Shown piece after piece: positions 1-64,000 of a DNA stretch of 64,000 nt. How positions within the stretch are numbered: position 1 is the first letter of the stretch; each line of letters begins with the position of its first letter. The position numbers were made by a program, and so were the translations under genes. The notes under the pieces were generated by a model, which made no database searches, was not told the DNA's origin, and saw nothing but the letters and a program-made list of their open reading frames with translations. This DNA is from a bacterium. Its GTDB lineage: Bacteria > Patescibacteriota > Minisyncoccia > Minisyncoccales > JAZDGI01. The stretch lies in NCBI GenBank assembly GCA_043807085.1, contig JAZDGI010000005.1, positions 5,816 through 69,815 of the forward strand, written 5' to 3'.

Positions 1-266
1 TCGGGGAGGGCGATAAAAACGACATCGCTCGGCGTTCTAAGATTAATAATGACTGCTCTCGCTATCTCGCTTAGTCTTCTTTTTATCTTGTTGCGCGCAA
101 CGGCTTTTTGGGAAACCTTCAGGGAAACCGAGAAGGCAACCCTCGTCCAACTTAAATCATTCGGCAAAGCCTTTAAGATTAAAAAACCAGCGTTAAAAGC
201 CTTTCCCTTCTTAAAAACCCGGTCAATATCCGCTCTCTTTTTCAGCCTGCACTTAAGGGGCAACAT
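1..266 (-). CDS. rnpA: Ribonuclease P protein component, N-terminal part (gene runs off the window start)
   Basis: Not in the ORF track because it is cut by the window edge. Reverse translation from ATG at 266 gives MLPLKCRLKKRADIDRVFKKGKAFNAGFLILKALPNDLSWTRVAFSVSLKVSQKAVARNKIKRRLSEIARAV. This fits the RnpA pattern (..FSVSKK..AV.RN.IKRRLRE..). It lies directly downstream of rpmH, the classical arrangement. Confidence 0.8.
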   Translation of the reverse strand, partial: MLPLKCRLKKRADIDRVFKKGKAFNAGFLILKALPNDLSWTRVAFSVSLKVSQKAVARNKIKRRLSEIARAVIINLRTPSDVVFIALP

Positions 267-286
267 TTGATTTATATATTAAGAGA

Positions 287-421
287 TCAAACGGTTAATC
301 TGCGGCGCTTCTTTTTCCGCCGGTTAGCGACGACCCTTCTCCCTCCGCCGCTCTTTTGTCTTTTTAAAAATCCATGAGATCTCTTTCTTTTTTTCTTTTT
401 AGGCTGGTAAGTAAAACTCAT
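287..421 (-). CDS. rpmH: 50S ribosomal protein L34
   Basis: 44-aa ORF below the ORF-track cutoff: MSFTYQPKKKKRKRSHGFLKRQKSGGGRRVVANRRKKKRRRLTV. This is the L34 signature (TYQP..rKR...HGF..R). It ends in TGA and sits upstream of rnpA, divergent from dnaA. Confidence 0.93.
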   Translation of the reverse strand: MSFTYQPKKKKRKRSHGFLKRQKSGGGRRVVANRRKKKRRRLTV

Positions 422-521
422 AATAATTAATAATCGCAAAAAAATAAGGCCGTGTCAATGTTTTTGTCGTCCGCACAGGTTCTCCACAGGATATCAACAA
501 AAAGTTTTATTTTATATCAAA

Positions 522-549
522 TTTACATTTATCCCTTGATGAGTATAAT
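522..549 (+). promoter_or_regulatory. Sigma70-type promoter of dnaA (TTTACA-16 nt-TATAAT); predicted leaderless transcript
   Basis: TTTACA at 522..527, a 16-nt spacer, then TATAAT at 544..549. The dnaA ATG starts at 556, 6 nt after the -10 element, and there is no Shine-Dalgarno. Confidence 0.55.
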
Positions 550-555
550 TAAAAC

Positions 556-1905
556 ATGACCAACGAAGAGCTTTGGCAAGCGGTTCTAGCCCAAATCCAG
601 CTGACTATTTCTTCAGCCAATTTCACCACTTGGTTTAAAAACACGGGCATTGTTTCAATTGGCCAGGGAGAGGCGGCAATCTCCGTGCCAAACTCGTTTG
701 CCAAGGAATGGCTTGAACAAAAATACAAAAAGCAGATTTTAAAAATTATTCACAGCCTAAACGAAGAGGTTAAAGACGTTAGGTATTTGATTGAAAAAAC
801 GGAATCAAAAACCATCAGAAGGCCGGCGGTTTCTTTCCCGGAACCCGGACAGCTTGACTTCCAGGAATTCAAAACCGACAAAGAAACCAATCTTAACCCT
901 CGTTATACTTTTGACAATTTCATCGTCGGCTCGTTTAACGAACTGCCTCACGCCGCGGCCTGGGCCACGTCAAAAAATCCGGGCGCGGTTTACAATCCTC
1001 TTTTTATCTACGGAGGAGTGGGGCTTGGGAAGACCCATCTTCTTCAGGCCCTGGGCAACGAAATCGTTAAAAATTTTCCACAAAAAAAAGTAAAGTACGT
1101 TGCTTCGGAAAAGTTTACTTCTGGCGTAATAACTTCTATAAAAAATCGGGAGATTGAAGCCTTTAAGGCAAAATACCGGCTCATTGACGTTTTGATTATT
1201 GACGATATCCAGTTCTTGGCCGGGAAAGAAAAGACCCAGGAAGAATTCTTCCACATTTTCAACGGCCTTTACGAAAAGAGCAAGCAGATTATCCTTTCCT
1301 CTGACAGGCCGCCAAAGGCTATTCAGGCCCTGACAGAAAGATTGCGATCCAGGTTTGAGGGAGGCATGATCGCTGACATCAGCTCGCCCGACTATGAAAC
1401 AAGAGTGGCGATTCTTAAGGGCAAATGCCAAGAAAAAAACATTAATTTCCCAGAAGAGGTTTTAGGCTTTATTGCCAATAATATTCAGAGAAACGTCAGA
1501 GAGTTGGAGGGAGCTCTAAACCGCTTGGTCGCCCACCAAAAACTCCAAAACCAAACGCTGGACATTGAAGCAGCCAAAGCCCTGTTAAAGAGCTTCCTTC
1601 TCTCGCCAAGCAGGATAATCAGCGTAAAAAAAATAATCCAGTCGGTCGCAGAGCTTTACGATCTTAAAGAAAAAGATCTTTTACTGACCTCAAGGAAAAA
1701 AGAAATTGTCAGGCCCAGACAAATAGCAATGTATCTGATGAGAGAAGAAACTAAAAGCTCTTTCCCTTTTATCGGCCGCAGGTTTGCCGGGAAAGACCAC
1801 ACGACAGCCATTCACGCCTTTCAAAAAATCGCCAGAGAGCTGGAAAGCGACCAGGAGCTAGCCGAAGAAATTTCACTGATTAAAGAGAGGATATATAACG
1901 GCTGA
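556..1905 (+). CDS. dnaA: Chromosomal replication initiator protein DnaA
   Basis: 449 aa. AAA+ Walker A (GGVGLGKTHLL), Walker B (LIIDDIQF), sensor motifs and the C-terminal DNA-binding domain (RQIAMYLMRE...FAGKDHTTAIHA). Confidence 0.98.
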   Translation: MTNEELWQAVLAQIQLTISSANFTTWFKNTGIVSIGQGEAAISVPNSFAKEWLEQKYKKQILKIIHSLNEEVKDVRYLIEKTESKTIRRPAVSFPEPGQLDFQEFKTDKETNLNPRYTFDNFIVGSFNELPHAAAWATSKNPGAVYNPLFIYGGVGLGKTHLLQALGNEIVKNFPQKKVKYVASEKFTSGVITSIKNREIEAFKAKYRLIDVLIIDDIQFLAGKEKTQEEFFHIFNGLYEKSKQIILSSDRPPKAIQALTERLRSRFEGGMIADISSPDYETRVAILKGKCQEKNINFPEEVLGFIANNIQRNVRELEGALNRLVAHQKLQNQTLDIEAAKALLKSFLLSPSRIISVKKIIQSVAELYDLKEKDLLLTSRKKEIVRPRQIAMYLMREETKSSFPFIGRRFAGKDHTTAIHAFQKIARELESDQELAEEISLIKERIYNG

Positions 1906-1919
1906 CGGTGTTAATTATT

Positions 1920-2085
1920 TGTGGAAAACTTCGTTCTTTTTTTCCAGCCCGTTCTAACGCCAATTCTTCCCCAGCTTTTCCACGTAGATATCAAGGCCAT
2001 TTTTAAAGCGCCGATAGACGGCGGAAAAAACTTATCCACAGCGCCAACAACAACAATAAACGTTTAAAATATTATTATTAAAAAA
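1920..2085. promoter_or_regulatory. oriC-like DnaA-box cluster plus an A/T-only tract in the dnaA-dnaN spacer
   Basis: Perfect TTATCCACA at 2032..2040. TGTGGAAAA at 1920..1928 (TTTTCCACA on the other strand). TTTTCCACG at 1976..1984. A/T-only run at 2063..2085. Confidence 0.6.
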
Positions 2086-2096
2086 CCTAAAAGATT

Positions 2097-3260
2097 ATGA
2101 AAATTATTATTCTGCAGGAAAAATTAAAACAAGGACTTAATCTCGTAGAGAGAATGGCGTCAAAACTTACAACTCTGCCGATTTTAAATAACATTTTGCT
2201 GAAAACAGAAAAAAACTTTCTTAATATTGCGGCCACCGATCTTGAGGTTGGCATAAACTGGTGGGTCTTAGCTAAAACCGAGGAAGAAGGCTCTTTGGTT
2301 TTACCATCGCAAACAATATCCAGCCTGATTAATTTTTTACCTAACAAGCCCTTAAGTATTAACTCAAAAGGGCTGATCGCCAACTTGGAATGCGAGAATT
2401 ATAAGTCAACCGTGAAAAGCCTTGACCCAAACGAATTTCCCGCTATACCCGTTCTTTCTGACGGCGAGAGCTTGGAGCTTCCGGCCGGCCTCCTGTGTGA
2501 AGGACTTAGCCGCGTGGCCGGCATTGCCGCCCCCTCAACAACTAGGCCGGAAATCTCCGGAGTGTATTTTATTTTTCAAAAAGGCATGGTTAAAATGGTG
2601 GCTACCGACAGCTTTAGGCTGGGAGAAAAAACTATTATTAATAAAAAAGACGGAGAAGTAGGCAAGGATCGCTCTTTCATTTTGCCCCAAAAGGCGGCTC
2701 GCGAAGTTATTAATATCTTTGGCCAGAGAGAAGGGGATGTGAAAATTTATTTTTCGCCAAATCAGGTAATGTTTGAGGCCTCAATGGCCGAAACCAAGCA
2801 TCCGCAAGTCCAGCTTGTTTCTCGTTTGATTGAGGGAGAGTTCCCTGACTATCAAGAGATAATTCCCCAGACATACACGAGCAGGGTAGCTGTTTTAAAA
2901 AAGGAGCTTTTAAATCAGGTTAAGGCTGCCGGCTTGTTCAGCGGCCGGACCAACGAGATAAAGTTAAAAATAAATCCAAAAACAAAAGGCGAGGGTGAGG
3001 TTGAAATTATGAGCCAAAGCCAAGATCTCGGAGAGTACCGCGGCCTGATTCGGTCCGAAGTAAAAGGCAAGGGGCTAGAGATTTCTTTTAATCATCGCTT
3101 TCTGCTGGAAGGGTTGTCCAGCCAGTCTTCCGATCAGGCGAAAGACGGAAAAAACGAAGAAATTATTTTTGAATTAACCGGCGAGGATGGGCCAGCTATT
3201 TTAAAGACGGACCAGGAACCGGGCTTTGTTTATGTTTTAATGCCGATTAAAAAAGGCTAA
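2097..3260 (+). CDS. dnaN: DNA polymerase III beta sliding clamp
   Basis: 387 aa. Typical N-terminus (MKIIILQEKLKQGLNLVERMAS...PILNNILLKTE), three-domain length, directly downstream of dnaA. Confidence 0.95.
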   Translation: MKIIILQEKLKQGLNLVERMASKLTTLPILNNILLKTEKNFLNIAATDLEVGINWWVLAKTEEEGSLVLPSQTISSLINFLPNKPLSINSKGLIANLECENYKSTVKSLDPNEFPAIPVLSDGESLELPAGLLCEGLSRVAGIAAPSTTRPEISGVYFIFQKGMVKMVATDSFRLGEKTIINKKDGEVGKDRSFILPQKAAREVINIFGQREGDVKIYFSPNQVMFEASMAETKHPQVQLVSRLIEGEFPDYQEIIPQTYTSRVAVLKKELLNQVKAAGLFSGRTNEIKLKINPKTKGEGEVEIMSQSQDLGEYRGLIRSEVKGKGLEISFNHRFLLEGLSSQSSDQAKDGKNEEIIFELTGEDGPAILKTDQEPGFVYVLMPIKKG

Positions 3261-3268
3261 CTTATTAG

Positions 3269-4261
3269 ATGCGGCAGTTAAGGTTTTTATTTTTATTTCT
3301 CGCCGCCGCCATTTTAATGGCGGCCTTTGATTTTGTTTTTGTCTTATTCTCTTTGCCGCAAGTCGCAGATGTTTTACCCTTAGACGGAGAGCGGAACGTT
3401 TCAGAGAGAGCTGTGATTACCATACGTTTTAACAAGCCGGTTTCCAGGCAAGAGCTGAAGCATTTAATTTTTCCCGAAACTTACGGCGAGTGGAAATTTA
3501 CAGACCCTTTGATTAAAAATCATTTATTCAAAACATTAACTTTCATTCCGGCAGAAAAATTCAGTCCGGGAACGCAGTTTTTTGTAAGATTAGAAAATAT
3601 CAGAGGGTTCGGACTTGGCGCGGAAAACTTTTTTGCTTTTTCTTTTAGGACTGCGCCGGACAAAGAGGCTCTGGCAAAGAGGGTCACCTTGCTTGAAACC
3701 CCCTTGGATTGGCAAGATCATAAGCTGTCTTGCGAGGCGGCCTCTTTAAAAATGGCGCTTTGCGGGAAAGGGATAAGGGTTTCCGAGGAAGAAATAATGG
3801 CAGAAATAGGCGTTGACACGACCTCCAGGCAGGGAAAGGTCTGGGGGGACCCTTATGAAAAATTTGTCGGGGAGATTGATGGCAGAATTTGTCAAACAGG
3901 CTATGGGGCTTATTGGCCGGCAGTAGCCCGGGCGGCTCTTAAGTGGAGGGAAAGCGAAAGTTTCACGAATTGGAATTTGGAAAATTTAATTAACGAGATT
4001 GAGCAGAAAAATCCAGTTGTCGTTTGGGGGGTACTCCCTGATAAGCCATTGACTGATTGTTCTTGGTATACGAGAGAGGGAAAATATGTAAAAGCTTTTA
4101 GAGAGGCGCACGTCAGATTGCTGATAGGGTTTGTCGGGCCGGCAGATTCCCCTTCTCAAATTATTTTGAACGATCCTTTGGCTGGCCAGCTTTACTGGTC
4201 AACCGCTGACTTTCTTAAGAATTGGAGCGCGTTTAATAACAGCGGAGTGGCGGTCAGGTAG
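3269..4261 (+). CDS. Membrane-anchored protein with an Ig-like domain and a C39-like (YvpB-type) cysteine peptidase domain
   Basis: 330 aa. N-terminal TM helix and a Big_5/SbsA-like segment (RAVITIRFNKPV). The C-terminal half has a candidate Cys nucleophile (KLSCEAASLKMAL) and His (REAHVRLLIGF), as in peptidase_C39_2 proteins. Confidence 0.6.
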   Translation: MRQLRFLFLFLAAAILMAAFDFVFVLFSLPQVADVLPLDGERNVSERAVITIRFNKPVSRQELKHLIFPETYGEWKFTDPLIKNHLFKTLTFIPAEKFSPGTQFFVRLENIRGFGLGAENFFAFSFRTAPDKEALAKRVTLLETPLDWQDHKLSCEAASLKMALCGKGIRVSEEEIMAEIGVDTTSRQGKVWGDPYEKFVGEIDGRICQTGYGAYWPAVARAALKWRESESFTNWNLENLINEIEQKNPVVVWGVLPDKPLTDCSWYTREGKYVKAFREAHVRLLIGFVGPADSPSQIILNDPLAGQLYWSTADFLKNWSAFNNSGVAVR

Positions 4262-6173
4262 AAGAGAGCAGGGGGATCGCTTTTTCCAGGAATTGATGCC
4301 AAATAGGCGCCGCAAGCATGGCGCCTGGCTTGCCGGGCGAGATATTGTTGCTGTTTCCCGCCCAGACACCGACAACGATTGACGGGGTATAGCCAATAGT
4401 CCAAGCGTCGCGGTAGTCCTGGGAGGTTCCGGTTTTAACGGCAACCTTATAATTATCAAAATAAAGGGCGGACCTCGGGCCAAAAAGCGGAGTGCGGGCT
4501 TCATTATCCGCCAAAATATCAGTGATTAAATCAGCCACGCTGCTTTCTATGACTCTTTTTGGGTCTTTTTTGTTTTCAAAAACGATATTGCCTTTTCCGT
4601 CTTCAATTTTTAAAATCGCTGTTGGCGCTAGTTTTACTCCGCTGTTGGCGAAAACGCCGTAAGCCGAAGCCATCTCCAGCAGCTTTACTTCCCAGCCCCC
4701 AAGAACGATTGATGGCCCAAAGGGAGGCTTTAAAGTCGTGATGCCGAGGGATTGGGCTGTTTTTATGCTGTTTTCCAGACCGGCCAACTCCAGAAGAACC
4801 TTTACCGAAGGAACGTTCAGCGACTGGGCCAGGGCTTCTCTTAGCGTAACCGGACCGCGGAACTTCCCGTCGTAGTTTTGGGGCGTATATTCTTTTTCTC
4901 CCCAGACGCCAAAATTAGTCGGTTCGTCTACAGCGACATATTTGTCGTCGTATCCGTTTTCAAAGGCCGTGGCGTAAACAAACGGCTTAAAAGAGGAGCC
5001 TGGTTGCCGGCCAGGATTTTCTTTTGTGCCGACGACAACATTAAATTTTGGGTCGAATAAACAGGTTTTGCCAGAAACGCAATCTTTCGGATAGGGCTCG
5101 GCGTTGTAATCTCCGGTTCCGACGGTTAGAGCCAGCACCTCGCCGGTTTTTGGGCTGATGGCCACTAGTCCGGCATTGTGGACGTTGGCTGGCTTGTTTT
5201 TTTCAACCCCTTCTCTGGTGGCTTTTTCAGCTGCCTCCTGCAGTCGCCAGTCAAGAGTCGTGTAAACTTTTAACCCGCCAGACATTAAAAAATCTTCGTC
5301 GTATTTTTCTTCCAGCTGCTGCTTGACCCACAGGGTGAAATAAGGAGCTTTTAGCTGGGCCTGTTTTTCTTTGAAGTTTATTTCCCGCTGTTTTGCCGCG
5401 CCAGCTTCTTCTTCTGAAACAAACCCGACCTTAGCCATTCTATTTAAGACATAATCTTTTCTCGCCAAAAGACTTGCTTTGTTTTCGCCGTAAGGAGAGA
5501 GATAGGACGGCCCCTGGATTAGAGCCGCCAGGGTCGCGGCCTCCTCAAGAGAAAGATCAGAAGAAGACTTTTCAAAATAAGTTTGGCTGGCCGCTTCAAC
5601 GCCGTAAGCGTTTTGGCCGAAAGGAATTTGATTGAGATACCATTCTAAAATCTGATCTTTTGAGTAGCGGCGATCCACCTCAATGGCCAAGACAATTTCC
5701 CTGATTTTTCTTTCAGCGGTTTTTTTGTTGGATAGAAAAGTGGATCTTATCAGCTGCTGGGGAATGGTTGATCCTCCGTAGGTAGGCTTGCCGATTTTTA
5801 AATCAGCCAAAATGGCTCTGGCGATTCCTTTTGGGTCAATGCCCCAATGGCTGTAAAAACTAGAGTCTTCCGCGGCGATGACCGCGTTTTTTAAAATATC
5901 CGGAATTGAGGACAAAGGCGTCCACGTCCTTTTTTCTTCGCCGTAGACTTCATACAAAAGAACCTGGCCTGTGCGGTCGTAGATTTTGGTTGATTGAGGG
6001 ATCTGTCTCTCGGTGAAAACTTCCGGTCTGGGGAAGTCTTTAGTGTAATAGAAAAACAAAAACAGGCTTCCGAACAAAAAAATCGCCGAGCCCCCGGCTA
6101 AAATCTTTAGAGCCAGAAACCATTTCCCGGAGCTTTTTAGGATATTTTTTCGCCTGAAGACGCGTCTGGGCAT
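4254..6173 (-). CDS. Class A penicillin-binding protein (glycosyltransferase + transpeptidase)
   Basis: 639 aa. N-terminal TM anchor, GT51 motifs (EDSSFYSHWGIDP, GGSTIPQQL), transpeptidase SxxK (SSFKP) and KTG (VKTGTS). Confidence 0.92.
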   Translation of the reverse strand: MPRRVFRRKNILKSSGKWFLALKILAGGSAIFLFGSLFLFFYYTKDFPRPEVFTERQIPQSTKIYDRTGQVLLYEVYGEEKRTWTPLSSIPDILKNAVIAAEDSSFYSHWGIDPKGIARAILADLKIGKPTYGGSTIPQQLIRSTFLSNKKTAERKIREIVLAIEVDRRYSKDQILEWYLNQIPFGQNAYGVEAASQTYFEKSSSDLSLEEAATLAALIQGPSYLSPYGENKASLLARKDYVLNRMAKVGFVSEEEAGAAKQREINFKEKQAQLKAPYFTLWVKQQLEEKYDEDFLMSGGLKVYTTLDWRLQEAAEKATREGVEKNKPANVHNAGLVAISPKTGEVLALTVGTGDYNAEPYPKDCVSGKTCLFDPKFNVVVGTKENPGRQPGSSFKPFVYATAFENGYDDKYVAVDEPTNFGVWGEKEYTPQNYDGKFRGPVTLREALAQSLNVPSVKVLLELAGLENSIKTAQSLGITTLKPPFGPSIVLGGWEVKLLEMASAYGVFANSGVKLAPTAILKIEDGKGNIVFENKKDPKRVIESSVADLITDILADNEARTPLFGPRSALYFDNYKVAVKTGTSQDYRDAWTIGYTPSIVVGVWAGNSNNISPGKPGAMLAAPIWHQFLEKAIPLLSST

Positions 6174-6203
6174 AGTAATTATTTTAGCAAAAAAAGACCC
6201 CTC

Positions 6204-6231
6204 TTGACAAGGGTTCTAGGTTTGCTAAAAT
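6204..6231 (+). promoter_or_regulatory. Near-consensus sigma70 promoter (TTGACA-16 nt-TAAAAT) firing into a 450-nt non-coding region
   Basis: TTGACA at 6204..6209 and TAAAAT at 6226..6231. The promoter is embedded in an 11-bp inverted repeat: ATTTTAGCAAA at 6181..6191 and TTTGCTAAAAT at 6221..6231. Confidence 0.6.
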
Positions 6232-6243
6232 AAAAATATAAAT

Positions 6244-6324
6244 ATGAATAAGATAGCTAGTCAAAAATTCTGTTTTTATTGCTGGTGCCATAACTCCAGA
6301 AGCTGGCTGTTTTGTTTTGTGTAA
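6244..6324 (+). CDS. Candidate 26-aa Cys/aromatic-rich small ORF (leader peptide or small protein)
   Basis: The ATG lies 12 nt after the -10 element. Peptide: MNKIASQKFCFYCWCHNSRSWLFCFV. Its 3' end covers the first copy of a duplicated AGCTGGCTGTTTT(T)GTTT segment that can pair with CAGCCAG at 6341..6347. No homology is recognisable. Confidence 0.25.
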   Translation: MNKIASQKFCFYCWCHNSRSWLFCFV

Positions 6325-6340
6325 CCCTCGTCTTTAAGAG

Positions 6341-6372
6341 CAGCCAGTTTCTTTAAGGAGCTGGCTGTTTTT
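6341..6372 (+). terminator. Intrinsic-terminator-like hairpin (CAGCCAG / CTGGCTG + T-run)
   Basis: CAGCCAG at 6341..6347 pairs with CTGGCTG at 6361..6367, followed by TTTTTGTTT. The left arm can alternatively pair with CTGGCTG at 6304..6310. Confidence 0.45.
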
Positions 6373-6689
6373 GTTTGGCTTGAGGCGCGGCCGCGACTAG
6401 TATCGGCCGCTCTCCAGGCTGAAAATTTAAAAATCAGCCAGAGGGCCTGGGTTCTGGCGAAAAAAAAGAAAGGAGAAAAACATGCATCCTCGTTTTCACC
6501 CCGTATGTCCAATGTGGCCTTAAATAGATGAGGCCAAACCAGCGGGCGGAGAAGGGTCGTTCTTCTCCGTTCGCTGGGACTCGGCGAGAAGGAGTCGCCG
6601 TCAACAAAGGCCGAGGAGAGAGTAGAGATACTTTCTCCTTGGCCCCCTTTCATTCTTCTCGGTCTTAGTATGTTATATTTTGAAACAAT

Positions 6690-7820
6690 ATGGCCCTGTT
6701 TAAGTTTTTGTATGCCAACACAAGGAATAAAGACATGCTTTACGCGGCGGGGATGTTTCTTCCAGACCCGACCTTTTTGGTTGGCGTTAATTTCAAAAAT
6801 TATATTTTTTTAGACCAGAGGACCTTGAGACTGTTCAAAGAAAAAAACAGAAACCCCGGAATTAAGGCCGTTCTTTTAGACCCCCTCTTAGAGGAGGCTA
6901 AAAAGATAAAAGAAAAAACGACGTTAGCCGAGAAACTGGCCTTCTGCCTTTTTAAAAAATATAACCTTTTTGGAAGGCTGGTTGACGTTCCTTCGGATTT
7001 TCCCCTTTCTTTGGCCGATTTTCTTAGGGCGAAAGGAGCGATTCTCTCCCCTGAAAATCCCTTCTGGCCGAAGAGAGATCGAAAATCGCCAGAGGAGGTG
7101 GAGATAATGCGGCAAGGCGTCAAAAAAATCCAAAAAGTTTTCGCTCTTATCCGGAACATTCTTGCAGATGCCCGTATTGTCCGCGGCAAAATTGTTTATC
7201 AAAATAAGCTTCTCACTAGCGAATTCCTTAAAAAGAAAGCCGAACTTCTGTTGATAGAAGAAGGGATGAGGAGCGAAGAGGGAATTATTATCTCTTCTGG
7301 AGGGCAATCTGCTCTCCCTCATCATCCTGGTAGCGGACCGATAAGCCCTTGCGCCCCTGTTATTTGCGATATTTTTCCTCGGGATTCAGAAACAGGGTAT
7401 TTTGTTGATATGACCAGAGTCTTTTTGAAAGGAAAGCCATCGGCCAAGCTTCAAAAGATGTACGCTGCGGTAAAAAATGCCCAAGCAGAAGCAATAAAAA
7501 AAGTCAGGCCAGAGGTAAAAGCCTTTGAAATTTATGACGCATGCAATAACTTTTTTAAAAAATTGGGATATGCAACGCGAGGGGACAAGGGGTTTATCCA
7601 TGGGGCTGGCCACGGCGTCGGTCTGGACATTCACGAGCCGCCTTTTTTAGCTGGCTGGTCAGACTCGGTTCTCGTCCCGGGCAACGTGCTGACGATTGAA
7701 CCCGGCTTGTATTATCCCAAGATCGGCGGAATACGCATTGAGGATATGGTTTATGTGTCTAAAAAAGGATGCGAAGTTCTCTCTGCTTGCTCCGAGAAAG
7801 AAAGCTGGGTTATCTCCTAG
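6690..7820 (+). CDS. M24 family Xaa-Pro aminopeptidase/dipeptidase
   Basis: 376 aa. Metal-ligand motifs of the pita-bread fold (FVDMTR, HGAGHGVGLDIHEPP, EPGLY, GGIRIEDMV). Confidence 0.88.
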   Translation: MALFKFLYANTRNKDMLYAAGMFLPDPTFLVGVNFKNYIFLDQRTLRLFKEKNRNPGIKAVLLDPLLEEAKKIKEKTTLAEKLAFCLFKKYNLFGRLVDVPSDFPLSLADFLRAKGAILSPENPFWPKRDRKSPEEVEIMRQGVKKIQKVFALIRNILADARIVRGKIVYQNKLLTSEFLKKKAELLLIEEGMRSEEGIIISSGGQSALPHHPGSGPISPCAPVICDIFPRDSETGYFVDMTRVFLKGKPSAKLQKMYAAVKNAQAEAIKKVRPEVKAFEIYDACNNFFKKLGYATRGDKGFIHGAGHGVGLDIHEPPFLAGWSDSVLVPGNVLTIEPGLYYPKIGGIRIEDMVYVSKKGCEVLSACSEKESWVIS

Positions 7821-7832
7821 TTTGTCTTCGGC

Positions 7833-9077
7833 TTGAGATGGATGTATATTAAAAGAATGAAGAGAAATACCGATCCTAAAAAAATAGAAGAAGCAGTATC
7901 CTCTCGTTTTATCGAAAGAATCTATCCATCAAAAAAGGCTCTAGAAGATTTTTTGAAATCAGGCAGAAGAATGGATATTTACATTGGTTTTGATCCTACA
8001 GGGCCAGAGCTTCATTTAGGACATTCTACAAATTTTTTGCTTCTTAAAAAATTTCAAGAATTAGGGCACAAAGTTATTCTTCTCGTCGGCGATTTTACTG
8101 CTCGGATTGGCGACCCAACGGGAAAGTCAATTACCAGGAGAGCTTTAACGAAAGAGCAGGTTTTAGAAAATTGCAAAACCTACGAAAACCAAGCGAGTAA
8201 AATCTTAGATTTTAATTCTAATGCCAACCCTGTTGTAATAAAATTTAACAGCCAGTGGCTGAGCAAACTAACGCTAGAAGACGTTATTAAATTAACTGCC
8301 CATTTTACAGTTAACCAAATGATCCAAAGAGATATGTTTCAACAGAGGATAGAAGAAAAGAAGGAAATTTATATAAATGAGTTTTTGTATCCTATGTTGC
8401 AAGGATATGATTCAGCAACACTTGGTGTGGATATTGAGGTTGGCGGTACAGACCAAACCTTTAACATGTTAGTAGGGCGAGACCTTGTCAGGATTTATAA
8501 AAATAAAGAAAAATTCGTTATTACAACTCCCTTGTTAATTAATCCCAAAACCGGCAAAAAATTGATGTCAAAAAGTGAAGGAGGTTATATCGCCCTGAAC
8601 GATTCTCCTCAAGAAATGTATGGGAAAGTGATGGCTTTACCCGATGAAGTAATTATCTCTTGCTTGCAATTATGCACAGAGATGCCATTGGTAGAGATTC
8701 AAGTGATGGAAAAAAATCTAAAACAAAAGCAATGTAATCCCCGCGATTTAAAAATAAAATTGGCCAAGGAAATCGTTAGTATCTATCATGGTCAAAAATT
8801 TGCGCTTTTAGCGGAAAAAGAGTTTGAAAAAGTTTTTAAAGACAAAGAGCTGCCGACAGAAATTCCGGGAGTTTTTGTGCGGGAAAAAACCCTAAACATC
8901 CTTGACTTGTTGGTTAAAACAAAGCTAGCCGCTTCCAAGTCCGAAGCCAAAAGGCTGGTTTTGCAAAAAGGAGTTAGGGTGGATGGAGCTGTTTTAGACG
9001 ACTGGAAAGCGGTTGTAGCGATAAAAAAAGACTTGGTGGCGCAAGTCGGCAAAAGAAAAGTCGTTAAGGTTATTTAA
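7833..9077 (+). CDS. tyrS: Tyrosine--tRNA ligase
   Basis: Class I motifs HLGH and KMSKS-like (KLMSKS), with a C-terminal S4 domain (SKSEAKRLVLQKGVRVDG). The track start is TTG at 7833; in-frame ATGs at 7842 and 7857 are alternative starts. Confidence 0.95.
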   Translation: MRWMYIKRMKRNTDPKKIEEAVSSRFIERIYPSKKALEDFLKSGRRMDIYIGFDPTGPELHLGHSTNFLLLKKFQELGHKVILLVGDFTARIGDPTGKSITRRALTKEQVLENCKTYENQASKILDFNSNANPVVIKFNSQWLSKLTLEDVIKLTAHFTVNQMIQRDMFQQRIEEKKEIYINEFLYPMLQGYDSATLGVDIEVGGTDQTFNMLVGRDLVRIYKNKEKFVITTPLLINPKTGKKLMSKSEGGYIALNDSPQEMYGKVMALPDEVIISCLQLCTEMPLVEIQVMEKNLKQKQCNPRDLKIKLAKEIVSIYHGQKFALLAEKEFEKVFKDKELPTEIPGVFVREKTLNILDLLVKTKLAASKSEAKRLVLQKGVRVDGAVLDDWKAVVAIKKDLVAQVGKRKVVKVI

Positions 9078-9084
9078 AACAAAA

Positions 9085-9107
9085 CCCCGAGACATGCTCG
9101 GGGTTTT
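9085..9107 (+). terminator. Rho-independent terminator after tyrS
   Basis: CCCCGAG at 9085..9091, loop ACATG, CTCGGGG at 9097..9103, then TTTT. An A-run precedes it, so it could act in both directions. Confidence 0.8.
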
Positions 9108-9252
9108 GGCTACTCAACTTCTTCTTTTTCTTCGGTTTCTTCTAGGTAAATCATGAATGCAGTTTCTTATTCTTAAATTTTTGGGATTTCGACCTTTGAG
9201 GTCTGTGTAGGAGCATTATATAGCTTCCAAAGCCGCTGTCAAGCGGCTTTTG

Positions 9253-9570
9253 TTAGATCATCTCTATTTTAAAATCTTTTTTCTTTTTTGACCAAGCCCA
9301 TATCTCCACCTCGGCGCTAAAAGCCGCTTTTGGCGCTATTTTATTTTCTTTAAAAAACTTTTGTATTTTTTTTCGTCTGGCCGATAAATTAGACACAGTG
9401 GTTAGCTGAATGAATTTAAGGCCTCCGGTTGTTTTTTTGCAGCAGACCATATCAAAAACGCCGAAGATATCGTTTTGTTTGAACCTGACTTTCGGCGGAT
9501 ACCAGTAAGCCCATTTGTCTTCGCAGAGAATTTGGACCGCTTTTTTTCTAATTTCAGCCTCCCTCGGCAT
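9253..9570 (-). CDS. Hypothetical protein (possible restriction-endonuclease-like fold)
   Basis: 105 aa. The segment DIFGVFDMVCCKK...LKFIQLTT loosely resembles Hjc/PD-(D/E)xK cores, but the E-x-K triad is not intact. It is followed by hairpin 9229..9250. Confidence 0.4.
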   Translation of the reverse strand: MPREAEIRKKAVQILCEDKWAYWYPPKVRFKQNDIFGVFDMVCCKKTTGGLKFIQLTTVSNLSARRKKIQKFFKENKIAPKAAFSAEVEIWAWSKKKKDFKIEMI

Positions 9571-9572
9571 TA

Positions 9573-10313
9573 TTATATTTTCAAATTAGAGTAAATATTT
9601 TGAACGCTTTCTAACTCGTCTAGCGCGCCAAATAATTTTTGACATGATTCTTTTGCTCTTTTCTCGGCGTCAATTTCTTCTTTTGGCACCCACTCCAGAG
9701 AAGAGTCCTCGCTCTTGATTCCTTTTTCTTCCAGCCCTTTTCTTGTTTTTTCCAATTCTTCCGGCTTGGTGTAGATCTCTAAAATATCATTGCGCCAAAC
9801 AACGTCCTGCGCCCCTGCCTCAATCGCTGACATCTCTAATTCTTCGCGGGACTTCATTTGTGGATCGGGGGCTGGCGGCTGGGAATTTATCGTTATTACT
9901 CCCTTTCTTTCAAACATCCACTTGACCGCTCCTTCGGCAACTAATTTCCCCCCGTACTGGTTTAGAGTCTGCTTTATTTCTCCGAGAGCGCGGTTTTTAT
10001 TGTCGGTTATCCCCTCAATAATTATCGCTATTCCCTCGGGGCCGTAAGCCTCAAACAGAATTTCTTCCAAGCCCTCTTCTTCTTGGCCTCCTTCGGCTCT
10101 TTTAATTGCCCTTTCCACGTTTTCTTTGGGCATATTAAAATTTTTAGCTTGTTCTATGGCCATTCTTAATTTATAATTGCTTTCCGTGCTGGCTCCTCCC
10201 TCTTTGACCGCCACTGAAATAACGCGGGCCATTTTTGAAAAAATTTGGCCGCGTTTTTGATCGGTAATCTCTTTTTGGTGTTTAATTGTCTTTGCGTGGC
10301 TGTGGCCGCTCAT
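9573..10313 (-). CDS. yebC: YebC/PmpR family DNA-binding regulator
   Basis: Family N-terminus MSGHSHAKTIKHQK begins at the ATG at 10313. The 26-codon extension in the track is rejected. That ATG forms an ATGA overlap with the comEA stop. Confidence 0.9.
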   Translation of the reverse strand: MSGHSHAKTIKHQKEITDQKRGQIFSKMARVISVAVKEGGASTESNYKLRMAIEQAKNFNMPKENVERAIKRAEGGQEEEGLEEILFEAYGPEGIAIIIEGITDNKNRALGEIKQTLNQYGGKLVAEGAVKWMFERKGVITINSQPPAPDPQMKSREELEMSAIEAGAQDVVWRNDILEIYTKPEELEKTRKGLEEKGIKSEDSSLEWVPKEEIDAEKRAKESCQKLFGALDELESVQNIYSNLKI

Positions 10314-10732
10314 ATTTTTACTTTTCTTTTTAAGAGTAGGATACCAAATCCTGAGAAAATAGCAACGGCTATGGCTGTGGACAAGACCCAAAAGAATCCC
10401 GAAGGATTAGGCGGTTGTTCTTTTGGCTGTTCTTTGAGTTGTTCTTTCTGCTCTTGCTCGAAAAGTTCGGCAGGCAGAGCTTTTTCAACCCAGGCCAATC
10501 CTTGTTTTTTAATATCCTCAACTCTTAATTTGCTGATGCCTTTTATTCTAACCAGGTCTTCCAAGGAAGAAAACGGCCTTAAAGAAACCAATTCCAGGCC
10601 TCGAGCCTCTCCTATATGGACAATTTTGATTAGATCGCTCAGAGGAGCGGTATTAATGTCTATTTTTTCTGCGGCGAACACTCCGCGCCAGGCAAAGAAG
10701 AGGAGAAGGACCACTCTTGACAAAAGCTTCAT
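10310..10732 (-). CDS. comEA: ComEA-like helix-hairpin-helix DNA-binding protein
   Basis: 140 aa. Signal/TM at the N-terminus, HhH repeats (INTAPLSDLIKIVHIGEARGLELV...LEDLVRIKGISKLRVEDI), C-terminal TM helix. Confidence 0.8.
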   Translation of the reverse strand: MKLLSRVVLLLFFAWRGVFAAEKIDINTAPLSDLIKIVHIGEARGLELVSLRPFSSLEDLVRIKGISKLRVEDIKKQGLAWVEKALPAELFEQEQKEQLKEQPKEQPPNPSGFFWVLSTAIAVAIFSGFGILLLKRKVKI

Positions 10733-10756
10733 AATATATTACAATACGAAAGATAG

Positions 10757-10876
10757 GCCCTAAAACTGGGGGCAGGGAACTTTTCTTAGCCGGATAGCTT
10801 GGCTCAGGCGAAGCTACTCCTCGGAAAAGCTCTAAACTTCTGTTCCAATAACTAAAGTTGCCCCCAGTTTTAGGGC
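10757..10876. other. 120-nt structured element closed by a perfect 18-bp inverted repeat
   Basis: GCCCTAAAACTGGGGGCA at 10757..10774 pairs with TGCCCCCAGTTTTAGGGC at 10859..10876. Nested helices: CTTTTC/GAAAAG, TAGCTT/AAGCTA, GGAAC/GTTCC. It lies 7 nt after the PilB-like stop and 24 nt before the comEA start. Confidence 0.7.
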
Positions 10877-10883
10877 TTTGTCG

Positions 10884-12158
10884 TTATTGTTCTTCTTCTG
10901 AGGCCACCCTGTCTAGCTCTTCAATTGTAGTGATCCCCGCTAAAACTTTAATCAGCCCGTCGCAATATATTGTTTTCATCCCTCTTTTTATTGCCAACTC
11001 CTTTATTTCTGAAACAGAGGGCTTTTTGAGTATTAATTTTTCCATTTCGTCGTCAACCAGAAAAGCTTCGTATATTCCGATTCTCCCTTTGTAGCCGGTA
11101 AAATTGCATTTTTTGCACTGGCCGGCCTTTGGTATTTTTATATTTTTTGGCGGTTTTTTAAGGGCTATCTTTATTTTTTTTAATTCTTGGCTGGACGGGG
11201 CTTCAAATTTCGCGCAGCTTGGACAAATTTTTCTGACCAGTCTTTGGGCAATAATTAAATTAATGGCTGGACCGAGATCGGCCGGGTTGGCCCCCAGATT
11301 TATGAGCCTGAAGATAGTTCCGGCGGCGTCATTGGTATGCAGGGTTGTTAAGACAAGGTGACCCGTCAGAGAGGATTGCAGTCCTATATTAGCTGTTTCT
11401 ATGTCCCTGATTTCTCCTACCAAGATTACGTCCGGGTCCTGTCTGACGATTGCTCTGAGCCCTGAAACAAAATCATATCCTTTTTCCGGGGCCACCTGGG
11501 TCTGGGAAACGCCCTCAAGCCGGTATTCCACAGGGTCTTCAATGGTTATGATCTTGATTTCCGGCCGACAGACTTCTTTTAAAAAGGCGTAAAGCGTGGT
11601 GGTTTTGCCCGAGCCTGTTGGCCCGGTGACAACGATCATTCCGTTGGGTTTTTTGATTTCTTTTTTGAAAAGCTCCAGAAGATCTTTTCTCAAGCCCAAA
11701 ACATCCAAGCCCATCACTGATTTTGGGTTTAAGACCCTTAAGACGATCGCTTCTCCCTCTTCTGCGGGCAAAACAGACGCTCTTATTTCAATCAGAGAAG
11801 AGGCTGTTTTAACGGAAAATCGGCCGTCTTGGGGCCGATCGGAAATATTTAGCTTGATCCCCGAAAGCAATTTAATTCTTGAAAGAAGGCTTTCGTAGAT
11901 CGGTTTTTCAAAAAATAAAATATCTTGCAGCAGGCCGTCCAATCTCATCCTTAACTTGACTTCTTCTTTTTCTGCCTCAATATGAATGTCTGAAGCTCCC
12001 AGAGAAATAGCGCCGCAGAGGATGGTTTCTATAATTTTTGTCGTTTCCTCTTTAAAAGACAGCTCAATTTCTTTTTTTAGGTCAATAACGTTTTCAATTT
12101 TCTTATTTCGGCCCTGAGAGACGTCCACCAGCCCGGTAATTTCTTTTGGAGTTTCCAT
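10884..12158 (-). CDS. GspE/PilB-family type II/IV secretion ATPase (short form, no N-terminal MshEN-type domain)
   Basis: 424 aa. Walker A (GPTGSGKTTT), Asp box, Walker B, His box, tetracysteine motif (CPSC...CKKC). Confidence 0.9.
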   Translation of the reverse strand: METPKEITGLVDVSQGRNKKIENVIDLKKEIELSFKEETTKIIETILCGAISLGASDIHIEAEKEEVKLRMRLDGLLQDILFFEKPIYESLLSRIKLLSGIKLNISDRPQDGRFSVKTASSLIEIRASVLPAEEGEAIVLRVLNPKSVMGLDVLGLRKDLLELFKKEIKKPNGMIVVTGPTGSGKTTTLYAFLKEVCRPEIKIITIEDPVEYRLEGVSQTQVAPEKGYDFVSGLRAIVRQDPDVILVGEIRDIETANIGLQSSLTGHLVLTTLHTNDAAGTIFRLINLGANPADLGPAINLIIAQRLVRKICPSCAKFEAPSSQELKKIKIALKKPPKNIKIPKAGQCKKCNFTGYKGRIGIYEAFLVDDEMEKLILKKPSVSEIKELAIKRGMKTIYCDGLIKVLAGITTIEELDRVASEEEQ

Positions 12159-12186
12159 TTTAAAATTGTAAAATTAAAAAGAACTA

Positions 12187-12639
12187 ATGTCAATAAAACA
12201 CATAGAAATTTTGACCCTGAACTATCGGCAAACGCAAAGCGCCGGGAAAGTTTTGGCTGAAGAAATTTTGGAAACGTCCGGTCAAAAATCATTTGTCTTG
12301 GGACTGGAGGGAGAGCTAGGAGGAGGGAAGACCACTTTTTTGCAGGGGTTTGCCCAAGGGCTCGGCATTAAAGAAAAAATTACCAGTCCGACTTTCGTGA
12401 TTATGAAAAGATTCAAGATCAAAAATTTAAAATTTAAGAATTTTTATCATTTTGACTGCTACCGCATCCAAAAAGCCGAAGAGATTTCGGTAACGGGGCT
12501 TAAAGAGATAATTTCTGATCCGCAAAACATTGTTGCTATTGAGTGGTCGGAGAGAATAAAAAAGATTATGCCTAAAAACGCTTTGCGGCTAAGTTTTGTT
12601 TATATGGGCAAAGACAAGAGAAAAATCGTGATAGAATAA
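12187..12639 (+). CDS. tsaE: tRNA t6A37 biosynthesis ATPase TsaE
   Basis: 150 aa. GELGGGKTTFLQG P-loop, SPTFVIM and YHFDCYR motifs. Confidence 0.9.
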   Translation: MSIKHIEILTLNYRQTQSAGKVLAEEILETSGQKSFVLGLEGELGGGKTTFLQGFAQGLGIKEKITSPTFVIMKRFKIKNLKFKNFYHFDCYRIQKAEEISVTGLKEIISDPQNIVAIEWSERIKKIMPKNALRLSFVYMGKDKRKIVIE

Positions 12640-12643
12640 AAGA

Positions 12644-13513
12644 ATGCCAGAGAAAGAACGATTAATCGTTATTGACGCGAATTCGGTGATCCACCGAGCT
12701 TATCACGCTCTGCCTCCTTTGACAACGAAAAAAGGGGAATTGGCAAATGCGGTCTATGGATTTCTTTTGGTTTTTTTAAGGGTAATAAAGGAATTCCGGC
12801 CGGATTATATTGCCGCGGCTTTTGATTTGCCCCTGCCGACCTTTAGGCATGATCGTTTCAAGGAGTACAAAGCTAAAAGGCTAAAAACGCCAGACGATCT
12901 CCGCTCTCAGATAACAAAAACAAAAGAAATCCTTCTGGCTTTTGGCGTTCCGGTTTTTGAAAAGGAAAAGTTTGAGGCAGACGACATCATCGGCACTTTA
13001 GCGGAACTAGCCTCTTCTGAAATTGAAACAATAATTGTTTCGGGCGACTTTGATGTCTTGCAGCTCGTCTCTCCAAAAACCAAAGCCTATGTTTTAAGAA
13101 AGGGCGTCAAAGACATAGTTCTGTACGATGAAACTTTGGTCAGGGAAAGATATCAAGGACTAAACCAGCGCCAGATCATTGACTTTAAGGCCTTAAGGGG
13201 AGATCCTTCCGATAATATTCCCGGCGTCAGGGGTATTGGCGAAAAAACCGCCTTTGACTTAATAAAGGAATTCAACAATCTTAACAATCTTTATGAAAAC
13301 ATCAGCGACGTAAAGCCAAGAGCGAAAGAGCTGCTTTTGGCGCAAAAAGAAAATGCTTTTTTGAGCCGCGATCTGTCGGCCATACGCAAAGACGCGCCCA
13401 TAGAGCTTGATTTAAGCAGGTGCGATTTTAATAAAAACTACAACAAGGAGGCGGCCAGGCAGGCGCTGGAATCTCTTGAGTTTTACAGCTTGATAAAAAG
13501 ACTGCCGTCTTGA
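12644..13513 (+). CDS. Stand-alone 5'-3' exonuclease (Pol I N-terminal / FEN-like)
   Basis: 289 aa. PIN-like domain (LIVIDANSVIHRAYHALP), acidic metal sites, H3TH (GDPSDNIPGVRGIGEKTA). No polymerase domain follows. Confidence 0.9.
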   Translation: MPEKERLIVIDANSVIHRAYHALPPLTTKKGELANAVYGFLLVFLRVIKEFRPDYIAAAFDLPLPTFRHDRFKEYKAKRLKTPDDLRSQITKTKEILLAFGVPVFEKEKFEADDIIGTLAELASSEIETIIVSGDFDVLQLVSPKTKAYVLRKGVKDIVLYDETLVRERYQGLNQRQIIDFKALRGDPSDNIPGVRGIGEKTAFDLIKEFNNLNNLYENISDVKPRAKELLLAQKENAFLSRDLSAIRKDAPIELDLSRCDFNKNYNKEAARQALESLEFYSLIKRLPS

Positions 13514-13550
13514 GCTGAAAATGTGTTATGATTAAAAATATACATTTTCT

Positions 13551-14084
13551 ATGCGGATACGATTTTCGTTTCGGGCAATTTCAATAATTTTACTGGTGAT
13601 TTCTTTTTTGCTGGCAGCGATTTTCCGGGAGAAAATCGCTGTTGCTGCCGGCTTTTTAGCTGGCGGAGGACTTCTTTTTTTTATCGTAGAGATGTGCGTT
13701 ATAAAGCCCGTTCGCAAACTGCAGTCGGCTCTAAAAAAAATACGCGAAGAAAATTTCAGCTTTCGTTTGCCCCACCGGCCTTTTAATGAAATCGGCGATT
13801 TGTTCGCTATTTTTAACGAAGCCGCCCAGGCCCTGAAAGACTCAAGAGTCTCCATTGAAAAAGATAAAGCTGCTTTGGAAAAAAGCGCTTGGTCAAAGAC
13901 CGAAGAATTAAAAAATCTAACTGAAAAGTTTGAGAAGAAAGTGAAAGAGGCGAATAAAGAGGTTTATGAAAAAATGGAAGAACTGGAAAGATTTAATAAG
14001 CTGGCTGTCGGTCGGGAATTAAAAATGATTGAGTTAAAGGCAAAATTAAAAAAACTCGCAAGATATGCCAAGGCAAAAGGTTAA
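13551..14084 (+). CDS. Sensor histidine kinase, N-terminal fragment (TM + HAMP + coiled coil)
   Basis: 177 aa. Two TM helices, HAMP-like linker and the coiled-coil motif LAVGRELKMIELKAKL that normally precedes the kinase core. It ends 20 nt inside the next ORF. Confidence 0.7.
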   Translation: MRIRFSFRAISIILLVISFLLAAIFREKIAVAAGFLAGGGLLFFIVEMCVIKPVRKLQSALKKIREENFSFRLPHRPFNEIGDLFAIFNEAAQALKDSRVSIEKDKAALEKSAWSKTEELKNLTEKFEKKVKEANKEVYEKMEELERFNKLAVGRELKMIELKAKLKKLARYAKAKG

Positions 14085-15216
14085 AAAAGACAAGGAAGCG
14101 AGACTGGCCCTGCTGAATATGCTGGAAGATACCGAGGAGGCTAGGCGCCGGGCGGAAGAAGAAAAAAACAAAGCGCTGGCCGTGATCGCCAAGTTTACCG
14201 ACGGCCTTTTGGTTTTTAACGGAGAGAACAGGCTTTCTTTGATAAACCCTCCGGCCGAAAATTTTTTAGAAATAAAAGGAACGGAGGCTGTAGGCCGGTC
14301 GGTCTCCGAGTTAAGCGGTTTTCCTCTTTTTGCCAAATTGTTGGCTCTAGCCGACCCGGAGCTCAAAGAGGTTTTTAGAAAAGAACTGGCGATAAAAGAA
14401 GGATTGACTCTAGAGGCAAGCGTTGTCCCAATGGGGGGACGGGAAAAAGCTGGAGCGATAATAATTCTTCACGATATTACCAGGGAAAAAGCAATTGAGA
14501 GAATGAAGACGGAGTTCGTTTCTTTGGCCGCTCATCAGCTAAGAACGCCGCTCTCGGCAATTAAGTGGACGTTAAAAATGCTTTTAGATGGAGACGTTGG
14601 CGAAATTACGGCTGAACAAAGAGAAATAGTCAACAAGAGCTACCAAAGCACGGAAAGGATGATTGATTTGGTCAATGACTTGCTTAACACGACTAAAATT
14701 GAGGAGGGCAGATATCTTTTCAGTCCGAATCTTGTTGATATTGAACCTATTTGCAGAAACGTCATAGCGTTATTGGGGCCATCAGCCAAGAGAAAAAAAA
14801 TCAGCCTGAAACTTGTTGCGCCCTTTAAATCCCTGCCCAAGGTTAAGGCAGACACGGAAAAATTAAAACTGGCGATACAAAACCTTATTGATAATTCTAT
14901 CAGGTATACTTTGCCTGGCGGGAAAATAAAGGTTTCTCTGGCAGGCAGCAAGAAGGAAATAGAGTTCTATGTCCAGGACAACGGCGTAGGCATCCCCCAG
15001 AGACAAAAAGAAAGGGTTTTTTCTAAGTTTTTTCGCGCTGACAACGTGCTTAGAATAGATACGGAAGGATCGGGCTTGGGTCTTTTTATCGCTAAAAATA
15101 TTATTGAAGCCCACGGTGGGAAAATATGGTTTGAATCAAGGGAGGGGGAGGGCGCGACCTTTCATTTCACCTTGCCGGCGAAAGAAGAGTTTGCAGAATT
15201 CTTAAAAGAGTTTTAA
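14065..15216 (+). CDS. Sensor histidine kinase, C-terminal part (PAS + HisKA + HATPase_c)
   Basis: 383 aa. H-box (SLAAHQLRTPLSAI), N box (DNSIRYT), G boxes (DNGVGI, GSGLGL). It is in the +1 frame relative to the upstream fragment. Confidence 0.85.
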   Translation: MPRQKVKKDKEARLALLNMLEDTEEARRRAEEEKNKALAVIAKFTDGLLVFNGENRLSLINPPAENFLEIKGTEAVGRSVSELSGFPLFAKLLALADPELKEVFRKELAIKEGLTLEASVVPMGGREKAGAIIILHDITREKAIERMKTEFVSLAAHQLRTPLSAIKWTLKMLLDGDVGEITAEQREIVNKSYQSTERMIDLVNDLLNTTKIEEGRYLFSPNLVDIEPICRNVIALLGPSAKRKKISLKLVAPFKSLPKVKADTEKLKLAIQNLIDNSIRYTLPGGKIKVSLAGSKKEIEFYVQDNGVGIPQRQKERVFSKFFRADNVLRIDTEGSGLGLFIAKNIIEAHGGKIWFESREGEGATFHFTLPAKEEFAEFLKEF

Positions 15217-15227
15217 AATAAAAATGT

Positions 15228-15596
15228 ATGACAAGCAAAATTTTAATCATAGAGGACGATAAATTTTTACGCGAGCTATTAGCGCAAAAGCTTACCAAGG
15301 AAGGTTATGACAATATCCAGGCGGTTGACGGCGAAGAAGGAATAAAAATGATCAAAAGCGAACAGCCGGGATTGGTTCTTTTAGACCTAATTCTTCCTGG
15401 CATTGACGGATTTGAAGTTTTAGCAAGAATGAAGGAAGATTCTGCTGCGGCCTCAACGCCAGTTATTATTCTTTCCAATCTTGGGCAGAAAGAAGATGTT
15501 GAAAAAGGGTTGAATCTGGGAGCTGTGGACTATTTGATCAAGGCCCATTTTACCCTGGGAGAGATTATTGAAAAAGTAAGGAGAAACCTTAAATAA
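15228..15596 (+). CDS. Single-domain response regulator (receiver only)
   Basis: 122 aa. IEDD acidic pocket, phospho-acceptor DLILPGIDG, conserved K (IKAHF). Confidence 0.9.
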   Translation: MTSKILIIEDDKFLRELLAQKLTKEGYDNIQAVDGEEGIKMIKSEQPGLVLLDLILPGIDGFEVLARMKEDSAAASTPVIILSNLGQKEDVEKGLNLGAVDYLIKAHFTLGEIIEKVRRNLK

Positions 15597-15601
15597 TTTA
15601 A

Positions 15602-16378
15602 ATGCCCGAATTGCCGGAGGTTGAGACGATACGGCGTCAATTGGCCCGGAAAATTATCGGCAAAAAATTAAACGGCCTGCCGGCCGGCAGGCAAGGCTGG
15701 AAAATTATCGGCGTGCGGAGAAGGGCCAAGCTTTTAATAATTGATTTTGTCGGCGGGCAAAACCTTATTTTTCATCTAAAACTGACCGGTCAGCTGATCT
15801 TTAACGGAAAACCTTCGGCGCATACCCGCAAGGTTTTTAATTTTGGCGACGGCTCGCGGCTAATTTTTAATGACGCCCGGAAGTTCGGCTGGTGGAAAAA
15901 AACGAAAGGAACGGAAAAGATAGAAGATAAATTCGGGCCGGAGGCCTTGGAAATTAGCCTTGATGACTTCAAAAGAGATTTATCCCGAAAACCGAATGCC
16001 AAAATCAAACCTCTCTTGATGGACCAAAAATTTATTGCCGGCATCGGCAATATTTATTCAGATGAAATTTTATTTGCCGCTAGAGTTAATCCCTTGCGCC
16101 GGGTAAAATCCTTGGAGGTTAAAGAGGTTGGGCGAATTCATCAAAGTATCAAAAAAATTTTAGTAGAGGCGATCAAGTGCGGAGGTTCGTCGGTTGAATA
16201 TTATCTTGACGCTTGCGGCAAGAAGGGGGACTATGTTAAGTATCATAAAGTTTATCAAAGGGAAGGCAAAAAATGCTTTCGCTGCGGCGCGAGCATAGAA
16301 AGATTAAAAATCAGCGGCAGATCCGCTCGCTTCTGCCCCAAGTGCCAGCCTTTCGGCACGGCTCAGGGCAAGAAATAA
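15602..16378 (+). CDS. mutM: Formamidopyrimidine-DNA glycosylase
   Basis: N-terminal MPELPEVE, H2TH region, C-terminal zinc finger (CFRCG...CPKC). It carries a 51-nt in-frame insertion (see the repeat at 15648..15712). Confidence 0.92.
   Translation: MPELPEVETIRRQLARKIIGKKLNGLPAGRQGWKIIGVRRRAKLLIIDFVGGQNLIFHLKLTGQLIFNGKPSAHTRKVFNFGDGSRLIFNDARKFGWWKKTKGTEKIEDKFGPEALEISLDDFKRDLSRKPNAKIKPLLMDQKFIAGIGNIYSDEILFAARVNPLRRVKSLEVKEVGRIHQSIKKILVEAIKCGGSSVEYYLDACGKKGDYVKYHKVYQREGKKCFRCGASIERLKISGRSARFCPKCQPFGTAQGKK
15648..15712 (+). repeat. GC-rich palindromic micro-element flanked by a perfect 14-bp direct repeat, in frame in mutM
   Basis: GGAAAATTATCGGC occurs at 15648..15661 and again at 15699..15712. 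Between them lies the perfect 18-nt palindrome GCCTGCCGGCCGGCAGGC at 15675..15692. The repeat period is 51 nt = 17 codons (KIIG[KKLNGLPAGRQGWKIIG]). Confidence 0.9.
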
Positions 16379-16380
16379 TT

Positions 16381-17322
16381 ATGCTTATTTTTCTTTACGG
16401 GCAGGATACTTATAGATCGCGGCAAAAACTGAACGAGATGATTGGAGAATATAAATCGCTCCACAAAAAAGGGCTGAATTTTATAATTTTTGACGGCGCT
16501 GTTTATAATTTTCCCGATCTTAAAAACGAAATTGGGATCGTTTCTATGTTCAGCGACAAAAAACTGATTATCGCCAAGAATATTTTTTCTAATTTAAAGC
16601 TCAAGGACGATTTGCTGAAAAGTTCCGAAAAGCTTATGGGGCTAAAAGACATCATCTTATTTTACGAAGACGGCAAGGTTGCGGCTAGCGACGCTTTATT
16701 GAGGTTTTTGAAAAAGGAGGCTAAATGCCAGGAATTTGAGCCTTTGTCTGGCCAAAAGTTAAAAAATTGGATCAAGCTGGAATTTGAGAAGCAAAAAGCC
16801 AAGGCTTCTCCGGATGTTGCGGAAAAACTTTTCATTTCTTATGACAACGATCTCTGGCGGCTGGCTAATGATATTAAAAAGCTGGCCGTTTTTAAGTTAG
16901 GCCAAAAAGAAGAGATTAATATGACTGATTTCAGGAAGCTGGTAAAAACCGAGATTGAAAGCGATATTTTTAAAACGATTGAGGCGGCCGCTTCAAAGAA
17001 TGTCAAACTAGCGCTTTCTTTACTTCACGGGCATCTTCAGGCAGGCGCTGATCCGCTCTATCTTCTCTCCATGCTGAATTACCAATTTAGAAATATATCA
17101 GAGATCAGGAGTCTAATTGAAAAGGGCGTTCAGTATCAGCTAATCGCCCCGACGACAAAGCTTCATCCTTTTGTCGTCAGAAAAACTTATGCTCTTTGTC
17201 AAAAATTTACTATGGCCGGAATTAAAAAAATCTACCAGAGTATTTTTCAGGCGGACCTAGATATTAAAACCGGGAAGGTTGACGCGGAAACAGCTCTTGA
17301 TTTGCTTATTTCTGGGATTTAG
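16381..17322 (+). CDS. holA: DNA polymerase III delta subunit
   Basis: The family N-terminus MLIFLYGQDTYRSRQKL starts at ATG 16381. The track start at 16273 lies inside mutM and is rejected. Confidence 0.8.
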   Translation: MLIFLYGQDTYRSRQKLNEMIGEYKSLHKKGLNFIIFDGAVYNFPDLKNEIGIVSMFSDKKLIIAKNIFSNLKLKDDLLKSSEKLMGLKDIILFYEDGKVAASDALLRFLKKEAKCQEFEPLSGQKLKNWIKLEFEKQKAKASPDVAEKLFISYDNDLWRLANDIKKLAVFKLGQKEEINMTDFRKLVKTEIESDIFKTIEAAASKNVKLALSLLHGHLQAGADPLYLLSMLNYQFRNISEIRSLIEKGVQYQLIAPTTKLHPFVVRKTYALCQKFTMAGIKKIYQSIFQADLDIKTGKVDAETALDLLISGI

Positions 17323-17572
17323 CGATGGCTTTAGCAATACGGGATTTTTTTCGGTTGGCGGTATTTTTTTTGATAACCCCTGTTTTAGCGGCTTTGTCCA
17401 GGGCTTTGTAGACTTCGGACAGGAGTTTTTTTGCTTCTTCAGCTTTTTTTTGGGAAAGCAAAGATCGAGTCTCTTTCAAAATGCTTTTAACTTTGTTTTT
17501 CGCTTTTATATTTTTGGTTCTGCGCCTTTTGCTTTGGCGCAGAGCTTTTTTCGCCGACTTAGTAATAGGCAT
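17306..17572 (-). CDS. rpsT: 30S ribosomal protein S20
   Basis: 88 aa from ATG at 17572: MPITKSAKKALRQSKRRRTKNIKAKN... The 12-codon upstream extension is rejected. Confidence 0.93.
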   Translation of the reverse strand: MPITKSAKKALRQSKRRRTKNIKAKNKVKSILKETRSLLSQKKAEEAKKLLSEVYKALDKAAKTGVIKKNTANRKKSRIAKAIAKSQK

Positions 17573-17630
17573 ATGGTTTTTTTTACCACCTTTTAAATTT
17601 TTAATCAAGTATGCTAAAAATAAGATAGAG

Positions 17631-18818
17631 ATGAAGGGTTTAATTAAAAAATTTATTCCTAAATTTTTAATTGGCTGGTATCATTTCGGACTGGTGTTTT
17701 TGGCTGCGATTATTTACGGCCGGCCTTCAAAAAAAATAAAAGTAATTGGGGTTACGGGCACCGACGGCAAATCAACCACCGTGCATTTAATTGCCAAAGT
17801 TTTAGAGGAAGCGGGATATAAAACGGCCCTAATGTCTTCTATTAGTTTTAAAATTGGCGAAAAAGAATTGGTGAATAAGCTCAAAATGACAATGCCTGGC
17901 CGTTTTGTTATTCAAAGATTTTTGAGCCAAGCGATAAAAGAGGGTTGTGAATATGTGGTTTTGGAAGTCAGTTCCGAAGGAACAAAACAGCACCGGCACG
18001 AATTTATTGATTTTGAAGCCGCGGTTTTTACCAATTTATCACCGGAGCATATTGAGAGCCACGGCGGTTTCGAAAATTACAAAAAAGCCAAAGGAAAATT
18101 ATTTGAAGCGACAAAAAACATTCACGTCATCAATCTTGATGATGAAAACACAGATTATTTTTGGCAATTTCCGGCAAAAAAGAAGTTTGGCTACAAAATT
18201 TCCGATTACCCCGATTTAAAAATTAAATTGTTGGGAGAATTTAATAAATATAATGCCTTGGCAGCGATATATGTTGGCTTATCGCAAGGGATTGGTTTGG
18301 AGGTTTGCAAAAAAGCCGTGGAAAATTTTGAAGGGATTCCCGGCAGAATGGAAATGGTAATTCAAGAGCCGTTTAGGGCTATTGTTGATTACGCAGTCAC
18401 TCCGAACGCTTTAGAGAAGGCATATCAAGCAGTAAAGCCGAATATCTGTGTCCTGGGTTCTTGCGGCGGAGGAAGGGACAAATGGAAAAGAAAGGTTCTT
18501 GGCGAGATAGCCGGAAAATATTGCGATGAAGTAATTGTTACTGACGAGGACCCTTATGATGAAAATCCGATGGAAATAATTGAGCAGGTGGCAAATGGGG
18601 CTGGTCAAAAAGCCAAAAAGATTTTAGATAGAAGAGAGGCGATAAAAAAAGCTTTGAATTTGGCAAAAGTTGGCGATACGGTAATTATTACCGGCAAGGG
18701 ATGCGAACCATGGATGTGCGTGGCCGGCGGCAAAAAAATTCCGTGGGACGATCGACGGGTTGCGATCGAGGAGTTCCGGAAACTGAAAATAGTTGACAAG
18801 CCGTCCTTTATTTTCTAA
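17631..18818 (+). CDS. murE: Mur ligase family protein (MurE-like UDP-MurNAc-tripeptide synthetase)
   Basis: ATP site VIGVTGTDGKSTT and a DNPR-like segment (VTDEDPYDENP). The start is set to ATG 17631 (MKGLIKKF...), because the track start overlaps rpsT. Confidence 0.75.
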   Translation: MKGLIKKFIPKFLIGWYHFGLVFLAAIIYGRPSKKIKVIGVTGTDGKSTTVHLIAKVLEEAGYKTALMSSISFKIGEKELVNKLKMTMPGRFVIQRFLSQAIKEGCEYVVLEVSSEGTKQHRHEFIDFEAAVFTNLSPEHIESHGGFENYKKAKGKLFEATKNIHVINLDDENTDYFWQFPAKKKFGYKISDYPDLKIKLLGEFNKYNALAAIYVGLSQGIGLEVCKKAVENFEGIPGRMEMVIQEPFRAIVDYAVTPNALEKAYQAVKPNICVLGSCGGGRDKWKRKVLGEIAGKYCDEVIVTDEDPYDENPMEIIEQVANGAGQKAKKILDRREAIKKALNLAKVGDTVIITGKGCEPWMCVAGGKKIPWDDRRVAIEEFRKLKIVDKPSFIF

Positions 18819-18833
18819 TATTTATTATTTAAT

Positions 18834-19544
18834 ATGTCTATACCTGAAATTACCATTTCCGGAGAAAAGATTTTTGAGGTCTTTAATTTCCCGGTTACCA
18901 ATACCCTTCTTTTGAGTTTTGTCATAACTTTTAGCATAATTGCGGCCTTCTCGGCCGTTTTTAAAAAAGCTGCTTTTCTACCCGGCCGGCTTCAGAATTT
19001 CTTTGAGTGGATTCTGGAGTCGCTTTATAATTTTTTCCATTCAATTACTCTTTCTAAGGAGAAAACAATAGAAATTTTTCCTATTGCCGCCACCTTATTT
19101 TTGCTGATTTTGGCGTCAAACCTTATGGAACTAGTTCCGGGTGTTGGCATTTTTCATTTCTTGCGATCGCCCAGCTCTGATTTGAACTTTACCCTGCCCC
19201 TGGCTCTTTTTTCTATTTTGTACATTAATTTTCTGGCCTTAAGAAGAGTCGGCCTTTTCCATTATCTAAAGAAGTTTATAAACATCAAAAACCCTATTTT
19301 GTTTTTTGTGGGATTTTTGGAGGGGATAGGTGAAATGACAAGGATTTTTTCTTTGGCTATACGTCTTTTCGGCAATCTTTTTGCCGGCGAGGTGCTTTTA
19401 ATCGTTACTTCTTTTTTGTTCGCCTACCTTCTTCCCTTGCCCTTTTTGGGGTTGGAAATTATGGTGGCCGTTATCCAGGCCTTTATTTTCTCTTCGCTGA
19501 TAGTTATTTTTTACGCGTCGTCGGTTCAAACGGAACATGGATAA
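18834..19544 (+). CDS. atpB: F-type ATP synthase subunit a
   Basis: 236 aa polytopic protein with the essential-Arg motif LAIRLFGNLFAGE. Confidence 0.93.
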   Translation: MSIPEITISGEKIFEVFNFPVTNTLLLSFVITFSIIAAFSAVFKKAAFLPGRLQNFFEWILESLYNFFHSITLSKEKTIEIFPIAATLFLLILASNLMELVPGVGIFHFLRSPSSDLNFTLPLALFSILYINFLALRRVGLFHYLKKFINIKNPILFFVGFLEGIGEMTRIFSLAIRLFGNLFAGEVLLIVTSFLFAYLLPLPFLGLEIMVAVIQAFIFSSLIVIFYASSVQTEHG

Positions 19545-19773
19545 TAATAACCAGAAAGCCAAAGTTTTTTACGCTGTTTCTCTGGGCTTGGAGCTTGGTT
19601 TTTTGATCGCTGTTCCTTTGGTCGTTTTTTTGGCGGCTGGAGTTTTTTTAGACAGGATCATTGGCGTTGCTCCCGTTTTTTTGATAACATTTGTCATTGC
19701 CAGTCTAATTGGGATATTTTTTGAAGTTAGGTATTTGATTTTGCCGTTTTTGGAAAAAAGGTCATCAAAGTAA
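19537..19773 (+). CDS. AtpZ/AtpI-like small membrane protein
   Basis: 78 aa, two TM helices (LGLELGFLIAVPLVVFLAAGVFLD...), located inside the atp operon between atpB and atpE. Confidence 0.6.
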   Translation: MDNNNQKAKVFYAVSLGLELGFLIAVPLVVFLAAGVFLDRIIGVAPVFLITFVIASLIGIFFEVRYLILPFLEKRSSK

Positions 19774-19776
19774 TAA

Positions 19777-20031
<255 letters not shown>

Positions 20032-20034
20032 TCA

Positions 20035-20520
20035 ATGGAAGGGCTTGGAATAAATTGGAAAATTTTGATCGGGCAGATTGTCAACTTCGCTATTCTTTTC
20101 TATCTTTTGAAAAGGTTTGCTTTCAAGCCCTTTTTGGCCTTGCTGGAAAAAAGAAGGGTAAAGATTGAGGATGGGATGAAAAAATCTGCAGAAGCTGAAG
20201 CTTCCCTTCAGAGAATAAAGGAATTAGGCAGGACTTTGTTGGCTGAAAAAGAAAAAAAAGCTTCGGAATTGATTAAGAAAGGCGAACTAAGAGCCAAAGA
20301 AATGGAAAAGAAGATAATTGAGGAAGCCGAAGAGGAAAAAAGCAGGATTATTGATGCGGCAAAAAAAACGATGGACAAAGAAATAGTCAGGGAAAGAGAG
20401 GCTCGGGAGAAGAAGATGGTTGAGGGCGTTTTCTTTTTGGCGGAAAAGTTTCTGAAAGAAAAGCATAATCAAGAAAATGATAAAAAATTTATTGAAGAGC
20501 TCGTGTCTGATTTAAAATAA
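20035..20520 (+). CDS. atpF: F-type ATP synthase subunit b
   Basis: 161 aa. One N-terminal TM helix followed by a long charged coiled coil. Operon position supports the call. Confidence 0.88.
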   Translation: MEGLGINWKILIGQIVNFAILFYLLKRFAFKPFLALLEKRRVKIEDGMKKSAEAEASLQRIKELGRTLLAEKEKKASELIKKGELRAKEMEKKIIEEAEEEKSRIIDAAKKTMDKEIVREREAREKKMVEGVFFLAEKFLKEKHNQENDKKFIEELVSDLK

Positions 20521-20909
20521 TGACTAAAAAAGCGGTTTCTAGCTGGGCCAGGGCGTTATTCCTGGCGCAAAAAGGAAAGGAGCAAACAGAGAGGGGTAGG
20601 ATAGCAGTTAAGCTTGTTCAAATACTTAAAGACCGGAGAAAGGAGCGTTTTTTGCCAAAAATACTGGAAGAGTCAAAAAGAATCCAAAGAAGAGAGGAGG
20701 GTATATCCTTGATTTTCGGCGCTAAGCAAGAGCCGTCCGTTATCAAGAAGGTAAAGCTTATGATTCCCAATATTTTTAAGGCAGATGGGGCCGTTGAAGT
20801 AAAGACAGATGAAAAAATTATCGGAGGGTTTCGTCTGGAAACGGAAAACTTTTTAATCAAGGCTTCTGTCAAGGACTTTTTAGATTATTTAAAAGCAAAA
20901 GTTTTATAA
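20520..20909 (+). CDS. atpH: F-type ATP synthase subunit delta (short form)
   Basis: 129 aa between atpF and atpA, with the C-terminal OSCP-like motif (IIGGFRLE). Assigned mainly from operon position. Confidence 0.7.
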   Translation: MTKKAVSSWARALFLAQKGKEQTERGRIAVKLVQILKDRRKERFLPKILEESKRIQRREEGISLIFGAKQEPSVIKKVKLMIPNIFKADGAVEVKTDEKIIGGFRLETENFLIKASVKDFLDYLKAKVL

Positions 20910-20910
20910 A

Positions 20911-22437
20911 ATGGCTGAAAAAATAGAACAATTAAAAAAACAACTAGAGGATATAAAACTGAAGCCGATCGTGGAAGAAATCGGCCGAGTTTTGGAAGTT
21001 AAAGACGGGGTGATTAAGGCTTCGGGCCTGGAAAAAGTGGAAAATTTTGAGCTGGTGGAAGTTGAGGCAAAAAACGTCGTCGGCTTAACATTGAACTTGG
21101 AAGAATACGAAACAGGAATAGTTCTGCTGGGAAAAGGAGCGGATGTTAAAGAGGGCGATATTGTCAGGCGGACTAAAAAAACCCTGTCTATCCCTGTGGG
21201 CGAGGGTTTTCTGGGGCGCGTGGTCAATCCCTTAGGAGAGCCGGTTGATGGAGCCGGGAAAATAGAGGCTGTAAGCTTTTCTCCTATGGAAAGAATGGGA
21301 CCGTCGGTGATTGAAAGGGAGCCCGTAAGAACTCCCCTGCATACCGGCGTTTTGGCTATTGATGGATTGATTCCTATCGGTAGAGGACAAAGAGAATTGA
21401 TTTTGGGAGACAGGGGGACGGGCAAAACAGCTTTGGCGATAGACGCGATTTTAAATCAAAAAAAAGAAAAAAATCGGCCGATTTGCATTTACGTGGCTAT
21501 TGGCCAAAAGAAATCAAGAGTTAAAAGAATTATCAAAATTTTGGAAGAAAAAGGGGCCTTGGAGTATACTATTGTGGTCTGCGCTTTTGCCGACGATCCG
21601 GCCAGCTTTCTTTATCTGGCTCCTTTGGCCGGCGCTTCTCTCGGAGAATATTTTAGAGATCAGGGGAAAGATGTTTTGATTATTTTTGACGATCTGACCA
21701 AGCAGGCCTGGGCATGGAGAGAAATATCCTTGATTTTAAGGCGTCCGCCGGGCCGCGAAGCTTATCCTGGAGATATTTTTTATTTGCATTCCAGGCTCTT
21801 GGAAAGAGCTGCCAAACTTTCCAAGGAAAAAGGCGGAGGGTCTTTAACGGCCCTGCCGATTATTGAAACGCACGCTGGAGATATTTCAGCTTATATTCCG
21901 ACCAATGTAATTTCTATCACCGACGGTCAGATATTTTTGGATTCTTCTCTTTTTTGCAAGGGCCAGCGGCCGGCTATTGATATTGGCAAGTCTGTTTCAC
22001 GCGTTGGCTCCCACGCCCAACTGCCAGCCATGAAAAAGATCGCCGGCAATTTGAAACTGAATCTAGCCCAGTTTCAGGAGCTGGAAAGATTTTCCGAATT
22101 TACCGAGGAGCTTGATCCGGAGACTAAAAAGATAATAGAAAAAGGCAAAAAGATGCGGGAAATTTTAAAGCAATCTGATCTGGCTCCTTTATCGTTTGAA
22201 AAAGAGATCGTTGTTATTTTTGCCGGAGTAAAAGGATTTTTAGACGATTTGGAAATAGGAAAAGTCGCCGGCTTCAAAAAAGAATTAATCGGCGAGATAG
22301 AAAGAATGAATCCGGAAATTTTTGCTAAAATCGGCGAAAAAGGAGAATTGGATGAAAAAACTCAAGCTGGCCTTGAAGAGATAATAAGCAAAATAGTAAA
22401 AAGCTATGGAGCTGAAAGAAATCAGGAGAAAAATTGA
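20911..22437 (+). CDS. atpA: F-type ATP synthase subunit alpha
   Basis: 508 aa. P-loop GDRGTGKT and typical alpha motifs. Confidence 0.98.
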   Translation: MAEKIEQLKKQLEDIKLKPIVEEIGRVLEVKDGVIKASGLEKVENFELVEVEAKNVVGLTLNLEEYETGIVLLGKGADVKEGDIVRRTKKTLSIPVGEGFLGRVVNPLGEPVDGAGKIEAVSFSPMERMGPSVIEREPVRTPLHTGVLAIDGLIPIGRGQRELILGDRGTGKTALAIDAILNQKKEKNRPICIYVAIGQKKSRVKRIIKILEEKGALEYTIVVCAFADDPASFLYLAPLAGASLGEYFRDQGKDVLIIFDDLTKQAWAWREISLILRRPPGREAYPGDIFYLHSRLLERAAKLSKEKGGGSLTALPIIETHAGDISAYIPTNVISITDGQIFLDSSLFCKGQRPAIDIGKSVSRVGSHAQLPAMKKIAGNLKLNLAQFQELERFSEFTEELDPETKKIIEKGKKMREILKQSDLAPLSFEKEIVVIFAGVKGFLDDLEIGKVAGFKKELIGEIERMNPEIFAKIGEKGELDEKTQAGLEEIISKIVKSYGAERNQEKN

Positions 22438-23287
22438 ATCGGTTAACAATATCCGGAATTTAACCAGCGCCCTGGAAACTTTGTCGGCTTTAAAAATGAA
22501 GAAAGCTCAGAAGACCGCTATTCTTTCCCGTCCTTTTAGTCATAAAATTGCGGTTTTCCTGGAAGAAATAGAGCCTTTATTCAAAGAAAAGAAATCCGTT
22601 TTTTTTCGGGAAGAAAAAGCGGGCAAAATTTTATTCGTGGCGATTACTTCCGATCGGGGATTTTGCGGTTCGTTTAATCAGAATATTTTGCGGCGGGCGG
22701 AAAAGGAAATCAAAGAGAGGTCGTCTCAGGGCACAGAACTAATAGAAGTTTTTCCGGTCGGCAAGAAGGGGACGGCTTTTTTTAAAAAAAGAGGCAGGGA
22801 TATAAAATATAGTTTTATTGGCATCGGAGACGCCGCTACTCTGGAAGAAGTAAAGCCAATTTCTGATTTTTTGATAAAGTCTTTTTTGGAAAAAAAATTT
22901 CAAGAGATACATCTCGTTTGGTCAGACTTTGTATCCACTTTTTTGCAGAAACCGCGCCATACCCAAATTTTACCACTGAAAAAAGAAAATCTTGAAGAGT
23001 TTTTCGGCAGAGAAGATAAATACGAAAGAAGAGAATTTTTAGTTGAGCCCTCTCTGAGGTTGTTGGCTAAAGAAGTGGTGCCTCAATTGGTTGAATATCT
23101 GATTTATCAGGCAATCTTAGAAAATAACGCTTCGGAACACTCGGCCAGGATGATGGCGATGAGGAATGCGTCTGATAACGCCCAAAAAAAATCAAGCGAA
23201 TTGAAATTGGAGTATAACAAGGCCAGACAGGAGCAAATAACCAGCGAGGTCCTGGAAATTTCTTCAGCCAAAGAGGTATTAGATTAA
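22406..23287 (+). CDS. atpG: F-type ATP synthase subunit gamma
   Basis: 293 aa. N-terminal MELKEIRRKIESVNNIRNLTSALE and C-terminal helix (QEQITSEVLEI). Confidence 0.93.
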   Translation: MELKEIRRKIESVNNIRNLTSALETLSALKMKKAQKTAILSRPFSHKIAVFLEEIEPLFKEKKSVFFREEKAGKILFVAITSDRGFCGSFNQNILRRAEKEIKERSSQGTELIEVFPVGKKGTAFFKKRGRDIKYSFIGIGDAATLEEVKPISDFLIKSFLEKKFQEIHLVWSDFVSTFLQKPRHTQILPLKKENLEEFFGREDKYERREFLVEPSLRLLAKEVVPQLVEYLIYQAILENNASEHSARMMAMRNASDNAQKKSSELKLEYNKARQEQITSEVLEISSAKEVLD

Positions 23288-23296
23288 TAAGTTTAA

Positions 23297-24658
<1,362 letters not shown>

Positions 24659-24673
24659 TTGACCTAAATTGTT

Positions 24674-24913
24674 ATGGAGGTGGAAATATTAACCCCTAAG
24701 GGGCTTGAATTCAAAGGAGAAGCTATTTGCCTGACCTTGCCTACTTTGGCTGGAGAAATTTCGGTTTTGCCTAAACACGCCTCTTTGATATCGGTTTTGA
24801 AGCCGGGCAGGATGAGGATTAAAACCGAGAAAGAAGAAATGATTAAACAAATTGAAGGAGGAATCCTGGAGGTTTCGGGCGATAAAGCCGTTATTCTTTT
24901 AAAAAAGTTCTAA
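24674..24913 (+). CDS. atpC: F-type ATP synthase subunit epsilon (beta-sandwich domain only)
   Basis: 79 aa in the last operon position, with the typical N-terminal domain pattern (LPTLAGEISVLPKHASLISVLKPG). Confidence 0.85.
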   Translation: MEVEILTPKGLEFKGEAICLTLPTLAGEISVLPKHASLISVLKPGRMRIKTEKEEMIKQIEGGILEVSGDKAVILLKKF

Positions 24914-24936
24914 AAGCGCGCATGGATTGGTGAAGC

Positions 24937-24965
24937 TTGACATTTAAAAAGTACTTTGGTATAGT
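24937..24965 (+). promoter_or_regulatory. Consensus-like sigma70 promoter (TTGACA-17 nt-TATAGT)
   Basis: TTGACA at 24937..24942 and TATAGT at 24960..24965. An AAAGGAG ribosome-binding site lies upstream of the ATG at 25011. Confidence 0.65.
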
Positions 24966-25010
24966 ATCATTGGCTTTTTCCAAATTTTATTGAAAGGAGA
25001 GTGATGACAA

Positions 25011-25736
25011 ATGGTAGAGAAAAAGAAAAAGGATCTCGGTCAATTTTTGCTGGAGGGGGACTTTCTAAAAGACTCTGAACTCCAAATTGCCAAGGAAGCG
25101 GCAAAACAGACTGGAAAGAATCTGGCCGAGGTGCTCTCGGAAAAAAAATTGGTGACGCCCGAGACATTGGCCACTGCTTTGAGCTTCCTGTATGGCGCCC
25201 AAATAGTAGATCTGGGGAGATGTGAAATTCAGCCCGCGGCGTTGGCCCTTATCTCGGAGTCAGTGGCCCGGAGTAGCAACGTTCTTCCTTTGTCTGTGAA
25301 TGGGAGCGAGCTAATCGTGGCCGTAGATGACCCTAGTGATATCCTGTTAATTAATACTTTGGCTTCTCTGACCAGCCAGCGCATTCGACCGGTGGTTCCT
25401 CTCCATGGCGACCTTAAAAAGGCCGTTGAGTATTACTATGGGGACCCCGAAATTGCTGTCCGTGAACAGGCCGGAGCCGCGAAAGCGGCTATTGAATCGG
25501 TAGCGAGGAAGCTTCTTCTCCTCGCCAAAAGAGAGAACGTCGCGGTAATCCATATTGAAATGGATTTAAGGGACGGGGGGGCGGAGGTAACTTTTGAGGC
25601 TAAGGGCGAGGATGCTCTGTGTTACCTGTCAATTACTTTGCCGCCATGTCTCTATCAGTCGTTAATTGTCTGCTTTAACGCAACGGCCGGAGTGAAGGTG
25701 GTGGAAGAAAGGAGGGCAATGGTAAAATTGAAATAA
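25011..25736 (+). CDS. Stand-alone T2SS/T4P ATPase N-terminal (GspE_N / MshEN-like) domain protein with a unique C-terminal half
   Basis: 241 aa. Residues ~8-145 follow the GspE_N pattern (LGQFLLEGDFLKDSELQIAKEAAKQTGKNLAEVL...VDLGRCEIQPAALALI...NVLPLSVNGSELIVAVDDPSD). The last ~95 aa have no recognisable motif. Confidence 0.7.
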   Translation: MVEKKKKDLGQFLLEGDFLKDSELQIAKEAAKQTGKNLAEVLSEKKLVTPETLATALSFLYGAQIVDLGRCEIQPAALALISESVARSSNVLPLSVNGSELIVAVDDPSDILLINTLASLTSQRIRPVVPLHGDLKKAVEYYYGDPEIAVREQAGAAKAAIESVARKLLLLAKRENVAVIHIEMDLRDGGAEVTFEAKGEDALCYLSITLPPCLYQSLIVCFNATAGVKVVEERRAMVKLK

Positions 25737-25750
25737 ATCCTTTTGTCCTA

Positions 25751-25785
25751 GGGGGAGTCGCGGTGCGGCCCCCTTTCTTTTTTTT
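25751..25785 (+). terminator. Rho-independent terminator
   Basis: GGGGG at 25751..25755 pairs with CCCCC at 25769..25773, followed by TTTCTTTTTTTT. Confidence 0.6.
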
Positions 25786-25806
25786 GGAAATTTGTTATAA
25801 TTGGGA

Positions 25807-25974
25807 ATGAAAAAAATGTCAAAATCAATCAGGAAATATATTCGCTTGGAAAAAGCCCGAATCCATCGGAGTCTTTTGAGCTTAGCCGACCAAGATAAAT
25901 TGATTGGCGAGCTGTATCAAAAATTTACAAAAAAAGATGGTAATCCAGGAAATTTACCAATTAGCGATAAATAA
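25807..25974 (+). CDS. Small basic protein (55 aa), candidate leaderless gene
   Basis: Below the ORF-track cutoff. MKKMSKSIRKYIRLEKARIHRSLLSLADQDKLIGELYQKFTKKDGNPGNLPISDK. An extended -10 element (TGTTATAAT, 25793..25801) ends 5 nt before the ATG. It overlaps the NIF3-like start by 38 nt. Confidence 0.45.
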   Translation: MKKMSKSIRKYIRLEKARIHRSLLSLADQDKLIGELYQKFTKKDGNPGNLPISDK

Positions 25975-26881
25975 GGGAATTGAAGCTGATTTCCGCGGCC
26001 AGGCTGGAGTGGAAAAGTTTTTGCAAAGGAAAAAAGAAAAATACGAAAAACTTTCCGAGAAAGAAAGGGCGATTTTTGATTTAGATCTTTTGGGCAATCC
26101 TTACGCTGACAGCCGTATTTTGAATATGGCTGCTGATAAGGACATTAAAAAGATTTTGGCCGGCATTGATATAGAGCCGGCTGAAATTTTGTTAGCCAAA
26201 GAAATTGGCCGGATTGATTTAATTATATCGCACCATCCGATGGGCAAGGCCTTGGCCTCTCTGGCCGACGTGATGGAAATGCAGTGCGATGTCTTAAACC
26301 AATATGGCGTACCCATTAATGTTGCCGAAGGACTGATGAAAGAGAAAATTTCCGAAGTGGCTAGGGGAGTCAATCGGTTAAACCACCAACGGACGGTTGA
26401 TGCGGCCAAGATTTTAGGATTCAACCTGATGTGTCTTCATACAATCTGCGACAATCTGGTGGCGAAATTTTTAAAAGATAAAATTGAAAAACAAGACTTT
26501 GACAGGGTTGGCGATTTGCTGGATTCTCTGAAAGAGATTCCTGAATACCAAGAAGCAATGAAAATCGGAGCCGGTCCGAAAATTTTTGTCGGCGCTCCGG
26601 AAAATCGCTGCGGGAAAATCGCCCTGACCGAGATTACCGGCGGCACAGAGGGGTCTTCAAAAATCTACGAAAAAATGGCGGGCGCCGGCATTGGCACGAT
26701 AGTCGGCATACATGTTTCCGAGAACCATAAAAAAGAAGCGGAAGCCGCCAATGTTAATATGGTTATTGCCGGCCATATGTCTTCGGACTCTTTGGGCATG
26801 AATCTCTTTTTAGACGAACTAGAGAAGAAAGGCATAGAGGTCGTTCCCTGCTCTGGTCTTATCAGGGTTAAAAGAATATAG
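25937..26881 (+). CDS. NIF3-like dinuclear-metal-centre protein (GTP cyclohydrolase 1 type 2 homologue family)
   Basis: 314 aa from ATG 25937 (MVIQEIYQLAI...). His-rich metal motifs (ISHHPMG, CLHTICDN, AGHMSSD). The track's TTG start at 25904 is an alternative. Confidence 0.8.
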   Translation: MVIQEIYQLAINKGIEADFRGQAGVEKFLQRKKEKYEKLSEKERAIFDLDLLGNPYADSRILNMAADKDIKKILAGIDIEPAEILLAKEIGRIDLIISHHPMGKALASLADVMEMQCDVLNQYGVPINVAEGLMKEKISEVARGVNRLNHQRTVDAAKILGFNLMCLHTICDNLVAKFLKDKIEKQDFDRVGDLLDSLKEIPEYQEAMKIGAGPKIFVGAPENRCGKIALTEITGGTEGSSKIYEKMAGAGIGTIVGIHVSENHKKEAEAANVNMVIAGHMSSDSLGMNLFLDELEKKGIEVVPCSGLIRVKRI

Positions 26882-26895
26882 CATTGTTTCTTTTC

Positions 26896-26967
26896 GTCCC
26901 CATAGCTTAACGGATAAAGCGCGGCCCTCCGAAGGCCGAAATCGAGGTTCGATTCCCCGTGGGGACA
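26896..26967 (+). tRNA. tRNA-Arg (anticodon CCG)
   Basis: 72-nt cloverleaf. Acceptor GTCCCCA/TGGGGAC, D arm GCTT/AAGC, anticodon arm CGGCC-CTCCGAA-GGCCG, T loop TTCGATT. There is one A-C mismatch in the T stem, and CCA is not encoded. Confidence 0.85.
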
Positions 26968-26968
26968 C

Positions 26969-26997
26969 TTGACACGAGGGGGCGTTGACTCTAAAAT
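26969..26997 (+). promoter_or_regulatory. Consensus sigma70 promoter (TTGACA-17 nt-TAAAAT)
   Basis: TTGACA at 26969..26974, an exact 17-nt spacer, TAAAAT at 26992..26997. It starts 2 nt after the tRNA-Arg 3' end. Confidence 0.7.
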
Positions 26998-27003
26998 TTA
27001 AAG

Positions 27004-27164
27004 TTGAGGGGGGTGCGGGTTTTTGCCCTAAGGACAAACGGTTTTTTAGCGGAGGAGGCTAATAGCAGCTGCCTAGCAATGTCCAACTAGACTTTAGTAA
27101 AGGTCAATTTCGTTGAGGACCGTCCCCCTTCACTAAAAAAGCAGGGCTTTGGCTCTGCTTTTTT
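27004..27164 (+). ncRNA. Unclassified ~160-nt structured RNA (orphan sRNA or riboswitch-like leader)
   Basis: Bounded by the consensus promoter and by an intrinsic terminator (GCAGGGC 27141..27147 / GCTCTGC 27152..27158, with A6 and T6 flanks). A 9-bp closing helix pairs 27005..27013 with 27124..27132. Internal hairpins include 27046..27062, which displays GGAGGAG in its loop. No ORF. Confidence 0.45.
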
Positions 27165-27193
27165 AGTTGCCCAGATTGTGCTAAAATAAATTT

Positions 27194-27778
27194 ATGAAAT
27201 CAGAGAAATACGAAATTGTCGTTTCTGGAGCGGCTCGGTGCAGTCATTGCGCTCAAAACATAGAAGAAATAGCCAAAGAAGTTGGTCGGGAAATCGCTCG
27301 CCGTAAATGCAACCTGGTGACGGGAGCCACTACCGGGATTCCTTATTTTTCGGCTTTGGGGTGCAACGAGGCTGGCGGATTTAACATAGGTTTCTCGCCG
27401 GCAGTTTCCGAATCGGCGCACATCAAAACTTATAAGCTTCCTTTGGAGCCGTTTGATATAATGATTTATACCGGAGCTGATTATACCGGCCGGAATGTTA
27501 TGATGACCAAATCGGCTGACGGCGTTATCATTATCTGCGGCCGCATGGGAACATTGCACGAATTCGTGACTGCTTTTGAGTTGCAAAAGCCAATTGGCGT
27601 CTTGGAAGGCACGGGCGGCACGGCTGATAAAATCAGAACGATTGCCACCGGCCCTTACCGCGGAGTCAACAAAATAATTTACGAAAGGGATCCTAAAAAA
27701 TTAGTGGACAGATTGATTAATCAAATAGAGCAAGAAAAAAAAGCAAATTCCAGCTCCCTGAAAAGGTCGAGAAAATAA
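27194..27778 (+). CDS. SLOG-superfamily (TIGR00725 / LOG-like) nucleotide-binding protein
   Basis: 194 aa. Rossmann-like pattern VVSGAAR...LVTGATTGIPY...GRNVMMTKSADGVIIICGRMGTLHEF. Confidence 0.65.
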   Translation: MKSEKYEIVVSGAARCSHCAQNIEEIAKEVGREIARRKCNLVTGATTGIPYFSALGCNEAGGFNIGFSPAVSESAHIKTYKLPLEPFDIMIYTGADYTGRNVMMTKSADGVIIICGRMGTLHEFVTAFELQKPIGVLEGTGGTADKIRTIATGPYRGVNKIIYERDPKKLVDRLINQIEQEKKANSSSLKRSRK

Positions 27779-27796
27779 TTAAGTCTTATTAATTCT

Positions 27797-28054
27797 ATGC
27801 CAGAAAAAGAGGGCAAATTAATCGGCAAAATCACTCACTATTTTGGCAATATCGGAGTGGCCGTCATTGAGCTTTCATCTGCTTTAAAAATCGGAGAAGA
27901 AATACGGATTGTCGGCGGCGAGACCGATTTTTCTCAAACCGTTGATTCAATGGAGATTGACCGCAAAAAGATTGAAAAAGCCAAGTCCGGCGATTCAGTC
28001 GGCCTAAAAGTCAGCCAAAAAGTCAGGGAAGATTACAAGGTTTACAAGGTCTAA
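27797..28054 (+). CDS. Small beta-barrel protein resembling translation-factor domain 2
   Basis: 85 aa. GKITHYFGNIGVAVIELSSALKIGEEIRIVG...GDSVGLKV resembles EF-Tu domain-2-type barrels. Confidence 0.5.
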   Translation: MPEKEGKLIGKITHYFGNIGVAVIELSSALKIGEEIRIVGGETDFSQTVDSMEIDRKKIEKAKSGDSVGLKVSQKVREDYKVYKV

Positions 28055-28081
28055 AAAATTTTAGAAATTAATTTTCCCGCG

Positions 28082-29329
28082 ATGCGGTTTATCGCTGATT
28101 TTCATATTCACAGCAAATATTCCCGGGCCACTTCAAAGGATATGAATTTGGAATCCCTTGATAAATGGGCTGAAATCAAGGGAATTAAGGTTTTGGGCAC
28201 GGGCGACTTTACTCATCCCGCATGGATTAAAGAACTAAAAGAGAAACTGAAACCCGCTGAAGACGGGCTTTTAAAATTAAGAGCTTCGCGGGGCGAAACG
28301 CGGTTTATTTTAACTTCGGAAATAAGCTGTATCTATTCTAAGGCAGGAAAAACCAGAAAAATTCACATTATTGTTTTCGCTCCCTCTATTGAGGCGGTAG
28401 AAAAAATCAACAGTCGTTTGAATCTGATCGGCAATTTAAAATCTGACGGCCGGCCGATTTTGGGCTTGGACGCCAAAGAGTTGGCAAGGATTGTTTTAGA
28501 CTCCTCGCCCGATTGCTTGGTTGTCCCGGCTCATGCCTGGACCCCATGGTTCGCTGTTTTTGGCTCAAAATCCGGCTTTGATTCGCTTGAGGAATGCTTT
28601 GAGGAATATTCTAAACATATTTACGCGGTGGAAACAGGGCTGTCCAGCGATCCGGCTATGAATTGGCGGATGATCGGCTTAGACAAGGTTGCTTTGATCA
28701 GCAATTCGGACGCTCATTCTCCGTCAAAAATCGGCAGAGAGGCGAATGTTTTTGATACAGAAGTTTCTTACCCGGCGATTATTGAGGCGATAAAGACAAA
28801 AAATCCGCAAAAATTTTTATATACTATTGAGTTTTTTCCCGAAGAAGGCAAATATCATTATGACGGCCACCGGCTTTGCGGTGTCAGTTTGTCTCCTCAA
28901 GAATCCAAAAAATACAATAATATCTGCCCTAATTGCGGGAGACCGCTGACTATCGGCGTTTTAAACCGAGTTGAAAAATTAGCTGACCGGCCGGAGAATT
29001 TCAAGCCGACCAACGCTATTCCTTTTAAAAGTCTTATTCCTTTGTCAGAAATTATCGCCGATTCTTTGGGCGTGGGGCCAACAGCTAAAAAAGTTTTTTC
29101 CGAGTATCGAAGTCTGATTAAAAAATTCGGCAATGAGTTTAATATTTTACTCAACGTTTCCAGAGAAGAGCTGGCTGGAGCGACTTTGCCTGAAATTGCC
29201 GAAGCCGTAATTCGCGTAAGAGAAGGCAGGGTTTCAATTGAGCCGGGGTACGATGGCGTTTATGGAAAAATAAGAATATTTTCCAAAAGCGAAAAAAAAG
29301 CTCCGGTCAGCCAAAAAACCCTATTCTAA
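28082..29329 (+). CDS. Endonuclease Q-like PHP-domain nuclease (TIGR00375 family)
   Basis: 415 aa. N-terminal FIADFHIHSKYSRATS, further His/Asp metal ligands (PAHAWTPW, NSDAHS), zinc-finger segment (CPNCGRPLTIGVLNRV). Confidence 0.8.
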   Translation: MRFIADFHIHSKYSRATSKDMNLESLDKWAEIKGIKVLGTGDFTHPAWIKELKEKLKPAEDGLLKLRASRGETRFILTSEISCIYSKAGKTRKIHIIVFAPSIEAVEKINSRLNLIGNLKSDGRPILGLDAKELARIVLDSSPDCLVVPAHAWTPWFAVFGSKSGFDSLEECFEEYSKHIYAVETGLSSDPAMNWRMIGLDKVALISNSDAHSPSKIGREANVFDTEVSYPAIIEAIKTKNPQKFLYTIEFFPEEGKYHYDGHRLCGVSLSPQESKKYNNICPNCGRPLTIGVLNRVEKLADRPENFKPTNAIPFKSLIPLSEIIADSLGVGPTAKKVFSEYRSLIKKFGNEFNILLNVSREELAGATLPEIAEAVIRVREGRVSIEPGYDGVYGKIRIFSKSEKKAPVSQKTLF

Positions 29330-29348
29330 ATTAAAAAAAAAGACCGCG

Positions 29349-29543
29349 TCATCGTTTCGATAATAATGATGCGGTTTCGATAGGGTCTAGCTCCCACCCC
29401 AGTTCCTCCAGAGAGTTCCTAATCGCGGTGATCGTTTGCCGCGCCCTAGACTTGGCTTTGACAGACACCTCTCCGACCGGAATTAAGTGCCTTATCAGAT
29501 TATTAACGTACACGAGGTTTTTATTAAGACCGTCGGCTTCCAT
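29349..29543 (-). CDS. Hypothetical small protein
   Basis: 64 aa. Strong ribosome-binding site (GGGAGGG, 5-6 nt before the ATG). No recognisable motif. Confidence 0.5.
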   Translation of the reverse strand: MEADGLNKNLVYVNNLIRHLIPVGEVSVKAKSRARQTITAIRNSLEELGWELDPIETASLLSKR

Positions 29544-29625
29544 TTTTTCCCTCCCTTGCGTAATTTTATATTTTTACTAACACGTTTTTTAATTTTAGTA
29601 AAGTAATCTATAATTAACAAAAAAG

Positions 29626-30597
29626 ATGAAAGACATTGATTTGATCCGCAGGCTAAATAAAGATTGGCAGCTAGGGAATATAAAAATTAAAAAAGCTGGC
29701 GGCCAGACGAACCGCAATTATATTATTGAGAGTAAAGGCCGGAAGTTTTTTGTTCGTTTGCCGTGGGAAACCAGAGTAATTAACAGACAGATTGAGGGGA
29801 AAAATATTTTAGCTCTAAGCCGCAATAAAAAACTGCGGGAAATTTTACCGAAATATTATATCTATATTCTAAGAGGCAAAAATATTTTATCTTCAAAGAG
29901 CGAAAAATTTGATCTGCCCGATGGCGCAATGGTAATGGAATATATCCCCGGGAGGATATTCACGCTTTCTTTATTCAAAATAAAGAAATATCAGGAGAAA
30001 TTGGCGCGAATGTTTTATGCTTTTCATGCAAGCAAAGTCTGTTTCAAGAATAAATACAGCGTTTTCCGAGACGAGCTTGCAAAATACAGGGCTGCCGTTG
30101 AAAGGCGCGCTATCCCCAAATTTATAGGCAAAAAAACTATCCGGACTCTTAAAAAAATTGAAGCGGATATTAAAAATAAAATCCCCCGATTAAAAAGGGG
30201 CGTTCCGGCGCATAATGATTTTATTTTCCAAAATTTTATAGTCGGGAATGATGGGAAAATATATCTTTTGGACTTTGAATACGCCGGAACGAATATTAAA
30301 GGAGGACTTCTCTACGACTTCGCGTTTTTATTCGCTGACAATCTTTTTAGAAAGCCGGCTATGACCAAAGAATTATTTAACGAGTTTTTGAAAATAGCAG
30401 ATAAAGTATATGGGAAGGTTCTTGATAGGAGCCAGATTTATCAACTGGCCGCAGTCATCCCTGTTATGCAGGTTTGGTGGGGGTTATTGCGTTATTTTGA
30501 TTCTAAATCAAAAAAAGAGAAAATCTTTTTCAAAGAATATATTTTGAAAAGAACGAACTGGCTGGATAAAATAAAAAGAGGAGTCAGGGAATCTTGA
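29626..30597 (+). CDS. Choline/aminoglycoside-kinase-family phosphotransferase
   Basis: 323 aa. Brenner motif (PAHNDFIFQNF) and metal-binding LLDFEYAG. Confidence 0.8.
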   Translation: MKDIDLIRRLNKDWQLGNIKIKKAGGQTNRNYIIESKGRKFFVRLPWETRVINRQIEGKNILALSRNKKLREILPKYYIYILRGKNILSSKSEKFDLPDGAMVMEYIPGRIFTLSLFKIKKYQEKLARMFYAFHASKVCFKNKYSVFRDELAKYRAAVERRAIPKFIGKKTIRTLKKIEADIKNKIPRLKRGVPAHNDFIFQNFIVGNDGKIYLLDFEYAGTNIKGGLLYDFAFLFADNLFRKPAMTKELFNEFLKIADKVYGKVLDRSQIYQLAAVIPVMQVWWGLLRYFDSKSKKEKIFFKEYILKRTNWLDKIKRGVRES

Positions 30598-31363
30598 CTC
30601 CGGTGAAAAAACAAACGCTTTCGGCCACCCCCTCCGCGAAATCAAGAGGAGATTCGTGGCCGTTCTCTCCCCTGATTTTTACGAGCTCCTTAAAGTCTGA
30701 TCGGGCGTTGACGGGGCAAGCCAGAAATCCGACGCGGTCGGCGGCTGGTTTGCCGCCCAGCGAGTCGTCTATCAGAAGCATTTCCGAAAGAGGAACGCCC
30801 GTTATTTCGGCGAGTCTGACGGCACCCGTTCCCTTGTCTATCCCTTTGGGGCTGATATCCACTGCGATGCTTGAAACATTAATTTCCAAGAATTCAATAA
30901 TGTCTCGCAGGGATTCTCTTATTATCCGTTCGCAATCAGCTAAAGAAGCGGTGCTGTCTTTTACCTCAATGGCGACGTTTACCTCTTTCCCGACATAAGG
31001 AAAAAGAAATGGATATTTCGTCGCTAGCCGCGGGATTCTTTTACGGTTGATTTCGTCAAACACCTCCTTCATCTCCGGCGTGAAAGCGGGGTGATACCTT
31101 CTCTCTTGGGTTTTTGGATTGAATAAAACCAGACCGCTTTCTGTTATCGACCAAGAGTCCGGAATTTCCATAAACCTAGAAATTCCGAGGACGTATGACG
31201 CCTCCCTGCCCGTACAAAATCCGAAGCGGGCTATTTTGCCCAGATTAGCCTGCTCAATAAGCCAGGAAAGCTTAGGCAGCCCGGAAAATACGCTGATAGG
31301 GGTTTTCCCGCTGGTTGACACAATAGTATCGTCAATGTCGGCCAGAATATATCTTATCGGCAT
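30584..31363 (-). CDS. HAD-superfamily (type IIB-like) phosphatase
   Basis: 259 aa. Motif I (ILADIDDTIV) and motif IV (LLIDDSLGGKP). It converges on and overlaps the kinase gene by 14 nt. Confidence 0.75.
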   Translation of the reverse strand: MPIRYILADIDDTIVSTSGKTPISVFSGLPKLSWLIEQANLGKIARFGFCTGREASYVLGISRFMEIPDSWSITESGLVLFNPKTQERRYHPAFTPEMKEVFDEINRKRIPRLATKYPFLFPYVGKEVNVAIEVKDSTASLADCERIIRESLRDIIEFLEINVSSIAVDISPKGIDKGTGAVRLAEITGVPLSEMLLIDDSLGGKPAADRVGFLACPVNARSDFKELVKIRGENGHESPLDFAEGVAESVCFFTGVKIP

Positions 31364-31446
31364 GGGCCCCTCCTTCTTTATTAAGAACTTGATGATATAC
31401 TACTTATACTTTTACAATTTGTCAACTAGTGCTAATATATTTTTAT

Positions 31447-32037
31447 ATGCAAAGAAAAACTATTTTCCAGAGGAAAACCAAAGAAACGGACATAAAAATA
31501 GAGCTGAATATTGACGGGATAGGCAAGGGAGACATTTTAACCCCCATTCCTTTTTTTAATCATCTCTTGGACAACTTCGCCAAGCATGGGCTTTTTGATC
31601 TGAAGATAAGAGCCGCAGGAGATATTGAGATTGATCAGCACCATCTGATTGAAGATATCGGGATTTGTCTCGGCGAGGCATTCAAAACAGCTCTCGGCGA
31701 TAAAAAAGGAATCAATCGGTCTGGTTATTTCGTGTTTCCATTAGACGAAGCGCTTTCGGCCGTAGCATTAGACGTTTCGGGCAGGGCATTTTTAGATTTT
31801 AATTGTAAATTCAAAAAAGAAAAAATCGGCGATTTGGATTCTGATTTAGTCAAAGAGTTTTTTTGGGGATTTGTCAGGCATTTAGAGGCGACTCTGCACT
31901 TGCGAGTTTTGCGCGGCGAAAACGAGCACCACAAAGCTGAATCTCTTTTTAAAGCCTTCGGTAAAGCAATGAAAACCGCTTGCTCAAAAGATAAAAGGAT
32001 TTTAAAAGAGTTGCCCAGCACTAAAGGCTTAATTTAG
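31447..32037 (+). CDS. hisB: Imidazoleglycerol-phosphate dehydratase
   Basis: The family N-terminus MQRKTIFQRKTKETDIKIELNIDG starts at ATG 31447. HHLIED and ENEHHKAES metal motifs. Confidence 0.93.
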   Translation: MQRKTIFQRKTKETDIKIELNIDGIGKGDILTPIPFFNHLLDNFAKHGLFDLKIRAAGDIEIDQHHLIEDIGICLGEAFKTALGDKKGINRSGYFVFPLDEALSAVALDVSGRAFLDFNCKFKKEKIGDLDSDLVKEFFWGFVRHLEATLHLRVLRGENEHHKAESLFKAFGKAMKTACSKDKRILKELPSTKGLI

Positions 32038-32088
32038 CGATGAAGGGTTTTACCCCTCATCTTTATCTTCGTTTTTATAAATAAAAAC

Positions 32089-33153
32089 TTGATGATGAAA
32101 GACCGCATTAAAAGAATGGGCCATTACGAACCGCCCTTGGAGGGAAGAGGCTCTAAGGATTTTTTGCTTTTGGATTTTAATGAGAGGACAACTCCAGCTA
32201 GCCCTAAAGTCAAAGAGGCCCTAAGAAAGTTTATTGAGGCTGACAGAACGCAGGTTTATCCGGAATACGGCAACTTAGAGATGAAAATCGCTGAATATGC
32301 CGGCGTGAAAAATGGCCAGGCAATGGTAACCAATGGCGGCGACCAAGGCATTGATATTATCTGTAGAGGGTTTTTAGACGAAGGAGACAGGGTGATTATT
32401 CCTTTTCCGGCTTTTGCCATGCATTATCAGTCGGCCGGAATACAGGGAGCAGAGAGCTTAGAACCGAAATATAATAGCAATGGAGGATTTCCATTAGAAG
32501 AAACTTTAAATTTGCTGGAAGATGAAAAAGTACAATTAATTATTCTTTGCAATCCGAATAATCCCTTGGGCAGTATAATCCCGCTTGAAAATGTTGAGAA
32601 AATTTTAGAAAAAGCCAAGGAAAAAAATATCGCAGTCTTACATGACGAAGCTTATTTTGAGTTTTCCAAAATCACCGCTAAAGATTTAATAGAAAAATAC
32701 GACAATCTTTATATTATTAGGACGCTTGCTAAGGCCTTTGGCTTGGTGGCGAGCAGGGCGGGATATGTTATTTCAAAAGAAGAAAATATTCAAGAGTTAT
32801 TGAAGATCCGCGGACCTTATGATGTAAATATGTTTGCCAAGACGGCAATTTTAGCCGCTCTTTCCGATGTTGATTATATGCAAGCATATATCAAGGAAGT
32901 GATGGAGATTTCCAAGCCGAAATTAGAGCAGTTTTTAAAAGAAAAAGGGATTTTCTTTTACCCGAGTTGGGCTAACTATCTTCTTTTAGCGCTAGAAAAT
33001 CCAAAAGAAATAATAGAAAAATTAAAATCCAAGGGAATTTTAGTCAGGCCAAAGTCCGCTTCTGACGGCAAAGATGCGGTCAGGGTCAGCGTTGGCGCCT
33101 TGAAAGATACGGAGAAATTTGTCAAAGCGCTCAAAGAGGTTCTGCCTGGTTGA
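32089..33153 (+). CDS. hisC: Histidinol-phosphate aminotransferase (class II PLP aminotransferase)
   Basis: 354 aa. YPEYG, NPNNPLG and the PLP-Lys region (IIRTLAKAFGL..SRAGY). Confidence 0.85.
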   Translation: MMMKDRIKRMGHYEPPLEGRGSKDFLLLDFNERTTPASPKVKEALRKFIEADRTQVYPEYGNLEMKIAEYAGVKNGQAMVTNGGDQGIDIICRGFLDEGDRVIIPFPAFAMHYQSAGIQGAESLEPKYNSNGGFPLEETLNLLEDEKVQLIILCNPNNPLGSIIPLENVEKILEKAKEKNIAVLHDEAYFEFSKITAKDLIEKYDNLYIIRTLAKAFGLVASRAGYVISKEENIQELLKIRGPYDVNMFAKTAILAALSDVDYMQAYIKEVMEISKPKLEQFLKEKGIFFYPSWANYLLLALENPKEIIEKLKSKGILVRPKSASDGKDAVRVSVGALKDTEKFVKALKEVLPG

Positions 33154-33211
33154 CACCGGTTGAAATAAAAGTAAAATTAGAAAGGTTTAAGGGTTTGAGT
33201 AAAATTTAAGC

Positions 33212-34117
33212 ATGAGCCATTCAGAATCAGAAATGCCGAATCAAAATAATATTGAAAAAGTATTGATTGAGTATTTGGCCGAGACCACGAAAGAAATCAA
33301 TAAAAAAGCGGCCAATGGCGAAGGAAAGGAAATTTTAGGCGAGGTCATCAACCGGCCCGACGATGTTGATATTGGCATTGATAAAGTTGGAGAAGAAATT
33401 TTGGAGAGATTGCTGAAAAAATACGGAATAGGGGCGACAATTTTTTCCGAGCCGGAATCCAGGGACATTAAAAACGGTCACAATATTTACGGGTCCATTG
33501 ACCCTTTTGACGGATCAATTCTTTTTCTCAATGGCCTGCGGCAAAATTGGTATACGGCTCTGAGCTTCTATGAAAAAGACAGAACCCCTATTTGCACCGG
33601 TATTTCCGATATTCTAAACGAAAAATTTTATATCTCAACGAGCGCTGGTAATTATCTTTTGGGCAAGGAAAATGATATAACTAAAATAGCCAGATCAAAC
33701 AGAAAAAAAATAACCGAGCCCATTATCTTGGCCAGTTATTTGATGAGCTCTCTATATTCTAAAAAATTTCTTGATATCTTCGGGGACTTGATCAAAAATT
33801 TGCACCCCAAAGCTCTTTTTTATCCTCAAGGGGGATCTTTTATCTACGCGTTTTTAGCGGCGGGCTTGGTTGACGCTTATGTGATGTTTGACGAACCCAG
33901 ATCGGAAATAGATCCGGGATATCCCATGGCCAAAAGAGCCGGCTGCTCAATAGTCAGCGTGAATTCCGACGGGAGCTATCAGGACTACGAGTTTTTGCCC
34001 AGCCGCCAGCACGATAAGGTTGATTTGCTGGTGGCTTCAGCCACTTCCGAAATTCGAGACGAGATAATAAAAATTTATGTTAAAAAATATGCCGAAAAAT
34101 ACTCTTTTGGGGTATAA
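33212..34117 (+). CDS. Inositol monophosphatase/FBPase-family phosphatase (candidate HisN-like histidinol-phosphate phosphatase)
   Basis: 301 aa. IMPase-type motif (SIDPFDGS). The HisN assignment rests only on gene context. Confidence 0.55.
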   Translation: MSHSESEMPNQNNIEKVLIEYLAETTKEINKKAANGEGKEILGEVINRPDDVDIGIDKVGEEILERLLKKYGIGATIFSEPESRDIKNGHNIYGSIDPFDGSILFLNGLRQNWYTALSFYEKDRTPICTGISDILNEKFYISTSAGNYLLGKENDITKIARSNRKKITEPIILASYLMSSLYSKKFLDIFGDLIKNLHPKALFYPQGGSFIYAFLAAGLVDAYVMFDEPRSEIDPGYPMAKRAGCSIVSVNSDGSYQDYEFLPSRQHDKVDLLVASATSEIRDEIIKIYVKKYAEKYSFGV

Positions 34118-34958
34118 GCCAATTCAAAAATTTATCAAAGGAGTGGGCCGCGACGTCAAAAAATATTTTAAAAAGGACAAAGGCTGCGTTGTCGGACTGG
34201 GAGACGACGGATTTTTTTACGGGCTCGGGCTTTATCAATGGTTATCCCAAGAAAAGGGGGATATTAATTTTATAGGAATGGATGATGATGGCAAGGAATT
34301 GGATGAAGAAAAAATGAGGGAGAGGAAAATCTTGCTGGTTGATAATGATGTTGTTACCGGTAAAGGATACAAGAGAACGATGGAAATAATGAGAGGGAAA
34401 AAAGAAAAGCTAAAGCTGAAAGACGTAAAATACGCGGTCCTCTGCGACAGGACTGGATTAGCCGACTTTTCAGTGGAGGGTTATTCGGCCCATGCGCCAT
34501 GGAGCCTGGAAAAATTGGACGGCACCGATTTAAAAATTATTCAGGAGCTTTCGGAGGATGGAAGAAGGTCTTTTATTGAAATCGCCAAAAAAACAGGCTT
34601 TAGTCAGGTTGCCGTGAAAAACAGAGTGGAGAGATTGATCGGGGCGGATTTTTTGAAAATCCAGGGACAGCTGAACATCGCGAAATGCTATTCAGTTAGC
34701 GCTCATATTGAAATTGAGGCTGATAAAGAAACGGTGGAAAGAATGATTGAAAAATTTGAAAAATCTCCCCTGATTTATCATTTGGCCAAAACATCGGGAA
34801 AGTATAACCTATTGCTAGACATTATTGTTCCCAATTTAGAAAACATAGAGAGCTTCATTGACAAGGAAATACGTCGGGAACTTAACGTAAAACATATTGA
34901 AATAAGCATCGGCGATTTGCCGATAATTCCCAAAACCTGGAATCCTAAAATCGTTTAG
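34077..34958 (+). CDS. Fusion protein: phosphoribosyltransferase-like domain + Lrp/AsnC-type regulator
   Basis: The N-terminal part has a PRPP-loop-like motif (KILLVDNDVVTGKGY). The C-terminal part is a full Lrp/AsnC module (DLKIIQELSEDGRRSFIEIAKKTGFSQVAVKNRVERL plus a RAM-type domain). An alternative ATG is at 34089. Confidence 0.7.
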   Translation: MLKNMPKNTLLGYKPIQKFIKGVGRDVKKYFKKDKGCVVGLGDDGFFYGLGLYQWLSQEKGDINFIGMDDDGKELDEEKMRERKILLVDNDVVTGKGYKRTMEIMRGKKEKLKLKDVKYAVLCDRTGLADFSVEGYSAHAPWSLEKLDGTDLKIIQELSEDGRRSFIEIAKKTGFSQVAVKNRVERLIGADFLKIQGQLNIAKCYSVSAHIEIEADKETVERMIEKFEKSPLIYHLAKTSGKYNLLLDIIVPNLENIESFIDKEIRRELNVKHIEISIGDLPIIPKTWNPKIV

Positions 34959-34967
34959 CTCTGGGTA

Positions 34968-34995
34968 TTGACAAGTAGTCTCGGTTTTATAGAAT
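34968..34995 (+). promoter_or_regulatory. Promoter upstream of greA (TTGACA-16 nt-TAGAAT)
   Basis: TTGACA at 34968..34973 and TAGAAT at 34990..34995. An ~75-nt leader with a 10-bp inverted repeat follows. Confidence 0.55.
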
Positions 34996-35073
34996 AGAAT
35001 ATAGAGCGATACTTTAGAAAATAAATAAAAAAAGCTTTTTGGCTCAACTTTCTAAAGTTTGCTTTGCAAGGCG

Positions 35074-35559
35074 ATGCCTATTATTGTTCAAGAAAAAAAG
35101 TATTATTTAACTAAGGATGGCCTGGAAAAGATAAAAAAAGAATATGAAGGGTTAAAAAACCTTAAGCTGTCAAAAATAAAAGGCGAGTCTCCTAAAATTT
35201 GGCAGTCTGAAGACTTGAACCCGGAATACCTTTCTTTTCGTGAAGATTTGGATTTTCTTGAATCAAGAATAATCGAGCTGGATTATATTTTGAAGAATTC
35301 CGACTTGATTAAAAATTCCGCCAAGATTAAAAAAGACGTGGTAAATTTGGGCGCTCGAATTATCGTTGAAGCTGATGGTCAAAATGACGAATTTGAAATC
35401 GTTGGAACCCTTGAAGCTAATCCCGCTTTGGGGAAAATTTCCGACGAATCGCCTGTCGGAAGGGCTTTGCTCGGTCATAAAGCTGGAGAAGAGGTTGTTA
35501 TTTCTTCCCCGATAAAAACCACCTATAAAATCAAAAAAATTAAATATCAGCTATCGTAG
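35074..35559 (+). CDS. greA: Transcription elongation factor GreA
   Basis: The start is set to ATG 35074 (MPIIVQEKKYYLTKDGLEKIKKEYE...). C-terminal FKBP-like domain (SDESPVGRALLGHKAGEEV). Confidence 0.88.
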   Translation: MPIIVQEKKYYLTKDGLEKIKKEYEGLKNLKLSKIKGESPKIWQSEDLNPEYLSFREDLDFLESRIIELDYILKNSDLIKNSAKIKKDVVNLGARIIVEADGQNDEFEIVGTLEANPALGKISDESPVGRALLGHKAGEEVVISSPIKTTYKIKKIKYQLS

Positions 35560-35628
35560 TTTTAGACAAGGCCGTATTGTGATAAGATTAAAGCCAGGAT
35601 AGATGTCCTGGTTTTAATTTTATAAAAG

Positions 35629-36252
35629 ATGACTAAGATTAACAGGGTTATTAAAACTTTAGTCGCTTCAGACATTTTTTTACAAACGGGTTGGGGGCTG
35701 ATCGGCCCGATTTTCGCCATCTTTTTAATTGGGCAAATTGAGGGAGGAAATTTGAAGATGGTTGGTTTTGTGGCCGCTGTTTATTGGGTTGCCAAATCAA
35801 TCATCCAGCCGTTTATCGCCAGCTGGCTGGACAAAAATCATGGCGAGAAAGATGATTTTGCCTTTTTGGTAGCGGGAATGTATGTTGCCAATTTAATTCC
35901 TTTGGGTTATATTTTTTCTACCCAGCCCTGGCATATTTATGCCTTGGAGTTTGTCCGAGCTTTGGCAATGGCTTGCGTCATACCCACCTGGGCGGGAATA
36001 TTCACCAGGCATATAGACAAGGGCAGAGAAGCCTTTTCCTGGAGCTTGGAAAGCACTGGTATTGGTTTTGCCGCCGGGTTAGCCGGCGCCTCTGGCGCGT
36101 GGCTAGCCAGCATTTTCGGATTTAAAATCGTTTTTGTTTTAGTAAGTATTTTTGGTTTATTGTCCTCCTCTGCCCTTCTTTTGATCAGAAAGAATATTTT
36201 TCAAAAAGACGGCTTTGCCCCGCGCGTGCCGCCCGCCGAAAAACCATTTTAA
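35629..36252 (+). CDS. Half-size (6-TM) MFS-like membrane protein
   Basis: 207 aa, about six predicted TM helices. Its last 13 codons are duplicated at 37211..37249. Confidence 0.6.
   Translation: MTKINRVIKTLVASDIFLQTGWGLIGPIFAIFLIGQIEGGNLKMVGFVAAVYWVAKSIIQPFIASWLDKNHGEKDDFAFLVAGMYVANLIPLGYIFSTQPWHIYALEFVRALAMACVIPTWAGIFTRHIDKGREAFSWSLESTGIGFAAGLAGASGAWLASIFGFKIVFVLVSIFGLLSSSALLLIRKNIFQKDGFAPRVPPAEKPF
36214..36252 (+). repeat. Direct repeat, copy 1 (3' end of the MFS-like gene)
   Basis: TTTGCCCCGCGCGTGCCGCCCGCCGAAAAACCATTTTAA encodes FAPRVPPAEKPF-stop. It matches copy 2 at 33 of 39 nt; the first 20 nt are identical. Confidence 0.9.
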
Positions 36253-36308
36253 TTTAAGCCAAGAATAAATTCTCTTGAAAAGGGCAGTTTTTTTGATATA
36301 ATAAAGAT

Positions 36309-36617
36309 ATGAACAAGGCATTATTGAGAGAAAATAAGTCTTTACCGGACTTTTTTAAGCCGCTTTTGTGGTCTTATAATTTTTCTAAGATTAATTCTGA
36401 AAATCATAAAGAGGCAATTATTGCTAACGCAATTAATTATGGCGATCTTAAGCATTGGCGCTGGATAAATAAAGCTTATGGAAGAAATGCGATTGTCGGT
36501 GTTCTAAAAAATATGCCAGCGACCGGATTAAGACCGAGAGCTCTTCGTCTGGCCTCAATTATTTTTTCTATTAAAAATTTCAAATATGAACCAAGAGGCA
36601 CTAAGCGAGAAAGGTAA
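36309..36617 (+). CDS. Small protein paired with the AbiEii-like nucleotidyltransferase (putative antitoxin partner)
   Basis: 102 aa. It overlaps the downstream NTase gene by 32 nt. The assignment is by operon context only. Confidence 0.45.
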   Translation: MNKALLRENKSLPDFFKPLLWSYNFSKINSENHKEAIIANAINYGDLKHWRWINKAYGRNAIVGVLKNMPATGLRPRALRLASIIFSIKNFKYEPRGTKRER

Positions 36618-37203
36618 GAAAATTTTGTCTGAACTGCGAAATTTCAGCAATTTTTATCTTGCTGGCGGAACGGCTTTGGCTTTGCAAATCGGGCATCGAA
36701 AATCCGCTGACTTTGATTTGTTTTCAGAAAAAAAAATTAGCGGAGGGCTCTTGAGCAAAATTAAAAATGTTTTTCATCAAAATTCGTTTGCGTTATCTGT
36801 TAATAATCCGGACGAGCTGACCGTTTTCATTGATGGCATAAAAATCACTTTTTTAAAATATCCCTTTCGGGTGATTTCAAAATTAGTTGAATATGAAGGA
36901 GTAAACTTATTAAGCATTAAAGAAATTGCCGCCACGAAAGCATATACTGTCGGCAGAAGATGCTCATATAAAGACTATATTGATCTATATTTTATTATTT
37001 CGGAACATCTTTCTGATTTGAATGAAATTATTAAACTAGCCGAGAAAAAATACGGCGGCGAATTTAATTCACGGCTTTTTTTAGAGCAGCTTGTTTATGT
37101 GGAAGATATTAAAGACACCGAAATTATTTTTTTAAAACAAGCAGTCGGCAAAAAAGATGTAGAATCCTTTTTCCAAAAAAAAATCGGGGAAATAAAATTG
37201 TAG
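36586..37203 (+). CDS. Nucleotidyltransferase, AbiEii/AbiGii (DUF1814)-type toxin family
   Basis: 205 aa. NTase signature YLAGGTALALQIGHRKSADFDLF (G[GS]...DxD). Confidence 0.7.
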   Translation: MNQEALSEKGKKILSELRNFSNFYLAGGTALALQIGHRKSADFDLFSEKKISGGLLSKIKNVFHQNSFALSVNNPDELTVFIDGIKITFLKYPFRVISKLVEYEGVNLLSIKEIAATKAYTVGRRCSYKDYIDLYFIISEHLSDLNEIIKLAEKKYGGEFNSRLFLEQLVYVEDIKDTEIIFLKQAVGKKDVESFFQKKIGEIKL

Positions 37204-37210
37204 AAAGCTA

Positions 37211-37249
37211 TTTGCCCCGCGCGTGCCGCCAAGCGAGAAACCGTTTTGA
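37211..37249 (+). repeat. Direct repeat, copy 2 (orphan duplicate of the MFS-like gene 3' end)
   Basis: TTTGCCCCGCGCGTGCCGCCAAGCGAGAAACCGTTTTGA would encode FAPRVPPSEKPF-stop. It lies immediately upstream of the PolX ATG at 37251. Confidence 0.9.
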
Positions 37250-37250
37250 T

Positions 37251-38978
37251 ATGAAGAACCAAGATTTGGCGAAAATATTTTATGGAATAGCGGATTATTT
37301 GGAGATGGATAGGGTGGCTTTTAAGCCCTTTGCCTGGCGAAAAGTTGCCGTTGTTTTGGAGGCAATGAAAGAAGACGTCGGAGAGGTTTACAAAAAAGGA
37401 GGAAGGAAGGCTTTGGAGGAAATTCCGGGGGTTGGGAAAAGCATTGCTGAAAACATAGAAGAATATCTGAAAACAGGCAAGGTCAAATATTATGAAAGAT
37501 TTAAAAAAAGCCTGCCGATAAATTTACCGGAGATGATTGCGGTTGAGGGGTTAGGCCCTAAAAAAGCCAAGGTTCTTTATGAAAGATTGGGAGTGAAAGA
37601 TTTAAAAACATTGGAAAAGGCGGCTAGGGCCCATAAAATCGCTTCTTTATTCGGATTTGGAGAGAAAACTGAAAAGAATATTTTAGAGGGGATTAACTTT
37701 TTGAAAAGAAGCAAGGGGAGATTTTTGCTGGGAGAAATTCTGCCCAAAGCCGGCGAGGTTTTGGAAAAGCTAAGAAGCTTGAAAGAATCGGAAAAGGTGG
37801 ATATGGCCGGTTCTTTGCGGAGAAAGAAAGAAACTATTGGCGATGTTGATTTTCTGGCTATTTCCAGGAAGCCCAAGCCGATAATGGATTTTTTTGTTTC
37901 TTTGCCCGGAGTTGTCAGAGTCTGGGGCAAGGGTTTGACAAAAACGTCGGTAAGAACGGAAGAAGGCTTTGATATGGATATCAGGGTAGTGCCCAAAAGA
38001 AGTTATGGTTCAGCTCTTCAGTATTTTACAGGGTCTGTGGATCATAATATTGCCACGAGAAAAATTGCCATGGACAAGGGACTGAAGCTTTCTGAATACG
38101 GGCTTTTTAAGGGCTCAAAAATGATTGCCGGCGCTAGCGAAGAGGAGATTTATAAAGCTTTGGGCATGGAATGGATTGAGCCGGAAATAAGGGAAAATCA
38201 GGGTGAAATCGCCGTCGCCCAAAACAATCAACTCCCGAAGCTGATTAATTATAAAGATATTAGGGGTGATTTGCACTGCCATTCCGATTGGGCCGGCGGA
38301 AAAAATTCTATTGAAGATCTGTCAGGAGCCGCTCAAAAAATAGGCTATGAATATCTGGGCATAGCCGACCATACAAAGTTTTTGAGGATTGAACACGGGC
38401 TGGATGAAAGAAAATTAGAATTGAGAAATAAGGAAATTGACAAAATAAACGAAAAATTTAAGGTTCAAGGTTCAAGGTTCAAGATATTGAAGGGTTGCGA
38501 GGCGAATATTTTGAACGACGGCTCAATTGATATTAAGGATGATGCCTTGGCGAAGTTAGATTTTGTTATCGCCGGTATTCACTCCTCTTTCAAAATGGCG
38601 AAAGAAAGAATAACAGAAAGAATAATAAGGGCGATGAGAAATCCCAATGTAGATATTATTTCTCATCCGACAGGTCGAATCTTGAAAAAAAGGGATGAAT
38701 ATCAGATTGATTTCAGCAAAATTTTAAGAATCGCCAAGGAAACCGAGACTATTCTGGAGATAAATTCTTATCCTGAAAGATTAGATTTAAACGACCAGAA
38801 TATCAGGCGAGCCAAAGTCGCGGGAGTAAAAATGATTATTAATACCGACGCTCACCGGAAGGATCAGCTGGTACTTATGGAATTGGGCGTTTCCCAGGCC
38901 CGTCGCGGCTGGGCCGAGAAGGAAAACATAATAAATTGCCGGCCATTAGATAAACTATTAAAATTTTTTAAGAAATAA
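37251..38978 (+). CDS. Family X DNA polymerase with C-terminal PHP domain (PolX)
   Basis: The start is set to ATG 37251 (MKNQDLAKIFYGIADYLEM). HhH motifs, catalytic GDVDFL and PHP motifs (GDLHCHSDW, ADHT, NTDAH). The track's TTG at 37212 lies inside repeat copy 2. Confidence 0.92.
   Translation: MKNQDLAKIFYGIADYLEMDRVAFKPFAWRKVAVVLEAMKEDVGEVYKKGGRKALEEIPGVGKSIAENIEEYLKTGKVKYYERFKKSLPINLPEMIAVEGLGPKKAKVLYERLGVKDLKTLEKAARAHKIASLFGFGEKTEKNILEGINFLKRSKGRFLLGEILPKAGEVLEKLRSLKESEKVDMAGSLRRKKETIGDVDFLAISRKPKPIMDFFVSLPGVVRVWGKGLTKTSVRTEEGFDMDIRVVPKRSYGSALQYFTGSVDHNIATRKIAMDKGLKLSEYGLFKGSKMIAGASEEEIYKALGMEWIEPEIRENQGEIAVAQNNQLPKLINYKDIRGDLHCHSDWAGGKNSIEDLSGAAQKIGYEYLGIADHTKFLRIEHGLDERKLELRNKEIDKINEKFKVQGSRFKILKGCEANILNDGSIDIKDDALAKLDFVIAGIHSSFKMAKERITERIIRAMRNPNVDIISHPTGRILKKRDEYQIDFSKILRIAKETETILEINSYPERLDLNDQNIRRAKVAGVKMIINTDAHRKDQLVLMELGVSQARRGWAEKENIINCRPLDKLLKFFKK
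38460..38483 (+). repeat. Heptanucleotide tandem repeat (AAGGTTC x3 + AAG) in frame in PolX
   Basis: Three perfect 7-nt units (21 nt = 7 codons) encode KVQGSRF(K) between PHP motifs. Confidence 0.95.
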
Positions 38979-38982
38979 TTTT

Positions 38983-39426
38983 GTGGAAAAGTCAGCCGGA
39001 GCTGTAATTTTTAGGAAACAAGAGGGTCGAACCATGTTCTTGCTTTTGCATTACCCTTCGGCCTCTCATCGGACCGACAAAGAATACTGGGATTTGCCAA
39101 AAGGGCATATTGAGCCGGGCGAAACCGAGGGAAAGACCGTCTTGCGGGAAGTGCAGGAAGAAACTGGACTTACCGAATTCAAATTTATTCCCAAGTTTAG
39201 AGAAGTCATAAAATACTTTTTTAAGTGGGAAGGGAAAACGATTTTTAAAACTGTGGCTTTTTATCTGCTGGAAACAGAAACCGAAGAAATCAAAATTTCT
39301 CCAGAGCATATTGGCTTTGTTTGGCTGCCATACGAAGAAGCAAAAGAGAGATTGAGCTTTAAAAATGCCAAAGAAATTTTAGAAAAGGCGAATAATTTTT
39401 TTAACAAAAATGCTGCGATTAGTTAA
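38983..39426 (+). CDS. NUDIX hydrolase
   Basis: 147 aa. Nudix box GHIEPGETEGKTVLREVQEETGL. GTG start. Confidence 0.9.
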   Translation: MEKSAGAVIFRKQEGRTMFLLLHYPSASHRTDKEYWDLPKGHIEPGETEGKTVLREVQEETGLTEFKFIPKFREVIKYFFKWEGKTIFKTVAFYLLETETEEIKISPEHIGFVWLPYEEAKERLSFKNAKEILEKANNFFNKNAAIS

Positions 39427-39555
39427 AACTCCGATTCAAAAATAGGGTAAGATAGGGTGCGGATATCTCGGTCTTTAAAAAAAATCAGAAAGATTTTAAT
39501 TATTATAAGGTTAAGGTGAAAAATTTTCTATAGTCTATAGAAAAGGAGTTTCAAA

Positions 39556-39687
39556 ATGTGCGATCATCCGGTTCAGTTAGCCTTTGAGGGGTTTCCGCCG
39601 CCTGAAGAGAAGCAACCGCCCACCGTTATTATAACCCATTCCCCACCAGAGGGAGTTGGAGTAGAGCGCAGAACCCTTGAGATGTGA
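39556..39687 (+). CDS. Candidate 43-aa proline-rich small protein
   Basis: AAAGGAG lies 7 nt upstream of the ATG. Peptide: MCDHPVQLAFEGFPPPEEKQPPTVIITHSPPEGVGVERRTLEM. A 17-nt palindrome (39526..42) precedes it and a strong terminator follows. Below the ORF-track cutoff. Confidence 0.4.
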   Translation: MCDHPVQLAFEGFPPPEEKQPPTVIITHSPPEGVGVERRTLEM

Positions 39688-39711
39688 GATACAGTTCTTA
39701 AAGGCCAAAAA

Positions 39712-39737
39712 GCCGCCATATATATTTATATGGCGGC
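39712..39737. terminator. Bidirectional terminator hairpin (11-bp stem)
   Basis: GCCGCCATATA at 39712..39722 pairs with TATATGGCGGC at 39727..39737, between the small ORF (+) and rplT (-). Confidence 0.75.
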
Positions 39738-39741
39738 CTAT

Positions 39742-40086
39742 CTATTTTATTTTTTCAATAATTTTTCCAAATATCTGCGGATGATTTTTTGCCAGCTCGG
39801 ATAAAATTTTTCTATCCAGGCCAATTTTATTTTTTTTGAGACCGTTAATAAACCGGCTATAAGATAAGCCATGAGTTCTGGAAGCCGCATTAATTTGAAT
39901 TTGCCACAATCTGCGGAAATCTCTTTTTTTTACCTTGCGATCTCGGTAAGAATATTCCCAGGCGTGCTGCAGGGCTTCTTTGGCCGCTTTTAATTTTGAT
40001 TTTCTGCCCCAACGAAAACCTTTGGCCTCTTTTAATAAATGCCTCCGTCTTTTTTGAAAAACTTTTCCGCCTTTTACTCTAGCCAT
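39742..40086 (-). CDS. rplT: 50S ribosomal protein L20
   Basis: 114 aa: MARVKGGKVFQKRRRHLLKEAKGFRWGRKSK... The infC-rpmI-rplT order is conserved. Confidence 0.97.
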   Translation of the reverse strand: MARVKGGKVFQKRRRHLLKEAKGFRWGRKSKLKAAKEALQHAWEYSYRDRKVKKRDFRRLWQIQINAASRTHGLSYSRFINGLKKNKIGLDRKILSELAKNHPQIFGKIIEKIK

Positions 40087-40089
40087 AAA

Positions 40090-40266
40090 TCAGCAAATAA
40101 ATTTTTTTATTATTTTAGCTTCGGACTTTGAAACTAAAACCCATTTGCGCGAGGATCGTATTTTTTGTCCTGTTTTTTTGGCGCGGAAGTGGTTGAGTCC
40201 GGTCGGCCTTCTAAAAATTTTTCCAGTTTTGGTTATCTTGAACCTTTTGGCGATTGAATTTCTCAT
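40090..40266 (-). CDS. rpmI: 50S ribosomal protein L35
   Basis: 58 aa, below the track cutoff: MRNSIAKRFKITKTGKIFRRPTGLNHFRAKKTGQKIRSSRKWVLVSKSEAKIIKKFIC. It fits the L35 pattern and lies between infC and rplT. Confidence 0.9.
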   Translation of the reverse strand: MRNSIAKRFKITKTGKIFRRPTGLNHFRAKKTGQKIRSSRKWVLVSKSEAKIIKKFIC

Positions 40267-40268
40267 TT

Positions 40269-40775
40269 TTATTGTTTGGCGATAATCATTGAGAATCCGC
40301 GCATTTCTCTTTTTAATTCTCTTTCAATTTTTATCGGCACCAGAGCGTTAAGAAAATTTAGGAATTGGCCGATTTTTCCCTTGGCAAATTCTCCCAACCC
40401 CTTTTCCCTCCCGCGCAAAACCATTTCTACTCTCACTTTGTCACCGGCTTTTAAAAATTTCTCCGCCTGACGAGCTCTGGTTTCCATATCGTGCTGGGAT
40501 ATATTGAAAGTTAATCTTATTCCCTTTAGTCCGCCGCTTTTTTTGCCGCCGGGCGACTTTTCTTTCTTTCGGAGCCAGTAAAGGTATTTTCCGTAGTCTG
40601 ATATTTTACAGACCGGCGGTTCTACTTTTTCGGTGACCTGGATCAAATCTAAATTGCGTTCTTTGGCAAGCCGAAGCGCTTCTTGCGCCGCCATGATTCC
40701 CAGCTGTTTGCCGGTTTCATCTATGACTCTTACTGACGCGGCTGTTATTTGATTATTCGCTTTTGGTTTTAGCAA
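40269..40775 (-). CDS. infC: Translation initiation factor IF-3
   Basis: 168 aa. NNQITAASVRVIDETGKQLG plus the C-terminal domain. Non-ATG (TTG) start, as is usual for infC. Confidence 0.93.
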   Translation of the reverse strand: MLKPKANNQITAASVRVIDETGKQLGIMAAQEALRLAKERNLDLIQVTEKVEPPVCKISDYGKYLYWLRKKEKSPGGKKSGGLKGIRLTFNISQHDMETRARQAEKFLKAGDKVRVEMVLRGREKGLGEFAKGKIGQFLNFLNALVPIKIERELKREMRGFSMIIAKQ

Positions 40776-40801
40776 AAATAATTACTAAATAATTATTGCT
40801 G

Positions 40802-41145
40802 TGGAGGTGGTGGGAATTGGACCCACGTCCGAAAAGTTTTTTCAAAATAATTCTACAGGCTTAGTCCGGTTTTAGTAAGTATAGAATTTAAACCGGGCGA
40901 AAGTTCTATGCTTTGAATCCAAATGTTTTTCAATAGTCTTTCTGGATTCAGGAGAGAACTATTTATCTCGCTGATATGACACCTAATTTTGCCTAGCGAG
41001 AATCAGCAAATTAGATGCCGCTTAAGCGTAAACTAAAGCGGGTTTTTGAAATAAGTTGGCACTTATTATTTTTGCCGTTTTTTAAAAGTTCCGGCAACTT
41101 TGCCTGCTTATTTTAATCGGCTCTTCGTCAAGTCCGATCACCCCC
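40802..41145 (-). ncRNA. ssrA: tmRNA (SsrA)
   Basis: 5' GGGGGUGAUCGGACUUGACG... and a 3' tRNA-like end GGACGUGGGUCCAAUUCCCACCACCUCCA. The acceptor stem GGGGGUG/CACCUCC has the G3:U pair. The tag reading frame at 41022..41060 is GCC AAC ... GCT TAA = ANLFQKPALVYA-stop, preceded by AUAAGU (compare E. coli AUAGUC-GCA AAC). Confidence 0.9.
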
Positions 41146-41590
41146 ATTTTTTTAACTCTCTCTCAATTTCTCTTTTTACATCCCTTTTCTTGAATGTCTC
41201 TCTCTTATCGTACTGTTTTTTACCCTTAGCTAATCCGAATTCAAGCTTTATCTTGCCTTTCAAAGTATACACCTTTAGGGGTATTAAAGTCAAGCTTTTT
41301 TCTTGAGATTTGCCGATTAAATATCGTATCTCTTTCTTTTTTAAGAGCAATTTGCGCGATCTCTCCGGATTGTAGTCGCCCGGCGCGTTTTTGGGCTGGT
41401 AAGGAGGGACATTGGCGCCGATCAAAAAAGGTTCGCCGTCTTGGCTGATGATGACATAAGACGCCTGAAGCGAAATCCGGCCATTTTTGATGGATTTTAC
41501 TTCCTGTCCGATTAAGGCTATTCCCGCCTCAAACTTTTCCAGAATTTCGTAGTTAAAATACGCCTTTCTATTTTCCGCTAAGATTTCCAT
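41138..41590 (-). CDS. smpB: SsrA-binding protein SmpB
   Basis: 150 aa. ENRKAYFNYEILEKFEAGIALIGQEVKSI... with a basic C-terminal tail. The last 8 nt overlap the tmRNA 5' end. Confidence 0.95.
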   Translation of the reverse strand: MEILAENRKAYFNYEILEKFEAGIALIGQEVKSIKNGRISLQASYVIISQDGEPFLIGANVPPYQPKNAPGDYNPERSRKLLLKKKEIRYLIGKSQEKSLTLIPLKVYTLKGKIKLEFGLAKGKKQYDKRETFKKRDVKREIERELKKWG

Positions 41591-41704
41591 ATCAGGCAGT
41601 AGAAACTCGACTAAATTTTATTTATTTCGTTGCCGCGGCAGCGGTCGAGTTTTCACTACCTGGCATACTTTAATTTTAGCAGAATTTGAGCTAAACTAAT
41701 AATA

Positions 41705-43375
41705 ATGCTTCGGCAAGAAATTAAAAATTTAGTGGAAAAAGCGGTAAAAGAGCTCTACGGAATAGGGGCTGAAATTAGAATTGACCAGCCGGAAAATGCG
41801 GATTTTGGGGATTATTCCACAAATGTGGCGATGCTACTCAAAAAAAATCCTCAAGAAGTAGCAGGGGCGATAAAATCCCCGATTTTAGAAAAAGTAGAAG
41901 TAAAAAACGGGTTTATCAACTTTTGGGTCAGTCAGAGAGAACTAGAAAAGTTATATTCTGAATATCTAAAAAAAGGCGTGAGATTTTTTCAAAATAAACC
42001 CCAAAAGAAAGAAATAATTGTCATTGAGTATTCTTCTCCAAATATCGCTAAGCCCCTTGGTATTCACCATCTCCGATCAACTATTATCGGTCAGGCGCTG
42101 GTTAATATCTTGCGGTTTATCGGTCATAAAATAATTTCCTTAAGTTTTCCGGGCGATTTTGGCACCCAATTCGGCTTTTTAATTGCCGCCTATAAGCGCT
42201 GGGGCGGCCGCGAGAAACTAAAGAAAAACCCAATTTCCGAAATGCTTAATCTTTATGTCCGTTTTTCGCAGGCGGCTAAAGAAGACCCAAGACTTCTTGA
42301 GGACGGGCGAAGGGAATTTAAAAAACTGGAACAGGGCGATATTGAAAATAAAAAGCTCTGGAAATGGTTTTCAGATGAATCATTGCGGGATTTCGATCGG
42401 GTTTATAAATTGCTTGATGTTAAAATTGAAAATACAATCGGCGAAAGCTTTTATGAGCCGGAATTAAAATCTTTAGTCCAAGACGCTTTAAAAAGAGGCA
42501 TTGCCGAAAAAGGCGAAGATGGCGCGATTGTGATTAAAATTCCAAATAGCGATACTCCGGAGATAATCCAAAAAGCGGACGGAGCCACGATTTATACGAC
42601 CAGAGAATTAGCCGCTATCCGCCATCGCATTAAGAAATGGCAGGCAACAAAAATTTTGTACGCTGCGGCCAACCAGCAAACATTTCATCTTGCCCAGGTT
42701 TTCGGCGCGGCCCAGCGGCTCGGCATTGCCAAGCTTGAGCAGTTGGGCCATATAAAATTTGGCATGATGCTGGGGCCTGGCGGAAAAAAATTCGCTACCC
42801 GAGAAGGCCGATTGATACCAATGGAGGAAGTTTTGAATGAAGCAGTTTTGCGGGCTAGAAAAATTATTGAAGAACTAAATTCTTCTTTAACTGAATTGGA
42901 AAAAGAAAAAATCGCCAAAGAGGTTGGAATTGGAGCGGTAAAATTTTTTGACCTCTCTCACAATCGCTTGTCTGATATTATTTTTGAGTGGGACAACATT
43001 TTAAATTTAAAGGGCTTTGCTTCTCCTTATATCCAATATACTTATGCTCGTTTGGCAAGCATACTAAGGAAAGGTAATTTCAAAAAGAAAACAGGCAGTT
43101 TTGTTATCACTCATCCGTTAGAAAGAAAAATAATATTAATGATTCTCGGTTTTGGTGAAATATTGCAAGAAATCGGTAAAACATATTTTCCAAACCAGCT
43201 GGCGGAATATATTTATAAGTTAAGTAATGAATTAAATGCCTTTTACGAAGTACTGCCCATATTAAAAGCAGAAGCCAAAGAAAGAGAAAGCCGCCTTAAT
43301 CTTATTTTGGGAGCGAAAGAAATTTTAAAAACCGGACTAAATCTTTTAGGCATTTCCGCGCCGGAGAAAATGTGA
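41705..43375 (+). CDS. argS: Arginine--tRNA ligase
   Basis: 556 aa. SSPNIAKPLGIHHLRS (HIGH region) and C-terminal DALR anticodon-binding domain. Confidence 0.95.
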   Translation: MLRQEIKNLVEKAVKELYGIGAEIRIDQPENADFGDYSTNVAMLLKKNPQEVAGAIKSPILEKVEVKNGFINFWVSQRELEKLYSEYLKKGVRFFQNKPQKKEIIVIEYSSPNIAKPLGIHHLRSTIIGQALVNILRFIGHKIISLSFPGDFGTQFGFLIAAYKRWGGREKLKKNPISEMLNLYVRFSQAAKEDPRLLEDGRREFKKLEQGDIENKKLWKWFSDESLRDFDRVYKLLDVKIENTIGESFYEPELKSLVQDALKRGIAEKGEDGAIVIKIPNSDTPEIIQKADGATIYTTRELAAIRHRIKKWQATKILYAAANQQTFHLAQVFGAAQRLGIAKLEQLGHIKFGMMLGPGGKKFATREGRLIPMEEVLNEAVLRARKIIEELNSSLTELEKEKIAKEVGIGAVKFFDLSHNRLSDIIFEWDNILNLKGFASPYIQYTYARLASILRKGNFKKKTGSFVITHPLERKIILMILGFGEILQEIGKTYFPNQLAEYIYKLSNELNAFYEVLPILKAEAKERESRLNLILGAKEILKTGLNLLGISAPEKM

Positions 43376-43454
43376 GATTGACATTTTTTAAAAAATCTTT
43401 TAGTTTAAATAAACCATCGTATTTTTAAAATAAAAAATGGGAAAGGAGATTGGC

Positions 43455-43706
43455 ATGACTGGAAGCGCTAATGAGAGAAAATTTGAGAAGCCCTCTCGGT
43501 TAACGCCAACCGAAAAAAGAATATTGAGTTTGATTGCCCAGAAGATACCGCGGGAAGAAATTGCCAACTCTTTGCATATCTCCCTCAAAGCCGTTGCTAA
43601 AGAACTTCACGCGATCAGGGAAAAATTGGAGATTGGTAGCAGCGGGTTGGCGGTTGATACCGATAAGCGGACGGTCGAGAAGGCCGCCGCCGAAGATATA
43701 ACTTGA
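43455..43706 (+). CDS. Small LuxR/GerE-type HTH protein
   Basis: LTPTEKRILSLIAQKIPREEIANSLHISLKAVAKELHAIREKL. ATG 43455 is preferred (GGAG lies 6 nt upstream); the track start at 43437 is the alternative. Confidence 0.7.
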   Translation: MTGSANERKFEKPSRLTPTEKRILSLIAQKIPREEIANSLHISLKAVAKELHAIREKLEIGSSGLAVDTDKRTVEKAAAEDIT

Positions 43707-43874
43707 ATTGGCAGAGCGCTTAACGCCTCGCCAATTTTTATTGATAAAAGCGGTTTAAAAAAAATATTGTGAACTCGACTGGGAGATAGAAATTAACTAT
43801 ACTCAATTCACGCGGCCATTAGTGGCTAGAAGAAATTCTAGTCCTTTTTATTATCCAAAAAAAACAAAAACTTT

Positions 43875-43898
43875 ATATTATTGCTATAGCAATAATAT
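43875..43898. promoter_or_regulatory. Perfect 24-nt palindrome (candidate operator) upstream of the PaaX-like gene
   Basis: ATATTATTGCTATAGCAATAATAT. It shares the 19-mer ATTGCTATAGCAATAATAT with 44502..44520. Confidence 0.6.
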
Positions 43899-43913
43899 AG
43901 CGTTAGAATACGA

Positions 43914-44489
43914 TTGATGAATAAGTATAAATATTATTTTAAAAAGCCGAAATCGGAAATCTCAAAAGATATCGTGAAAGGATTGCTGGTGGGCGGGGCA
44001 GTTTGTATCTCCGCAGCCTCACCTTATTTTGCTTCAAATTTGATGCGAGCCATAAGGCAAAGCAAAAAATATGAGAGAAAAAGATTTTACGACACTTTTT
44101 ATAGGCTGAAAAAACGTGGATGTATTAAGTTTGAAAAAAAGAATCACCAAATTTATATAAGCCTGACTGACGAGGGCAGGAAAAAAGCCGGAATATATCA
44201 AATTAACGACTTGGAGATTAAAAAACCTAAAAAATGGGACGGGAGATGGAGAATAATTCTTTTTGATATTTCTGAAGTAAAAAAAATAAAAAGAGAAGCT
44301 TTCCGCGGAAAATTAAAAGAATTAGGTTTTTATCCCTTTCAAAAGAGCGCCTGGATTCATCCTTACGATTGTCGCAACGAAGTTGAGCTACTGAAAGACT
44401 TTTTCGGCTTAGGTGAGCAGGAGCTTCGCTTAATTGTCGCGCAAGATATTGGGGAAAATATTTTTTTGAGAAATATCTTTAAAATTTAA
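43914..44489 (+). CDS. PaaX-family-like regulator (wHTH + Cas2-like C-terminal domain)
   Basis: 191 aa. WDGRWRIILFDISEVKKIKREAFRGKLKELGFYPFQKSAWIHPYDC is the hallmark PaaX C-domain pattern. An N-terminal TM-like segment is present. Confidence 0.65.
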   Translation: MMNKYKYYFKKPKSEISKDIVKGLLVGGAVCISAASPYFASNLMRAIRQSKKYERKRFYDTFYRLKKRGCIKFEKKNHQIYISLTDEGRKKAGIYQINDLEIKKPKKWDGRWRIILFDISEVKKIKREAFRGKLKELGFYPFQKSAWIHPYDCRNEVELLKDFFGLGEQELRLIVAQDIGENIFLRNIFKI

Positions 44490-44501
44490 CGACGCCATAA
44501 A

Positions 44502-44520
44502 ATTGCTATAGCAATAATAT
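44502..44520. promoter_or_regulatory. Second copy of the palindrome-containing 19-mer, upstream of ileS
   Basis: ATTGCTATAGCAATAATAT (core palindrome ATTGCTATAGCAAT), 74 nt upstream of the ileS ATG. Confidence 0.55.
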
Positions 44521-44594
44521 GGAGTTAGTTTTAAAAGGGTGATTTGTTTTGGTTGATAAAAGCAGGATAAAATGATATTCTGGACAATACGAAT

Positions 44595-47500
44595 ATGGAT
44601 GTAAACTTTCCGGAGCTTGAGGAGAAAATTTTAAAATTCTGGCGGGAAAACCTGATTTTTAAAAAATCAATTTCACGGCGCAAAAAGAGCCGCAATTTTG
44701 TGTTTTACGAGGGCCCGCCCACGGCCAACGGAAAGCCTGGAATCCATCATGTTTTGACCAGGGTTTTTAAAGACATTATCTGCCGCTATAAAACTATGCG
44801 GGGTTTTAGAGTTGAGAGAAAGGCCGGCTGGGACACTCACGGCTTGCCGGTAGAGCTGGAAGTTGAAAAAAAATTAGGGTTGAAAAATAAAAAAGACATT
44901 GAAAAATACGGCATAGCTAAATTTAATAAAAATTGCCAAGAATCGGTTTGGCAATATAAAAAAGAATGGGAGAAATTAACCGACAGGATTGGTTTTTGGC
45001 TTGACGAGGACAATCCGTACGTCACCTATCAAACGGAATACATTGAAACCGTTTGGCATATTTTGAAGCGGATTTACCAAAAAGGCCTGCTTTATCATGA
45101 TTACAAGGTGGTTCCTTATTGCCCAAGGTGTGGAACTACCTTATCCAGCCACGAGGTTGCCCAAGGATACGAAAAGATCAAAGATCCTTCTATTTTCGTC
45201 AAATTCAGGATTAAAAATCCGGAATTCAAAGATTCTTATTTGCTGATTTGGACCACTACTCCCTGGACGTTGCCAGGCAACGTGGCGATTGCCGTTAATC
45301 CCGAGATGGCTTATGCCAAAATCAAATCGCCAGATATAGAAGAGTATTTAATTTTAGCTAAAGACAAAATAGCCGAACGGCAAATAAAAGGAAAAATAGT
45401 CCAAGAATTTAAGGGAAAGGATTTAGCCGGATTGGCTTACGAGCCAGCGTACGCTGACGAGGATTTTTCTAAAAGCGCCTACAGAGTCATTTTGGCTGAT
45501 TTTGTTTCTTTGGAAAGCGGCACTGGTTTAGTTCATATTGCCCCGGGTTTTGGATTGGAAGATATGGAAGCTGTAAAAAATCAAAACACAGAATCAAAAA
45601 GGCAGGGTCTGCCCGAACTCCCAATTTTATTGCCAGTGAACGAAGAAGGGAAATTCGCGCTTGACGCCAAGAAGTGGGCCGGAATGTTTGTCAAAGAAGC
45701 GGACCCTTTGATTATTAACGATCTGAAAGAAAGGGGTTTTTTGTTCGCTGAAGAATTATACGAACACGATTACCCTTTTTGCTGGCGCTGTCATTCTCCG
45801 CTGCTTTATTACGCCAGAAAATCTTGGTTTATTCAGACGACCAAAATTAAGGACGATCTTATTGGGAATAATCAAAAAATAAATTGGGTTCCGGTTCATT
45901 TGAAAGAAGGAAGATTCGGCGAGTGGTTAAGAGATTTGAAAGACTGGGCTTTGACCAGAGAAAGATATTGGGGAACTCCCCTGCCTATTTGGCAATGCAA
46001 GACCTGCGGAAAGCAGGAAATTATCGGCTCTAGAAAAGAACTATTCGGCCGAGCTTCTTCGGGCAGCAGATATTTTATTTTCCGCCACGGGTATTCTTTA
46101 AGGCAGATTAAAAAGGTATCTTCCTGCTGGCCGGAAAAAGTACCATTTCCCTTGACGAAAAAAGGAGAGAGGGAGGTTGAGGTCGCGGCGAAAAAACTAA
46201 AAAATAAAAAAATTGACTTAATTTTTTCCTCCGACCTGTTGAGAGCGAAGCAAACCGCCCGAATTATCGCCAAAGAAACCGGAGCCAAAATAATTATCGC
46301 CAAGCAATTGAGGGATTATAACGTGGGAGTTTTTAACTATAAAAATCCGAAATTATCTTGGGAATATTTGGAGAAAAGCGAAAATCCGATTTTAACGAAA
46401 TTGCCCAAGGGAGAGAGTCTGGCAAATATCAGAAAAAGAATGTACGAATTTTTAAAAAGAGTAAATGAAAAATACCCGGCAAAAAACATTGTTATCGTGT
46501 CTCACGAGCTCCCTTTGACGATTTTAGAGCAGACCTTAAGCGGCTTGGAATTAGAAGAAATATTGAAACAAAGGGCGCAGCGGAAAATAAATCCAATCGC
46601 TACGGCCGAATGGCGGGAGATAAAGTTTAAAACCCTTCCCTTTAACGGCAATTACGAAATAGATCTCCACCGCCCTTATATTGACGAAATGAAATTTCAG
46701 TGTCTGGGTTGTCAGGGTGAGATGGAAAGGGTTTCTGAAGTTATAGATTGCTGGTTTGATTCGGGCTCTATGCCCTTTGCCCAGGCGCGCTGGCCGTTCA
46801 GCGGAAACTTGAAGCCTGAACCCTCTGGCGCGAAACCTCCGAAACTGTTCCCGGCAGATTATATTGCCGAAGGGGTTGATCAGACGAGAGGCTGGTTTTA
46901 CACCCTATTGGCGATCTCCACGCTTTTAGGATTTGGTTCTCCCTACAAGAATGTCATTTCCTTGGGCCATATTTTAGATGAAAAGGGAGAAAAAATGTCA
47001 AAATCGAAAGGTAATATTGTTGATCCGTGGTATATTGCCGGCCGGTACGGGGCAGACGCCGCCCGTTGGTATTTTTATACCGTCAACCAGCCCGGCGAAG
47101 CGAAATTGTTTTCAGAGAAAGATATTGACCAGGCATTAAAAAGATTTATTTTGATATTTTGGAATTGTTTTACCTTCTGGGAAACATACAAAAAAAATTC
47201 AAAAGTCAAAAGCCAAAAGACAAAACCAAAGAATGTTTTAGATAGGTGGATTATTTCCAGGCTGAACCGGCTGGTTTTAGAAGCGACCGAATCTTTGGAC
47301 AGATTTGATGTGACAGGCGCGGCTAGAATTATTGAAAATTTTGTAATCAACGATTTGTCTTTGTGGTATATTAGAAGATCCAGAAAGCGGTTCAAAGAGA
47401 TTGAGAATTTTTTAGCCCTTATTCTTTTGGCTGTATGCAAACTTGGCGCGCCCTTCTTTCCTTTTTTGAGCGAAGAAATATACCAAAAAATTTCCGGTTG

Positions 47501-48065
47501 CCGATTTTCAGCTTCCAAATCAGTGCATTTGGAAAAGTGGCCGATAGCGGATAAAAAATTAATTGATAAAAAACTGGAGGGAAGCATGAACGAGGTTCGC
47601 GAGATAGTCAATTTAGGATTGAGAGAAAGGGCGAAGTCGGGCATTAAGGTCAGGCAGCCTCTCGGTAAATTACAAATTACAAATTGCAAATTACAAAAAG
47701 AGGAAGAACTTCTGGGGCTAATAAGAGAAGAGGTTAATGTTAAGGAAATTACTTTCGGCGAGTCTTTAAGGCTAGATACGGAAATAACCGAAGAACTTGA
47801 AAGGGAAGGAATTGTTCGGGAAGTTGTTCGTCAGATTCAGGGAATGAGAAAAGAGGCAAAATTGCGGCCGAAAGATAAAATTTCAGTGAGCTATTTAGCC
47901 GAAGGCGAATTGGGCGAAATTTTGGAAAAAAGTAAAAGTTTGATGCTGGAGGAGGCGAATATAAGCGATTTAGTCCGACGAAGAGAGATTTCGGGGGAGT
48001 TTCTCGCTCAAAAAGAAATAAAGGTCGGCGATGAAAAATTATGGCTGGGAATTAAGAAAATTTAA
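44595..48065 (+). CDS. ileS: Isoleucine--tRNA ligase with an inserted histidine-phosphatase (PGAM-like) domain
   Basis: 1156 aa. HIGH-type motif (GKPGIHHV), CP1 editing domain, KMSKS. Residues ~487-685 (nt ~46053..46655) form an extra domain with RHG, LTKKGE, SSDLLRAKQTA and SHE motifs. Confidence 0.95.
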   Translation: MDVNFPELEEKILKFWRENLIFKKSISRRKKSRNFVFYEGPPTANGKPGIHHVLTRVFKDIICRYKTMRGFRVERKAGWDTHGLPVELEVEKKLGLKNKKDIEKYGIAKFNKNCQESVWQYKKEWEKLTDRIGFWLDEDNPYVTYQTEYIETVWHILKRIYQKGLLYHDYKVVPYCPRCGTTLSSHEVAQGYEKIKDPSIFVKFRIKNPEFKDSYLLIWTTTPWTLPGNVAIAVNPEMAYAKIKSPDIEEYLILAKDKIAERQIKGKIVQEFKGKDLAGLAYEPAYADEDFSKSAYRVILADFVSLESGTGLVHIAPGFGLEDMEAVKNQNTESKRQGLPELPILLPVNEEGKFALDAKKWAGMFVKEADPLIINDLKERGFLFAEELYEHDYPFCWRCHSPLLYYARKSWFIQTTKIKDDLIGNNQKINWVPVHLKEGRFGEWLRDLKDWALTRERYWGTPLPIWQCKTCGKQEIIGSRKELFGRASSGSRYFIFRHGYSLRQIKKVSSCWPEKVPFPLTKKGEREVEVAAKKLKNKKIDLIFSSDLLRAKQTARIIAKETGAKIIIAKQLRDYNVGVFNYKNPKLSWEYLEKSENPILTKLPKGESLANIRKRMYEFLKRVNEKYPAKNIVIVSHELPLTILEQTLSGLELEEILKQRAQRKINPIATAEWREIKFKTLPFNGNYEIDLHRPYIDEMKFQCLGCQGEMERVSEVIDCWFDSGSMPFAQARWPFSGNLKPEPSGAKPPKLFPADYIAEGVDQTRGWFYTLLAISTLLGFGSPYKNVISLGHILDEKGEKMSKSKGNIVDPWYIAGRYGADAARWYFYTVNQPGEAKLFSEKDIDQALKRFILIFWNCFTFWETYKKNSKVKSQKTKPKNVLDRWIISRLNRLVLEATESLDRFDVTGAARIIENFVINDLSLWYIRRSRKRFKEIENFLALILLAVCKLGAPFFPFLSEEIYQKISGCRFSASKSVHLEKWPIADKKLIDKKLEGSMNEVREIVNLGLRERAKSGIKVRQPLGKLQITNCKLQKEEELLGLIREEVNVKEITFGESLRLDTEITEELEREGIVREVVRQIQGMRKEAKLRPKDKISVSYLAEGELGEILEKSKSLMLEEANISDLVRRREISGEFLAQKEIKVGDEKLWLGIKKI
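47199..47226 (+). repeat. Heptanucleotide-periodic repeat in ileS (TCAAAAG TCAAAAG CCAAAAG ACAAAAC)
   Basis: Four 7-nt units read through as SKVKSQKTKP. Confidence 0.8.
47667..47694 (+). repeat. Heptanucleotide tandem repeat in ileS (AAATTAC x2, AAATTGC, AAATTAC)
   Basis: Four 7-nt units with one substitution encode KLQITNCKLQ. Confidence 0.95.
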
Positions 48066-48069
48066 AAAA

Positions 48070-48444
48070 ATGCCGTTTTTAAACTTCGGAGATTTCGGCC
48101 GGCTGACAAAACCAACTAAAGAAGCGCCAAGTAAAAAGCCGGCGGCAAAAGACGTCAAAAAAGACCCCTCTCTCTATGGCGGCAAAGACTATTTGAAAGG
48201 AGAAACGGGAAGGAACTGGTTGAGAACGGATGAGGCTTGGAAAATTATGAAAAAGTCGGCGGGAGAGAGAGTCTCTTTTGAAAAAGAGTTGCTCAGAGGC
48301 GGTCAGGGGATTTCCAGGCAAAAAATGGAAGAGGATTATAAAAAAATAACCCAATTCCCCAATCAATATAAAAAGGAGCATGGCGTAGACGAGAAAGAAA
48401 GAAATATAAGAGTTGAAACTTATAAAAAATTCCTGGGCAAATAA
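48070..48444 (+). CDS. Hypothetical lysine-rich protein
   Basis: 124 aa from ATG 48070 (MPFLNFGDFGRL...). The track start at 48031 overlaps the ileS end. No recognisable motif. Confidence 0.5.
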   Translation: MPFLNFGDFGRLTKPTKEAPSKKPAAKDVKKDPSLYGGKDYLKGETGRNWLRTDEAWKIMKKSAGERVSFEKELLRGGQGISRQKMEEDYKKITQFPNQYKKEHGVDEKERNIRVETYKKFLGK

Positions 48445-48449
48445 ATTTT

Positions 48450-49181
48450 TTGATGTTCGTCCACTACAGAACCCAGGGCCTGGTTGTTGAAAAAAGAGAG
48501 AGAGGAGAGGCTGATTTGATATTCACGATTTACACGAAAGATTTCGGGAAATTGGAAATTTTGGGAAGAGCCGTCCGTAAAATTTCTTCAAAATTGAGAT
48601 CGGCCGTAAGGGTCTTTTGCCTTTCGGAGATGGAATTTGTCCAGGGTAAGAGATACAAAACTCTGACCGACGCGATTTTGATTGAAAAATTCGGCAATAT
48701 AAAAAAAGATCTGGGAAGATTGGCGGTTGCCCATAAAATCGCCGATATTTTAGATGAGCTGATTAGCGGTCAGGAGCGCGATGAAAAAGTTTGGCGGCTT
48801 TTAAAGGAAACATTTGACATCTTGGATAACCGGAGAATCGTTAACTGGCAGATTGTTTTTTATTTCTTTTTTTGGAATTTTATTTCTCTTTTAGGCTATC
48901 GACCGGAGCTCTATTGTTGCTCATTCTGCAAAAAGAAGTTGGAACCAGAAAGATTATTTTTCAGCCACAAAGAAGGGGGCGTCATTTGCCAAAATTGCGC
49001 CAAAAGAGCAGAATTAAAAGAAGAGATTGATTCGGAAGCGGTAAAAATTTTGAGGATAATAATTAGAAAAGACTGGGAAATGCTTTCAAAATTAAAAATT
49101 GACAAAAACAGCCTTAAGGAACTGCAAACAATTTCCGGACGGCATTATTTATATCTATGCGAAAGCTTATCTTCTTTATAA
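48450..49181 (+). CDS. recO: DNA repair protein RecO
   Basis: 243 aa. OB-fold N-terminus (YRTQGLVVEKRERGEADLIFTIYTKDFGKLEILGRAVRK) and a Cys4 zinc motif (CCSFC...CQNC). Confidence 0.85.
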   Translation: MMFVHYRTQGLVVEKRERGEADLIFTIYTKDFGKLEILGRAVRKISSKLRSAVRVFCLSEMEFVQGKRYKTLTDAILIEKFGNIKKDLGRLAVAHKIADILDELISGQERDEKVWRLLKETFDILDNRRIVNWQIVFYFFFWNFISLLGYRPELYCCSFCKKKLEPERLFFSHKEGGVICQNCAKRAELKEEIDSEAVKILRIIIRKDWEMLSKLKIDKNSLKELQTISGRHYLYLCESLSSL

Positions 49182-50779
49182 TAATTATCGTGACGGCGGC
49201 GGGCGGTTTTGGTTTTTGGAATTATCAAAAAAATACTTATTCAAAAGACGTTTTGAGGCTGGAAATTCTTGGTCCCAAAGAAGTTTTGGCGGGCCAGGCT
49301 GTTGAGTACAGCGTAAAATATAAAAATAACGGAGATTTCCGCCTTGATAACCCCCAGCTTATTTTTGAGCCGCCTTCGCACGCCATCGGAGAGAACGGCG
49401 ATATTTTTGAAAGGCAAACTTCGGTTGTAAGCGAAGCGATTTATCCTGGGCAAGAGCAGACTTTTTCTTTCAAAATGCGGATTCTAGACAAAGAAGGAGA
49501 AATAAAAACCGCTAAAGCTATTTTAAGTTATCAGCCTAAGGGGCTGAAGGCCAGATACGAGTCTTCAACCAGTTTTACTCTTGTTGTAAAATCCGCGCCC
49601 ATTACTTTTGATTTTGATTTGTCTTCTAAAACCGAAGCCGGGGAAAATTTCACTTTCAGAGCTAACTATTTTTCCAATTTAGACTATGTTTTAACCGATA
49701 TGAGGATACAGATGGAATATCCTTCCGGCTTTGAGCTTATTGGTTCTTCCCCTAAATCTTTAGGAGGAAGCGAGTGGGAAATTCCGGTTTTGAACAAATC
49801 TCAGGGCGGCCGGATTGAAATTCAGGGCAAGATTCAGGGCGAAATCGGCGAGGCGAAGGTTTTCCGGGCCAAACTCGGAATCTGGAAAAAAGGAGAGTTT
49901 ATTTTATTAAAAGAAATAAATGCGGGAACAGAATTAATTAATCCGTCAATCTATTTGAGGCAGGAAATAAACGGCAATCCTCAATACGTTGCCCAGCCAG
50001 GAGATTGGCTGCATTACAAGGTTTATTTTAAAAATATCGGCAATAATGAATTGAATAATTTGTTCCTCGTTAATAATCTTGAGGGCGACGCCTTTGACTT
50101 TTCAACTATAAAATCAGATAACGGCAACTATCAGCCAGGGGATAATTCTGTTGTTTTTGATTGGCGGTCGGTGTCCGATCTCCAATATTTGGCTCCGACC
50201 CAGGAGGGAAAAATTGATTTTTGGATAAAACTGAAAGATGACCTGGGCAATGTGAACAATCCAATGGTTAAAAATAAAGTTTTTATTTCCCAGATCAAAG
50301 AAGAATTTACGACGAAAATCGGATCGAAGTTGGAGATTGTCCAGAAAGGATTTTTTCAGGATGAGGTTTTCGGCAATAGCGGGCCTTTGCCGCCGCAAGC
50401 CGGTCAAACGACCACTTACACGATTTTATGGCAGGTAAAAAATTATTACTCCGACGTTAAAAACGTGAAGGTTAAAGCTGTCTTGCCGCAATCATTATCG
50501 TTAACCGGAAAAATTTTCCCCGAAACAGAATTTTCTAAATTCACTTTTGATTCCCGATCAAGAGAGATCGTCTGGTCGGTTGGCGATTTGGCGAGAGGTA
50601 CAGGGCTGTCTAGCCCAGGACCAAATGTTTCTTTCCAAGTTGCTCTTGCTCCAGCTTCCTACCAAACCGGCCAGATGGAAATTATCGGGCAAGCCGAAGT
50701 TTCGGGAGAAGATGGCTGGACAGAAGATATCATCAGGGCCACAGCGTCGGCTGTAACTACTTCGTCAATCGTCAGATAA
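49157..50779 (+). CDS. Membrane-anchored protein with repeated beta-sandwich (DUF11/CARDB-like) modules
   Basis: 540 aa. N-terminal TM helix, then repeats of the type 'Y.V.YKN.G...L.N..L'. No catalytic motif is recognised. Confidence 0.55.
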   Translation: MRKLIFFIIIIVTAAGGFGFWNYQKNTYSKDVLRLEILGPKEVLAGQAVEYSVKYKNNGDFRLDNPQLIFEPPSHAIGENGDIFERQTSVVSEAIYPGQEQTFSFKMRILDKEGEIKTAKAILSYQPKGLKARYESSTSFTLVVKSAPITFDFDLSSKTEAGENFTFRANYFSNLDYVLTDMRIQMEYPSGFELIGSSPKSLGGSEWEIPVLNKSQGGRIEIQGKIQGEIGEAKVFRAKLGIWKKGEFILLKEINAGTELINPSIYLRQEINGNPQYVAQPGDWLHYKVYFKNIGNNELNNLFLVNNLEGDAFDFSTIKSDNGNYQPGDNSVVFDWRSVSDLQYLAPTQEGKIDFWIKLKDDLGNVNNPMVKNKVFISQIKEEFTTKIGSKLEIVQKGFFQDEVFGNSGPLPPQAGQTTTYTILWQVKNYYSDVKNVKVKAVLPQSLSLTGKIFPETEFSKFTFDSRSREIVWSVGDLARGTGLSSPGPNVSFQVALAPASYQTGQMEIIGQAEVSGEDGWTEDIIRATASAVTTSSIVR

Positions 50780-50790
50780 AGCACGCTTTT

Positions 50791-52062
50791 ATGGAGAATC
50801 TAATGGAGAAAATTGTAAGTTTGTGCAAGAGGCGGGGATTTATTTTTCCTTCCTCGGAGATTTATGGCGGGCTGGCTAATTCGTGGGATTATGGCCCGTT
50901 GGGAACAGAATTGAAAAATAATATCAAGCAGCTTTGGTGGAAAAAATTCGTTCAAAGCCGCGATGATATGGTCGGGATAGACGCATCGCTTATTATGAAT
51001 CCTAAAGCTTGGGAGGCGTCAGGCCATTTAAAAGAATTCACCGATCCGCTTGTTGAATGCAAAAATTGCCACAGCCGATTCAGGGCCGATCATAAAACAT
51101 GTCCGGATTGCGGCAAAAAAGAATTTACCCAAGAAAGACATTTCAATTTGATGTTGAAAACTTTTTTGGGTCCAGTAGAAGATGATTCCAGCGTCGTTTA
51201 TTTCCGGCCGGAAACCGCTCAAGCGATGTTCGTTGATTTTAAAAGCATTTTAGAGGTTTCGCGTAAAATTTTGCCTTTCGGCATTGCTCAAATCGGCAAA
51301 GCGTTCAGAAACGAAATTACTCCCGGCAATTTTATTTTCCGGACCCGGGAGTTTGAGCAAATGGAAATTGAGTATTTTATTCTTGAAAAAGATTGGAAAG
51401 ATTATTTTGAAGTGTGGCGGAAAGAGGTGTGGAATTGGATGACAAATGACCTGGGCCTTGACAAAAAACACGTTCACGAACTAGATGTGCCAGACGGCGA
51501 GCGCGCGCACTATTCAAAGAAGACCATCGATTTTGAGTATGACTATCCGTTTGGGAAAAAAGAGCTTTATGGTTTGGCTTATCGTACCGATTTTGATTTG
51601 AAAAATCACTTTAAAGAACCGCCGTACAAAGAGGAGGGTGTTGACGCCTTCTATCCGCATGTGATTGAGCCGACATGGGGAGTTGACCGCTCGGTTTTAG
51701 CTGTACTTTTAGAATCTTACAAAGAGGATGCTAAAAGAGTTGTTTTAAAGCTTCCGATAAAGCTAGCTCCGTATAAAGTCGCTGTTTTTCCGCTTTTAGC
51801 GAATAAGCCGGAACTCGTAAAATTAGCCAGGAAAATTTACGATGATTTGCGCAAGGATTTTATGATTGCCTGGGACGACCGTGGGAACATCGGCAAACGT
51901 TATTATTCTCAAGACGAAATCGGCACGCCGTATTGCATCACCGTTGACTTTGACAGCTTGAAAAAAAACGACGTCACCATCCGCGACCGCGACACTATGA
52001 AGCAAGAAAGAAGAAAAATTAAAGATTTAGTCAAAATCTTAAAAGAAAAATTAGAAAATTAA
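50791..52062 (+). CDS. glyQS: Glycine--tRNA ligase (dimeric class II type)
   Basis: 423 aa. RRGFIFPSSEIYGGLANSWDYGPLG, class II motifs, C-terminal anticodon-binding domain. An alternative ATG is at 50803. Confidence 0.93.
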   Translation: MENLMEKIVSLCKRRGFIFPSSEIYGGLANSWDYGPLGTELKNNIKQLWWKKFVQSRDDMVGIDASLIMNPKAWEASGHLKEFTDPLVECKNCHSRFRADHKTCPDCGKKEFTQERHFNLMLKTFLGPVEDDSSVVYFRPETAQAMFVDFKSILEVSRKILPFGIAQIGKAFRNEITPGNFIFRTREFEQMEIEYFILEKDWKDYFEVWRKEVWNWMTNDLGLDKKHVHELDVPDGERAHYSKKTIDFEYDYPFGKKELYGLAYRTDFDLKNHFKEPPYKEEGVDAFYPHVIEPTWGVDRSVLAVLLESYKEDAKRVVLKLPIKLAPYKVAVFPLLANKPELVKLARKIYDDLRKDFMIAWDDRGNIGKRYYSQDEIGTPYCITVDFDSLKKNDVTIRDRDTMKQERRKIKDLVKILKEKLEN

Positions 52063-53331
52063 ATGTTTAAGAAGACTACGCTGGAAAACGGGTTGAGGAT
52101 TATTACCGTGCCGCAGGAGAACACCGAGGCTGTGACGGTGCTGGTTCTAGTTGGAACGGGTTCAAAATACGAGGAAAAAGAGGTCAACGGCATTTCTCAT
52201 TTTTTGGAGCATATGTATTTTAAGGGCACCAAAAAGCAGCCGACTTATTTGGAGGTGGCGGAAACCTTAGATAAAATCGGCGGAATCTACAACGCTTTTA
52301 CCGCCGAAGATTATACCGGTTATTTTGCCAAAGTTTCAGCCGGCCATTTAGATACGGCGCTGGAATGGGTTTCTGATATTTTTTTAAATTCCATTTTGCC
52401 TAAAGCTGAAATTGAAAAAGAAAAAGGAGTTATTAAGGAAGAGCTGAATATGCATCAGGATATTCCGATGAATTATGTCCAGCTTTTGTGGGCTAGGCTT
52501 CTATACGGAGACCAGCCGGCCGGTCGAGATATTGTTGGCACGAAAGAAACGCTAAGCAAAATGACGCGAGAGAAACTCCTTAGTTATATGAAAAGCCAAT
52601 ATGTCGCAAGCAATACCATTATTTGCGTTGCCGGTAAAATGACAGCCAGTAAGACTCTGGTTAAGGTCAAAAGATATTTCGCTAAAATAACGACCGCCAA
52701 GCCAGCGCAAAAACCTCCGGTTTTTGAAAGGCAGACCGCGCCTGAAAGCTTAATTTATTTTAAGGAAACCGATCAGAGCCATCTGTGCTTAGGCGTGAGA
52801 GCGTATAATCTTTCCCATCCGTTAAGATATGCCCAAGAGCTTTTGGGCGTGATTTTGGGCGGGATGATGAGCTCTCGGCTTTTTGTGGAAGTAAGAGAAA
52901 GGCTTGGTTTGACTTATTACATTAAAACCGCCATTGAAGATAATGCCGACACAGGGTATCTGGTTACTCAGGTGGGGGTGGATAATAAACGAGTGGAGCA
53001 GACTATTTCTGTGATCCTCAAAGAATATAAAAGGGTTTCTCAAGAAAAAATTTCAGCCGCGGAATTAAAGAAAGCCAAGGATTATGTTAAGGGGAAAATG
53101 GTGCTTGAGCTGGAGCCTTCAGACACCAAAGCTTTTTTTTACGCCGGGCAGGAGCTCTTGGAAAAAAAGATTCTTCTCTCGGAGCAAGTTTTCAAGAAAA
53201 TTGATAAAGTTTCAGAAAATGATATTCTTAAAGTAGCTGGAGATATTTTCAGGCCCGAAAATTTAAACGTTGCTTTGGTCGGCCCGTTTAAGGATAAAGA
53301 TAAATTTTCCAAGCTGTTAAATGACTGGTGA
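52063..53331 (+). CDS. M16 family (pitrilysin/insulinase-like) zinc peptidase
   Basis: 422 aa. Inverted zinc motif HFLEHMYFKGT. Confidence 0.9.
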   Translation: MFKKTTLENGLRIITVPQENTEAVTVLVLVGTGSKYEEKEVNGISHFLEHMYFKGTKKQPTYLEVAETLDKIGGIYNAFTAEDYTGYFAKVSAGHLDTALEWVSDIFLNSILPKAEIEKEKGVIKEELNMHQDIPMNYVQLLWARLLYGDQPAGRDIVGTKETLSKMTREKLLSYMKSQYVASNTIICVAGKMTASKTLVKVKRYFAKITTAKPAQKPPVFERQTAPESLIYFKETDQSHLCLGVRAYNLSHPLRYAQELLGVILGGMMSSRLFVEVRERLGLTYYIKTAIEDNADTGYLVTQVGVDNKRVEQTISVILKEYKRVSQEKISAAELKKAKDYVKGKMVLELEPSDTKAFFYAGQELLEKKILLSEQVFKKIDKVSENDILKVAGDIFRPENLNVALVGPFKDKDKFSKLLNDW

Positions 53332-54370
53332 AAACGGAAAAATTCTGGATATTTCATGGGGGACGATTCTTAAAATTGCCTTTGCCGGTTTTTCTTTCTA
53401 TTTGATTTTTTTAATCAGGAACATTCTCGTTCTTATTATTTTTTCCGTTATTGTTTCTTTGCTTTTTAATCCTGCCATTGATTTCATCCAAAAGCGCAGA
53501 ATTCCGCGTCTTTTGGCGGTCATCTCTGTTTATGTGGCGATTTTCGGTTTTCTTGGCGGGGTTCTCTATTTAATCTCCTCGCCTTTCATTTCCGAAACTC
53601 AAAGATTCTCCCAGCTTTTTCCGCAATACTTTGAAAGAATGTCGCCGGTTTTAAAAGGTTTGGGCGTTGGCGCTTTTGAGAACTTTGACGTTTTTACCAA
53701 GACACTGCAAAATTGGCTTGCTAGCGCTTCTTCCAGCGTATTTTCCGCGGTTTCGGCTATTTTCGGCGGTATTTTTTCAACGATAACGATTTTCACCATT
53801 GCCTTTTTTCTTTCTCTGGAGGGAAAAGGAGTAAAAAAAATAATTGTTCTTTTTTCGCCTAAAAGATACGAGGACTATATTGCGGAGCGTTGGCTGAAAA
53901 GTCAAAACAAAGTAGTAGGCTGGTTTGCGATAAAATTTTTAACATCTGTTCTTGTGGGGTTGCTGACCTTTGCCGCCGCTAAAATTTTAGGAGCAGATTA
54001 CGCCATTTCTCTGTCGCTTCTGGCGGGCGCGTTCAATATCGTTCCGATAGTCGGCCCGATTGTTTCGGGCGTAATAATTTTTGGCTTTGTGGCTTTGACG
54101 TCTTTGGTTAAAGCGATATTTATTTTAATCGCCTTCATTCTTATCCAGCAGATCGAGGGCAATGTCGTGACCCCGATTTTAGCCAAAAGATTTGTCGGGG
54201 TTCCGCCGGTCTTGGTTTTAGTCTCTTTGCTGATCGGCGGGAAACTTTGGGGATTTTTAGGAGCTTTTTTGGCTATTCCTTTGGCCGCCGTAATTTTCGA
54301 AATTTTAAGAGATTTTTTGAAAAGAAAGAAAGGAGAGGGGATAGCGGAGATAGAAGAAGAAAGAGAATGA
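53321..54370 (+). CDS. AI-2E family transporter (PerM/UPF0118)
   Basis: 349 aa polytopic membrane protein with the family C-terminal pattern (QQIEGNVVTPIL...GAFLAIPLAAV). Confidence 0.85.
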   Translation: MTGENGKILDISWGTILKIAFAGFSFYLIFLIRNILVLIIFSVIVSLLFNPAIDFIQKRRIPRLLAVISVYVAIFGFLGGVLYLISSPFISETQRFSQLFPQYFERMSPVLKGLGVGAFENFDVFTKTLQNWLASASSSVFSAVSAIFGGIFSTITIFTIAFFLSLEGKGVKKIIVLFSPKRYEDYIAERWLKSQNKVVGWFAIKFLTSVLVGLLTFAAAKILGADYAISLSLLAGAFNIVPIVGPIVSGVIIFGFVALTSLVKAIFILIAFILIQQIEGNVVTPILAKRFVGVPPVLVLVSLLIGGKLWGFLGAFLAIPLAAVIFEILRDFLKRKKGEGIAEIEEERE

Positions 54371-55068
54371 GTATTTTATATATCGTCGCGACTCCCATCG
54401 GCAATCTTGAGGATATTACCAAAAGAGCCCTCCGCGTTTTGGCGGAGGTTGATTTGATTTTGTGCGAGGATACCAGACAAACCCAAAAATTATTAAATTT
54501 TTATAATATTAAAACTAAAACTTTAAGCTATCATCAGCACTCAAAGCTTCAAAAAATTGGCCAGATTATTCAGCTTTTGAAATTGGGCAAAAATTTGGCC
54601 TTGGTTTCGGACGCCGGCACGCCGGGAATTTCAGACCCCGGCAATCAATTAGTCGCGCAGGTTGCATCCGCGCAAATTACACAGGTGCAACCTGTGCCTG
54701 GATCTTCGGCTCTGACTGCGGCAGCCAGCGTTTCCGGTTTTCCGATGGATAAGTTTTTATTTTTGGGCTTCCCGCCAATGAAAAAGAAAAGGAAAAAATT
54801 TTTTGAAGAGATTCTAGGCTCAAAATACCCGGTGATCTTTTACGAGTCGCCGCACAGGATCATAAAAACTCTAAAGGAGCTAAGCTCCTTCGTTGAGGGG
54901 CTTAGCTCCTTAGATATAATGGTTGGACGAGAACTAACTAAAAAGTTTGAAACGATTTATAGGGGAAAAATTGGAGAGATAACGAAGACTTTAGAAAAAG
55001 AAGGTCCTCGAGGCGAATTCGCGGTTGTTGTCAATCGGAATATTGCTAATTTGCCGCTGCTTTGCTAA
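54367..55068 (+). CDS. rsmI: 16S rRNA (cytidine1402-2'-O)-methyltransferase
   Basis: The family N-terminus MSILYIVATPIGNLEDITKRALRVL starts at ATG 54367, in an ATGA overlap with the upstream stop. The track start at 54247 is rejected. Confidence 0.9.
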   Translation: MSILYIVATPIGNLEDITKRALRVLAEVDLILCEDTRQTQKLLNFYNIKTKTLSYHQHSKLQKIGQIIQLLKLGKNLALVSDAGTPGISDPGNQLVAQVASAQITQVQPVPGSSALTAAASVSGFPMDKFLFLGFPPMKKKRKKFFEEILGSKYPVIFYESPHRIIKTLKELSSFVEGLSSLDIMVGRELTKKFETIYRGKIGEITKTLEKEGPRGEFAVVVNRNIANLPLLC

Positions 55069-55097
55069 AAAAAGGAGAGCTGGTACTGTTCCACCTC

Positions 55098-55334
55098 TCA
55101 TTTGACGCCATGCTCTTTTAGATAGCGCAAAGCGTCCTCCATCGTTTGGATTTTTTCGGCGTCTTCGTCGGGTACCTCCAGCTCGAATTCTTCTTCCAGC
55201 GCCATAACCAGCTCTATCAGGTCCAGGGAATCGGCGTTGAGGTCGTCTTTGAACGAAGTAGCGGTCGTAATTTCCCCTTCCTCAACACTGAATTTTTCAG
55301 CAATGATTTTTTTGAGCCTTTCTTCTAGCTCCAT
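55098..55334 (-). CDS. acpP: Acyl carrier protein
   Basis: 78 aa with the phosphopantetheine site [20 protein letters not shown]. Confidence 0.93.
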
Positions 55335-55374
55335 CGAGCCCTCCTTTAGAAAAAAATAACAGAATATTTATCAT

Positions 55375-56826
55375 ATGTCAACCAAGACAACCAAGAAAAA
55401 AACATTTTATATTACCACCAGCATTCCCTATGTTAACGCGCCGCCGCACATAGGTTTTGCCCAGGAACTGATCCAGGCGGATGTTTTGGCCCGCTATCAC
55501 CGCGGCTTGAGCGAAGACGTTTTCTTTCTGACCGGTACCGACGAGAACGGCTTAAAAAACGCGCTGGCGGCTGAAAAAGCAGGGAAGACTCCCCAAGAAT
55601 TTGTTGATGAAATATCAGAAAAATTTAGGCTTTTGACAAAAAGTTTGAACCTATCAAACGACGATTTTATCAGAACTAGCGACAAAAAGAGGCATTGGCC
55701 AGCCGCTCAAAAAGTTTGGTCTCTGCTAAAAGAGAGCGGGGATATTTACAAAAAGAAATACAGGGGCCTTTATTGCGTCGGCTGTGAAGCTTTTATCAAA
55801 GAAAAAGACCTTGTTAACGGACAATGTCCGGTTCATCTGAAAAAGCCAGAAGTTTTAGGGGAAGAGAATTATTTTTTCCGGCTGTCAAAATACGCAGCTT
55901 TAGTAGAAAAGGAAATCAGAGAAAATAAGATAAAAATCGTCCCGGAATCCAAAAAAAATGAAATTTTGAATTTTATAAGTCAGGGAGTTGAAGATGTCAG
56001 CTGCTCCCGCTCAAAAGAGAAGTTAAAATGGGGAGTGCCGGTTCCAGGCGACCAAAACCAGATAATTTATATCTGGCTGGAGGCGCTTTCAAATTATATT
56101 TCTGCTTTAAATTACGCTTCAAACGGAGACAAATTTAAAAAATTCTGGCCGGCCGATATTCATTGCATGGGAAAAGATATTTTCCGTTTTCACGCCTTGC
56201 TCTGGCCAGCGGTGCTTGTGTCTATTAAATTGCCTTTGCCCAAGACAATTTTTGTACGCGGATTTATGACTTCCGGCGGTCAAAAAATGTCAAAGTCATT
56301 AGGCAATGTTGTTGATCCTTTTGAACTGGTAAAGAAATATGGGACAGACGCTGTTCGCTATTTTCTTTTGCGGGAAATTCCAGCGACAGAGGATGGAGAT
56401 TTTACTATTGAAAAATTTGAACAGAGATATAATAGCGATTTGGCAAGTGGTTTAGGGAATTTAGTAGCCAGAGTAATAACGATGGCTAAAAATCCGAAAT
56501 CCGAAATCCGAAGCACGAAACAAATTCAAAATTTTAAATTCCAGACAACAATAAATAAAACTAAGAAAGATTACGAAAAATCCTTAGAAGAGTTTAGGTT
56601 TAATGAGGCGTTGATTGCGATTTGGGAGTTGATTAGTTTTTGCGACGAATATATTGAAAAAGAAAAGCCGTGGGAGGGAGGAAAAAATGATGTTATTAGC
56701 GGTTTGTTATTCGTCATTAGCCAGCTAGCAGAATTATTAGAGCCATTTTTGCCTGAAACCGCGGAAAAAATAACTAAACAGCTTAAAATCCAAAAAAGCG
56801 AACTATTATTCCCCCGTTTAAAATGA
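55375..56826 (+). CDS. metG: Methionine--tRNA ligase
   Basis: 483 aa. TSIPYVNAPPHIGF (HIGH-type), zinc knuckle CVGCEAF...CPVH, KMSKS. Confidence 0.95.
   Translation: MSTKTTKKKTFYITTSIPYVNAPPHIGFAQELIQADVLARYHRGLSEDVFFLTGTDENGLKNALAAEKAGKTPQEFVDEISEKFRLLTKSLNLSNDDFIRTSDKKRHWPAAQKVWSLLKESGDIYKKKYRGLYCVGCEAFIKEKDLVNGQCPVHLKKPEVLGEENYFFRLSKYAALVEKEIRENKIKIVPESKKNEILNFISQGVEDVSCSRSKEKLKWGVPVPGDQNQIIYIWLEALSNYISALNYASNGDKFKKFWPADIHCMGKDIFRFHALLWPAVLVSIKLPLPKTIFVRGFMTSGGQKMSKSLGNVVDPFELVKKYGTDAVRYFLLREIPATEDGDFTIEKFEQRYNSDLASGLGNLVARVITMAKNPKSEIRSTKQIQNFKFQTTINKTKKDYEKSLEEFRFNEALIAIWELISFCDEYIEKEKPWEGGKNDVISGLLFVISQLAELLEPFLPETAEKITKQLKIQKSELLFPRLK
56490..56517 (+). repeat. Heptanucleotide tandem repeat in metG (AAATCCG x3 + AAGCACG)
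   Basis: Three perfect units and one degenerate unit encode (K)NPKSEIRST. A further 7-nt-periodic tail (AAACAAA TTCAAAA TTTTAAA) follows. Confidence 0.95.
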
Positions 56827-56827
56827 A

Positions 56828-57667
56828 ATGCTGATTGATACTCACGCGCATTTGAATTTTAACGCGTTTAAAGACGATGCCGACGAGGTGATTCGTCGGT
56901 CTTTGGCTGGAGGGGCTAAAATGATAAATGTCGGCTCGCAGTATTCAACATCAAAGCGGGCGGTGGAAATAGCTGAATCCGCCAGCTGGCGAGATAAAGG
57001 TGTTTACGCGGCAATCGGCCTTCATCCTGTTCATCTGGCTGATGGAATTTTTGAGGCGAAATTAGATAAAGAAGAAATAGCTTTCCGAGCGGACAACGAA
57101 AATTTTGATTACAAAAGATATAAAGATTTAGCCGAGTCAAAAAAGGTGGTGGCCGTGGGCGAGATCGGCTTGGATTACTATTATTATCCCAAAAATAAAG
57201 CAAAGTTAAGCCAATTTATAAATAGGCAGAAAAAGGCCATCTCTGACCAAATGCATTTGGCCGAAGAATTAAATTTGCCTGTAATTTTTCATTGCCGCAG
57301 CGCTCATAATGACCTAATAAACGAGATCGGATCTCCTAAAATAACGGGCGCTATCCACTGCTTTACAGGAACGTGGGAAGACGCAAAAAGATATTTAGCA
57401 ATGGGATTTTACCTCGGCTTTAACGGCATAATTTTTAAGCTAAACTTAGACGATATAATCAAGAAAACGCCGCTGGATAGGATTTTGCTGGAAACCGATT
57501 GTCCTTATTTGGCGCCTCCGCCCGCCGTAGCTTTAGCGAAGGAGGGCCGCAACGAACCTCTTTTCATAAAATATGTCGCGCAAAAAATCGCCGAGCTAAA
57601 GGGCGAAACTTTCGAAAAGATTGCCGAAATCACCACTCAAAACGCCCAAAATCTCTTCAGAATTTAA
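56828..57667 (+). CDS. TatD family metal-dependent hydrolase
   Basis: 279 aa. IDTHAHLNF, GEIGLDYY, FHCR, ETDCPYLAP. Confidence 0.92.
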   Translation: MLIDTHAHLNFNAFKDDADEVIRRSLAGGAKMINVGSQYSTSKRAVEIAESASWRDKGVYAAIGLHPVHLADGIFEAKLDKEEIAFRADNENFDYKRYKDLAESKKVVAVGEIGLDYYYYPKNKAKLSQFINRQKKAISDQMHLAEELNLPVIFHCRSAHNDLINEIGSPKITGAIHCFTGTWEDAKRYLAMGFYLGFNGIIFKLNLDDIIKKTPLDRILLETDCPYLAPPPAVALAKEGRNEPLFIKYVAQKIAELKGETFEKIAEITTQNAQNLFRI

Positions 57668-57716
57668 TAATCCGCATATTGAAAAAGGTGCTTTTTTGTT
57701 ATAAATTGAGAGTATT

Positions 57717-60152
57717 ATGGAATCGTATAATCCGCGGAAAATTGAGGCAAAATGGCAGAAAATCTGGGAGAAAAAAGGGTTTTATAAAGCTGAAGATTTT
57801 TCCAAAAAGCCCAATCGGTACATTCTGTTTGAATTCCCTTATCCTTCCGGAGAGGGTCTTCATGTCGGCCACCCCAGAAGCTACGTTGCCTTAGACGCAA
57901 TTGCTCGCAAAAGGAGGATGGAAGGATTTAATGTTTTGTTCCCGATTGGCTGGGACGCTTTTGGTTTGCCGACGGAAAACTATGCCATTAAAACCGGCGT
58001 CCATCCGAAGGTTGCCACCGAGAAAAACATCGCCACTTTCAAAAGACAACTAGAATCTTTGGGTTTGTCTTTTGATTGGTCGAGAGAAATCAATACGACC
58101 GACCCGAAATATTATAAATGGACGCAATGGATTTTTCTGAAACTTTTTGAAAAAGGTTTAGCTTATCAAGCGGAAATACCGGTTAATTGGTGTCCCTCCT
58201 GTAAAATCGGCTTGGCCAACGAAGAAGTGGTGGACGGTCAATGCGAGCGCTGCGGCGCCGAGGTTGGAGAGAAATTATTAAAGCAATGGATGATAAAAAT
58301 CACGAAATACGCCGACAGGTTGATTGACGATTTGAAAAATGTTGATTTCCCCGAGCGGGTTAAAGCCCAGCAAATAAACTGGATAGGTAGGAGCGGTGGG
58401 GTTAACTTGAGAAATAAGATTAAGGATATGGACATTGAGTTTGAGGTCTACGACTCAATTCCTCAGACTTTTTTGGCCCAGACTTTTACCGTTATTGCCC
58501 CCGATCACCCTTTATTGCAAAAGTTGATTGAAGGTACTGAATACGAAAGACCGGCTTTGGAGTTTGCCCGCAAAATTATCAAGAAAAGAACGGAAGAAAA
58601 ATACGAAACCATCAAAGAGCTCGAAGGAATTTTCACGGGGAGATACGTTGAGAATTATATGGGTACTGGCCGAGACTTGCCAATTTGGGTGGCTAGTTAT
58701 GTTCTTTCTGAATACGGGACAGGCATAGTCAATTGTAGTGCTCACGATGAGAGGGATTTCGCTTTCGCTAAAAAATATAAAATTCCTCTCCGCGCTGTTT
58801 TATTGCCCGAAGACAAGGCATTAGCCGAAAAGGTAAAGAATTTAGAAGTCTTTTATCGGGAACCAGACGGGATTCTTCAAGAGCCCTTAGCGTTCAAAGG
58901 GATGAGATGGGCAGAAGCTAAAGAGCCGATAATTGATTATTTGATAAAAAATAATTTAGGCAGTAGGGCCGTCAATTATAAGTTGCGCGACTGGGTTTTT
59001 TCCAGACAGCATTATTGGGGAGAACCAATCCCGATTATCCATTGCGAAAAGTGCGGGATAGCGCCAGTTCCAGAAAAGGATTTGCCGGTGGAGTTGCCTT
59101 ATGTGGAAAAATACCAGCCGACAGGCACGGGCGAGTCGCCTCTGGCCGCGATTGCCGAGTGGGTCAACATCAAATGTCCCAAATGCGGCGGCCACGCAAA
59201 GAGGGAAACAGATACTATGCCTAATTGGGCCGGCTCCAATTGGTACTATTTAAGATATTTGGACCCTAAAAATGATAAAGCATTGGCGGATGCTAAAAAA
59301 ATAAAATACTGGATGCCGGTTGATTGGTATAACGGCGGCATGGAGCATACCACTCTACACCTTTTATACTCCCGTTTTATTTATAAATTCCTTTTTGATA
59401 TTGGCGTGGCACCGCAGCCCGAACCTTACCAGAAAAGAACTTCTCACGGTATGGTTTTGGCCGAGGACGGCAGGAAGATGTCAAAATCTTTTGGCAATGT
59501 CATTAACCCCGATGATATCGTAGAAAAATTCGGAGCGGATACAATGCGTCTTTATGAAATGTTTATGGGGCCATTTGATCAAGCGGTTTCCTGGAGCACA
59601 CGGGGCGTGATAGGCGTTTCAAGATTTTTGGGAAAGACCTGGAATTTAGTTTTGGAATGCCGCGGAAATAAAGAAAGCAGCCAAAAGATTTTAAGGGTTA
59701 TTAGCAAGCTTAATAAAAAAATCAACGACGATTTAGAGGTAATGAAATTCAACACTATAATTTCTTCTTTCATGGAATTTATTAATTTAGGCCAAGAACA
59801 TAAAAATGAGATAGGCAAAGAAATAATTGAAAAATTTTTAATTTTAATTTCGCCTTTTGCTCCCCATATTGCCGAAGAGTTATGGGATCAAACGGGTCAT
59901 AAAAACAGCATCTTTTTAGAAAAATGGCCGAAGTGTGATCCAAGGTTTATTAAAGACGAAATAATGACTCTGATTATCCAGATTAACGGCAAGTTTCGCG
60001 ATAAAATTGAGGTAGGCCTAGAAACCACGAAAGAGGAGGCCGAAAAATTGACTTTGGGGCGAGAAAGGGTTAAACAATGGATATCGGGCAAGGAAATAAA
60101 AAAGATAATTTTTGTCCAAAATAAACTAATTAATATCGTATGTGCGGGATAG
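57717..60152 (+). CDS. leuS: Leucine--tRNA ligase
   Basis: 811 aa. YPSGEGLHVGH (HIGH), CP1 editing domain, KMSKS. Confidence 0.97.
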   Translation: MESYNPRKIEAKWQKIWEKKGFYKAEDFSKKPNRYILFEFPYPSGEGLHVGHPRSYVALDAIARKRRMEGFNVLFPIGWDAFGLPTENYAIKTGVHPKVATEKNIATFKRQLESLGLSFDWSREINTTDPKYYKWTQWIFLKLFEKGLAYQAEIPVNWCPSCKIGLANEEVVDGQCERCGAEVGEKLLKQWMIKITKYADRLIDDLKNVDFPERVKAQQINWIGRSGGVNLRNKIKDMDIEFEVYDSIPQTFLAQTFTVIAPDHPLLQKLIEGTEYERPALEFARKIIKKRTEEKYETIKELEGIFTGRYVENYMGTGRDLPIWVASYVLSEYGTGIVNCSAHDERDFAFAKKYKIPLRAVLLPEDKALAEKVKNLEVFYREPDGILQEPLAFKGMRWAEAKEPIIDYLIKNNLGSRAVNYKLRDWVFSRQHYWGEPIPIIHCEKCGIAPVPEKDLPVELPYVEKYQPTGTGESPLAAIAEWVNIKCPKCGGHAKRETDTMPNWAGSNWYYLRYLDPKNDKALADAKKIKYWMPVDWYNGGMEHTTLHLLYSRFIYKFLFDIGVAPQPEPYQKRTSHGMVLAEDGRKMSKSFGNVINPDDIVEKFGADTMRLYEMFMGPFDQAVSWSTRGVIGVSRFLGKTWNLVLECRGNKESSQKILRVISKLNKKINDDLEVMKFNTIISSFMEFINLGQEHKNEIGKEIIEKFLILISPFAPHIAEELWDQTGHKNSIFLEKWPKCDPRFIKDEIMTLIIQINGKFRDKIEVGLETTKEEAEKLTLGRERVKQWISGKEIKKIIFVQNKLINIVCAG

Positions 60153-61969
60153 TAGGCTATATTGGCAAAAAAAACGCCGTTCCGATTCTAATGGAAGGGC
60201 TAAAAAGAGAAAGCTACCGAGGGTATGATTCCAGCGGCATTGTTGTGTTTGGAAACGGTAAGCCAGTCTGTATAAAGGCGGTTGGGAAACTGGAAAATCT
60301 TGAAGAGAAATTAAGCGATAACAGCCCGCAAGGAACTTTAGGATTGGGCCATGTCCGCTGGGCGACCCATGGCGGCGTAACCGAGGAAAACGCTCATCCG
60401 CATCACGACTGCAAAAATAATATCTGGCTGGTTCACAACGGCATTATTGAGAATTACAAAGAGCTGAAGAAAAAACTGGAAGAAAAAGGGCATAAATTTG
60501 TTTCTCAAACAGATACAGAGGTTATCGTCCATTTAGCTGAAGAATTTTTTAAAGGAAATTTGGAAGAAGCCATCAAAAAAACCACAGCTTTTTTAAGGGG
60601 CACTTATGGAATAGCCGCGATTTCCCGTGATGATCCTGACAAGATTGTTGTCGCCCGATTGAGCAGTCCTCTGGTAATCGGCTGGGGGGATAATGAGTAT
60701 ATGGTAGCCTCTGATCCGGCGGCTGTAATCGGCCATACTAGAACCATAACTTATCTATATGATAACGAAATAGCGACGATTACTTTGGCTGGCGGTCCTA
60801 AAATCTGGACGATAATAAAGGAGCCGATAGAAAAAAGAAAAGAAAATATAGGCTGGACCGTGGAGGAGGCTCAAAAAGGCGGCTATGCCCATTTTATGCT
60901 TAAAGAAATAATGGAAGAGCCCGAGGCAATTGAGAATGCGATGAGAGGCAGATTGGTGCCCGAGGATGGCCAGGTGAGATTGGGCGGGTTAAGTTCTGTT
61001 GGGGTTAAACTAAGAGAGATTGATAAGCTAATTTTAATTGCCTGCGGCACAGCAGCTCACGCCGCTAGAACTGGCGAATACATGCTGGAAGAATACGCTG
61101 GTATTCCGACTGAAGTTGATGTTGGCTCAGAATTCAGGTATCGAAAGCCCGTTTTGGATAAGCAGACGGCTGTTATTTGCATTTCTCAATCAGGCGAAAC
61201 AGCCGACACTTTAGCCGCTTTGCGGGAAATGAAGCAAAAAGGAATTTTGGCCTTGGGAGTTACCAATGTGGTCGGCTCAACTCAAGCCAGAGAAACTGAT
61301 GCCGGAGTTTATACCCGGTCAGGGCCCGAGATGGCTGTCGCATCAACCAAAGCTTTTATTGGCCAATTGACAACTTTGGCTATGTTAACAGTTTATTTAG
61401 GCCGGCAAAGGGATATGGCTTTGGTCATGGGCAAAAGAATTGTTGTCGAGCTTTCGAAGCTGCCTGAATTAGCCCGGCAAGTTTTGAAACAAGCGTCGGA
61501 AATAGAAAAAATTGCAAAAAAATATAAAGACTTCAAAAATTTTTATTTTATTGGCCGAAAGTATAATCATCCGGCAGCGCGCGAAGGCGCTCATAAATTC
61601 AAAGAAGTCACTTATCTTCACGCCGAAGGAGTCAGGGCGGGAGAACTGAAGCATTGCGAGCTGGCCCTAATTGACGAAAGTTTCCCAACTGTGGCCATTT
61701 GCCCTTCGGACTCGGTCTATGAAAAAATGATTTCCAATATCCAGGAAATAAAGGCCCGTAAGGGACCAGTTATCGCTATTGCCACTGAAGGCAACGAAGA
61801 GATTAAAAATTTGGTTGATGACGTCATTTATATCCCCAAAACCTTGGAAATGCTGACGCCGATTCTGTCAGTCATTCCCCTGCATCTCCTCGCTTATTAC
61901 GTGGCCAAAGAATTAGGTTACGACATTGATAAACCCAAAAATTTGGCCAAAAGCGTAACTGTTGAGTAA
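60140..61969 (+). CDS. glmS: Glutamine--fructose-6-phosphate aminotransferase
   Basis: 609 aa. N-terminal MCGIVGY, two SIS domains, C-terminal KSVTVE. Confidence 0.98.
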   Translation: MCGIVGYIGKKNAVPILMEGLKRESYRGYDSSGIVVFGNGKPVCIKAVGKLENLEEKLSDNSPQGTLGLGHVRWATHGGVTEENAHPHHDCKNNIWLVHNGIIENYKELKKKLEEKGHKFVSQTDTEVIVHLAEEFFKGNLEEAIKKTTAFLRGTYGIAAISRDDPDKIVVARLSSPLVIGWGDNEYMVASDPAAVIGHTRTITYLYDNEIATITLAGGPKIWTIIKEPIEKRKENIGWTVEEAQKGGYAHFMLKEIMEEPEAIENAMRGRLVPEDGQVRLGGLSSVGVKLREIDKLILIACGTAAHAARTGEYMLEEYAGIPTEVDVGSEFRYRKPVLDKQTAVICISQSGETADTLAALREMKQKGILALGVTNVVGSTQARETDAGVYTRSGPEMAVASTKAFIGQLTTLAMLTVYLGRQRDMALVMGKRIVVELSKLPELARQVLKQASEIEKIAKKYKDFKNFYFIGRKYNHPAAREGAHKFKEVTYLHAEGVRAGELKHCELALIDESFPTVAICPSDSVYEKMISNIQEIKARKGPVIAIATEGNEEIKNLVDDVIYIPKTLEMLTPILSVIPLHLLAYYVAKELGYDIDKPKNLAKSVTVE

Positions 61970-63665
61970 ATTTATGATTAAAGACAGCAACAAAATATTT
62001 TTGCTTGGAAATGAGGCGATAGTGCGCGGGGCTTTAGCCTCGGGCGTTGATTTTGTGGCAACGTATCCAGGGACGCCTTCTTCGGAAATCGGCAACATCT
62101 TCAATAAAATTGCCAAAGAAAACGGCGTTTATTTTGAATTTTCCACTAACGAAAAGGCGGCTTTGGAGGCTGGAATAGGAGCTTCGTTTTCTGGATTGAA
62201 AACAATGGTGGCGATGAAAAATTTCGGCCTTAACGTTTGCCTGGATTCTTTAATTCCGTTTGTTTATACTGGCAGCAAAGGAGCGACCGTTATCGTCGTG
62301 GCTGACGATCCTTCCTGTCACAGCTCGGCCCAGTCAGAAGAAAATACAAGGCCGATAGCTGATTTGGCCCATATCCCGATTCTAGAGCCGGCCGATCCGC
62401 AGGAATGTTTTGATTTTGTGAAGCTCGGCTTTGAAATTTCCGAAAAGTTTAGCCTTCCGATTTTGATCAGGACGACAACAAGAGTGGCGCATCAAAGCGC
62501 TCAAGTAAGTTTGGGCGAAATCCGAAATCCAAAACCCCTGCCTGGCCGGCAGGCAGGCGAAATCCAAAATGGCAGGTTTGTTAGAGATCAAAAAAGGTTC
62601 GTGACGATGCCGCCGCGGGTTTTGGAGATGAAAAAAGAGCTTTTGGAAAAAATAGAAAAAATCCGGCTTTTCGCTGAGCAAAACACAAAAAACAAGACAC
62701 AAAATACGAAAATAGGTATAATTACCTCCGGAGTTTCTTATTTATATGTCATGGAGGCGTTAAAGGAACTCAATTTAAATTTGCCGGCTTTGAAGCTTGA
62801 TTTTTTCTATCCTTTGCCGGAAAAGAAAATTAAAAGTTTCATTAAGAATTTTAAAAAGGTCTTAATCGTTGAGGAATTGGAGCCGTTTTTGGAAAAAGAA
62901 ATTGAAAGATTGGCAAAAGAAGCTAATTGCCGGCTTGAAATTCACGGCAAAGATTTATTGCCAATCGTCGGCGAGCTCAAACCAGAAATCGTTGAAGTCG
63001 CTATCGCCAAACTCGTCGGCAGAAAATTAGAAATTAGAAATTCGAAATTAGAAATTTCGCAGATTAAGCATCTGCCGAGGTTTTGCCCGGGATGCCCATA
63101 TCATATGGTTTTTGCAGCGATAAAAAAAGCTACTCCTTTGGATGCGATTTTTGGCGGCGACATCGGCTGTTATATGCTGGGAGCGATTCCGCCTCAAGGG
63201 CTTTACGATTACCTTTCTTCAATGGGGTCATCTATCGGCATTGGGCATGGAGTTTCCAAGGCAACCAACCAGAAGGTGATTACTTTTATCGGGGACTCAA
63301 CTTTTTTCCATGCCGGAATTCCCGCTTTATTGAATGCGGTTTTTAATAAATCAAATCCTTTGATTATTATTTTAGATAACGGCACAACGGCCATGACCGG
63401 CCATCAGCCGAATCCGGGCACAGCCGTGAAAAAAGATTCTAAATACGAATTTGAATGGAAAGGCTATGGACAAAACTCACTGGCGTCAGAAAAGCCATTA
63501 TCCATTGAGGAAATTGTTAAGGCCTGCGGCGTTAAAAATTTAAAAGTCGTTAATTCTTTCAATCTAAGCGAAGTGGAAGCTGCCGTGAAAGAATTTTTGC
63601 CGAGAGCAGAAGTTTCAGTAATAATCGCCCGGGGAATCTGCGCCTTGCTCGCCAAAAAATTATGA
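61962..63665 (+). CDS. iorA: Indolepyruvate:ferredoxin oxidoreductase alpha subunit-like (TPP enzyme)
   Basis: 567 aa. LLGNEAIVRGALASGVDFVATYPGTPSSEI, a CPGCPY motif and a TPP-binding GDSTFFHAG. It contains several micro-repeats. Confidence 0.85.
   Translation: MSKFMIKDSNKIFLLGNEAIVRGALASGVDFVATYPGTPSSEIGNIFNKIAKENGVYFEFSTNEKAALEAGIGASFSGLKTMVAMKNFGLNVCLDSLIPFVYTGSKGATVIVVADDPSCHSSAQSEENTRPIADLAHIPILEPADPQECFDFVKLGFEISEKFSLPILIRTTTRVAHQSAQVSLGEIRNPKPLPGRQAGEIQNGRFVRDQKRFVTMPPRVLEMKKELLEKIEKIRLFAEQNTKNKTQNTKIGIITSGVSYLYVMEALKELNLNLPALKLDFFYPLPEKKIKSFIKNFKKVLIVEELEPFLEKEIERLAKEANCRLEIHGKDLLPIVGELKPEIVEVAIAKLVGRKLEIRNSKLEISQIKHLPRFCPGCPYHMVFAAIKKATPLDAIFGGDIGCYMLGAIPPQGLYDYLSSMGSSIGIGHGVSKATNQKVITFIGDSTFFHAGIPALLNAVFNKSNPLIIILDNGTTAMTGHQPNPGTAVKKDSKYEFEWKGYGQNSLASEKPLSIEEIVKACGVKNLKVVNSFNLSEVEAAVKEFLPRAEVSVIIARGICALLAKKL
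62517..62569 (+). repeat. Composite: GAAATCC heptamers plus a GC-rich palindrome flanked by an 11-nt direct repeat, in frame in iorA
   Basis: GAAATCC occurs at 62517, 62524 and 62559. The hairpin is CCTGCCTG-GCCGG-CAGGCAGG at 62537..62557. GAAATCCAAAA occurs at 62524..62534 and again at 62559..62569. The segment encodes EIRNPKPLPGRQAGEIQN. Confidence 0.9.
62679..62713 (+). repeat. Degenerate heptanucleotide-periodic tract in iorA
   Basis: CAAAACA CAAAAAA CAAGACA CAAAATA CGAAAAT encodes (E)QNTKNKTQNTKI. Confidence 0.7.
63024..63051 (+). repeat. Heptanucleotide tandem repeat in iorA (AAATTAG x2, AAATTCG, AAATTAG)
   Basis: Encodes KLEIRNSKLE. The one variant unit (TCG in place of TAG) removes what would otherwise be an in-frame stop codon. 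Confidence 0.95.
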
Positions 63666-64000
63666 AAGATTTCAATATTATCATCAATGGCGTTGGAGGG
63701 CAGGGGTTAATTACCTTGCTGAAAATTATTTCTGAAGCCGCCAAAAGCTCTGGTTTTGACATTAGAGCTTCCGAACTCCATGGTCTGTCCCAGAGAGGCG
63801 GATCAGTAGAGGTTTATATCAGGTTTGGCAAAAAAATCTGGTCTCCGTTAGTCTCTCAAGGAAAAGCTGATTTAATAATTTCTCTGGAAGAGCAGGAATC
63901 TTTAAACGGCTTGTATTATTCTTCTCCAAACACCGCTTTTTTGATCAATCAATACCGCACGCCGACTTTTACCAAAGACCGAACAGAAGAAGAGGTTCTA
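63662..64000 (+). CDS. iorB: Indolepyruvate:ferredoxin oxidoreductase beta subunit-like, N-terminal part (runs off the window end)
   Basis: Not in the track because it is open at the window edge. The ATG at 63662 forms an ATGA overlap with the iorA stop. MKDFNIIINGVGGQGLITLLKIISEAAKSSGFDIRASELHGLSQRGGSV matches the gamma/beta-subunit pattern of 2-oxoacid:ferredoxin oxidoreductases. Confidence 0.8.
   Translation, partial: MKDFNIIINGVGGQGLITLLKIISEAAKSSGFDIRASELHGLSQRGGSVEVYIRFGKKIWSPLVSQGKADLIISLEEQESLNGLYYSSPNTAFLINQYRTPTFTKDRTEEEVL

What the first reader, a model, noticed from the sequence alone, without database searches (positions are those of the whole stretch)
38460..38483. Period-7 tandem repeats embedded in frame in housekeeping genes: PolX example and family overview
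AAGGTTC x3 (21 nt = 7 codons, KVQGSRF) sits between PHP motifs of PolX, in a position that looks like an added loop. The same phenomenon occurs at six more sites in this window:
- ileS 47199..47226 (TCAAAAG-type)
- ileS 47667..47694 (AAATTAC-type)
- metG 56490..56517 (AAATCCG-type)
- iorA 62517..62569 (GAAATCC-type)
- iorA 62679..62713 (CAAAACA-type)
- iorA 63024..63051 (AAATTAG-type)
Coding-sequence repeats normally have a period divisible by 3. Here the period is always 7, so each array is read in all three frames and gives characteristic peptides (KLEIRNSKLE, KLQITNCKLQ, NPKSEIRS). Point substitutions sit where a unit would create a stop codon (AAATTAG to AAATTCG). Several unit sequences are related to each other (AAAT[TC][AC][CG]). 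This points to a DNA-level process, such as slippage or a heptamer-generating element, whose products survive only where the frame is preserved. I am not aware of a described mechanism.
Basis: seen in the sequence. Interest (0 to 1): 0.65.

Follow-up and report, generated by a model that had tools for sequence, protein, structure and literature searches.

The report
Heptamer microsatellites inside essential genes
Short runs of a repeated 7-base unit sit in frame inside surface loops of housekeeping genes of this candidate-phyla-radiation bacterium and its relatives; they are rewritten again and again without changing length, which puts a known kind of repeat (heptanucleotide microsatellite) in a setting I could not find described.

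Summary
All seven period-7 arrays are at the stated coordinates, and period 7 is the only enriched period in the window and in 1.37 Mb from 80 related Patescibacteria (Nealsonbacteria/Paceibacteria-type) genomes: 107 arrays against at most 6 for any other period.

A DNA-level process with a 7-nt register is supported. "21-nt insertions that survive where the frame is kept" is not.

- All seven sites are clade-wide hot spots in variable loops or linkers.
- Segment length is conserved: the PolX segment is 43 aa in 99 of 120 orthologues and IorA site 3 is 93 nt in most lineages.
- The repeated unit differs between lineages, even between PolX genes that are 94-96% identical in DNA.
- Arrays are therefore homogenised in place (concerted evolution).
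- Arrays are 2.3 times denser in intergenic DNA, where a clean one-unit (7-nt) indel is seen.
- Units are about 80% A+T. In genes the A-rich strand is the sense strand and most units are stop-free.

Best reading: heptanucleotide microsatellites maintained by one-unit misalignment, with only length-neutral outcomes surviving in essential genes. Heptamer bias in prokaryotic repeats is published (2007). NeuO is a precedent for translated heptamers. The origin of the 7-nt register remains unexplained.

The parts
38460..38483 (+). Heptamer array AAGGTTC x3.4 (perfect) in PolX (ORF 37251-38978), aa 404-411 KVQGSRFK. It lies in the loop before the conserved strand (K/R)(I/V)L-G-C-E of the PHP domain.
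   Evidence: The loop position comes from the alignment to T. thermophilus PolX 3b0x. It is a clade-wide hot spot of fixed length with a covarying 2x7-aa repeat.
47194..47225 (+). Imperfect heptamer array (AAAATTC AAAAGTC AAAAGCC AAAAGAC AAAA) in IleS (ORF 44595-48065), aa 867-877 KNSKVKSQKTK. It lies in the linker before the anticodon-binding domain.
   Evidence: It overlays the variable linker of T. thermophilus IleRS 1ile. Orthologues carry other heptamer-type peptides in the same linker, such as NPKPKNPKPKN, KTPNSKLQTPNSK and TTYNLQLTTYN.
47667..47697 (+). Heptamer array AAATTAC x4.4 (one G variant) in IleS, aa 1025-1035 KLQITNCKLQK.
   Evidence: About 115 orthologues have a 7-aa repeat directly after the RQPL motif, with covarying halves, for example ELRIKNYELR, KLKIKNEKLKI, SLKIRNPKSEIRN and NFQFSISNFQ.
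56490..56542 (+). Compound array in MetG (ORF 55375-56826). The layout is AAATCCG x3.3 (56490-56512), one degenerate unit, AAAC, then degenerate AAATTCA AAATTTT AAATTCC (56521-42). The peptide is KNPKSEIRSTKQIQNFKFQ.
   Evidence: It overlays a loop of A. aeolicus MetRS 2csx. L015 and L045 share the same [4 units]AAAC[3 units] layout and the same 47-aa length with different units.
62517..62572 (+). Heptamer array GAAATCC GAAATCC AAAACC...CGAAATCC AAAATGG in IorA (ORF 61974-63665, aa 182-200). It is split by a 21-nt GC-rich palindrome, CCTGCCTGGCCGGCAGGCAGG (62537-62557), read in frame as PLPGRQAG.
   Evidence: The segment is coil with low pLDDT in the AF2 model. The site is a hot spot in orthologues. 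P0020 has a similar hairpin-in-array arrangement at this site.
62679..62712 (+). Degenerate heptamer array (CAAAACA CAAAAAA CAAGACA CAAAATA CGAAAA) in IorA, aa 236-247 QNTKNKTQNTKI.
   Evidence: AF2 predicts coil with pLDDT below 50. The site is a hot spot with other units in L016, L043, L048, L060 and L072.
63024..63056 (+). Heptamer array AAATTAG x4.7 in IorA, aa 351-361 KLEIRNSKLEI. The third unit is AAATTCG, exactly where TAG would fall in frame.
   Evidence: AF2 predicts coil with pLDDT below 50. The site carries arrays of at least 8 unit types across orthologues, at a constant 93 nt in most.

Best explanation
The arrays are heptanucleotide microsatellites, that is, long simple-sequence repeats with a 7-nt unit. 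They are a genome-wide feature of this Nealsonbacteria/Paceibacteria-type lineage of Patescibacteria.

How they most likely work:
1. AT-rich 7-nt units, usually 4-5 copies (30-35 nt), arise and are kept homogeneous by misalignment of DNA strands by one unit. The misalignment could occur during replication or repair: slipped-strand pairing, transient dislocation of the primer, or out-of-register strand annealing.
2. In intergenic DNA such events can change the copy number.
3. In essential genes a 7-nt change is a lethal frameshift. Only length-neutral outcomes survive, in which one unit is copied over its neighbour.
4. The array is therefore rewritten in place. Its position and length stay fixed for a long time, while the unit sequence drifts and is re-homogenised (concerted evolution).
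5. Selection then filters which arrays persist in genes. They must lie in structurally permissive loops, have the A-rich strand as sense strand (hydrophilic peptides rich in K, N, Q, I and S), and have stop-free units or a retained odd base where a stop would fall in frame.

Shown directly: the period-7 excess; occurrence in coding and non-coding DNA; loop location; fixed length with changing unit; stop avoidance; AT-richness.
Inferred: the misalignment and conversion mechanism, and the reason for the 7-nt register. For the latter the only published idea is the footprint of the DNA polymerase.
For: Period-7 excess:
- Window. 80 related loci. A T4 control has none.

The process is genome-wide, not coding-specific:
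- 94.3% of the DNA is coding, yet only 99 of 113 arrays are fully coding. Non-coding density is 2.3 times higher (p=0.006).
- One non-coding array differs from its orthologue by exactly one 7-nt unit (L051 7464 against L045).

Loop location:
- PDB alignments.
- AF2 model of IorA: all three sites are coil with pLDDT below 62, or below 50.

Fixed position and length with changing unit:
- PolX segment is 43 aa in 99 of 120 orthologues, with at least 57 different repeat peptides. The two heptads of one protein share 2.88 of 7 residues, against 1.73 +/- 0.10 for shuffled partners.
- Three PolX genes 94-96% identical in DNA carry (GCAAATT)4, (GAAAAAT)4 and an AAGGTT-type array in the same 39 nt. That region has 25-26 variable sites per 45 nt, against a gene mean of 3.5.
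- IorA site 3 is 93 nt in most lineages, with units AAATTAG, AAATACA, AAATTCA, AAGATAC, AACATCC and AAATTGA.
- L013 and L016 differ by one base in every unit.
- The MetG compound array keeps its layout and its 47-aa length while the units change.
- IleS site 2 behaves the same way in about 115 orthologues.

Selection filter:
- 72 of 99 coding consensus units are stop-free in sense, against 37 of 99 for their reverse complements and 52% expected from base composition.
- Units are 77-81% A+T in both coding and non-coding arrays, against 62% for the genome.

Local origin:
- Arrays of one genome do not share units more often than arrays of different genomes (3 of 119 pairs, P=0.51).

Precedent:
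- Heptanucleotide repeats are the most abundant long-SSR class in most prokaryotes, with a slippage/polymerase-footprint hypothesis (Mrazek et al. 2007, as cited in PMC4679880 and PMC4692102).
Against: - No event was observed directly. Four strains with 99% identity show no length change in their array, and their 4 substitutions there are compatible with neutral point mutation.
- Slippage alone does not explain why period 7 is favoured over periods 6 and 9. Those periods would be frame-neutral and should have more proto-repeats in Lys-rich coding DNA.
- Perfect arrays have a second length mode at 30-35 nt, with few at 23-29 nt. A simple stepwise slippage equilibrium does not predict this. It hints at burst-like creation or a 3-unit quantum.
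- A-richness and G-depletion (A 0.50, G 0.06) exceed what stop avoidance predicts.
- Some hypervariability could come from recombination with diverged alleles. Mosaic haplotypes are seen in IorA.
- Array density differs strongly between lineages (chi-square p=6.5e-15). This calls for a lineage-specific factor that I could not identify.
Confidence: 0.6

Rival explanations
1. In-frame insertion model. Arrays are additions of 3 units (21 nt) produced by slippage, and only frame-preserving products survive. Copy number therefore changes in steps of three units.
For: - Perfect lag-7 runs show a second mode at m=23-28, corresponding to seeds of 2-7 matching bases plus 21. Counts are zero at m=22 and m=29.
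- At IorA site A, L040 (15 nt, about 2 units) and L013 (36 nt, 5 units) differ by exactly 21 nt.
- neuO shows that heptamer tracts are translated when the copy number is divisible by 3.
Against: - Among 548 IorA pairs with >=85% identity there are no 7-aa or 14-aa indels. Indels at arrays are 2-6 aa.
- Coding length differences between close species are 9, 12, 15 or 18 nt, or most often 0.
- PolX, IorA site 3 and the MetG site keep a constant length while the unit changes completely.
- Arrays overlay pre-existing loops in solved homologues.
- A gain of 3 units in one step from 1.3-2 copies needs three slips in a single replication pass.
Confidence: 0.12
2. The arrays are by-products or targets of very small GC-rich hairpin mobile elements. 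They would be repeated target-site duplications or excision footprints, or part of a composite element made of array, hairpin and array. This would parallel the small dispersed repeats embedded in tandem heptamers of Nostoc.
For: - Window IorA site 1 has a 21-nt palindrome inside its array.
- Element E1 (GCAACCCTACGGGGAGTC + hairpin + CAGC) occurs 4 times in 3 species, in both orientations, and always inside a heptamer array. Element E2 lies between arrays in L004 and L017.
- The 14-nt palindrome CCGCCAGCTGGCGG sits inside arrays in L022, L045 and L048.
- GC-rich hairpins have lag-7 periodic flanks in 2.1% of cases, against 0.5% of control positions.
- Window 15648-15712 shows such an insert with a 14-nt (2x7) flanking direct repeat.
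Against: - Only about 5% of arrays carry a hairpin. With strict criteria 4 of 113 arrays have one within 12 nt, against 2.2 expected.
- Units are highly diverse and are not shared within genomes.
- Flanking repeats inside an array cannot be read as target duplications.
- Co-location can be explained if both kinds of change are tolerated only in the same permissive loops.
- No transposase or other element-encoded protein was linked to the arrays.
Confidence: 0.12
3. The arrays are kept because repetition itself is useful. Possible uses are flexible or beta-hairpin surface loops in the proteins, unstructured A-rich mRNA segments, or binding sites for a factor that recognises 7-nt spacing.
For: - Position and length are conserved across a large clade.
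- The peptides alternate polar and hydrophobic residues around an N-S or G-N turn (KFKIQNSKFKI), which is compatible with a hairpin. This is inference only.
- Array density differs between lineages.
Against: - The 7-nt sub-period is not needed for any peptide function.
- Unit sequences are too diverse for a sequence-specific binder.
- Arrays are denser in intergenic DNA.
- AF2 gives low-confidence coil, not hairpins, at all three IorA sites.
- Many orthologues carry decayed arrays at the same sites.
Confidence: 0.08
4. Chance low-complexity sequence of an AT-rich genome, or an assembly artefact.
For: The genome is AT-rich (39-46% G+C) and comes from a metagenome assembly.
Against: - Shuffles give about 0 arrays and other periods are not enriched.
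- An AT-rich control has none.
- The arrays occur in MAGs from many groups and assemblers, in a single-cell genome (L015) and in complete genomes (L002, L033).
- The ORFs stay intact through the arrays.
Confidence: 0.01

Closest known systems
Heptanucleotide long simple-sequence repeats of prokaryotes (Mrazek, Guo & Shah 2007, as summarised in PMC4679880 and PMC4692102)
   Same: - Tandem 7-nt units are over-represented relative to all other unit lengths.
- The proposed origin is strand slippage tied to a roughly 7-nt polymerase footprint.
- Occurrence is scattered among lineages.
   Different: - The published cases are mainly intergenic, and that survey noted that coding regions favour unit lengths divisible by 3.
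- Here about 88% of arrays are inside genes, many of them essential.
- They sit at conserved hot spots with fixed length and evolve in concert.
neuO poly-heptanucleotide tract (AAGACTC)n of E. coli K1 / phage CUS-3 (PMC13001214)
   Same: - A 7-nt unit lies inside a coding sequence and is read in all three frames as a 7-aa repeat.
- The unit is A-rich and stop-free, and resembles units found here (AAAACTC, AAGATTC).
- Slippage is the accepted mechanism.
   Different: - neuO is a contingency locus with 3-53 copies that switches the gene on and off.
- Here arrays have 3-6 copies in essential genes.
- No length polymorphism was seen among close strains, and the frame is never lost.
Cyanobacterial STRR heptamers, and the small dispersed repeats (SDR) embedded in tandem heptamers of Nostoc punctiforme. 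Sources: Mazel et al. 1990 (from my own memory); PMC4692102 mentions three tandemly repeated heptanucleotides in Calothrix. Elhai et al. 2008: content recalled from memory; the title is cited in papers found; the paper itself was not readable here.
   Same: Tandem heptamers occur together with 14-35-nt GC-rich hairpin elements lodged inside them, which is also seen here.
   Different: - Different phylum and different unit sequences (G/C-rich in cyanobacteria, about 80% A+T here).
- The cyanobacterial arrays are mostly intergenic and longer.
- The association here is weak statistically.
Intergenic heptamer families: GGGAATC of Xanthomonas, GGGGA(T/C)T of Nostoc (PMC4692102) and TAACTGA of Beggiatoaceae (PMC4679880)
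   Same: - Period 7 and many copies per genome.
- Length and sequence vary between close species.
- For TAACTGA, a few in-ORF arrays exist in the stop-free orientation, at protein termini.
   Different: Those are single dominant units per genome with proposed regulatory or G-quadruplex roles. Here there are more than 50 different units per clade and no dominant unit.
Tandem repeats of Borg elements that create disordered regions in proteins (PMC9879509)
   Same: DNA-level tandem repeats arise within ORFs, evolve rapidly and encode low-complexity, hydrophilic peptide segments.
   Different: Borg repeats inside ORFs always have unit lengths divisible by three. Here the unit is 7 nt.
Low-complexity inserts in housekeeping proteins of AT-rich genomes such as Plasmodium falciparum (own knowledge, not checked here)
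   Same: Repeat-derived hydrophilic loops (Asn/Lys-rich) are tolerated in surface regions of essential enzymes, and a mutational (slippage) origin is favoured.
   Different: Those repeats are codon-based and expand the protein. Here the period is 7 nt and protein length is conserved.

Membership tests
Simple-sequence repeat / microsatellite, heptanucleotide class | Head-to-tail copies of a short (1-11 nt) unit, longer than expected by chance | tested here: met
   TRF and my own census against shuffles.
Simple-sequence repeat / microsatellite, heptanucleotide class | Unit sequence generated locally, not a dispersed copy of one element | tested here: met
   There are 53 distinct units among 99 coding arrays. 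Units are not shared within genomes beyond chance. At IorA site A the array starts from the ancestral AAAATT.
Simple-sequence repeat / microsatellite, heptanucleotide class | Length change by whole units between relatives | tested here: inconclusive
   One clean 7-nt indel was found in a non-coding array (L051 against L045), and one 21-nt difference in a coding array. Most coding comparisons show 0 difference, or 9-18 nt. There is no polymorphism among strains that are 99% identical.
Contingency locus / phase-variable gene (neuO type) | Copy number varies between close strains and switches the reading frame on and off | tested here: not met
   No length variation was seen within 90%-identity clusters of IorA and PolX or among four strains at 99% identity. 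All host ORFs are intact, and the hosts are essential genes.
Miniature mobile element (MITE / REP / SDR-like) | A conserved sequence present in many copies, usually with inverted repeats or a hairpin | tested here: not met
   The arrays themselves have diverse units and no inverted repeat. The feature is met only by the separate GC-rich palindromes that sometimes sit inside arrays.
Miniature mobile element (MITE / REP / SDR-like) | Presence/absence polymorphism with target-site duplication at otherwise identical sites | tested here: inconclusive
   This holds for the hairpin inserts: 30-nt E1 in L051 against L045 and in L017 against L013, and a 14-nt direct repeat at window 15648/15699. It was not shown for the arrays. 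Flanking repeats inside an array are uninformative.
Amino-acid tandem repeats of the Borg type | Repeat unit length inside ORFs divisible by three | tested here: not met
   The unit is 7 nt, whereas Borg repeats are always divisible by 3.
Diversity-generating retroelement target | A template repeat and variable repeat pair, with adenine-specific differences and a nearby reverse transcriptase | not tested
   No search for a reverse transcriptase or a template repeat was made. The hypervariable segments are internally repetitive and occur in many unrelated housekeeping genes, which does not resemble DGR targets (inference).

The most novel reading that the evidence does not exclude
A dedicated DNA-level activity, still unidentified and specific to some lineages, rewrites patches of about 30-35 nt as reiterated copies of a local 7-nt template. 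It acts at fixed loop positions of essential genes and in spacers. It is mechanistically linked to the tiny GC-rich hairpin elements that lodge in the same arrays. The same unexplained pairing of heptamer array and mini-hairpin, seen in Nostocales cyanobacteria and here in Patescibacteria, would then reflect a shared and undescribed repair or mobility mechanism rather than ordinary polymerase slippage.
Probability: 0.25. Interest if true: 0.8.

Novelty: new variant of a known kind. Interest (0 to 1): 0.6.

Why it matters
1. It shows that a repeat class thought to be excluded from coding DNA, because its unit is not divisible by 3, can pervade essential genes. These include aminoacyl-tRNA synthetases, PolX and IorA. 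The repeats change by conversion rather than by length, which creates small hypervariable surface loops.
2. These loops differ completely between genes that are 94-96% identical. This matters for alignment, phylogeny, strain typing and assembly of candidate-phyla-radiation genomes.
3. The clean contrast between period 7 and the frame-neutral periods 6 and 9 makes the old question of why prokaryotic repeats favour heptamers sharply testable in a lineage with tiny genomes and reduced repair.
4. The co-occurrence with mini-hairpin elements parallels an unexplained cyanobacterial phenomenon.

Tried and rejected
- **Polarity of array decay.** I compared identity to the consensus unit upstream and downstream of the perfect core. 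There was no significant asymmetry (0.41 against 0.49, p=0.15), so there is no evidence for directional growth.
- **Association of arrays with GC-rich hairpins, strict criteria.** 4 of 113 arrays have a hairpin nearby, against 2.2 expected. Seen from the hairpins' side there is only a weak enrichment. I therefore rejected hairpins as the general cause.
- **Intragenomic spread of one cassette.** Units are not shared within genomes. Rejected.
- **Copy-number polymorphism in 90%-identity protein clusters and in four strains at 99% identity.** None was found at the arrays. The indels that were found are other in-frame inserts of 33, 54 and 66 nt.
- **Strand bias in non-coding arrays relative to flanking genes.** The counts were 8 concordant, 3 discordant and 3 neutral, read by eye. 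This is too few to use.
- **Literature.** Searches for a description in candidate-phyla-radiation bacteria found nothing. Mrazek 2007 and Elhai 2008 could not be read directly and are cited second-hand or from memory.
- **Rfam.** The scan found only a tmRNA and a tRNA, and nothing at the arrays.
- **Other ideas considered and not pursued for lack of any supporting feature:** telomere-like or reverse-transcriptase addition, DGR, off-target CRISPR integration, and programmed frameshifting.
Full report
**1. What the window is.** The four host ORFs are PolX (37251-38978), IleRS (44595-48065), MetRS (55375-56826) and the alpha subunit of indolepyruvate:ferredoxin oxidoreductase, IorA (61974-63665) (Pfam). 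The exact IorA and PolX proteins exist once in the public collection, in an NCBI "MAG: bacterium" contig of 71,254 bp. Their nearest relatives (74-76% identity) are Nealsonbacteria, Paceibacteria and other "Patescibacteria group" MAGs. G+C is 39-46%.

- A mismatch-tolerant census of the window finds five arrays with score >=12 at period 7. It finds none at any other period from 4 to 15 except 14. Dinucleotide shuffles give about zero.
- I fetched 80 loci around IorA from one genome per species of related Patescibacteria (1.37 Mb).
- There, arrays with >=3 copies and TRF score >=40 number 107 at period 7, and at most 6 at any other period. My own detector gives 125 against at most 35.
- Perfect lag-p runs longer than 14 are essentially confined to p=7.
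- Fifty kilobases of phage T4 (34% G+C) contain none.

The phenomenon is therefore real, specific to period 7, and a property of the clade rather than of this window.

**3. Where the arrays lie.** With a liberal gene call, 94.3% of the 1.43 Mb is coding. Ninety-nine of 113 arrays (>=21 nt) are fully inside genes. The non-coding density is therefore 2.3 times higher (p=0.006).

- Intergenic arrays have the same size, about 30 nt. Half of their consensus units carry stop triplets on the + strand, and six of the 14 do so on both strands.
- The process is genome-wide, and genes keep roughly 40% of the intergenic density.
- Density differs strongly among lineages (chi-square 219, 80 d.f., p=6.5e-15). 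Thirty-five loci have none, against 23 expected.

**4. The arrays are in loops but are not insertions.**

- Against solved structures, the PolX array overlays the loop between a helix and the strand LLAGAE of the PHP domain of T. thermophilus PolX. The net change is +4 aa.
- The MetRS array overlays an existing loop of the anticodon-binding domain, net +2 aa.
- IleRS array 1 overlays the linker before DRW, net -3 aa.
- An AlphaFold2 model of the window's IorA (mean pLDDT 71.9) puts all three arrays in coil with pLDDT below 62, or below 50.

Against clade orthologues the segments are not longer at all.

- The PolX segment between the (G/A)x(A/T/S)DH motif and the strand ending in G-C-E is 43 aa in 99 of 120 orthologues, the window included.
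- IorA site 3 is 93 nt in most lineages.
- The MetRS site is 47 aa in the window and in L015, L021, L038 and L045.

**5. Every site is a clade-wide hot spot where the unit changes and the length does not.**

*IorA.* Arrays recur at five positions (window aa ~49, ~184, ~246, ~320 and ~352-361) in 70 orthologues. At site 3 the units are AAATTAG (window), AAATACA (L013, 6.3 perfect copies), AAATTCA (L016), AAGATAC (L051), AACATCC (L045), AAATTGA (L003, L008, L015, L020, L028, L054) and AAATTGG (L032). Other lineages carry decayed versions. L013 and L016 (82% aa identity) differ by one base in every unit. L045 and L051 (86%) differ by 2-3 bases per unit. L007 and L013 show the same pattern in LeuRS. 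All of these have zero length difference.

*PolX.* Nearly all 120 orthologues have a 2 x 7-aa repeat whose second copy runs into the conserved strand. Examples are SKFKIQN|SKFKIL, VKCQMSN|VKCRIL, YKLKTIN|YKLKVL, FQFPISN|FQFRIL and, in the window, EKFKVQG|SRFKIL. The two heptads of one protein share 2.88 of 7 residues, against 1.73 +/- 0.10 with shuffled partners. Relatedness inflates this contrast.

The clearest case is three PolX genes that are 94-96% identical in DNA. In the same 39 nt they carry (GCAAATT)4, (GAAAAAT)4 and an AAGGTT-type array. That region has 25-26 variable sites per 45 nt, against a gene mean of 3.5, and identical sequence immediately on both sides.

*MetRS.* The site keeps a compound layout, [4 units]AAAC[3 units]AAAC, in the window, L015 and L045, with units AAATCCG, AAATTCC/AAATTAC and AAATTCC.

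*IleRS.* About 115 IleRS orthologues (many of them partial sequences) have a covarying 7-aa repeat directly after RQPL, and the linker at site 1 holds heptamer-type peptides in many.

This is concerted evolution at constant length.

**6. What kinds of change are seen.**

- Among 548 IorA pairs with >=85% identity, indels at arrays are 2, 3, 4 or 6 aa, never 7 or 14.
- Between close species, coding arrays differ by 0 nt most often, or by 9, 12, 15 or 18 nt.
- One intergenic array differs by exactly one 7-nt unit, and another by 25 nt.
- One comparison (L040 against L013 at IorA site A) is exactly 21 nt.
- Perfect arrays show a second length mode at 30-35 nt. This would fit seeds plus three units.
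- Four strains at 99% DNA identity show no length change. Four of their 25 substitutions fall in the 42-nt array. That is compatible with neutral change in an unconstrained loop.

Whole-unit slippage is thus visible where it is harmless. In genes the surviving outcome is replacement in place.

**7. Signs of selection and of the process itself.**

- On the sense strand, coding arrays are A 0.50, T 0.27, C 0.17 and G 0.06.
- Seventy-two of 99 consensus units are stop-free, against 37 of 99 for their reverse complements and 52% expected from base composition. Stop avoidance therefore explains much of the strand choice, and the excess of C over G (TCA is allowed, TGA is not).
- Stop avoidance does not explain the A-richness. 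Stop-free random heptamers would be A 0.29 and G 0.22.
- Non-coding arrays are A 0.41 and T 0.40.
- About 80% A+T is therefore a property of the process, as expected if local melting and re-pairing are involved.
- Where the unit contains a stop (AAATTAG, AAATTGA), the array is interrupted exactly at the in-frame position. The window has AAATTCG. L008 and relatives restart the array after AAT TCA.
- Units are not shared within genomes beyond chance, which argues against a moving cassette.

**8. Mechanism.** The data fit arrays that misalign by one unit during replication or repair. In spacers this gives copy-number change. In essential genes any net change of 7 or 14 nt is lethal. What is seen there is the length-neutral result, in which a unit is overwritten by its neighbour. 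That both homogenises the array and lets a new variant sweep through it.

This is inference; no event was watched. It does not explain why the register is 7 rather than the frame-neutral 6 or 9. Those periods are almost absent, although Lys-rich coding DNA should offer more proto-repeats for them. It also does not explain the 30-35-nt mode. The only published idea is that about 7 nt is the stretch held by the polymerase (Mrazek et al. 2007, as reported in PMC4679880 and PMC4692102).

**9. Comparison with what is known.**

- Heptanucleotide repeats are reported as the most abundant long-SSR class in most prokaryotic genomes. The same survey noted that coding regions favour units divisible by three.
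- Single-unit intergenic families are described in Xanthomonas and Nostoc and in Beggiatoaceae.
- neuO of E. coli K1 carries (AAGACTC)n in its 5' coding region and is translated when n is divisible by 3. It is a phase-variable contingency locus with 3-53 copies.
- Borg tandem repeats inside ORFs are always divisible by three.
- I found no paper on heptamers in candidate-phyla-radiation genomes.

The present case is a member of the heptanucleotide-SSR kind. It differs in setting and behaviour: short arrays, essential genes, fixed hot spots and length, and rapid in-place turnover.

**10. A second layer: mini-hairpins.** Small GC-rich palindromes are inserted in frame in the same loops.

- In the window these are CCTGCCTGGCCGGCAGGCAGG inside the IorA array, and a relative in fpg/mutM (15672-15693) flanked by a 14-nt direct repeat.
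- A variant of the 14-nt palindrome CCGCCAGCTGGCGG lies at 56979. Exact or one-mismatch copies occur 13 times in 1.43 Mb, against about 0.005 expected for an exact 14-mer (my own estimate).
- In relatives, a ~30-nt element (E1) occurs four times in both orientations, always within heptamer arrays. Another element (E2) lies between arrays of different unit.
- Statistically the link is modest and may only reflect shared permissive sites.
- It recalls the small dispersed repeats embedded in tandem heptamers of Nostoc (Elhai et al. 2008, from memory), and it is the basis of the more novel reading.

**11. Verdict.** The arrays are heptanucleotide microsatellites rewritten in place. This is a new variant of a known kind, with an unexplained 7-nt register and an intriguing association with mini-hairpin elements.

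Noticed in passing
window 62537-62557: A 21-nt GC-rich palindrome, CCTGCCTGGCCGGCAGGCAGG, is inserted in frame (PLPGRQAG) in the middle of the GAAATCC array of IorA. Related copies occur in L045 17467, L049 16503 and L039 5402. The orthologue P0020 has a similar hairpin-in-array arrangement at the same site.
   Followed up: partly
window 15648-15712: The N-terminus of an Fpg/MutM-like ORF (15602-16378, MPELPEVE...) carries an in-frame insert containing the palindrome ACGGCCTGCCGGCCGGCAGGCA. The insert is flanked by a perfect 14-nt direct repeat, GGAAAATTATCGGC (15648-15661 and 15699-15712). It looks like a mini-insertion with a target duplication of 2x7 nt.
   Followed up: partly
window 56979-56992; L007 3043 and 4747, L013 1329, L019 334 and 10853, L022 694, L045 10145, L048 255, L051 10865 and 11300: The 14-nt perfect palindrome CCGCCAGCTGGCGG is often extended to ATCCGCCAGCTGGCGGAT and is usually read as PPAGG. 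Counting exact and one-mismatch copies, it occurs 13 times in 1.43 Mb, in different genes and species, against about 0.005 expected for an exact 14-mer (my own estimate). Among IorA proteins that are about 90% identical it shows up as a 4-aa presence/absence difference (PPAG, PPTG). It could be a hyper-abundant palindrome like HIP1, a restriction-modification-related site or an uptake signal. Its nature is not resolved.
   Followed up: partly
L017 ~6445-6476 (- strand), L051 ~3603-3640 and ~7493-7535, L060 ~2470-2510 (- strand); L004 3420-3453, L017 ~10700-10735, L051 ~16660-16695: There are two families of 30-36-nt GC-rich hairpin elements. E1 is GCAACCCTACGGGGAGTC + short hairpin + CAGC. E2 is CCCCGAAGCAGAGCAAGCTCGCTACGGGGCAGG. 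They are inserted in frame in housekeeping genes of several species, in both orientations. All four E1 copies lie inside heptamer arrays.
   Followed up: partly
window 46074-46568 (IleS aa 494-658): The isoleucyl-tRNA synthetase carries an inserted histidine-phosphatase (His_Phos_1, PF00300) domain of about 165 aa, placed between the catalytic core and the C-terminal half. It is absent from T. thermophilus IleRS (the alignment breaks at residues 488/689). The same Pfam domain is listed for several clade IleRS fragments.
   Followed up: no
L081 against L082/L084 (IorA site 2); P0128 against P0080; P0086 against P0147: IorA alleles that are 98-100% identical differ by in-frame GC-rich inserts of 54 nt, 22 aa (about 66 nt) and 11 aa (about 33 nt). 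The 54-nt insert is accompanied by 6 substitutions in the next 20 nt. It also assorts independently of the array variants, which suggests allele exchange by recombination.
   Followed up: partly
loci L001-L080: Array density is very uneven among lineages. L016, L050, L054, L013 and L001 are rich. The Staskawiczbacteria-type loci L034, L059, L061, L075 and L078 have none. This suggests a lineage-specific factor. Density correlates weakly and negatively with G+C (Spearman rho = -0.31).
   Followed up: partly
window 40799-41145 (-) and 26896-26967 (+): A tmRNA gene (135.6 bits) and a tRNA gene are the only Rfam matches at gathering threshold.
   Followed up: no
one search hit list (IleS C-terminal half): Most IleRS relatives in the protein collection are fragments from short contigs. 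Many contigs apparently end inside this gene. Repeats or micro-heterogeneity at the arrays may break assemblies there.
   Followed up: no

Follow-up and report, generated by a model that had tools for sequence, protein, structure and literature searches.

Aminoacyl-tRNA synthetases are among the best-studied enzymes, and to our knowledge class Ia synthetases contain no nested hydrolytic modules other than the editing domains. The CP1 editing domain of IleRS, ValRS, and LeuRS interrupts the Rossmann fold as an insert in a connective-polypeptide loop; it is universal, occupies a fixed position, and acts in cis on something that the synthetic site handles, its substrate being mis-acylated tRNA or adenylate. 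The NCBIfam family NF040702 (ileS_w_GNAT) is a curated earlier case of an IleRS with an unrelated enzyme domain inside it, and the bifunctional RNase H/acid phosphatases (NF005567, PRK07238; Rv2228c type) combine a CobC-like histidine phosphatase with an enzyme that acts on nucleic acid. The structural and evolutionary literature on IleRS that we examined does not mention a phosphatase-type insert. Our literature search likewise found no description of a histidine phosphatase nested in, or paired with, IleRS, in agreement with an initial annotation of this locus that knew of no characterized precedent. Here, in a 64,000-nt stretch of bacterial DNA (GCA_043807085.1, JAZDGI010000005.1:5816-69815; hereafter "the window"), we describe an ileS gene whose product carries a whole histidine-phosphatase domain (Table 1).

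The host protein is a type-2 IleRS. The window ileS product matches P0054/MFH1180891.1 (NCBI) exactly, and outside the insert its homology to the eukaryote-like type-2 bacterial enzymes of Thermus thermophilus (1ILE/1JZQ) and Priestia megaterium (IleRS2; 8C8U-8C9D) is collinear over the full length. The E values were 3e-259 against 1ILE and 1e-241 against P. megaterium IleRS2, as compared with about 1e-96 to 1e-99 against IleRS1 (8C9F, 1FFY). The ileS model TIGR00392 (NCBIfam) scored 894.8 bits against a cutoff of 621.4, with two matched stretches flanking the insert, and Pfam found in the 1156-aa protein tRNA-synt_1 in two pieces (E 1e-114), Anticodon_1 (aa 883-1023), the type-2 C-terminal DUF5915 (aa 1059-1155, E 4e-17), and His_Phos_1. 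The MupA and MupB models (NF000257 and NF000258) scored 819 and 841 bits, under their cutoff of 1900. Like the T. thermophilus enzyme, the window protein has the CP1 editing domain, the Cys pairs of the CP3 zinc knuckle, and DUF5915; its C-terminus has the type-2 form (DUF5915/ARD3) in place of the zinc-binding domain of IleRS1. The zinc of Tt-type CP3 has been described (PMC7191050), and the first Cys pair (C468/C471) is Cys in 49/60 and 45/60 of the aligned family sequences. The class I signature and editing motifs (HIGH-type, KMSKS, and the threonine-rich motif of CP1) are all present in the window IleRS and are kept across the family of 60 sequences; WTTTPWTLP is identical in 50 of the 60 homologues, with W219 and T220-222 invariant. 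The HIGH-type motif had been called intact, which is correct, with the refinement that its letters are GIHH: this is the GXHH variant shared with IleRS2, where it is described and functional (PMC10485003). At this position the family alignment has GXHH in 32/60 sequences and HXGH in 20/60.

Table 1. Features of the ileS locus in the window (nucleotide positions counted from the first letter of the window).
Feature	Position	Strand	Remark
argS, upstream syntenic neighbor	41705..43375	+	TIGR00456, 431 bits
ileS, type-2 isoleucyl-tRNA synthetase with nested phosphatase, 1156 aa	44595..48065	+	one uninterrupted ORF
IleRS N-terminal part, aa 1-488: first half of Rossmann fold, CP core, CP1 editing, CP2, first half of CP3	44595..46058	+	
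GIHH, HIGH-equivalent signature, GXHH variant	44739..44750	+	
WTTTPWTLP, threonine-rich motif of CP1 editing domain, aa 219-227	45249..45275	+	
CKTC, first Cys pair of CP3 zinc knuckle (C468, C471)	45996..46007	+	aligns to T. thermophilus CQAC
Inserted segment, aa 489-688: short N-linker, whole histidine-phosphatase domain, C-linker with LPFN	46059..46658	+	gap against 1ILE, 8C8W
Histidine phosphatase (branch 1) domain, aa 492-682	46068..46640	+	family HMM, 220 bits
RHG motif: Arg497, His498 (predicted phospho-acceptor), Gly499	46083..46091	+	
Arg550, second phosphate-pocket arginine, within SSDLLRAKQTA	46242..46244	+	60/60 homologues
Asp574, predicted proton-donor position	46314..46316	+	aligns with Glu of PspA 'IIEIDHG'
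His637, predicted distal catalytic histidine, within VSHELPL	46503..46505	+	60/60 homologues
IleRS C-terminal part, aa 689-1156: second half of CP3, second half of Rossmann fold, anticodon-binding domain, DUF5915	46659..48062	+	
KMSKS, aa 800-804	46992..47006	+	motif position verified
recO, downstream syntenic neighbor, common to nested and free-standing loci	48450..49181	+	Pfam RecO_N, RecO_C

The insertion point can be read from the alignment to 1ILE. The N-terminal part of the window IleRS aligns to residues 8-481 (the family HMM for this part spans aa 2-484) and the C-terminal part to residues 488-821, with window aa 488 and 689 corresponding to Tt 481 and 488; unlike T. thermophilus IleRS, the window protein thus has an enzyme domain of about 200 residues in place of a CP3 loop of about 6 residues. 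The initial annotation had recognized an insert of this size in an IleRS linker and had placed it at 46053-46655 (aa 487-687), which is approximately right, while the alignment moves both edges. It was also right that the insert lies within the body of the synthetase, but "catalytic body" does not hold: the site is in the peripheral CP3 subdomain, between the Cys pairs C468/C471 and C703/C706, and outside the Rossmann core. The second half of CP3 carries DLHRPY and the pair C703/C706, and WFDSG follows at aa 720-724. Insert-less relatives have a loop of 6-9 residues at the CP3 site. An AF2 model of the full-length window IleRS was of high confidence (pLDDT 91.2, pTM 0.86), the linkers being included in the confident part.

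The insert is a complete branch-1 histidine phosphatase. PF00300 (His_Phos_1) matched the whole protein at aa 494-658 (E 5.1e-29; 101.8 bits against a gathering cutoff of 21.7), and the excised segment originally proposed (46053-46655) matched it alone with E 1.2e-30 and 107.1 bits, which bears out the claim of a histidine phosphatase nested in IleRS. All of the motifs quoted in support of that claim are present (RHG at 497-499, SSDLLRAKQTA, VSHELPL, KMSKS, and WTTTPWTLP), and complete free-standing proteins of about 190 aa match the insert over its full length, the synthetic and editing motifs of the host being intact; as the initial annotation had it, this is a nested whole domain, and neither a terminal fusion nor a pseudogene. 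The full branch-1 catalytic core (Arg-His, second Arg, acid, and distal His) is found in the window insert. In the RHG motif, R and H are conserved in 60/60 homologues and G in 56/60, and the acid position, at which the catalytic set reported earlier can be refined, is Glu in 54/60 and Asp in 6/60, the window protein having Asp574. The Asn of RHGxxxxN is replaced by Gln504. Since the window domain has Asp574 instead of Glu and Gln504 instead of Asn, its activity could be below that of its relatives. The identity of the domain across the 60 homologues is just 32%, while the catalytic residues survive alignment and are invariant, so that the nested domain is, judging from residue conservation, apparently active, as first supposed. 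The mean identity is 0.32 for the insert versus 0.46-0.52 for the catalytic core of the host, which indicates that the insert evolves faster.

A structure prediction of the domain (pLDDT 93, pTM 0.90) gave Foldseek TM scores of 0.70-0.76 to PspA (4IJ5), CobC (6NRU, 6E4B), HFP (9MMH), GpgP (4PZ9), PhoE (1H2E/1EBB), and TIGAR (3E9E), with no neighbor standing out in this fold search. These small branch-1 phosphatases have the same fold, the same Arg-His...Arg...acid...His constellation, and a length of about 190 aa, but their identity to the insert is just 19-23%; unlike them, the insert is nested in IleRS or translationally coupled to it. The domain fell below the cutoff of every subfamily. This holds for dPGM (TIGR01258, 36.9 vs 81.7 bits; the archaeal model NF038349, 75 vs 225; NF010713, 27 vs 305), the alpha-ribazole phosphatase CobC (TIGR03162, 76 vs 162.9), the phosphoserine phosphatase PspA (NF045917, 68.9 vs 350), the phosphohistidine phosphatase SixA (TIGR00249, 32.3 vs 74.5), and the GpmB and PhoE-type models. 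Against the phosphatase half of the NF005567 model, the insert scored 63-67 bits (cutoff 326), and the RNase H/acid phosphatase differs in being a terminal fusion with another partner. The window protein is also distinct from the NF040702 proteins: it scored 298 bits against a cutoff of 1999, has no GNAT domain in Pfam, and has a phosphatase as its guest. When the nested and free-standing phosphatases were searched in PADLOC-DB (anti-phage defense), there was no match at E <= 0.01.

We considered whether the architecture could be an artefact or a selfish element: the segment might stem from chimeric assembly, from an insertion of the intein or homing kind, or from a piece of a pseudogene in decay. 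Two early observations pointed that way: a word-indexed search with the insert alone gave only one other IleRS, and the ileS at that locus seemed to be split into two genes. The single match is explained by the limits of the word index, and full-length and exhaustive searches found hundreds of carriers, so the insert is not a one-off; the apparent split comes from a stretch of N in the scaffold and is not a gene break. The same in-frame architecture recurs in hundreds of independent assemblies, which excludes a chimeric assembly. No Hint, intein, or endonuclease family of Pfam matches the insert, His_Phos_1 accounts for the whole of it, and the initial statement that intein hallmarks are lacking stands. 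The composition of the insert is that of the host gene (GC 0.398 vs 0.416 in the remaining gene, with GC3 matching likewise), no direct or inverted repeats were found flanking its junctions, and there is one copy per genome, solely within or beside ileS. We therefore regard an artefactual or selfish origin as having a negligible chance of being right. Inside the domain there is a 12-nt perfect inverted repeat (46074-46085/46580-46591), probably by chance.

The architecture is lineage-wide and already present in databases, unflagged, under the name "class I tRNA ligase family protein." PF00300 is present in all of the best 120 IleRS matches, and about 130 of 150 cluster representatives at 50% identity, among the matches listed, span both junctions in a single stretch; the carriers in both of these sets all belong to Patescibacteria/Parcubacteria. 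The nearest free-standing homologues (42-50% identity) are encoded directly upstream of an insert-less ileS. In these relatives the phosphatase gene lies between argS and ileS, in the synteny argS...ileS-recO, and its stop codon and the ileS start codon often overlap. The initial annotation had suggested a coupled activity, and this idea is strengthened because the free-standing phosphatase is encoded directly upstream of ileS. To our reading this linkage to insert-less ileS is a new observation. In 80 species-representative genomes, the phosphatase is nested in 52, adjacent in 22 (gap -21 to +57 nt), separated by one gene in 1, truncated in 2, and unlinked in 3; the nested genomes were read at the ileS locus, and a second, insert-less ileS elsewhere in them is possible. 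The 80 domain loci come from 80 distinct assemblies, which means one phosphatase copy each. Leaving aside the 2 truncated cases, the evaluable set of 78 has 52 nested, 23 adjacent or near, and 3 unlinked, and linkage to ileS is kept in 75/78 over an IleRS divergence reaching about 40% identity.

The nested and adjacent arrangements interconverted several times. The ileS tree calls for at least 6 changes (6-8 in bootstraps, as against 18 under the null), and the domain tree for at least 5, with a range of 5-13 steps; these counts are numbers of changes to which no direction is assigned. Spread of a single nested origin through recombination is disfavored, since the domain tree does not group the nested forms as one clade, although their junctions do not differ from one nested clade to the next. 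In relatives, the domain also occurs at three other IleRS loops, sites B, C, and D (as in P0305, P0244, and P0297), and some proteins carry tandem arrays of 2-4 phosphatase domains. In contrast to CP1, the phosphatase is lineage-restricted, is placed at four or more sites, and is in some cases encoded by a gene of its own. The ileS/phosphatase pair shows clearly, in a natural setting, how a neighboring gene and a nested domain can change repeatedly into one another.

We lean toward the view that the window protein is genuinely bifunctional, a type-2 IleRS with a complete and competent branch-1 phosphatase in a CP3 surface loop that serves as a dedicated partner of IleRS. The partnership is suggested by nesting in or adjacency to ileS, by repeated switching between the two, and by the multi-loop and multi-copy variants. 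In this scheme, each genome would supply one phosphatase copy, which lies within ileS or is the gene just before it; in the latter case the stop and start codons usually overlap. By analogy with the family chemistry, His498 would attack a phosphomonoester, giving a phospho-histidine, with the phosphate held by Arg497, Arg550, and His637; Asp574 would protonate the leaving group, after which water would free the phosphate. Since the domain is found at several loops and as a separate gene product, coupling would be by proximity and stoichiometry and not by a fixed active-site channel. The design logic may be likened to that of CP1.

The variable insertion sites, which speak against precise active-site coupling, are equally compatible with mere co-expression. 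The phosphatase could be a hitch-hiking housekeeping enzyme with a chemistry unrelated to IleRS, kept in the ileS operon or loops of a minimal genome only for co-expression and regulatory economy. Several observations would suit such an enzyme: its fold and nearest relatives are those of generic small-molecule phosphatases; a paralogous, unlinked clade lies beside nucleotide house-cleaning genes; insertion sites B and C fall at minima of the host pLDDT (aa 731-750 and 861-880), in surface loops that are modeled with the least confidence; sequence change is quicker in the domain than in the host core; and the free-standing copies are packed equally tightly against the upstream argS. However, the linkage is ileS-specific and has been kept down to about 40% IleRS identity. 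Moreover, in the window IleRS is the sole class I synthetase with the domain, LeuRS, MetRS, and ArgRS being without it, and nesting that is confined to IleRS, has occurred repeatedly at 4 or more sites, and has been amplified in tandem is hard to ascribe to neutral operon accidents. We consider hitch-hiking rather unlikely, while giving it serious weight.

As for the substrate of a dedicated partner, our tentative best guess is a small nucleotide-type phosphomonoester met at IleRS. Hints at the substrate class come from three sources. The closest relatives in sequence and structure (PspA, CobC, HFP, PhoE, and TIGAR) are small-substrate phosphatases; the substrate of CobC is alpha-ribazole-5'-phosphate. 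The unlinked phosphatases, one narrow clade of 5 sequences, adjoin genes for MazG, an HD/YfbR-like 5'-nucleotidase, and Nudix proteins. The pI is basic (9.2-9.6) in ileS-linked forms and acidic (5.6) in the 5 unlinked sequences. One candidate would be a nucleoside monophosphate, for example the AMP released by aminoacylation and editing; dephosphorylating AMP looks wasteful in a salvage-dependent organism, which counts against it. An alternative candidate is the 2'/3'-phosphorylated A76 end of tRNA-Ile, a form that would block charging; our literature search turned up no example of a branch-1 histidine phosphatase whose target is a tRNA or RNA end.

Alternatively, the domain may be a built-in phosphoprotein phosphatase that removes phosphate from IleRS itself, plausibly from a serine of the KMSKS loop, and so works as a tethered antidote or an eraser in growth control. 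HipA/HipT-type kinases target the KMSKS-loop serine in GltX and TrpS. This would explain why a single synthetase was chosen and why any nearby loop, or a stoichiometric partner, suffices. SixA is one of the protein phosphatases within branch 1, and its model gives a weak match (32 bits), yet the domain is far more like the capped small-substrate enzymes; Sts-1 and PGAM5 are absent from its top 50 fold matches. Rare relatives add P-loop-kinase-like and GNAT domains, classes that include protein-modifying enzymes, yet the kinase-like insert (P0312) is found in one cluster only and resembles small-molecule and polynucleotide kinases, with weak matches to APS kinase, shikimate kinase, and Pnkp1 (E >= 3e-4). 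No candidate kinase was found near ileS. We judge this explanation to be improbable.

More improbable still is target-tethered detoxification, in which a natural IleRS inhibitor, such as a phosphorylated isoleucyl-adenylate mimic, would be inactivated on its target by the phosphatase, as also by the GNAT and kinase-like inserts of relatives. IleRS is often targeted by natural products, and the same scaffold also hosts GNAT inserts, for which NCBIfam has the ileS_w_GNAT model; some GNATs, MccE among them, acetylate aminoacyl-nucleotide antibiotics. The GXHH motif is linked to mupirocin hyper-resistance (PMC10485003), and its occurrence in about half of the family, the window protein included, suggests inhibitor pressure. 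On the other hand, retention across the whole lineage fits housekeeping better than resistance. We know of no IleRS inhibitor with an essential phosphomonoester, and adenylate mimics have phosphodiester or phosphoramidate links that histidine phosphatases normally do not cleave.

Returning to the reading of a dedicated IleRS partner, the retention of the phosphatase with IleRS over a large lineage, at several loops, in tandem, or as a coupled upstream gene, implies that a phosphate-removing step is important for isoleucine charging or its control. Such a step, in minimal host-dependent bacteria, would be absent from textbooks, and the apparently active phosphatase in or beside the IleRS of tiny-genome Patescibacteria hints at an undescribed accessory step. 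More speculatively, and in our estimation with a low probability, the phosphatase could be a new cis-acting quality-control or repair module of the synthetase, ranking with the editing domain. It would then remove a blocking phosphate from the 2'/3' end of tRNA-Ile, left by toxin-mediated (pyro)phosphorylation or nuclease damage, or else from a KMSKS-loop serine of IleRS phosphorylated by a HipA-like kinase. If this were true, the GNAT and P-loop-kinase-like inserts would be further synthetase-borne modifying enzymes, a set so far unrecognized in Patescibacteria. Nature offers both split and fused versions for comparison, and the proteins are of a size that can be expressed, which makes the system directly testable. 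In two relatives (P0301 and P0319), GNAT inserts occur alongside the phosphatase, and the IleRS of Patescibacteria emerges as a scaffold on which enzyme domains of the phosphatase, GNAT, and kinase-like kinds accumulate.

The ileS product of the window has the look, from its motifs, of a working IleRS2 with a second enzyme nested inside it. Pfam recognizes in it the catalytic domain of class I synthetases, split in two, together with the anticodon-binding domain, a DUF5915 at the C-terminus (type 2) and, at aa 494-658, His_Phos_1 (E 5.1e-29); its score against the NCBIfam ileS model TIGR00392 is 894.8 bits, above the cutoff of 621.4. The nested phosphatase of the initial annotation was thus confirmed within one ORF, and the segment 46053-46655 alone matched the His_Phos_1 HMM with E 1.2e-30. 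Among solved structures, the window protein is closest to 1ILE, the IleRS of T. thermophilus (E 3e-259), followed by IleRS2 of P. megaterium (E 1e-241); both align with it in two blocks. In our alignment of 60 insert-bearing IleRSs (36-66% identity to the window protein), KMSKS, WTTTPWTLP and the CP-core cysteines are kept family-wide, in agreement with the earlier reading that the host motifs are intact. The HIGH position is GXHH in 32 of the 60 and HXGH in 20. The window host, an IleRS2, has the GXHH variant, which only IleRS2 tolerates and which gives mupirocin hyper-resistance (PMC10485003). The protein is identical to NCBI MFH1180891.1, named "class I tRNA ligase family protein [bacterium]"; bifunctionality is not flagged in the database names of insert-bearing IleRSs.

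The insert had been placed in the catalytic body. The insertion stood but the location did not, as alignment with 1ILE puts it in CP3, a peripheral connective-polypeptide module that links CP2 to the second Rossmann-fold half; its topology varies between IleRSs, and it is zinc-binding in the T. thermophilus (Tt) type (PMC7191050). The residues that flank the insert, window aa 488 and 689, align with Tt 481 and Tt 488 respectively, and therefore the insert replaces a short loop, which sits between the CP3 cysteine pairs C468/C471 and C703/C706. The insert aligns full-length with complete free-standing proteins of ~190 aa, from the N-terminal "YFILRHG" strand to the C-terminal "TGELRKL" strand. 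R497, H498, R550 and H637 are invariant among the 60 sequences, so that the catalytic residues survive careful alignment, and likewise S546 and E607. As proton donor, 54 sequences have Glu and 6 have Asp, the window protein (Asp574) among the latter; in the window protein, Gln504 occupies the Asn position of RHGxxxxN. Mean pairwise identity in this alignment is 0.32 for the insert, 0.46-0.52 for the Rossmann halves and 0.30 for the C-terminal domain; the phosphatase domain is under less overall constraint, yet its active site is strictly conserved. AlphaFold2 modeled the whole protein with pLDDT 91.2 and pTM 0.86 (insert 83-97, linkers confident) and the phosphatase domain alone with pLDDT 93 and pTM 0.90. 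Judged by its residues, the guest is a catalytically complete branch-1 histidine phosphatase.

Features of the window and phosphatase insertion sites, numbered on the window protein
Feature	Position (nt)	Strand	Window aa	Remark
argS	41705-43375	+		class I synthetase gene
LuxR/GerE-type helix-turn-helix ORF, 89 aa	43437-43706	+		between argS and PaaX-like ORF
PaaX_M (Cas2-like) domain ORF, 191 aa	43914-44489	+		directly upstream of ileS
ileS	44595-48065	+		one uninterrupted ORF, 1156 aa
GIHH	44739-44750	+	49-52	HIGH signature, swapped GXHH variant, in window IleRS
Site D			~420	phosphatase in P0297
Inserted segment (site A)	46059-46658	+	489-688	~200 residues in place of ~6-residue loop (1ILE alignment)
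12-nt inverted repeat	46074-46085 / 46580-46591			within phosphatase-coding segment
Site B			~740	after WFDSGSMPF; phosphatase in P0296, P0301, P0305, P0259 (more divergent relatives)
Site C			~880	catalytic/anticodon domain boundary; phosphatase in P0244, P0271, P0296
137-aa ORF	48031-48444	+		overlaps last 35 nt of ileS
metG	55375-56826	+		class I synthetase gene
leuS	57717-60152	+		class I synthetase gene

The nested phosphatase is lineage-wide and extends beyond the window contig. PF00300 was found in all of the best 120 IleRS homologues (59-67% identity), whose source names include Nealsonbacteria, Paceibacterota, Pacebacteria, Parcubacteria and Patescibacteria. With a query that covers the two insert junctions, an exhaustive HMMER search (E <= 1e-30) returned 205 representatives of 50%-identity clusters; of the 150 listed, about 130 aligned over both junctions in a single stretch. 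The insert has the composition of its host gene, its junctions carry no repeats, and no intein or endonuclease family of Pfam matches the window protein, as expected from the intein hallmarks reported missing at the outset. That the segment is an artefact or a selfish element can be regarded as effectively refuted. A perfect inverted repeat (TTTATTTTCCGC / GCGGAAAATAAA), with 494 nt between its arms and away from the junctions, is probably due to chance. A word-indexed search had made the insert look like a near one-off, with one other IleRS; we rejected this as a word-index limit. An apparently split ileS gene in that other relative was a scaffold gap. Many species-representative MAGs with a Parcubacteria-type locus (among loci L008-L086) are labeled "uncultured Candidatus Saccharibacteria bacterium" and a few Humimicrobiaceae, Binatia, Methylomirabilota or WOR-3, probably reflecting generic names or mis-binned contigs, not real taxonomic breadth.

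Where the phosphatase is free-standing, it stays close to ileS. Among free-standing homologues, the closest (42-50% identity) have their genes directly upstream of insert-less ileS genes (949-970 aa), as has P0004, in an argS ... ileS - recO neighborhood like that of the window; at two loci (L004, L006) the phosphatase stop overlaps the ileS start. We surveyed GTDB representatives, a single genome for each species, with one subfamily sequence motif and classed 80 loci by HMMs from the family alignment; the counts describe the motif-bearing subfamily, not all Patescibacteria. The phosphatase is nested at the window's site in 52 loci, free-standing directly upstream of ileS in 22 (gap -21 to +57 nt), separated from it by one gene in 1 and clearly unlinked in 3, and 2 contigs were too short to judge. 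Nested or operon-coupled, it thus keeps its link with ileS in 75 of 78 genomes. Since the 80 loci come from 80 different assemblies, there is a single copy per genome, which is nested or adjacent. The window, too, has one phosphatase copy and one ileS, and the domain is absent from its LeuRS, MetRS and ArgRS genes.

The nested and adjacent arrangements have been interchanged repeatedly. On the NJ IleRS-core tree (921 columns, 70 taxa) this character requires 7 changes (bootstrap range 6-8), against a label-shuffled mean of 18.3 and minimum of 13; most adjacent forms branch deeply, and the window falls within a large crown clade of nested forms. The NJ phosphatase-domain tree requires at least 5 changes. 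Junctions are alike across nested clades (an N-linker of 13-14 residues and an "LPxN" C-linker), and insert-less IleRSs have a 6-9-residue loop there. In more divergent relatives the domain occupies sites B, C and D, of which B and C are the two lowest-confidence loops (pLDDT) of the window model. Two tandem copies lie at site A in P0274, P0279 and P0313, and two copies at different sites in P0259, P0271 and P0296; P0297 has four domain matches, one at site D and three at site A, the last ending with the protein. Other enzyme domains also occur in the IleRS scaffold of relatives: a GNAT acetyltransferase is nested at site B in P0301, two GNATs are found in P0319, one inside the N-terminal/CP1 region, and P0312 has at site B a P-loop-kinase-like segment with weak AAA_18/AAA_33/Zeta_toxin matches and otherwise only weak ones (APS kinase, shikimate kinase, Pnkp1).

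We infer that phosphatase and IleRS work together. The domain is accepted in several loops and can also form a polypeptide of its own, so the coupling would rest on proximity or stoichiometry rather than on a fixed channel. That a housekeeping phosphatase simply hitch-hikes with ileS is less likely. By family chemistry, the reaction would pass through a phospho-His498 intermediate, with Arg497, Arg550 and His637 forming the phosphate pocket and Asp574 serving as general acid. By both sequence and fold, the phosphatase comes closest to capped enzymes that act on small substrates (PspA, CobC, HFP, GpgP, PhoE, TIGAR), and the CobC substrate is a ribose-5'-phosphate ester. The only clade of the subfamily unlinked to ileS sits beside MazG and HD_3/YfbR-like 5'-deoxynucleotidase genes (L081 5989-6958; L082 4782-6392) or two NUDIX genes and DUF3850/ASCH (L086 4767-6585), and is acidic (pI ~5.6), whereas ileS-linked phosphatases are basic (9.2-9.6). 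These relatives, neighbors and pI values weakly favor a nucleotide-type phosphomonoester met at IleRS, and we tentatively suggest AMP or another NMP, or the end of a tRNA-Ile with a 2'/3'-phosphate. A built-in phosphoprotein phosphatase that targets IleRS is unlikely, and inhibitor detoxification more improbable still. The role of the phosphatase in IleRS is directly testable.

The guest belongs to PF00300 but lies outside all characterised subfamilies, as no characterised phosphatase subfamily model of NCBIfam reached its cutoff. As a precedent for an enzyme domain foreign to IleRS yet carried within it, ileS_w_GNAT (NCBIfam) comes nearest, but the window protein does not belong to it; conceptually, the arrangement is akin to CP1 editing, where a hydrolase is likewise nested in a connective polypeptide. 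Neither structural nor evolutionary surveys of IleRS from recent years report a phosphatase insert, and full-text searches yielded no description of one, in line with the initial remark that no characterised precedent was known. The parts, synthetase and accessory domain, are familiar; their partnership is undescribed and evolutionarily persistent, and the earlier interpretation is thereby supported and extended.

Around ileS, the four class I synthetase genes lie on one strand within ~18.5 kb. The PaaX_M ORF has homologues directly upstream of ileS at a few nested loci (L056, L024, L069), and in L051 one is the lone gene between free-standing phosphatase and ileS. The 137-aa ORF has no Pfam match and is probably a real gene; its homologues (32-45% identity) lie downstream of ileS in L001, L027, L007 and L017, so it is present in both nested and free-standing contexts.

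Follow-up and report, generated by a model that had tools for sequence, protein, structure and literature searches.

A 20-nt GC palindrome family in an uncultivated bacterium: the copy in iorA is probably a clean insertion into a heptamer array

The GC-rich palindrome at positions 62537-62557 of the window (the whole 64,000-nucleotide stretch of DNA analysed) probably represents a dispersed family and was inserted, without target duplication, into a native heptamer array of the iorA gene. The family, P20, is defined by the 20-nt perfect palindrome CCTGCCTGCCGGCAGGCAGG, which consists of two abutted 10-nt arms and nothing else. Its members have either this sequence or a 1-nt centre variant of it, and they include the iorA 21-mer, which is P20 with one extra central G. 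We found no description of P20 in the literature searched, where neither the DNA string nor its peptides gave anything relevant.

The palindrome and the heptamer array of iorA

The host gene is an intact iorA-like ORF on the forward strand (61962-63665), which encodes an indolepyruvate/2-oxoacid:ferredoxin oxidoreductase alpha subunit with POR_N and TPP_enzyme_C domains. Within it, two GAAATCC units (62517-62523 and 62524-62530) and one AAAACCC (62531-62537) lead into CTGCCTGGCCGGCAGGCAGG; the palindrome is followed by a C at 62558, GAAATCC (62559-62565), and AAAATGG (62566-62572). The native array, on the forward strand, thus has an upstream part (GAAATCC GAAATCC AAAACC, 62517-62536), which encodes the linker EIRNPK, and a downstream part identified by direct reading (C GAAATCC AAAATGG, 62558-62572). 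The 21-nt element between them, CCTGCCTGGCCGGCAGGCAGG, is assigned no strand and reads in frame as (P)LPGRQAG, giving the peptide PLPGRQAG in an IorA segment that reads ...NPKPLPGRQAGEIQ.... It can form a hairpin with 8-bp arms and a 5-nt loop (DNA folding energy of -8.9 kcal/mol, z = -2.6), and an Rfam search at the site gave no family match. As assessed on an AlphaFold2 model, the insert falls in the coil joining domain I to the next domain (residues 184-218), where the pLDDT is ∼53 over residues 191-200.

Comparison with 119 IorA orthologues, all of them at most 75% identical to the window protein, supports the proposal of the sequence-only reading that the palindrome was inserted into the array. 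The inter-domain linker is 10-14 aa long in 107 of these orthologues vs 20 aa in the window IorA, which alone carries LPGRQAG; none of the 119 has the same residues without the palindrome. Removal of exactly 21 nt from iorA leaves the frame open, a linker of ordinary length, and a perfect five-unit array (GAAATCC GAAATCC AAAACCC GAAATCC AAAATGG). Heptamer-coded linkers are present in many orthologues (EIRNPKSEIRK, EIQNPKSKIQK, and KIQNSKSKIQKGK), one of which (L287) has an uninterrupted run of four GAAATCC units at the same place. The palindrome therefore appears, from sequence comparison, to be a clean insertion into a pre-existing array encoding the linker. A P20 copy would have been added, without target-site duplication, to DNA already encoding the inter-domain linker of IorA. 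The insert is in frame because it is 21 nt long, and it probably survives because this length keeps the frame, the palindrome is free of stop codons in all six frames, and the linker is predicted to be disordered and exposed at the surface. A second palindrome family, GCCTTCGCCAAGGCTNCGGCGG, occurs in the same IorA heptamer array of another lineage.

An 11-nt repeat, GAAATCCAAAA, does lie on both sides of the hairpin (62524-62534 and 62559-62569, both on the forward strand), as the sequence-only reading had noted, but its interpretation as a target duplication did not hold. It is the array's own periodicity, because exact removal of the insert restores the phase and the L287 array is uninterrupted; the 14-nt sub-period of a heptamer array yields such a repeat in the absence of any element. 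It is extremely unlikely that a hairpin element transposed while duplicating 11 nt of target on each side, like MITEs or insertion sequences (IS), even though a 14-mer also flanks the mutM copy described below. The GAAATCCAAAA copies are spaced by 35 nt, not a multiple of 3, so that losing one of them along with the element would shift the iorA frame, whereas 21-nt removal restores frame, phase, and linker length. The mutM repeat, GGAAAATTATCGGC, which had likewise been read as an element-linked duplication, encodes a native KIIG...KIIG motif and is already present in orthologues with an empty site. Furthermore, direct repeats flanking 104 low-GC P20 copies have the lengths expected at random, and filled and empty sites on one phage contig (L133) differ by exactly 20 nt.

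A second copy in mutM and the dispersed family

The window contains only two loci within five mismatches of CCTGCCTGCCGGCAGGCAGG, in iorA and mutM, vs a mean of 0.04 in composition-preserving shuffles, and their likeness to P20 exceeds chance. The second copy, CCTGCCGGCCGGCAGGCAAG (15676-15695, no strand assigned), lies in a formamidopyrimidine-DNA glycosylase (Fpg/MutM) gene on the forward strand (15602-16378). Of its 20 positions, 18 agree with P20, and the two substitutions are synonymous. The palindrome itself, GCCTGCCGGCCGGCAGGC at 15675-15692, has CCTGCC and GGCCGGCAGGCA in common with that of iorA. All the features that the sequence-only reading described at the two genes are present, including LP(A)GRQ(A)G in both peptides (PLPGRQAG in IorA and GLPAGRQG in MutM), and its view that both palindromes are hairpin micro-elements of a single dispersed family is borne out by their being P20 plus 1 nt and an 18/20 match.

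The net insertion in mutM is 21 nt, encoding GLPAGRQ. One orthologue has a perfect P20 at the identical site (L081), another has an empty site (L001), and the insert is kept in 11 of 120 MutM orthologues. These 11 are scattered in a star-like NJ tree, consistent with either one gain followed by losses or repeated gains. The profile scan with the MutM alignment returned distant Fpg genes, since the motifs MPELPEVE and GNIYSDEI are universal, and yielded one close relative (L001) among the matches listed. PheS provides a comparable case, with a filled site (L176) and an empty one (L288) in sequences 87% identical, and a decayed copy at the same site (L289). Decayed copies in MutM and PheS (PPAGEA, PPVSRQ, and YLPAERK) show an AT-biased loss of one arm. 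Judging from these comparisons, the mutM palindrome apparently stems from the same element as that of iorA and is older and partly decayed.

Occurrences elsewhere number in the hundreds. Perfect P20 was found 42 times in 35 IMG/VR stretches vs none for an arm-swapped control palindrome, and a metagenome scan gave at least 120 loci, most of which, among the matches listed, are in contigs of 29-50% GC. P20 contigs as a whole span 29-72% GC, with the 20-mer letter-perfect throughout, and the iorA 21-mer is present letter for letter in five unrelated contigs (L089, L125, L130, L153, and L256). Many copies are on viral contigs, and full-length P20 is absent from 2.3 Gb of cultured phages and from 7.3 Gb of plasmids. 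A first, looser viral pattern was discarded: about 24 of its 79 matches were one homologous GC-rich phage gene (...DLPDRQAGKK...) and not independent elements, which is why counts are taken from the perfect 20-mer and low-GC contigs.

This distribution bears on a local de novo origin, by which template switching or fold-back would copy a nearby GGCAGG (Gly-Arg) in inverted orientation, independently at each site. A native GGCAGG encoding Gly-Arg does lie 14 nt downstream of the iorA palindrome (62571-62576), orthologues have N-G-R next to the mutM site, and the insert of one IorA orthologue (L087) ends as an inverted copy of its own 5' flank. However, more than 160 unrelated contexts, whose flanks are also unrelated, contain the identical 20-mer, the arm-swapped control is absent from IMG/VR, and no systematic half-site was seen in the flanks, which makes such an origin highly improbable. 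Identity across very different contigs and datasets could also suggest a sequencing or assembly artefact, such as an adaptor or linker palindrome. This is barely conceivable, considering that the mutM insert is found at the identical site in independent assemblies (NCBI, ENA, and Logan), which have diverged in evolution and differ by synonymous changes, that in-gene lengths are multiples of 3 with flanking domains intact, that copies are rarer in ORFs than random sites, and that nothing in the searched literature matched the sequence.

Within genes, P20 is read in all three frames, as PACRQA, LPAGRQ, or CLPAGR, none of the six frames having a stop codon. Both window copies and at least 10 others sit within intact Pfam domains, and in-frame copies are found in PurH, SecA, LigA, P-type ATPase, PheS, AtpA, CheB, UvrC, and GH115. 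The net length of in-gene inserts is always a multiple of 3, with domains intact on either side, although junctions vary (+21 nt in mutM and AtpA, +18 nt in PheS, and the 21-nt centre variant in iorA). Only 12-18% of the copies lie deep in ORFs vs 39% of random sites, i.e. P20 is depleted from gene interiors by a selection filter. The 21- and 20-nt variants do not differ significantly in this respect (3/17 vs 9/74 intragenic, p = 0.69). In L205, L257, and L276 an intergenic copy precedes a T-run, so individual copies may act as terminators. These T-runs, together with retention of the insert in 11/120 MutM orthologues, are what could be expected of a selected motif, whether a protein-binding, terminator, or mRNA-structure signal, or an LPGRQAG peptide module kept or converged upon in IorA and MutM. 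Such a motif is very unlikely, since the insert is absent from the 119 IorA orthologues, MutM and PheS copies decay freely, genes are depleted of copies, all three frames are used, and Rfam gave no match.

Insertion contexts and proposed placement

P20 prefers 7-periodic DNA, the loops of larger hairpins, and tRNA gene loops. Flanks with a 7-nt period were found for 14/113 copies vs 24/4800 random sites (odds ratio 28, p = 3e-14), the enrichment being confined to lag 7. The connection between element and heptamer arrays that the sequence-only reading drew at iorA is thus supported and far broader than proposed. In seven of nine other copies with strongly periodic flanks, exact removal restores the heptamer phase. 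On the phage contig L133, a hairpin repeat family has four empty loops and two containing exactly P20, and in tRNA genes the 20-nt hairpin occupies D, variable, or T loops. The flanks show no conserved nucleotides except that T is depleted at -1 and A at +1, and a search of 167 copies for a conserved flanking tetranucleotide (e.g. a GTAG/CGTC tag) found none.

We infer that a trans-acting machinery recognising extruded or single-stranded DNA places P20, with slipped heptamer arrays and hairpin or cruciform loops as candidate substrates, and either an HUH/Y1-type single-strand transposase or the repair-mediated capture of a self-complementary oligonucleotide as candidate agent. Junctions would sometimes be off by 1-3 nt, and because of this imprecision only in-frame outcomes would persist in genes. 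Any specific enzymology is doubtful. Neither the window nor neighbour clustering at 110 low-GC loci yielded a mobilising enzyme, and when 5,399 ORFs taken from 199 P20 loci were clustered all against all, no candidate recurred. This clustering revealed a related set of GC-rich phage genes, small GIY-YIG ORFs (4-5 loci), and integrases (4 loci). No GIY-YIG homologue was found in the window, and Pfam identified only an SU10 adaptor and a lysozyme on L133, with no mobilising enzyme. Y1 transposases known so far have a defined 4-5-nt target. Three observations run against the reading of the palindromes as inserted members of a dispersed family: P20 flanks have no conserved target, the 64-kb window holds only two copies, and a passive repeat of 20 nt that spread in the ordinary way, vertically or horizontally, would hardly stay letter-perfect in contigs ranging from 29 to 72% GC.

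Capture on its own offers another account. Heptamer arrays, hairpin tips, and other fragile non-B DNA would break, and repair would take up a hairpin oligonucleotide or a 20-bp duplex that is blunt and self-annealed, from a source that may be phage-borne. Such uptake would leave no target duplication, orientation is immaterial for a palindrome, copies do occur at hairpin tips and on many viral contigs, and the variable in-gene junctions (+21 nt, +18 nt, and the 21-nt centre variant) are typical of end joining. On the other hand, such an oligonucleotide has no known source, and base-exact insertion in 7/9 periodic contexts and on L133 is cleaner than typical end joining. We regard this account as rather unlikely.

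Placement by a machinery could extend beyond P20. Tentatively, and with somewhat less than even confidence, P20 may be the commonest member of a class of "loop-invading" GC palindromes, 20-30 nt long and so far undescribed, which a horizontally spreading machinery would write into extruded single-stranded DNA. This class would be common, letter for letter, to bacterial phyla and their viruses, its targets would be heptamer arrays, hairpin tips, and tRNA-gene loops, and GCCTTCGCCAAGGCTNCGGCGG would be a second family. Such palindromes would keep seeding 6-7-residue inserts in essential proteins of streamlined uncultivated bacteria, and the machinery that writes them may also produce the heptamer arrays or favour these as substrates. 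If this is correct, P20 would be the smallest class of apparently mobile DNA yet seen inside essential genes, and unusual in being identical across very different genomes. P20 would explain why the peptide LPAGRQ/PACRQA/CLPAGR recurs in proteins of uncultivated bacteria, where annotators and structure predictors would otherwise take it as native, and it would show a route by which conserved enzyme loops gain residues. tRNA genes whose D, variable, or T loops contain the 20-nt hairpin would also be flagged. Heptamer tandem arrays and micro-palindromes, both poorly understood, become testably linked, and the 20-mer is a concrete handle for finding the machinery by phylogenetic profiling.

Comparison with known systems

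Elhai et al. (2008) reportedly described small dispersed repeats (SDR1-8) of 21-27 nt in Nostoc punctiforme and relatives, with mobility deduced from filled and empty sites, and some SDRs are said to be hairpins within tandem heptamer repeats. Later papers put the insertion point of SDR5 exactly between the third and fourth nt of HIP1, a palindrome, and SDRs are reported from Nostocaceae only, mainly in intergenic regions. P20 is likewise short and dispersed, its orthologous sites are either filled or empty, and it inserts precisely in short contexts. By description, P20 differs from SDRs in being a perfect palindrome that lies in frame within housekeeping genes, and it occurs in Patescibacteria-like, other low-GC, high-GC, and viral contigs rather than being restricted to Nostocaceae. 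Rickettsia palindromic elements (RPEs) are found in frame in unrelated conserved genes, where they add a peptide at tolerated surface sites (PMC10969869). They are about 150 bp long, form ten families, and occur in Rickettsia only (PMC10969869). P20 similarly adds a peptide in frame to conserved genes, but it is 20-21 nt long (7 aa) and found across phyla, the window host being Patescibacteria-like.

REPs are extragenic, imperfect, and species-specific palindromes that co-occur with a RAYT gene (TnpA-REP, an HUH Y1 enzyme). A GTAG or CGTC tag is conserved among them (PMC3733652). Like REPs and REPINs, P20 is a multi-copy, GC-rich palindrome in the 20-40-nt range, for which a single-strand hairpin is the likely substrate, and the absence of target duplication is what Y1 enzymes predict. 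However, P20 is tagless, perfect, common to very different genomes, and also intragenic, and no RAYT gene was found among recurrent neighbour families or L133 ORFs, which are genome fragments only. GC clusters and palindromic hairpin elements of AT-rich organelle genomes, such as the GC clusters of yeast mitochondria, are lineage-specific, usually 30-60 nt long, and often have flanking AT-rich duplications. These organelle elements resemble P20 as short, dispersed, GC-rich palindromes in AT-rich DNA that are sometimes nested and occasionally in-frame coding, whereas P20 is bacterial or viral and without duplication. We rejected identity with MITEs or other derivatives of classical IS, which are about 50-500 bp long vs 20-21 nt, as P20 has neither target-site duplication nor an internal segment between terminal inverted repeats. 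IS200/IS605 elements depend on a pair of dissimilar subterminal hairpins, on a specific target of 4-5 nt lying 5' of the insertion, and on a TnpA that they encode. For P20 no fixed 5' target, paired hairpins, or TnpA were found, but it shares with these elements hairpin recognition, insertion into single-stranded DNA, both as proposed here, and the lack of target duplication.

An insertion in the iorA linker and its relative in mutM

The ORF at 61962-63665 (+ strand) encodes a 567-aa protein with POR_N and TPP_enzyme_C domains, which matches an NCBI MAG protein (71-kb contig) at 100% identity and shares 62-75% identity with IorA-type proteins from Nealsonbacteria, Paceibacteria, and other Patescibacteria. 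Within this gene, the window reads letter for letter as the sequence-only reading gave it: GAAATCC (62517-62523), GAAATCC (62524-62530), and AAAACCC (62531-62537), then CTGCCTGGCCGGCAGGCAGG, followed by C (62558), GAAATCC (62559-62565), and AAAATGG (62566-62572). The palindrome at 62537-62557, which has 8-bp arms, a 5-nt loop, and a folding energy as single-stranded DNA of -8.9 kcal/mol (z = -2.6), is a version with one extra central G of the 20-nt perfect palindrome CCTGCCTGCCGGCAGGCAGG, which we named P20. The peptide across it is EIRNPK-PLPGRQAG-EIQNGRF. Rfam has no match at this site.

As measured between the conserved HQ...L and F-V-x-D/N in 119 parsed orthologues, the IorA linker is 10-14 residues long in 107, and 20 in the window protein, the only one with LPGRQAG. 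Many orthologues have plainly heptamer-coded linkers, e.g. EIRNPKSEIRK, EIQNPKSKIQK, and KIQNSKSKIQKGK, and in one of them (contig L287 from the database scans) the DNA at the same position is an uninterrupted array, GGC GAAATCC GAAATCC GAAATCC GAAATCC GAAAG TTC. Excising precisely the 21 nt at 62537-62557 leaves GAAATCC GAAATCC AAAACCC GAAATCC AAAATGG, keeps the frame, and brings the linker to 13 residues. Linker length, the intact L287 array, and this clean excision agree, bearing out the proposal that the GC palindrome was inserted into a heptamer array; by these comparisons, the palindrome is the insertion and the array native. In an AlphaFold2 model, residues 184-218 are coil, with pLDDT ∼53 around the insert, and the insertion site is predicted to be a permissive inter-domain linker. 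A second IorA linker is also encoded by heptamers, here by the array at 63024-63056 (AAATTAG unit, encoding KLEIRNSKLEIS) and in many orthologues by other units (linker TKYKIQNTKYKIQ, for example). Of the tandem repeats in the window, heptamer arrays form the largest class (13/45 TRF rows), with others at 38460-38483, 47194-47225, 47667-47697, 56490-56512, and 62679-62712; the array at 56490 (GAAATCC unit) encodes NPKSEIR in ORF 55375-56826, which, from its sequence alone, we take to be a methionyl-tRNA synthetase.

Only two loci in the 64-kb window lie within five mismatches of CCTGCCTGCCGGCAGGCAGG (shuffles average 0.04), the iorA copy and a copy at 15675-15692 in an Fpg/MutM ORF, which is P20 with two synonymous substitutions (peptide GLPAGRQG). 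The MutM orthologue in L081 has a perfect P20 at the identical site, and both window copies are near-P20, which places them in one family with a sharply defined consensus. Inserts of 7-8 residues occur at this site in 11/120 MutM orthologues, as GLPAGRQ, GLPAGKQ, GLPDGRQ, GPPAGEA, GPPVGEA, and VPPVSRQ. All are visibly eroding forms of one DNA, so the mutM copy is old; the MutM tree fits one gain with losses and several gains alike. The MutM C-terminal tail PFGTAQGKK (CCTTTCGGCACGGCTCAGGGCAAG, 16350-16378, at the mutM 3' end) is missing from most orthologues, and a few have parallel tails (PIRQAQGKKP and PFNAAQGKQS); this suggests that a further GC-rich insert is read through where the gene ends.

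At neither gene did the claimed target duplication stand. The 11-nt repeat in iorA corresponds to two GAAATCC-AAAAyyy double units of the heptamer array; its two GAAATCCAAAA copies are offset by 35 nt, and an inserted unit of that length, element plus duplication, would shift the frame. Insert-free MutM orthologues read RKIIGK(K/R)LN-GRKIIGVRRRAK (the site is empty in L001), and since they retain the KIIG motif, both KIIG-coding copies of GGAAAATTATCGGC are native.

Permissive MutM and IorA sites appear, from comparison of their inserts, to have been struck by several element families. In another lineage, a GC-rich insert of a different kind interrupts the same IorA array (L086 8562-8640, orthologous protein P0020, AAAATCC units). 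This insert, whose peptide is RLRQGSDRQA, is a decayed member of a second widespread family, GCCTTCGCCAAGGCTNCGGCGG. This family (consensus ∼(T)CCGCCTTCGCCAAGGCT(A/T)CGGCGG(A/G)CA(A/G)G) accounts for 26 stretches in IMG/VR, has further loci in L133 (3035), L013, L207, and L290-L313, and in L301 again lies inside a heptamer array (TACTCGA/GATGCTC units). A third motif, CCTTCGNNNTCGCTCGGG (CCTTCG-NNN-TCGCTC(G/A)GGG), is common to the MutM insert of L082 (∼598, P0128, GPSTSLGA) and the IorA insert of L087 (∼4150, P0080, PPSLSLG), where it takes up the same MutM and IorA positions in these other lineages, and is also found in L032 (10978).

Distribution of P20 and its copies in genes

Perfect P20 is present in 35 stretches of IMG/VR contigs (42 copies), where a control palindrome with its arms swapped and its composition unchanged, GGCAGGCAGGCCTGCCTGCC, has no occurrence. 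A metagenome scan with P20 and its 21-nt centre variants identified at least 120 loci. Most of the metagenome matches listed are on contigs with a GC content of 29-50%, many of them groundwater-derived, a bias opposite to the chance expectation for a word of 85% GC. Full-length P20 was found neither in 2.3 Gb of cultured phages nor in 7.3 Gb of plasmids, and the searchable literature mentions neither its DNA sequence nor any of the peptides LPAGRQ, PACRQA, and CLPAGR. P20 is a cosmopolitan, cross-lineage micro-element that is apparently undescribed so far. About 24 of the 79 matches to a first, looser viral pattern represent one homologous GC-rich phage gene and were left out of inference. GC-rich phage contigs L106, L155, L157, and L159 and ∼20 related viral loci share CCTGCCTG(A/T/G)CCGGCAGGCA within one conserved phage gene (peptide ...DLPDRQAGKK...); as homologues of a single gene, these do not count as independent insertions, and they would inflate a naive tally.

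All reading frames of P20 are free of stop codons, and because it is palindromic its two strands read identically (PACRQA, LPAGRQ, and CLPAGR). On low-GC contigs, it lies within intact Pfam domains of PurH, SecA, LigA, P-type ATPase, PheS, AtpA, CheB, histidine kinase, UvrC, and GH115 hydrolase; in UvrC (L201) it splits a heptamer-coded loop, as in iorA. The net length change in genes is always a multiple of three, reached by differing routes: the 21-nt centre variant in iorA, P20 plus 1 nt in mutM and AtpA, and +18 nt in PheS (L176 compared with L288, which is empty and 87% identical). This variability of junctions within genes would fit capture of P20, as a blunt duplex annealed to itself, where fragile non-B DNA breaks; such capture would require a source of the oligonucleotide. 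At the same junction as L176 5257, the PheS orthologue in L289 (∼501-1556, P0256) carries a decayed copy, CTGCCTGCC-GAAAGAAAAG, in which the left arm CTGCCTGCC is kept and the right arm GAAAGAAAAG has G/C replaced by A at five positions (peptide YLPAERK), consistent with AT-biased erosion of an old insert. P20 is ∼3-fold depleted from ORF interiors (12-18% of copies versus 39% of random sites); evidently, most insertions in genes are removed by selection.

Insertion into heptamer arrays, hairpin loops, and tRNA genes

The physical link between hairpin and heptamer arrays that had been proposed for iorA proved real and general. Flanks are 7-periodic across the junction in 14/113 metagenomic P20 copies versus 24/4800 random sites within those contigs (odds ratio 28, p = 3e-14), and the viral set agrees. 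Lag 7 alone is enriched at such scale, the excess at lag 8 being far weaker (2.7% versus 0.3%). Exact 20-nt deletion restores the heptamer phase in 7/9 copies with strongly periodic flanks. The surrounding units (GGTGAAA, TCTCGTC, AAAGATC, and others) are unrelated in sequence, and the target is array structure, not sequence. Among 104 low-GC P20 copies, flanking direct-repeat lengths equal those of random sites, i.e. target duplication is absent, and the sole flank signal is a depletion of T at -1 and of A at +1.

P20 copies are also 3-6-fold enriched in loops of larger hairpins. Phage contig L133 has a REP-like hairpin repeat family, GGGTGCCCCATCCTTG-CGGTTTTTG-CAAGGGTGGGTC, with four empty loops (545-595, 2499-2549, 4198-4248, and 9926-9976) and two members (8967-9046 and 10383-10470) reading ...CGGTTTTTG, P20, CGAGGGTGG; filled loops differ from empty ones by 20 nt added, with nothing duplicated. 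Further hairpins are at 1146-1193, 2990-3037, 8892-8946, and 10498-10552. The loop of this hairpin family (GGGTGCCCCATCCTTG...CAAGGGTGGGTC) consists of a plain 9-mer, of P20, or of a different 14-nt palindrome (TCCGCCGCGGCGGA), so that palindromes are nested. The hairpin of P20 and its lack of duplication would be compatible with an HUH/Y1-like single-strand transposase, but P20 copies have no fixed target motif, and no candidate enzyme was found among genes near P20 loci or in the window.

In tRNA genes, P20 makes up the long variable arm of one gene that is still called as tRNA-Met by ARAGORN (L137 2239-2330), lies in the D-loop in L156 (515), L250 (664 and 839), and L259 (23), in the context GTAGCTCA..GGTA, P20, GAGC, and in the T-loop in L207 (336). 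Small GIY-YIG (URI-type) ORFs are found directly beside P20-bearing tRNA genes on several low-GC contigs (L156 ∼550-820, L223, L225, L250, and L274), and one (L083 71-340) adjoins an insert-bearing mutM; the L156 tRNA appears split in its anticodon loop by such an ORF. This adjacency may be coincidental, because these ORFs are common in these genomes; the 64-kb window has no GIY-YIG homologue.

P20 is thus a dispersed, sequence-constant 20-mer that inserts cleanly without duplication, prefers heptamer arrays as well as the loops of hairpins and tRNA genes, and decays after insertion; sites are filled and empty among orthologues and paralogous repeats, and selection filters the copies in genes. 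Three alternatives, namely local template switching, a selected motif, and an artefact, each conflict with several results. A trans-mobilised or trans-inserted micro-element is well supported: insertion would occur into extruded or single-stranded DNA and would be driven by a trans-acting factor. Of the original interpretation, the mobile hairpin micro-element and its heptamer link hold, without the target duplication.

Relation to known systems

The known systems closest to P20 are the 21-27-nt SDR elements of Nostocaceae, some of which are reportedly located in heptamer repeats, and next the Rickettsia palindromic elements. Precise insertion of SDR5 into HIP1 has been confirmed by later papers. 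The Rickettsia elements, of ∼150 bp, insert in-frame into conserved genes (PMC10969869). P20 differs from both in host range, size, or both. MITEs are defined by target duplication and size, and REP/RAYT by a GTAG/CGTC tag and extragenic location; P20 departs from each on both counts. We file it among the "very small dispersed palindromic repeats," a known kind.
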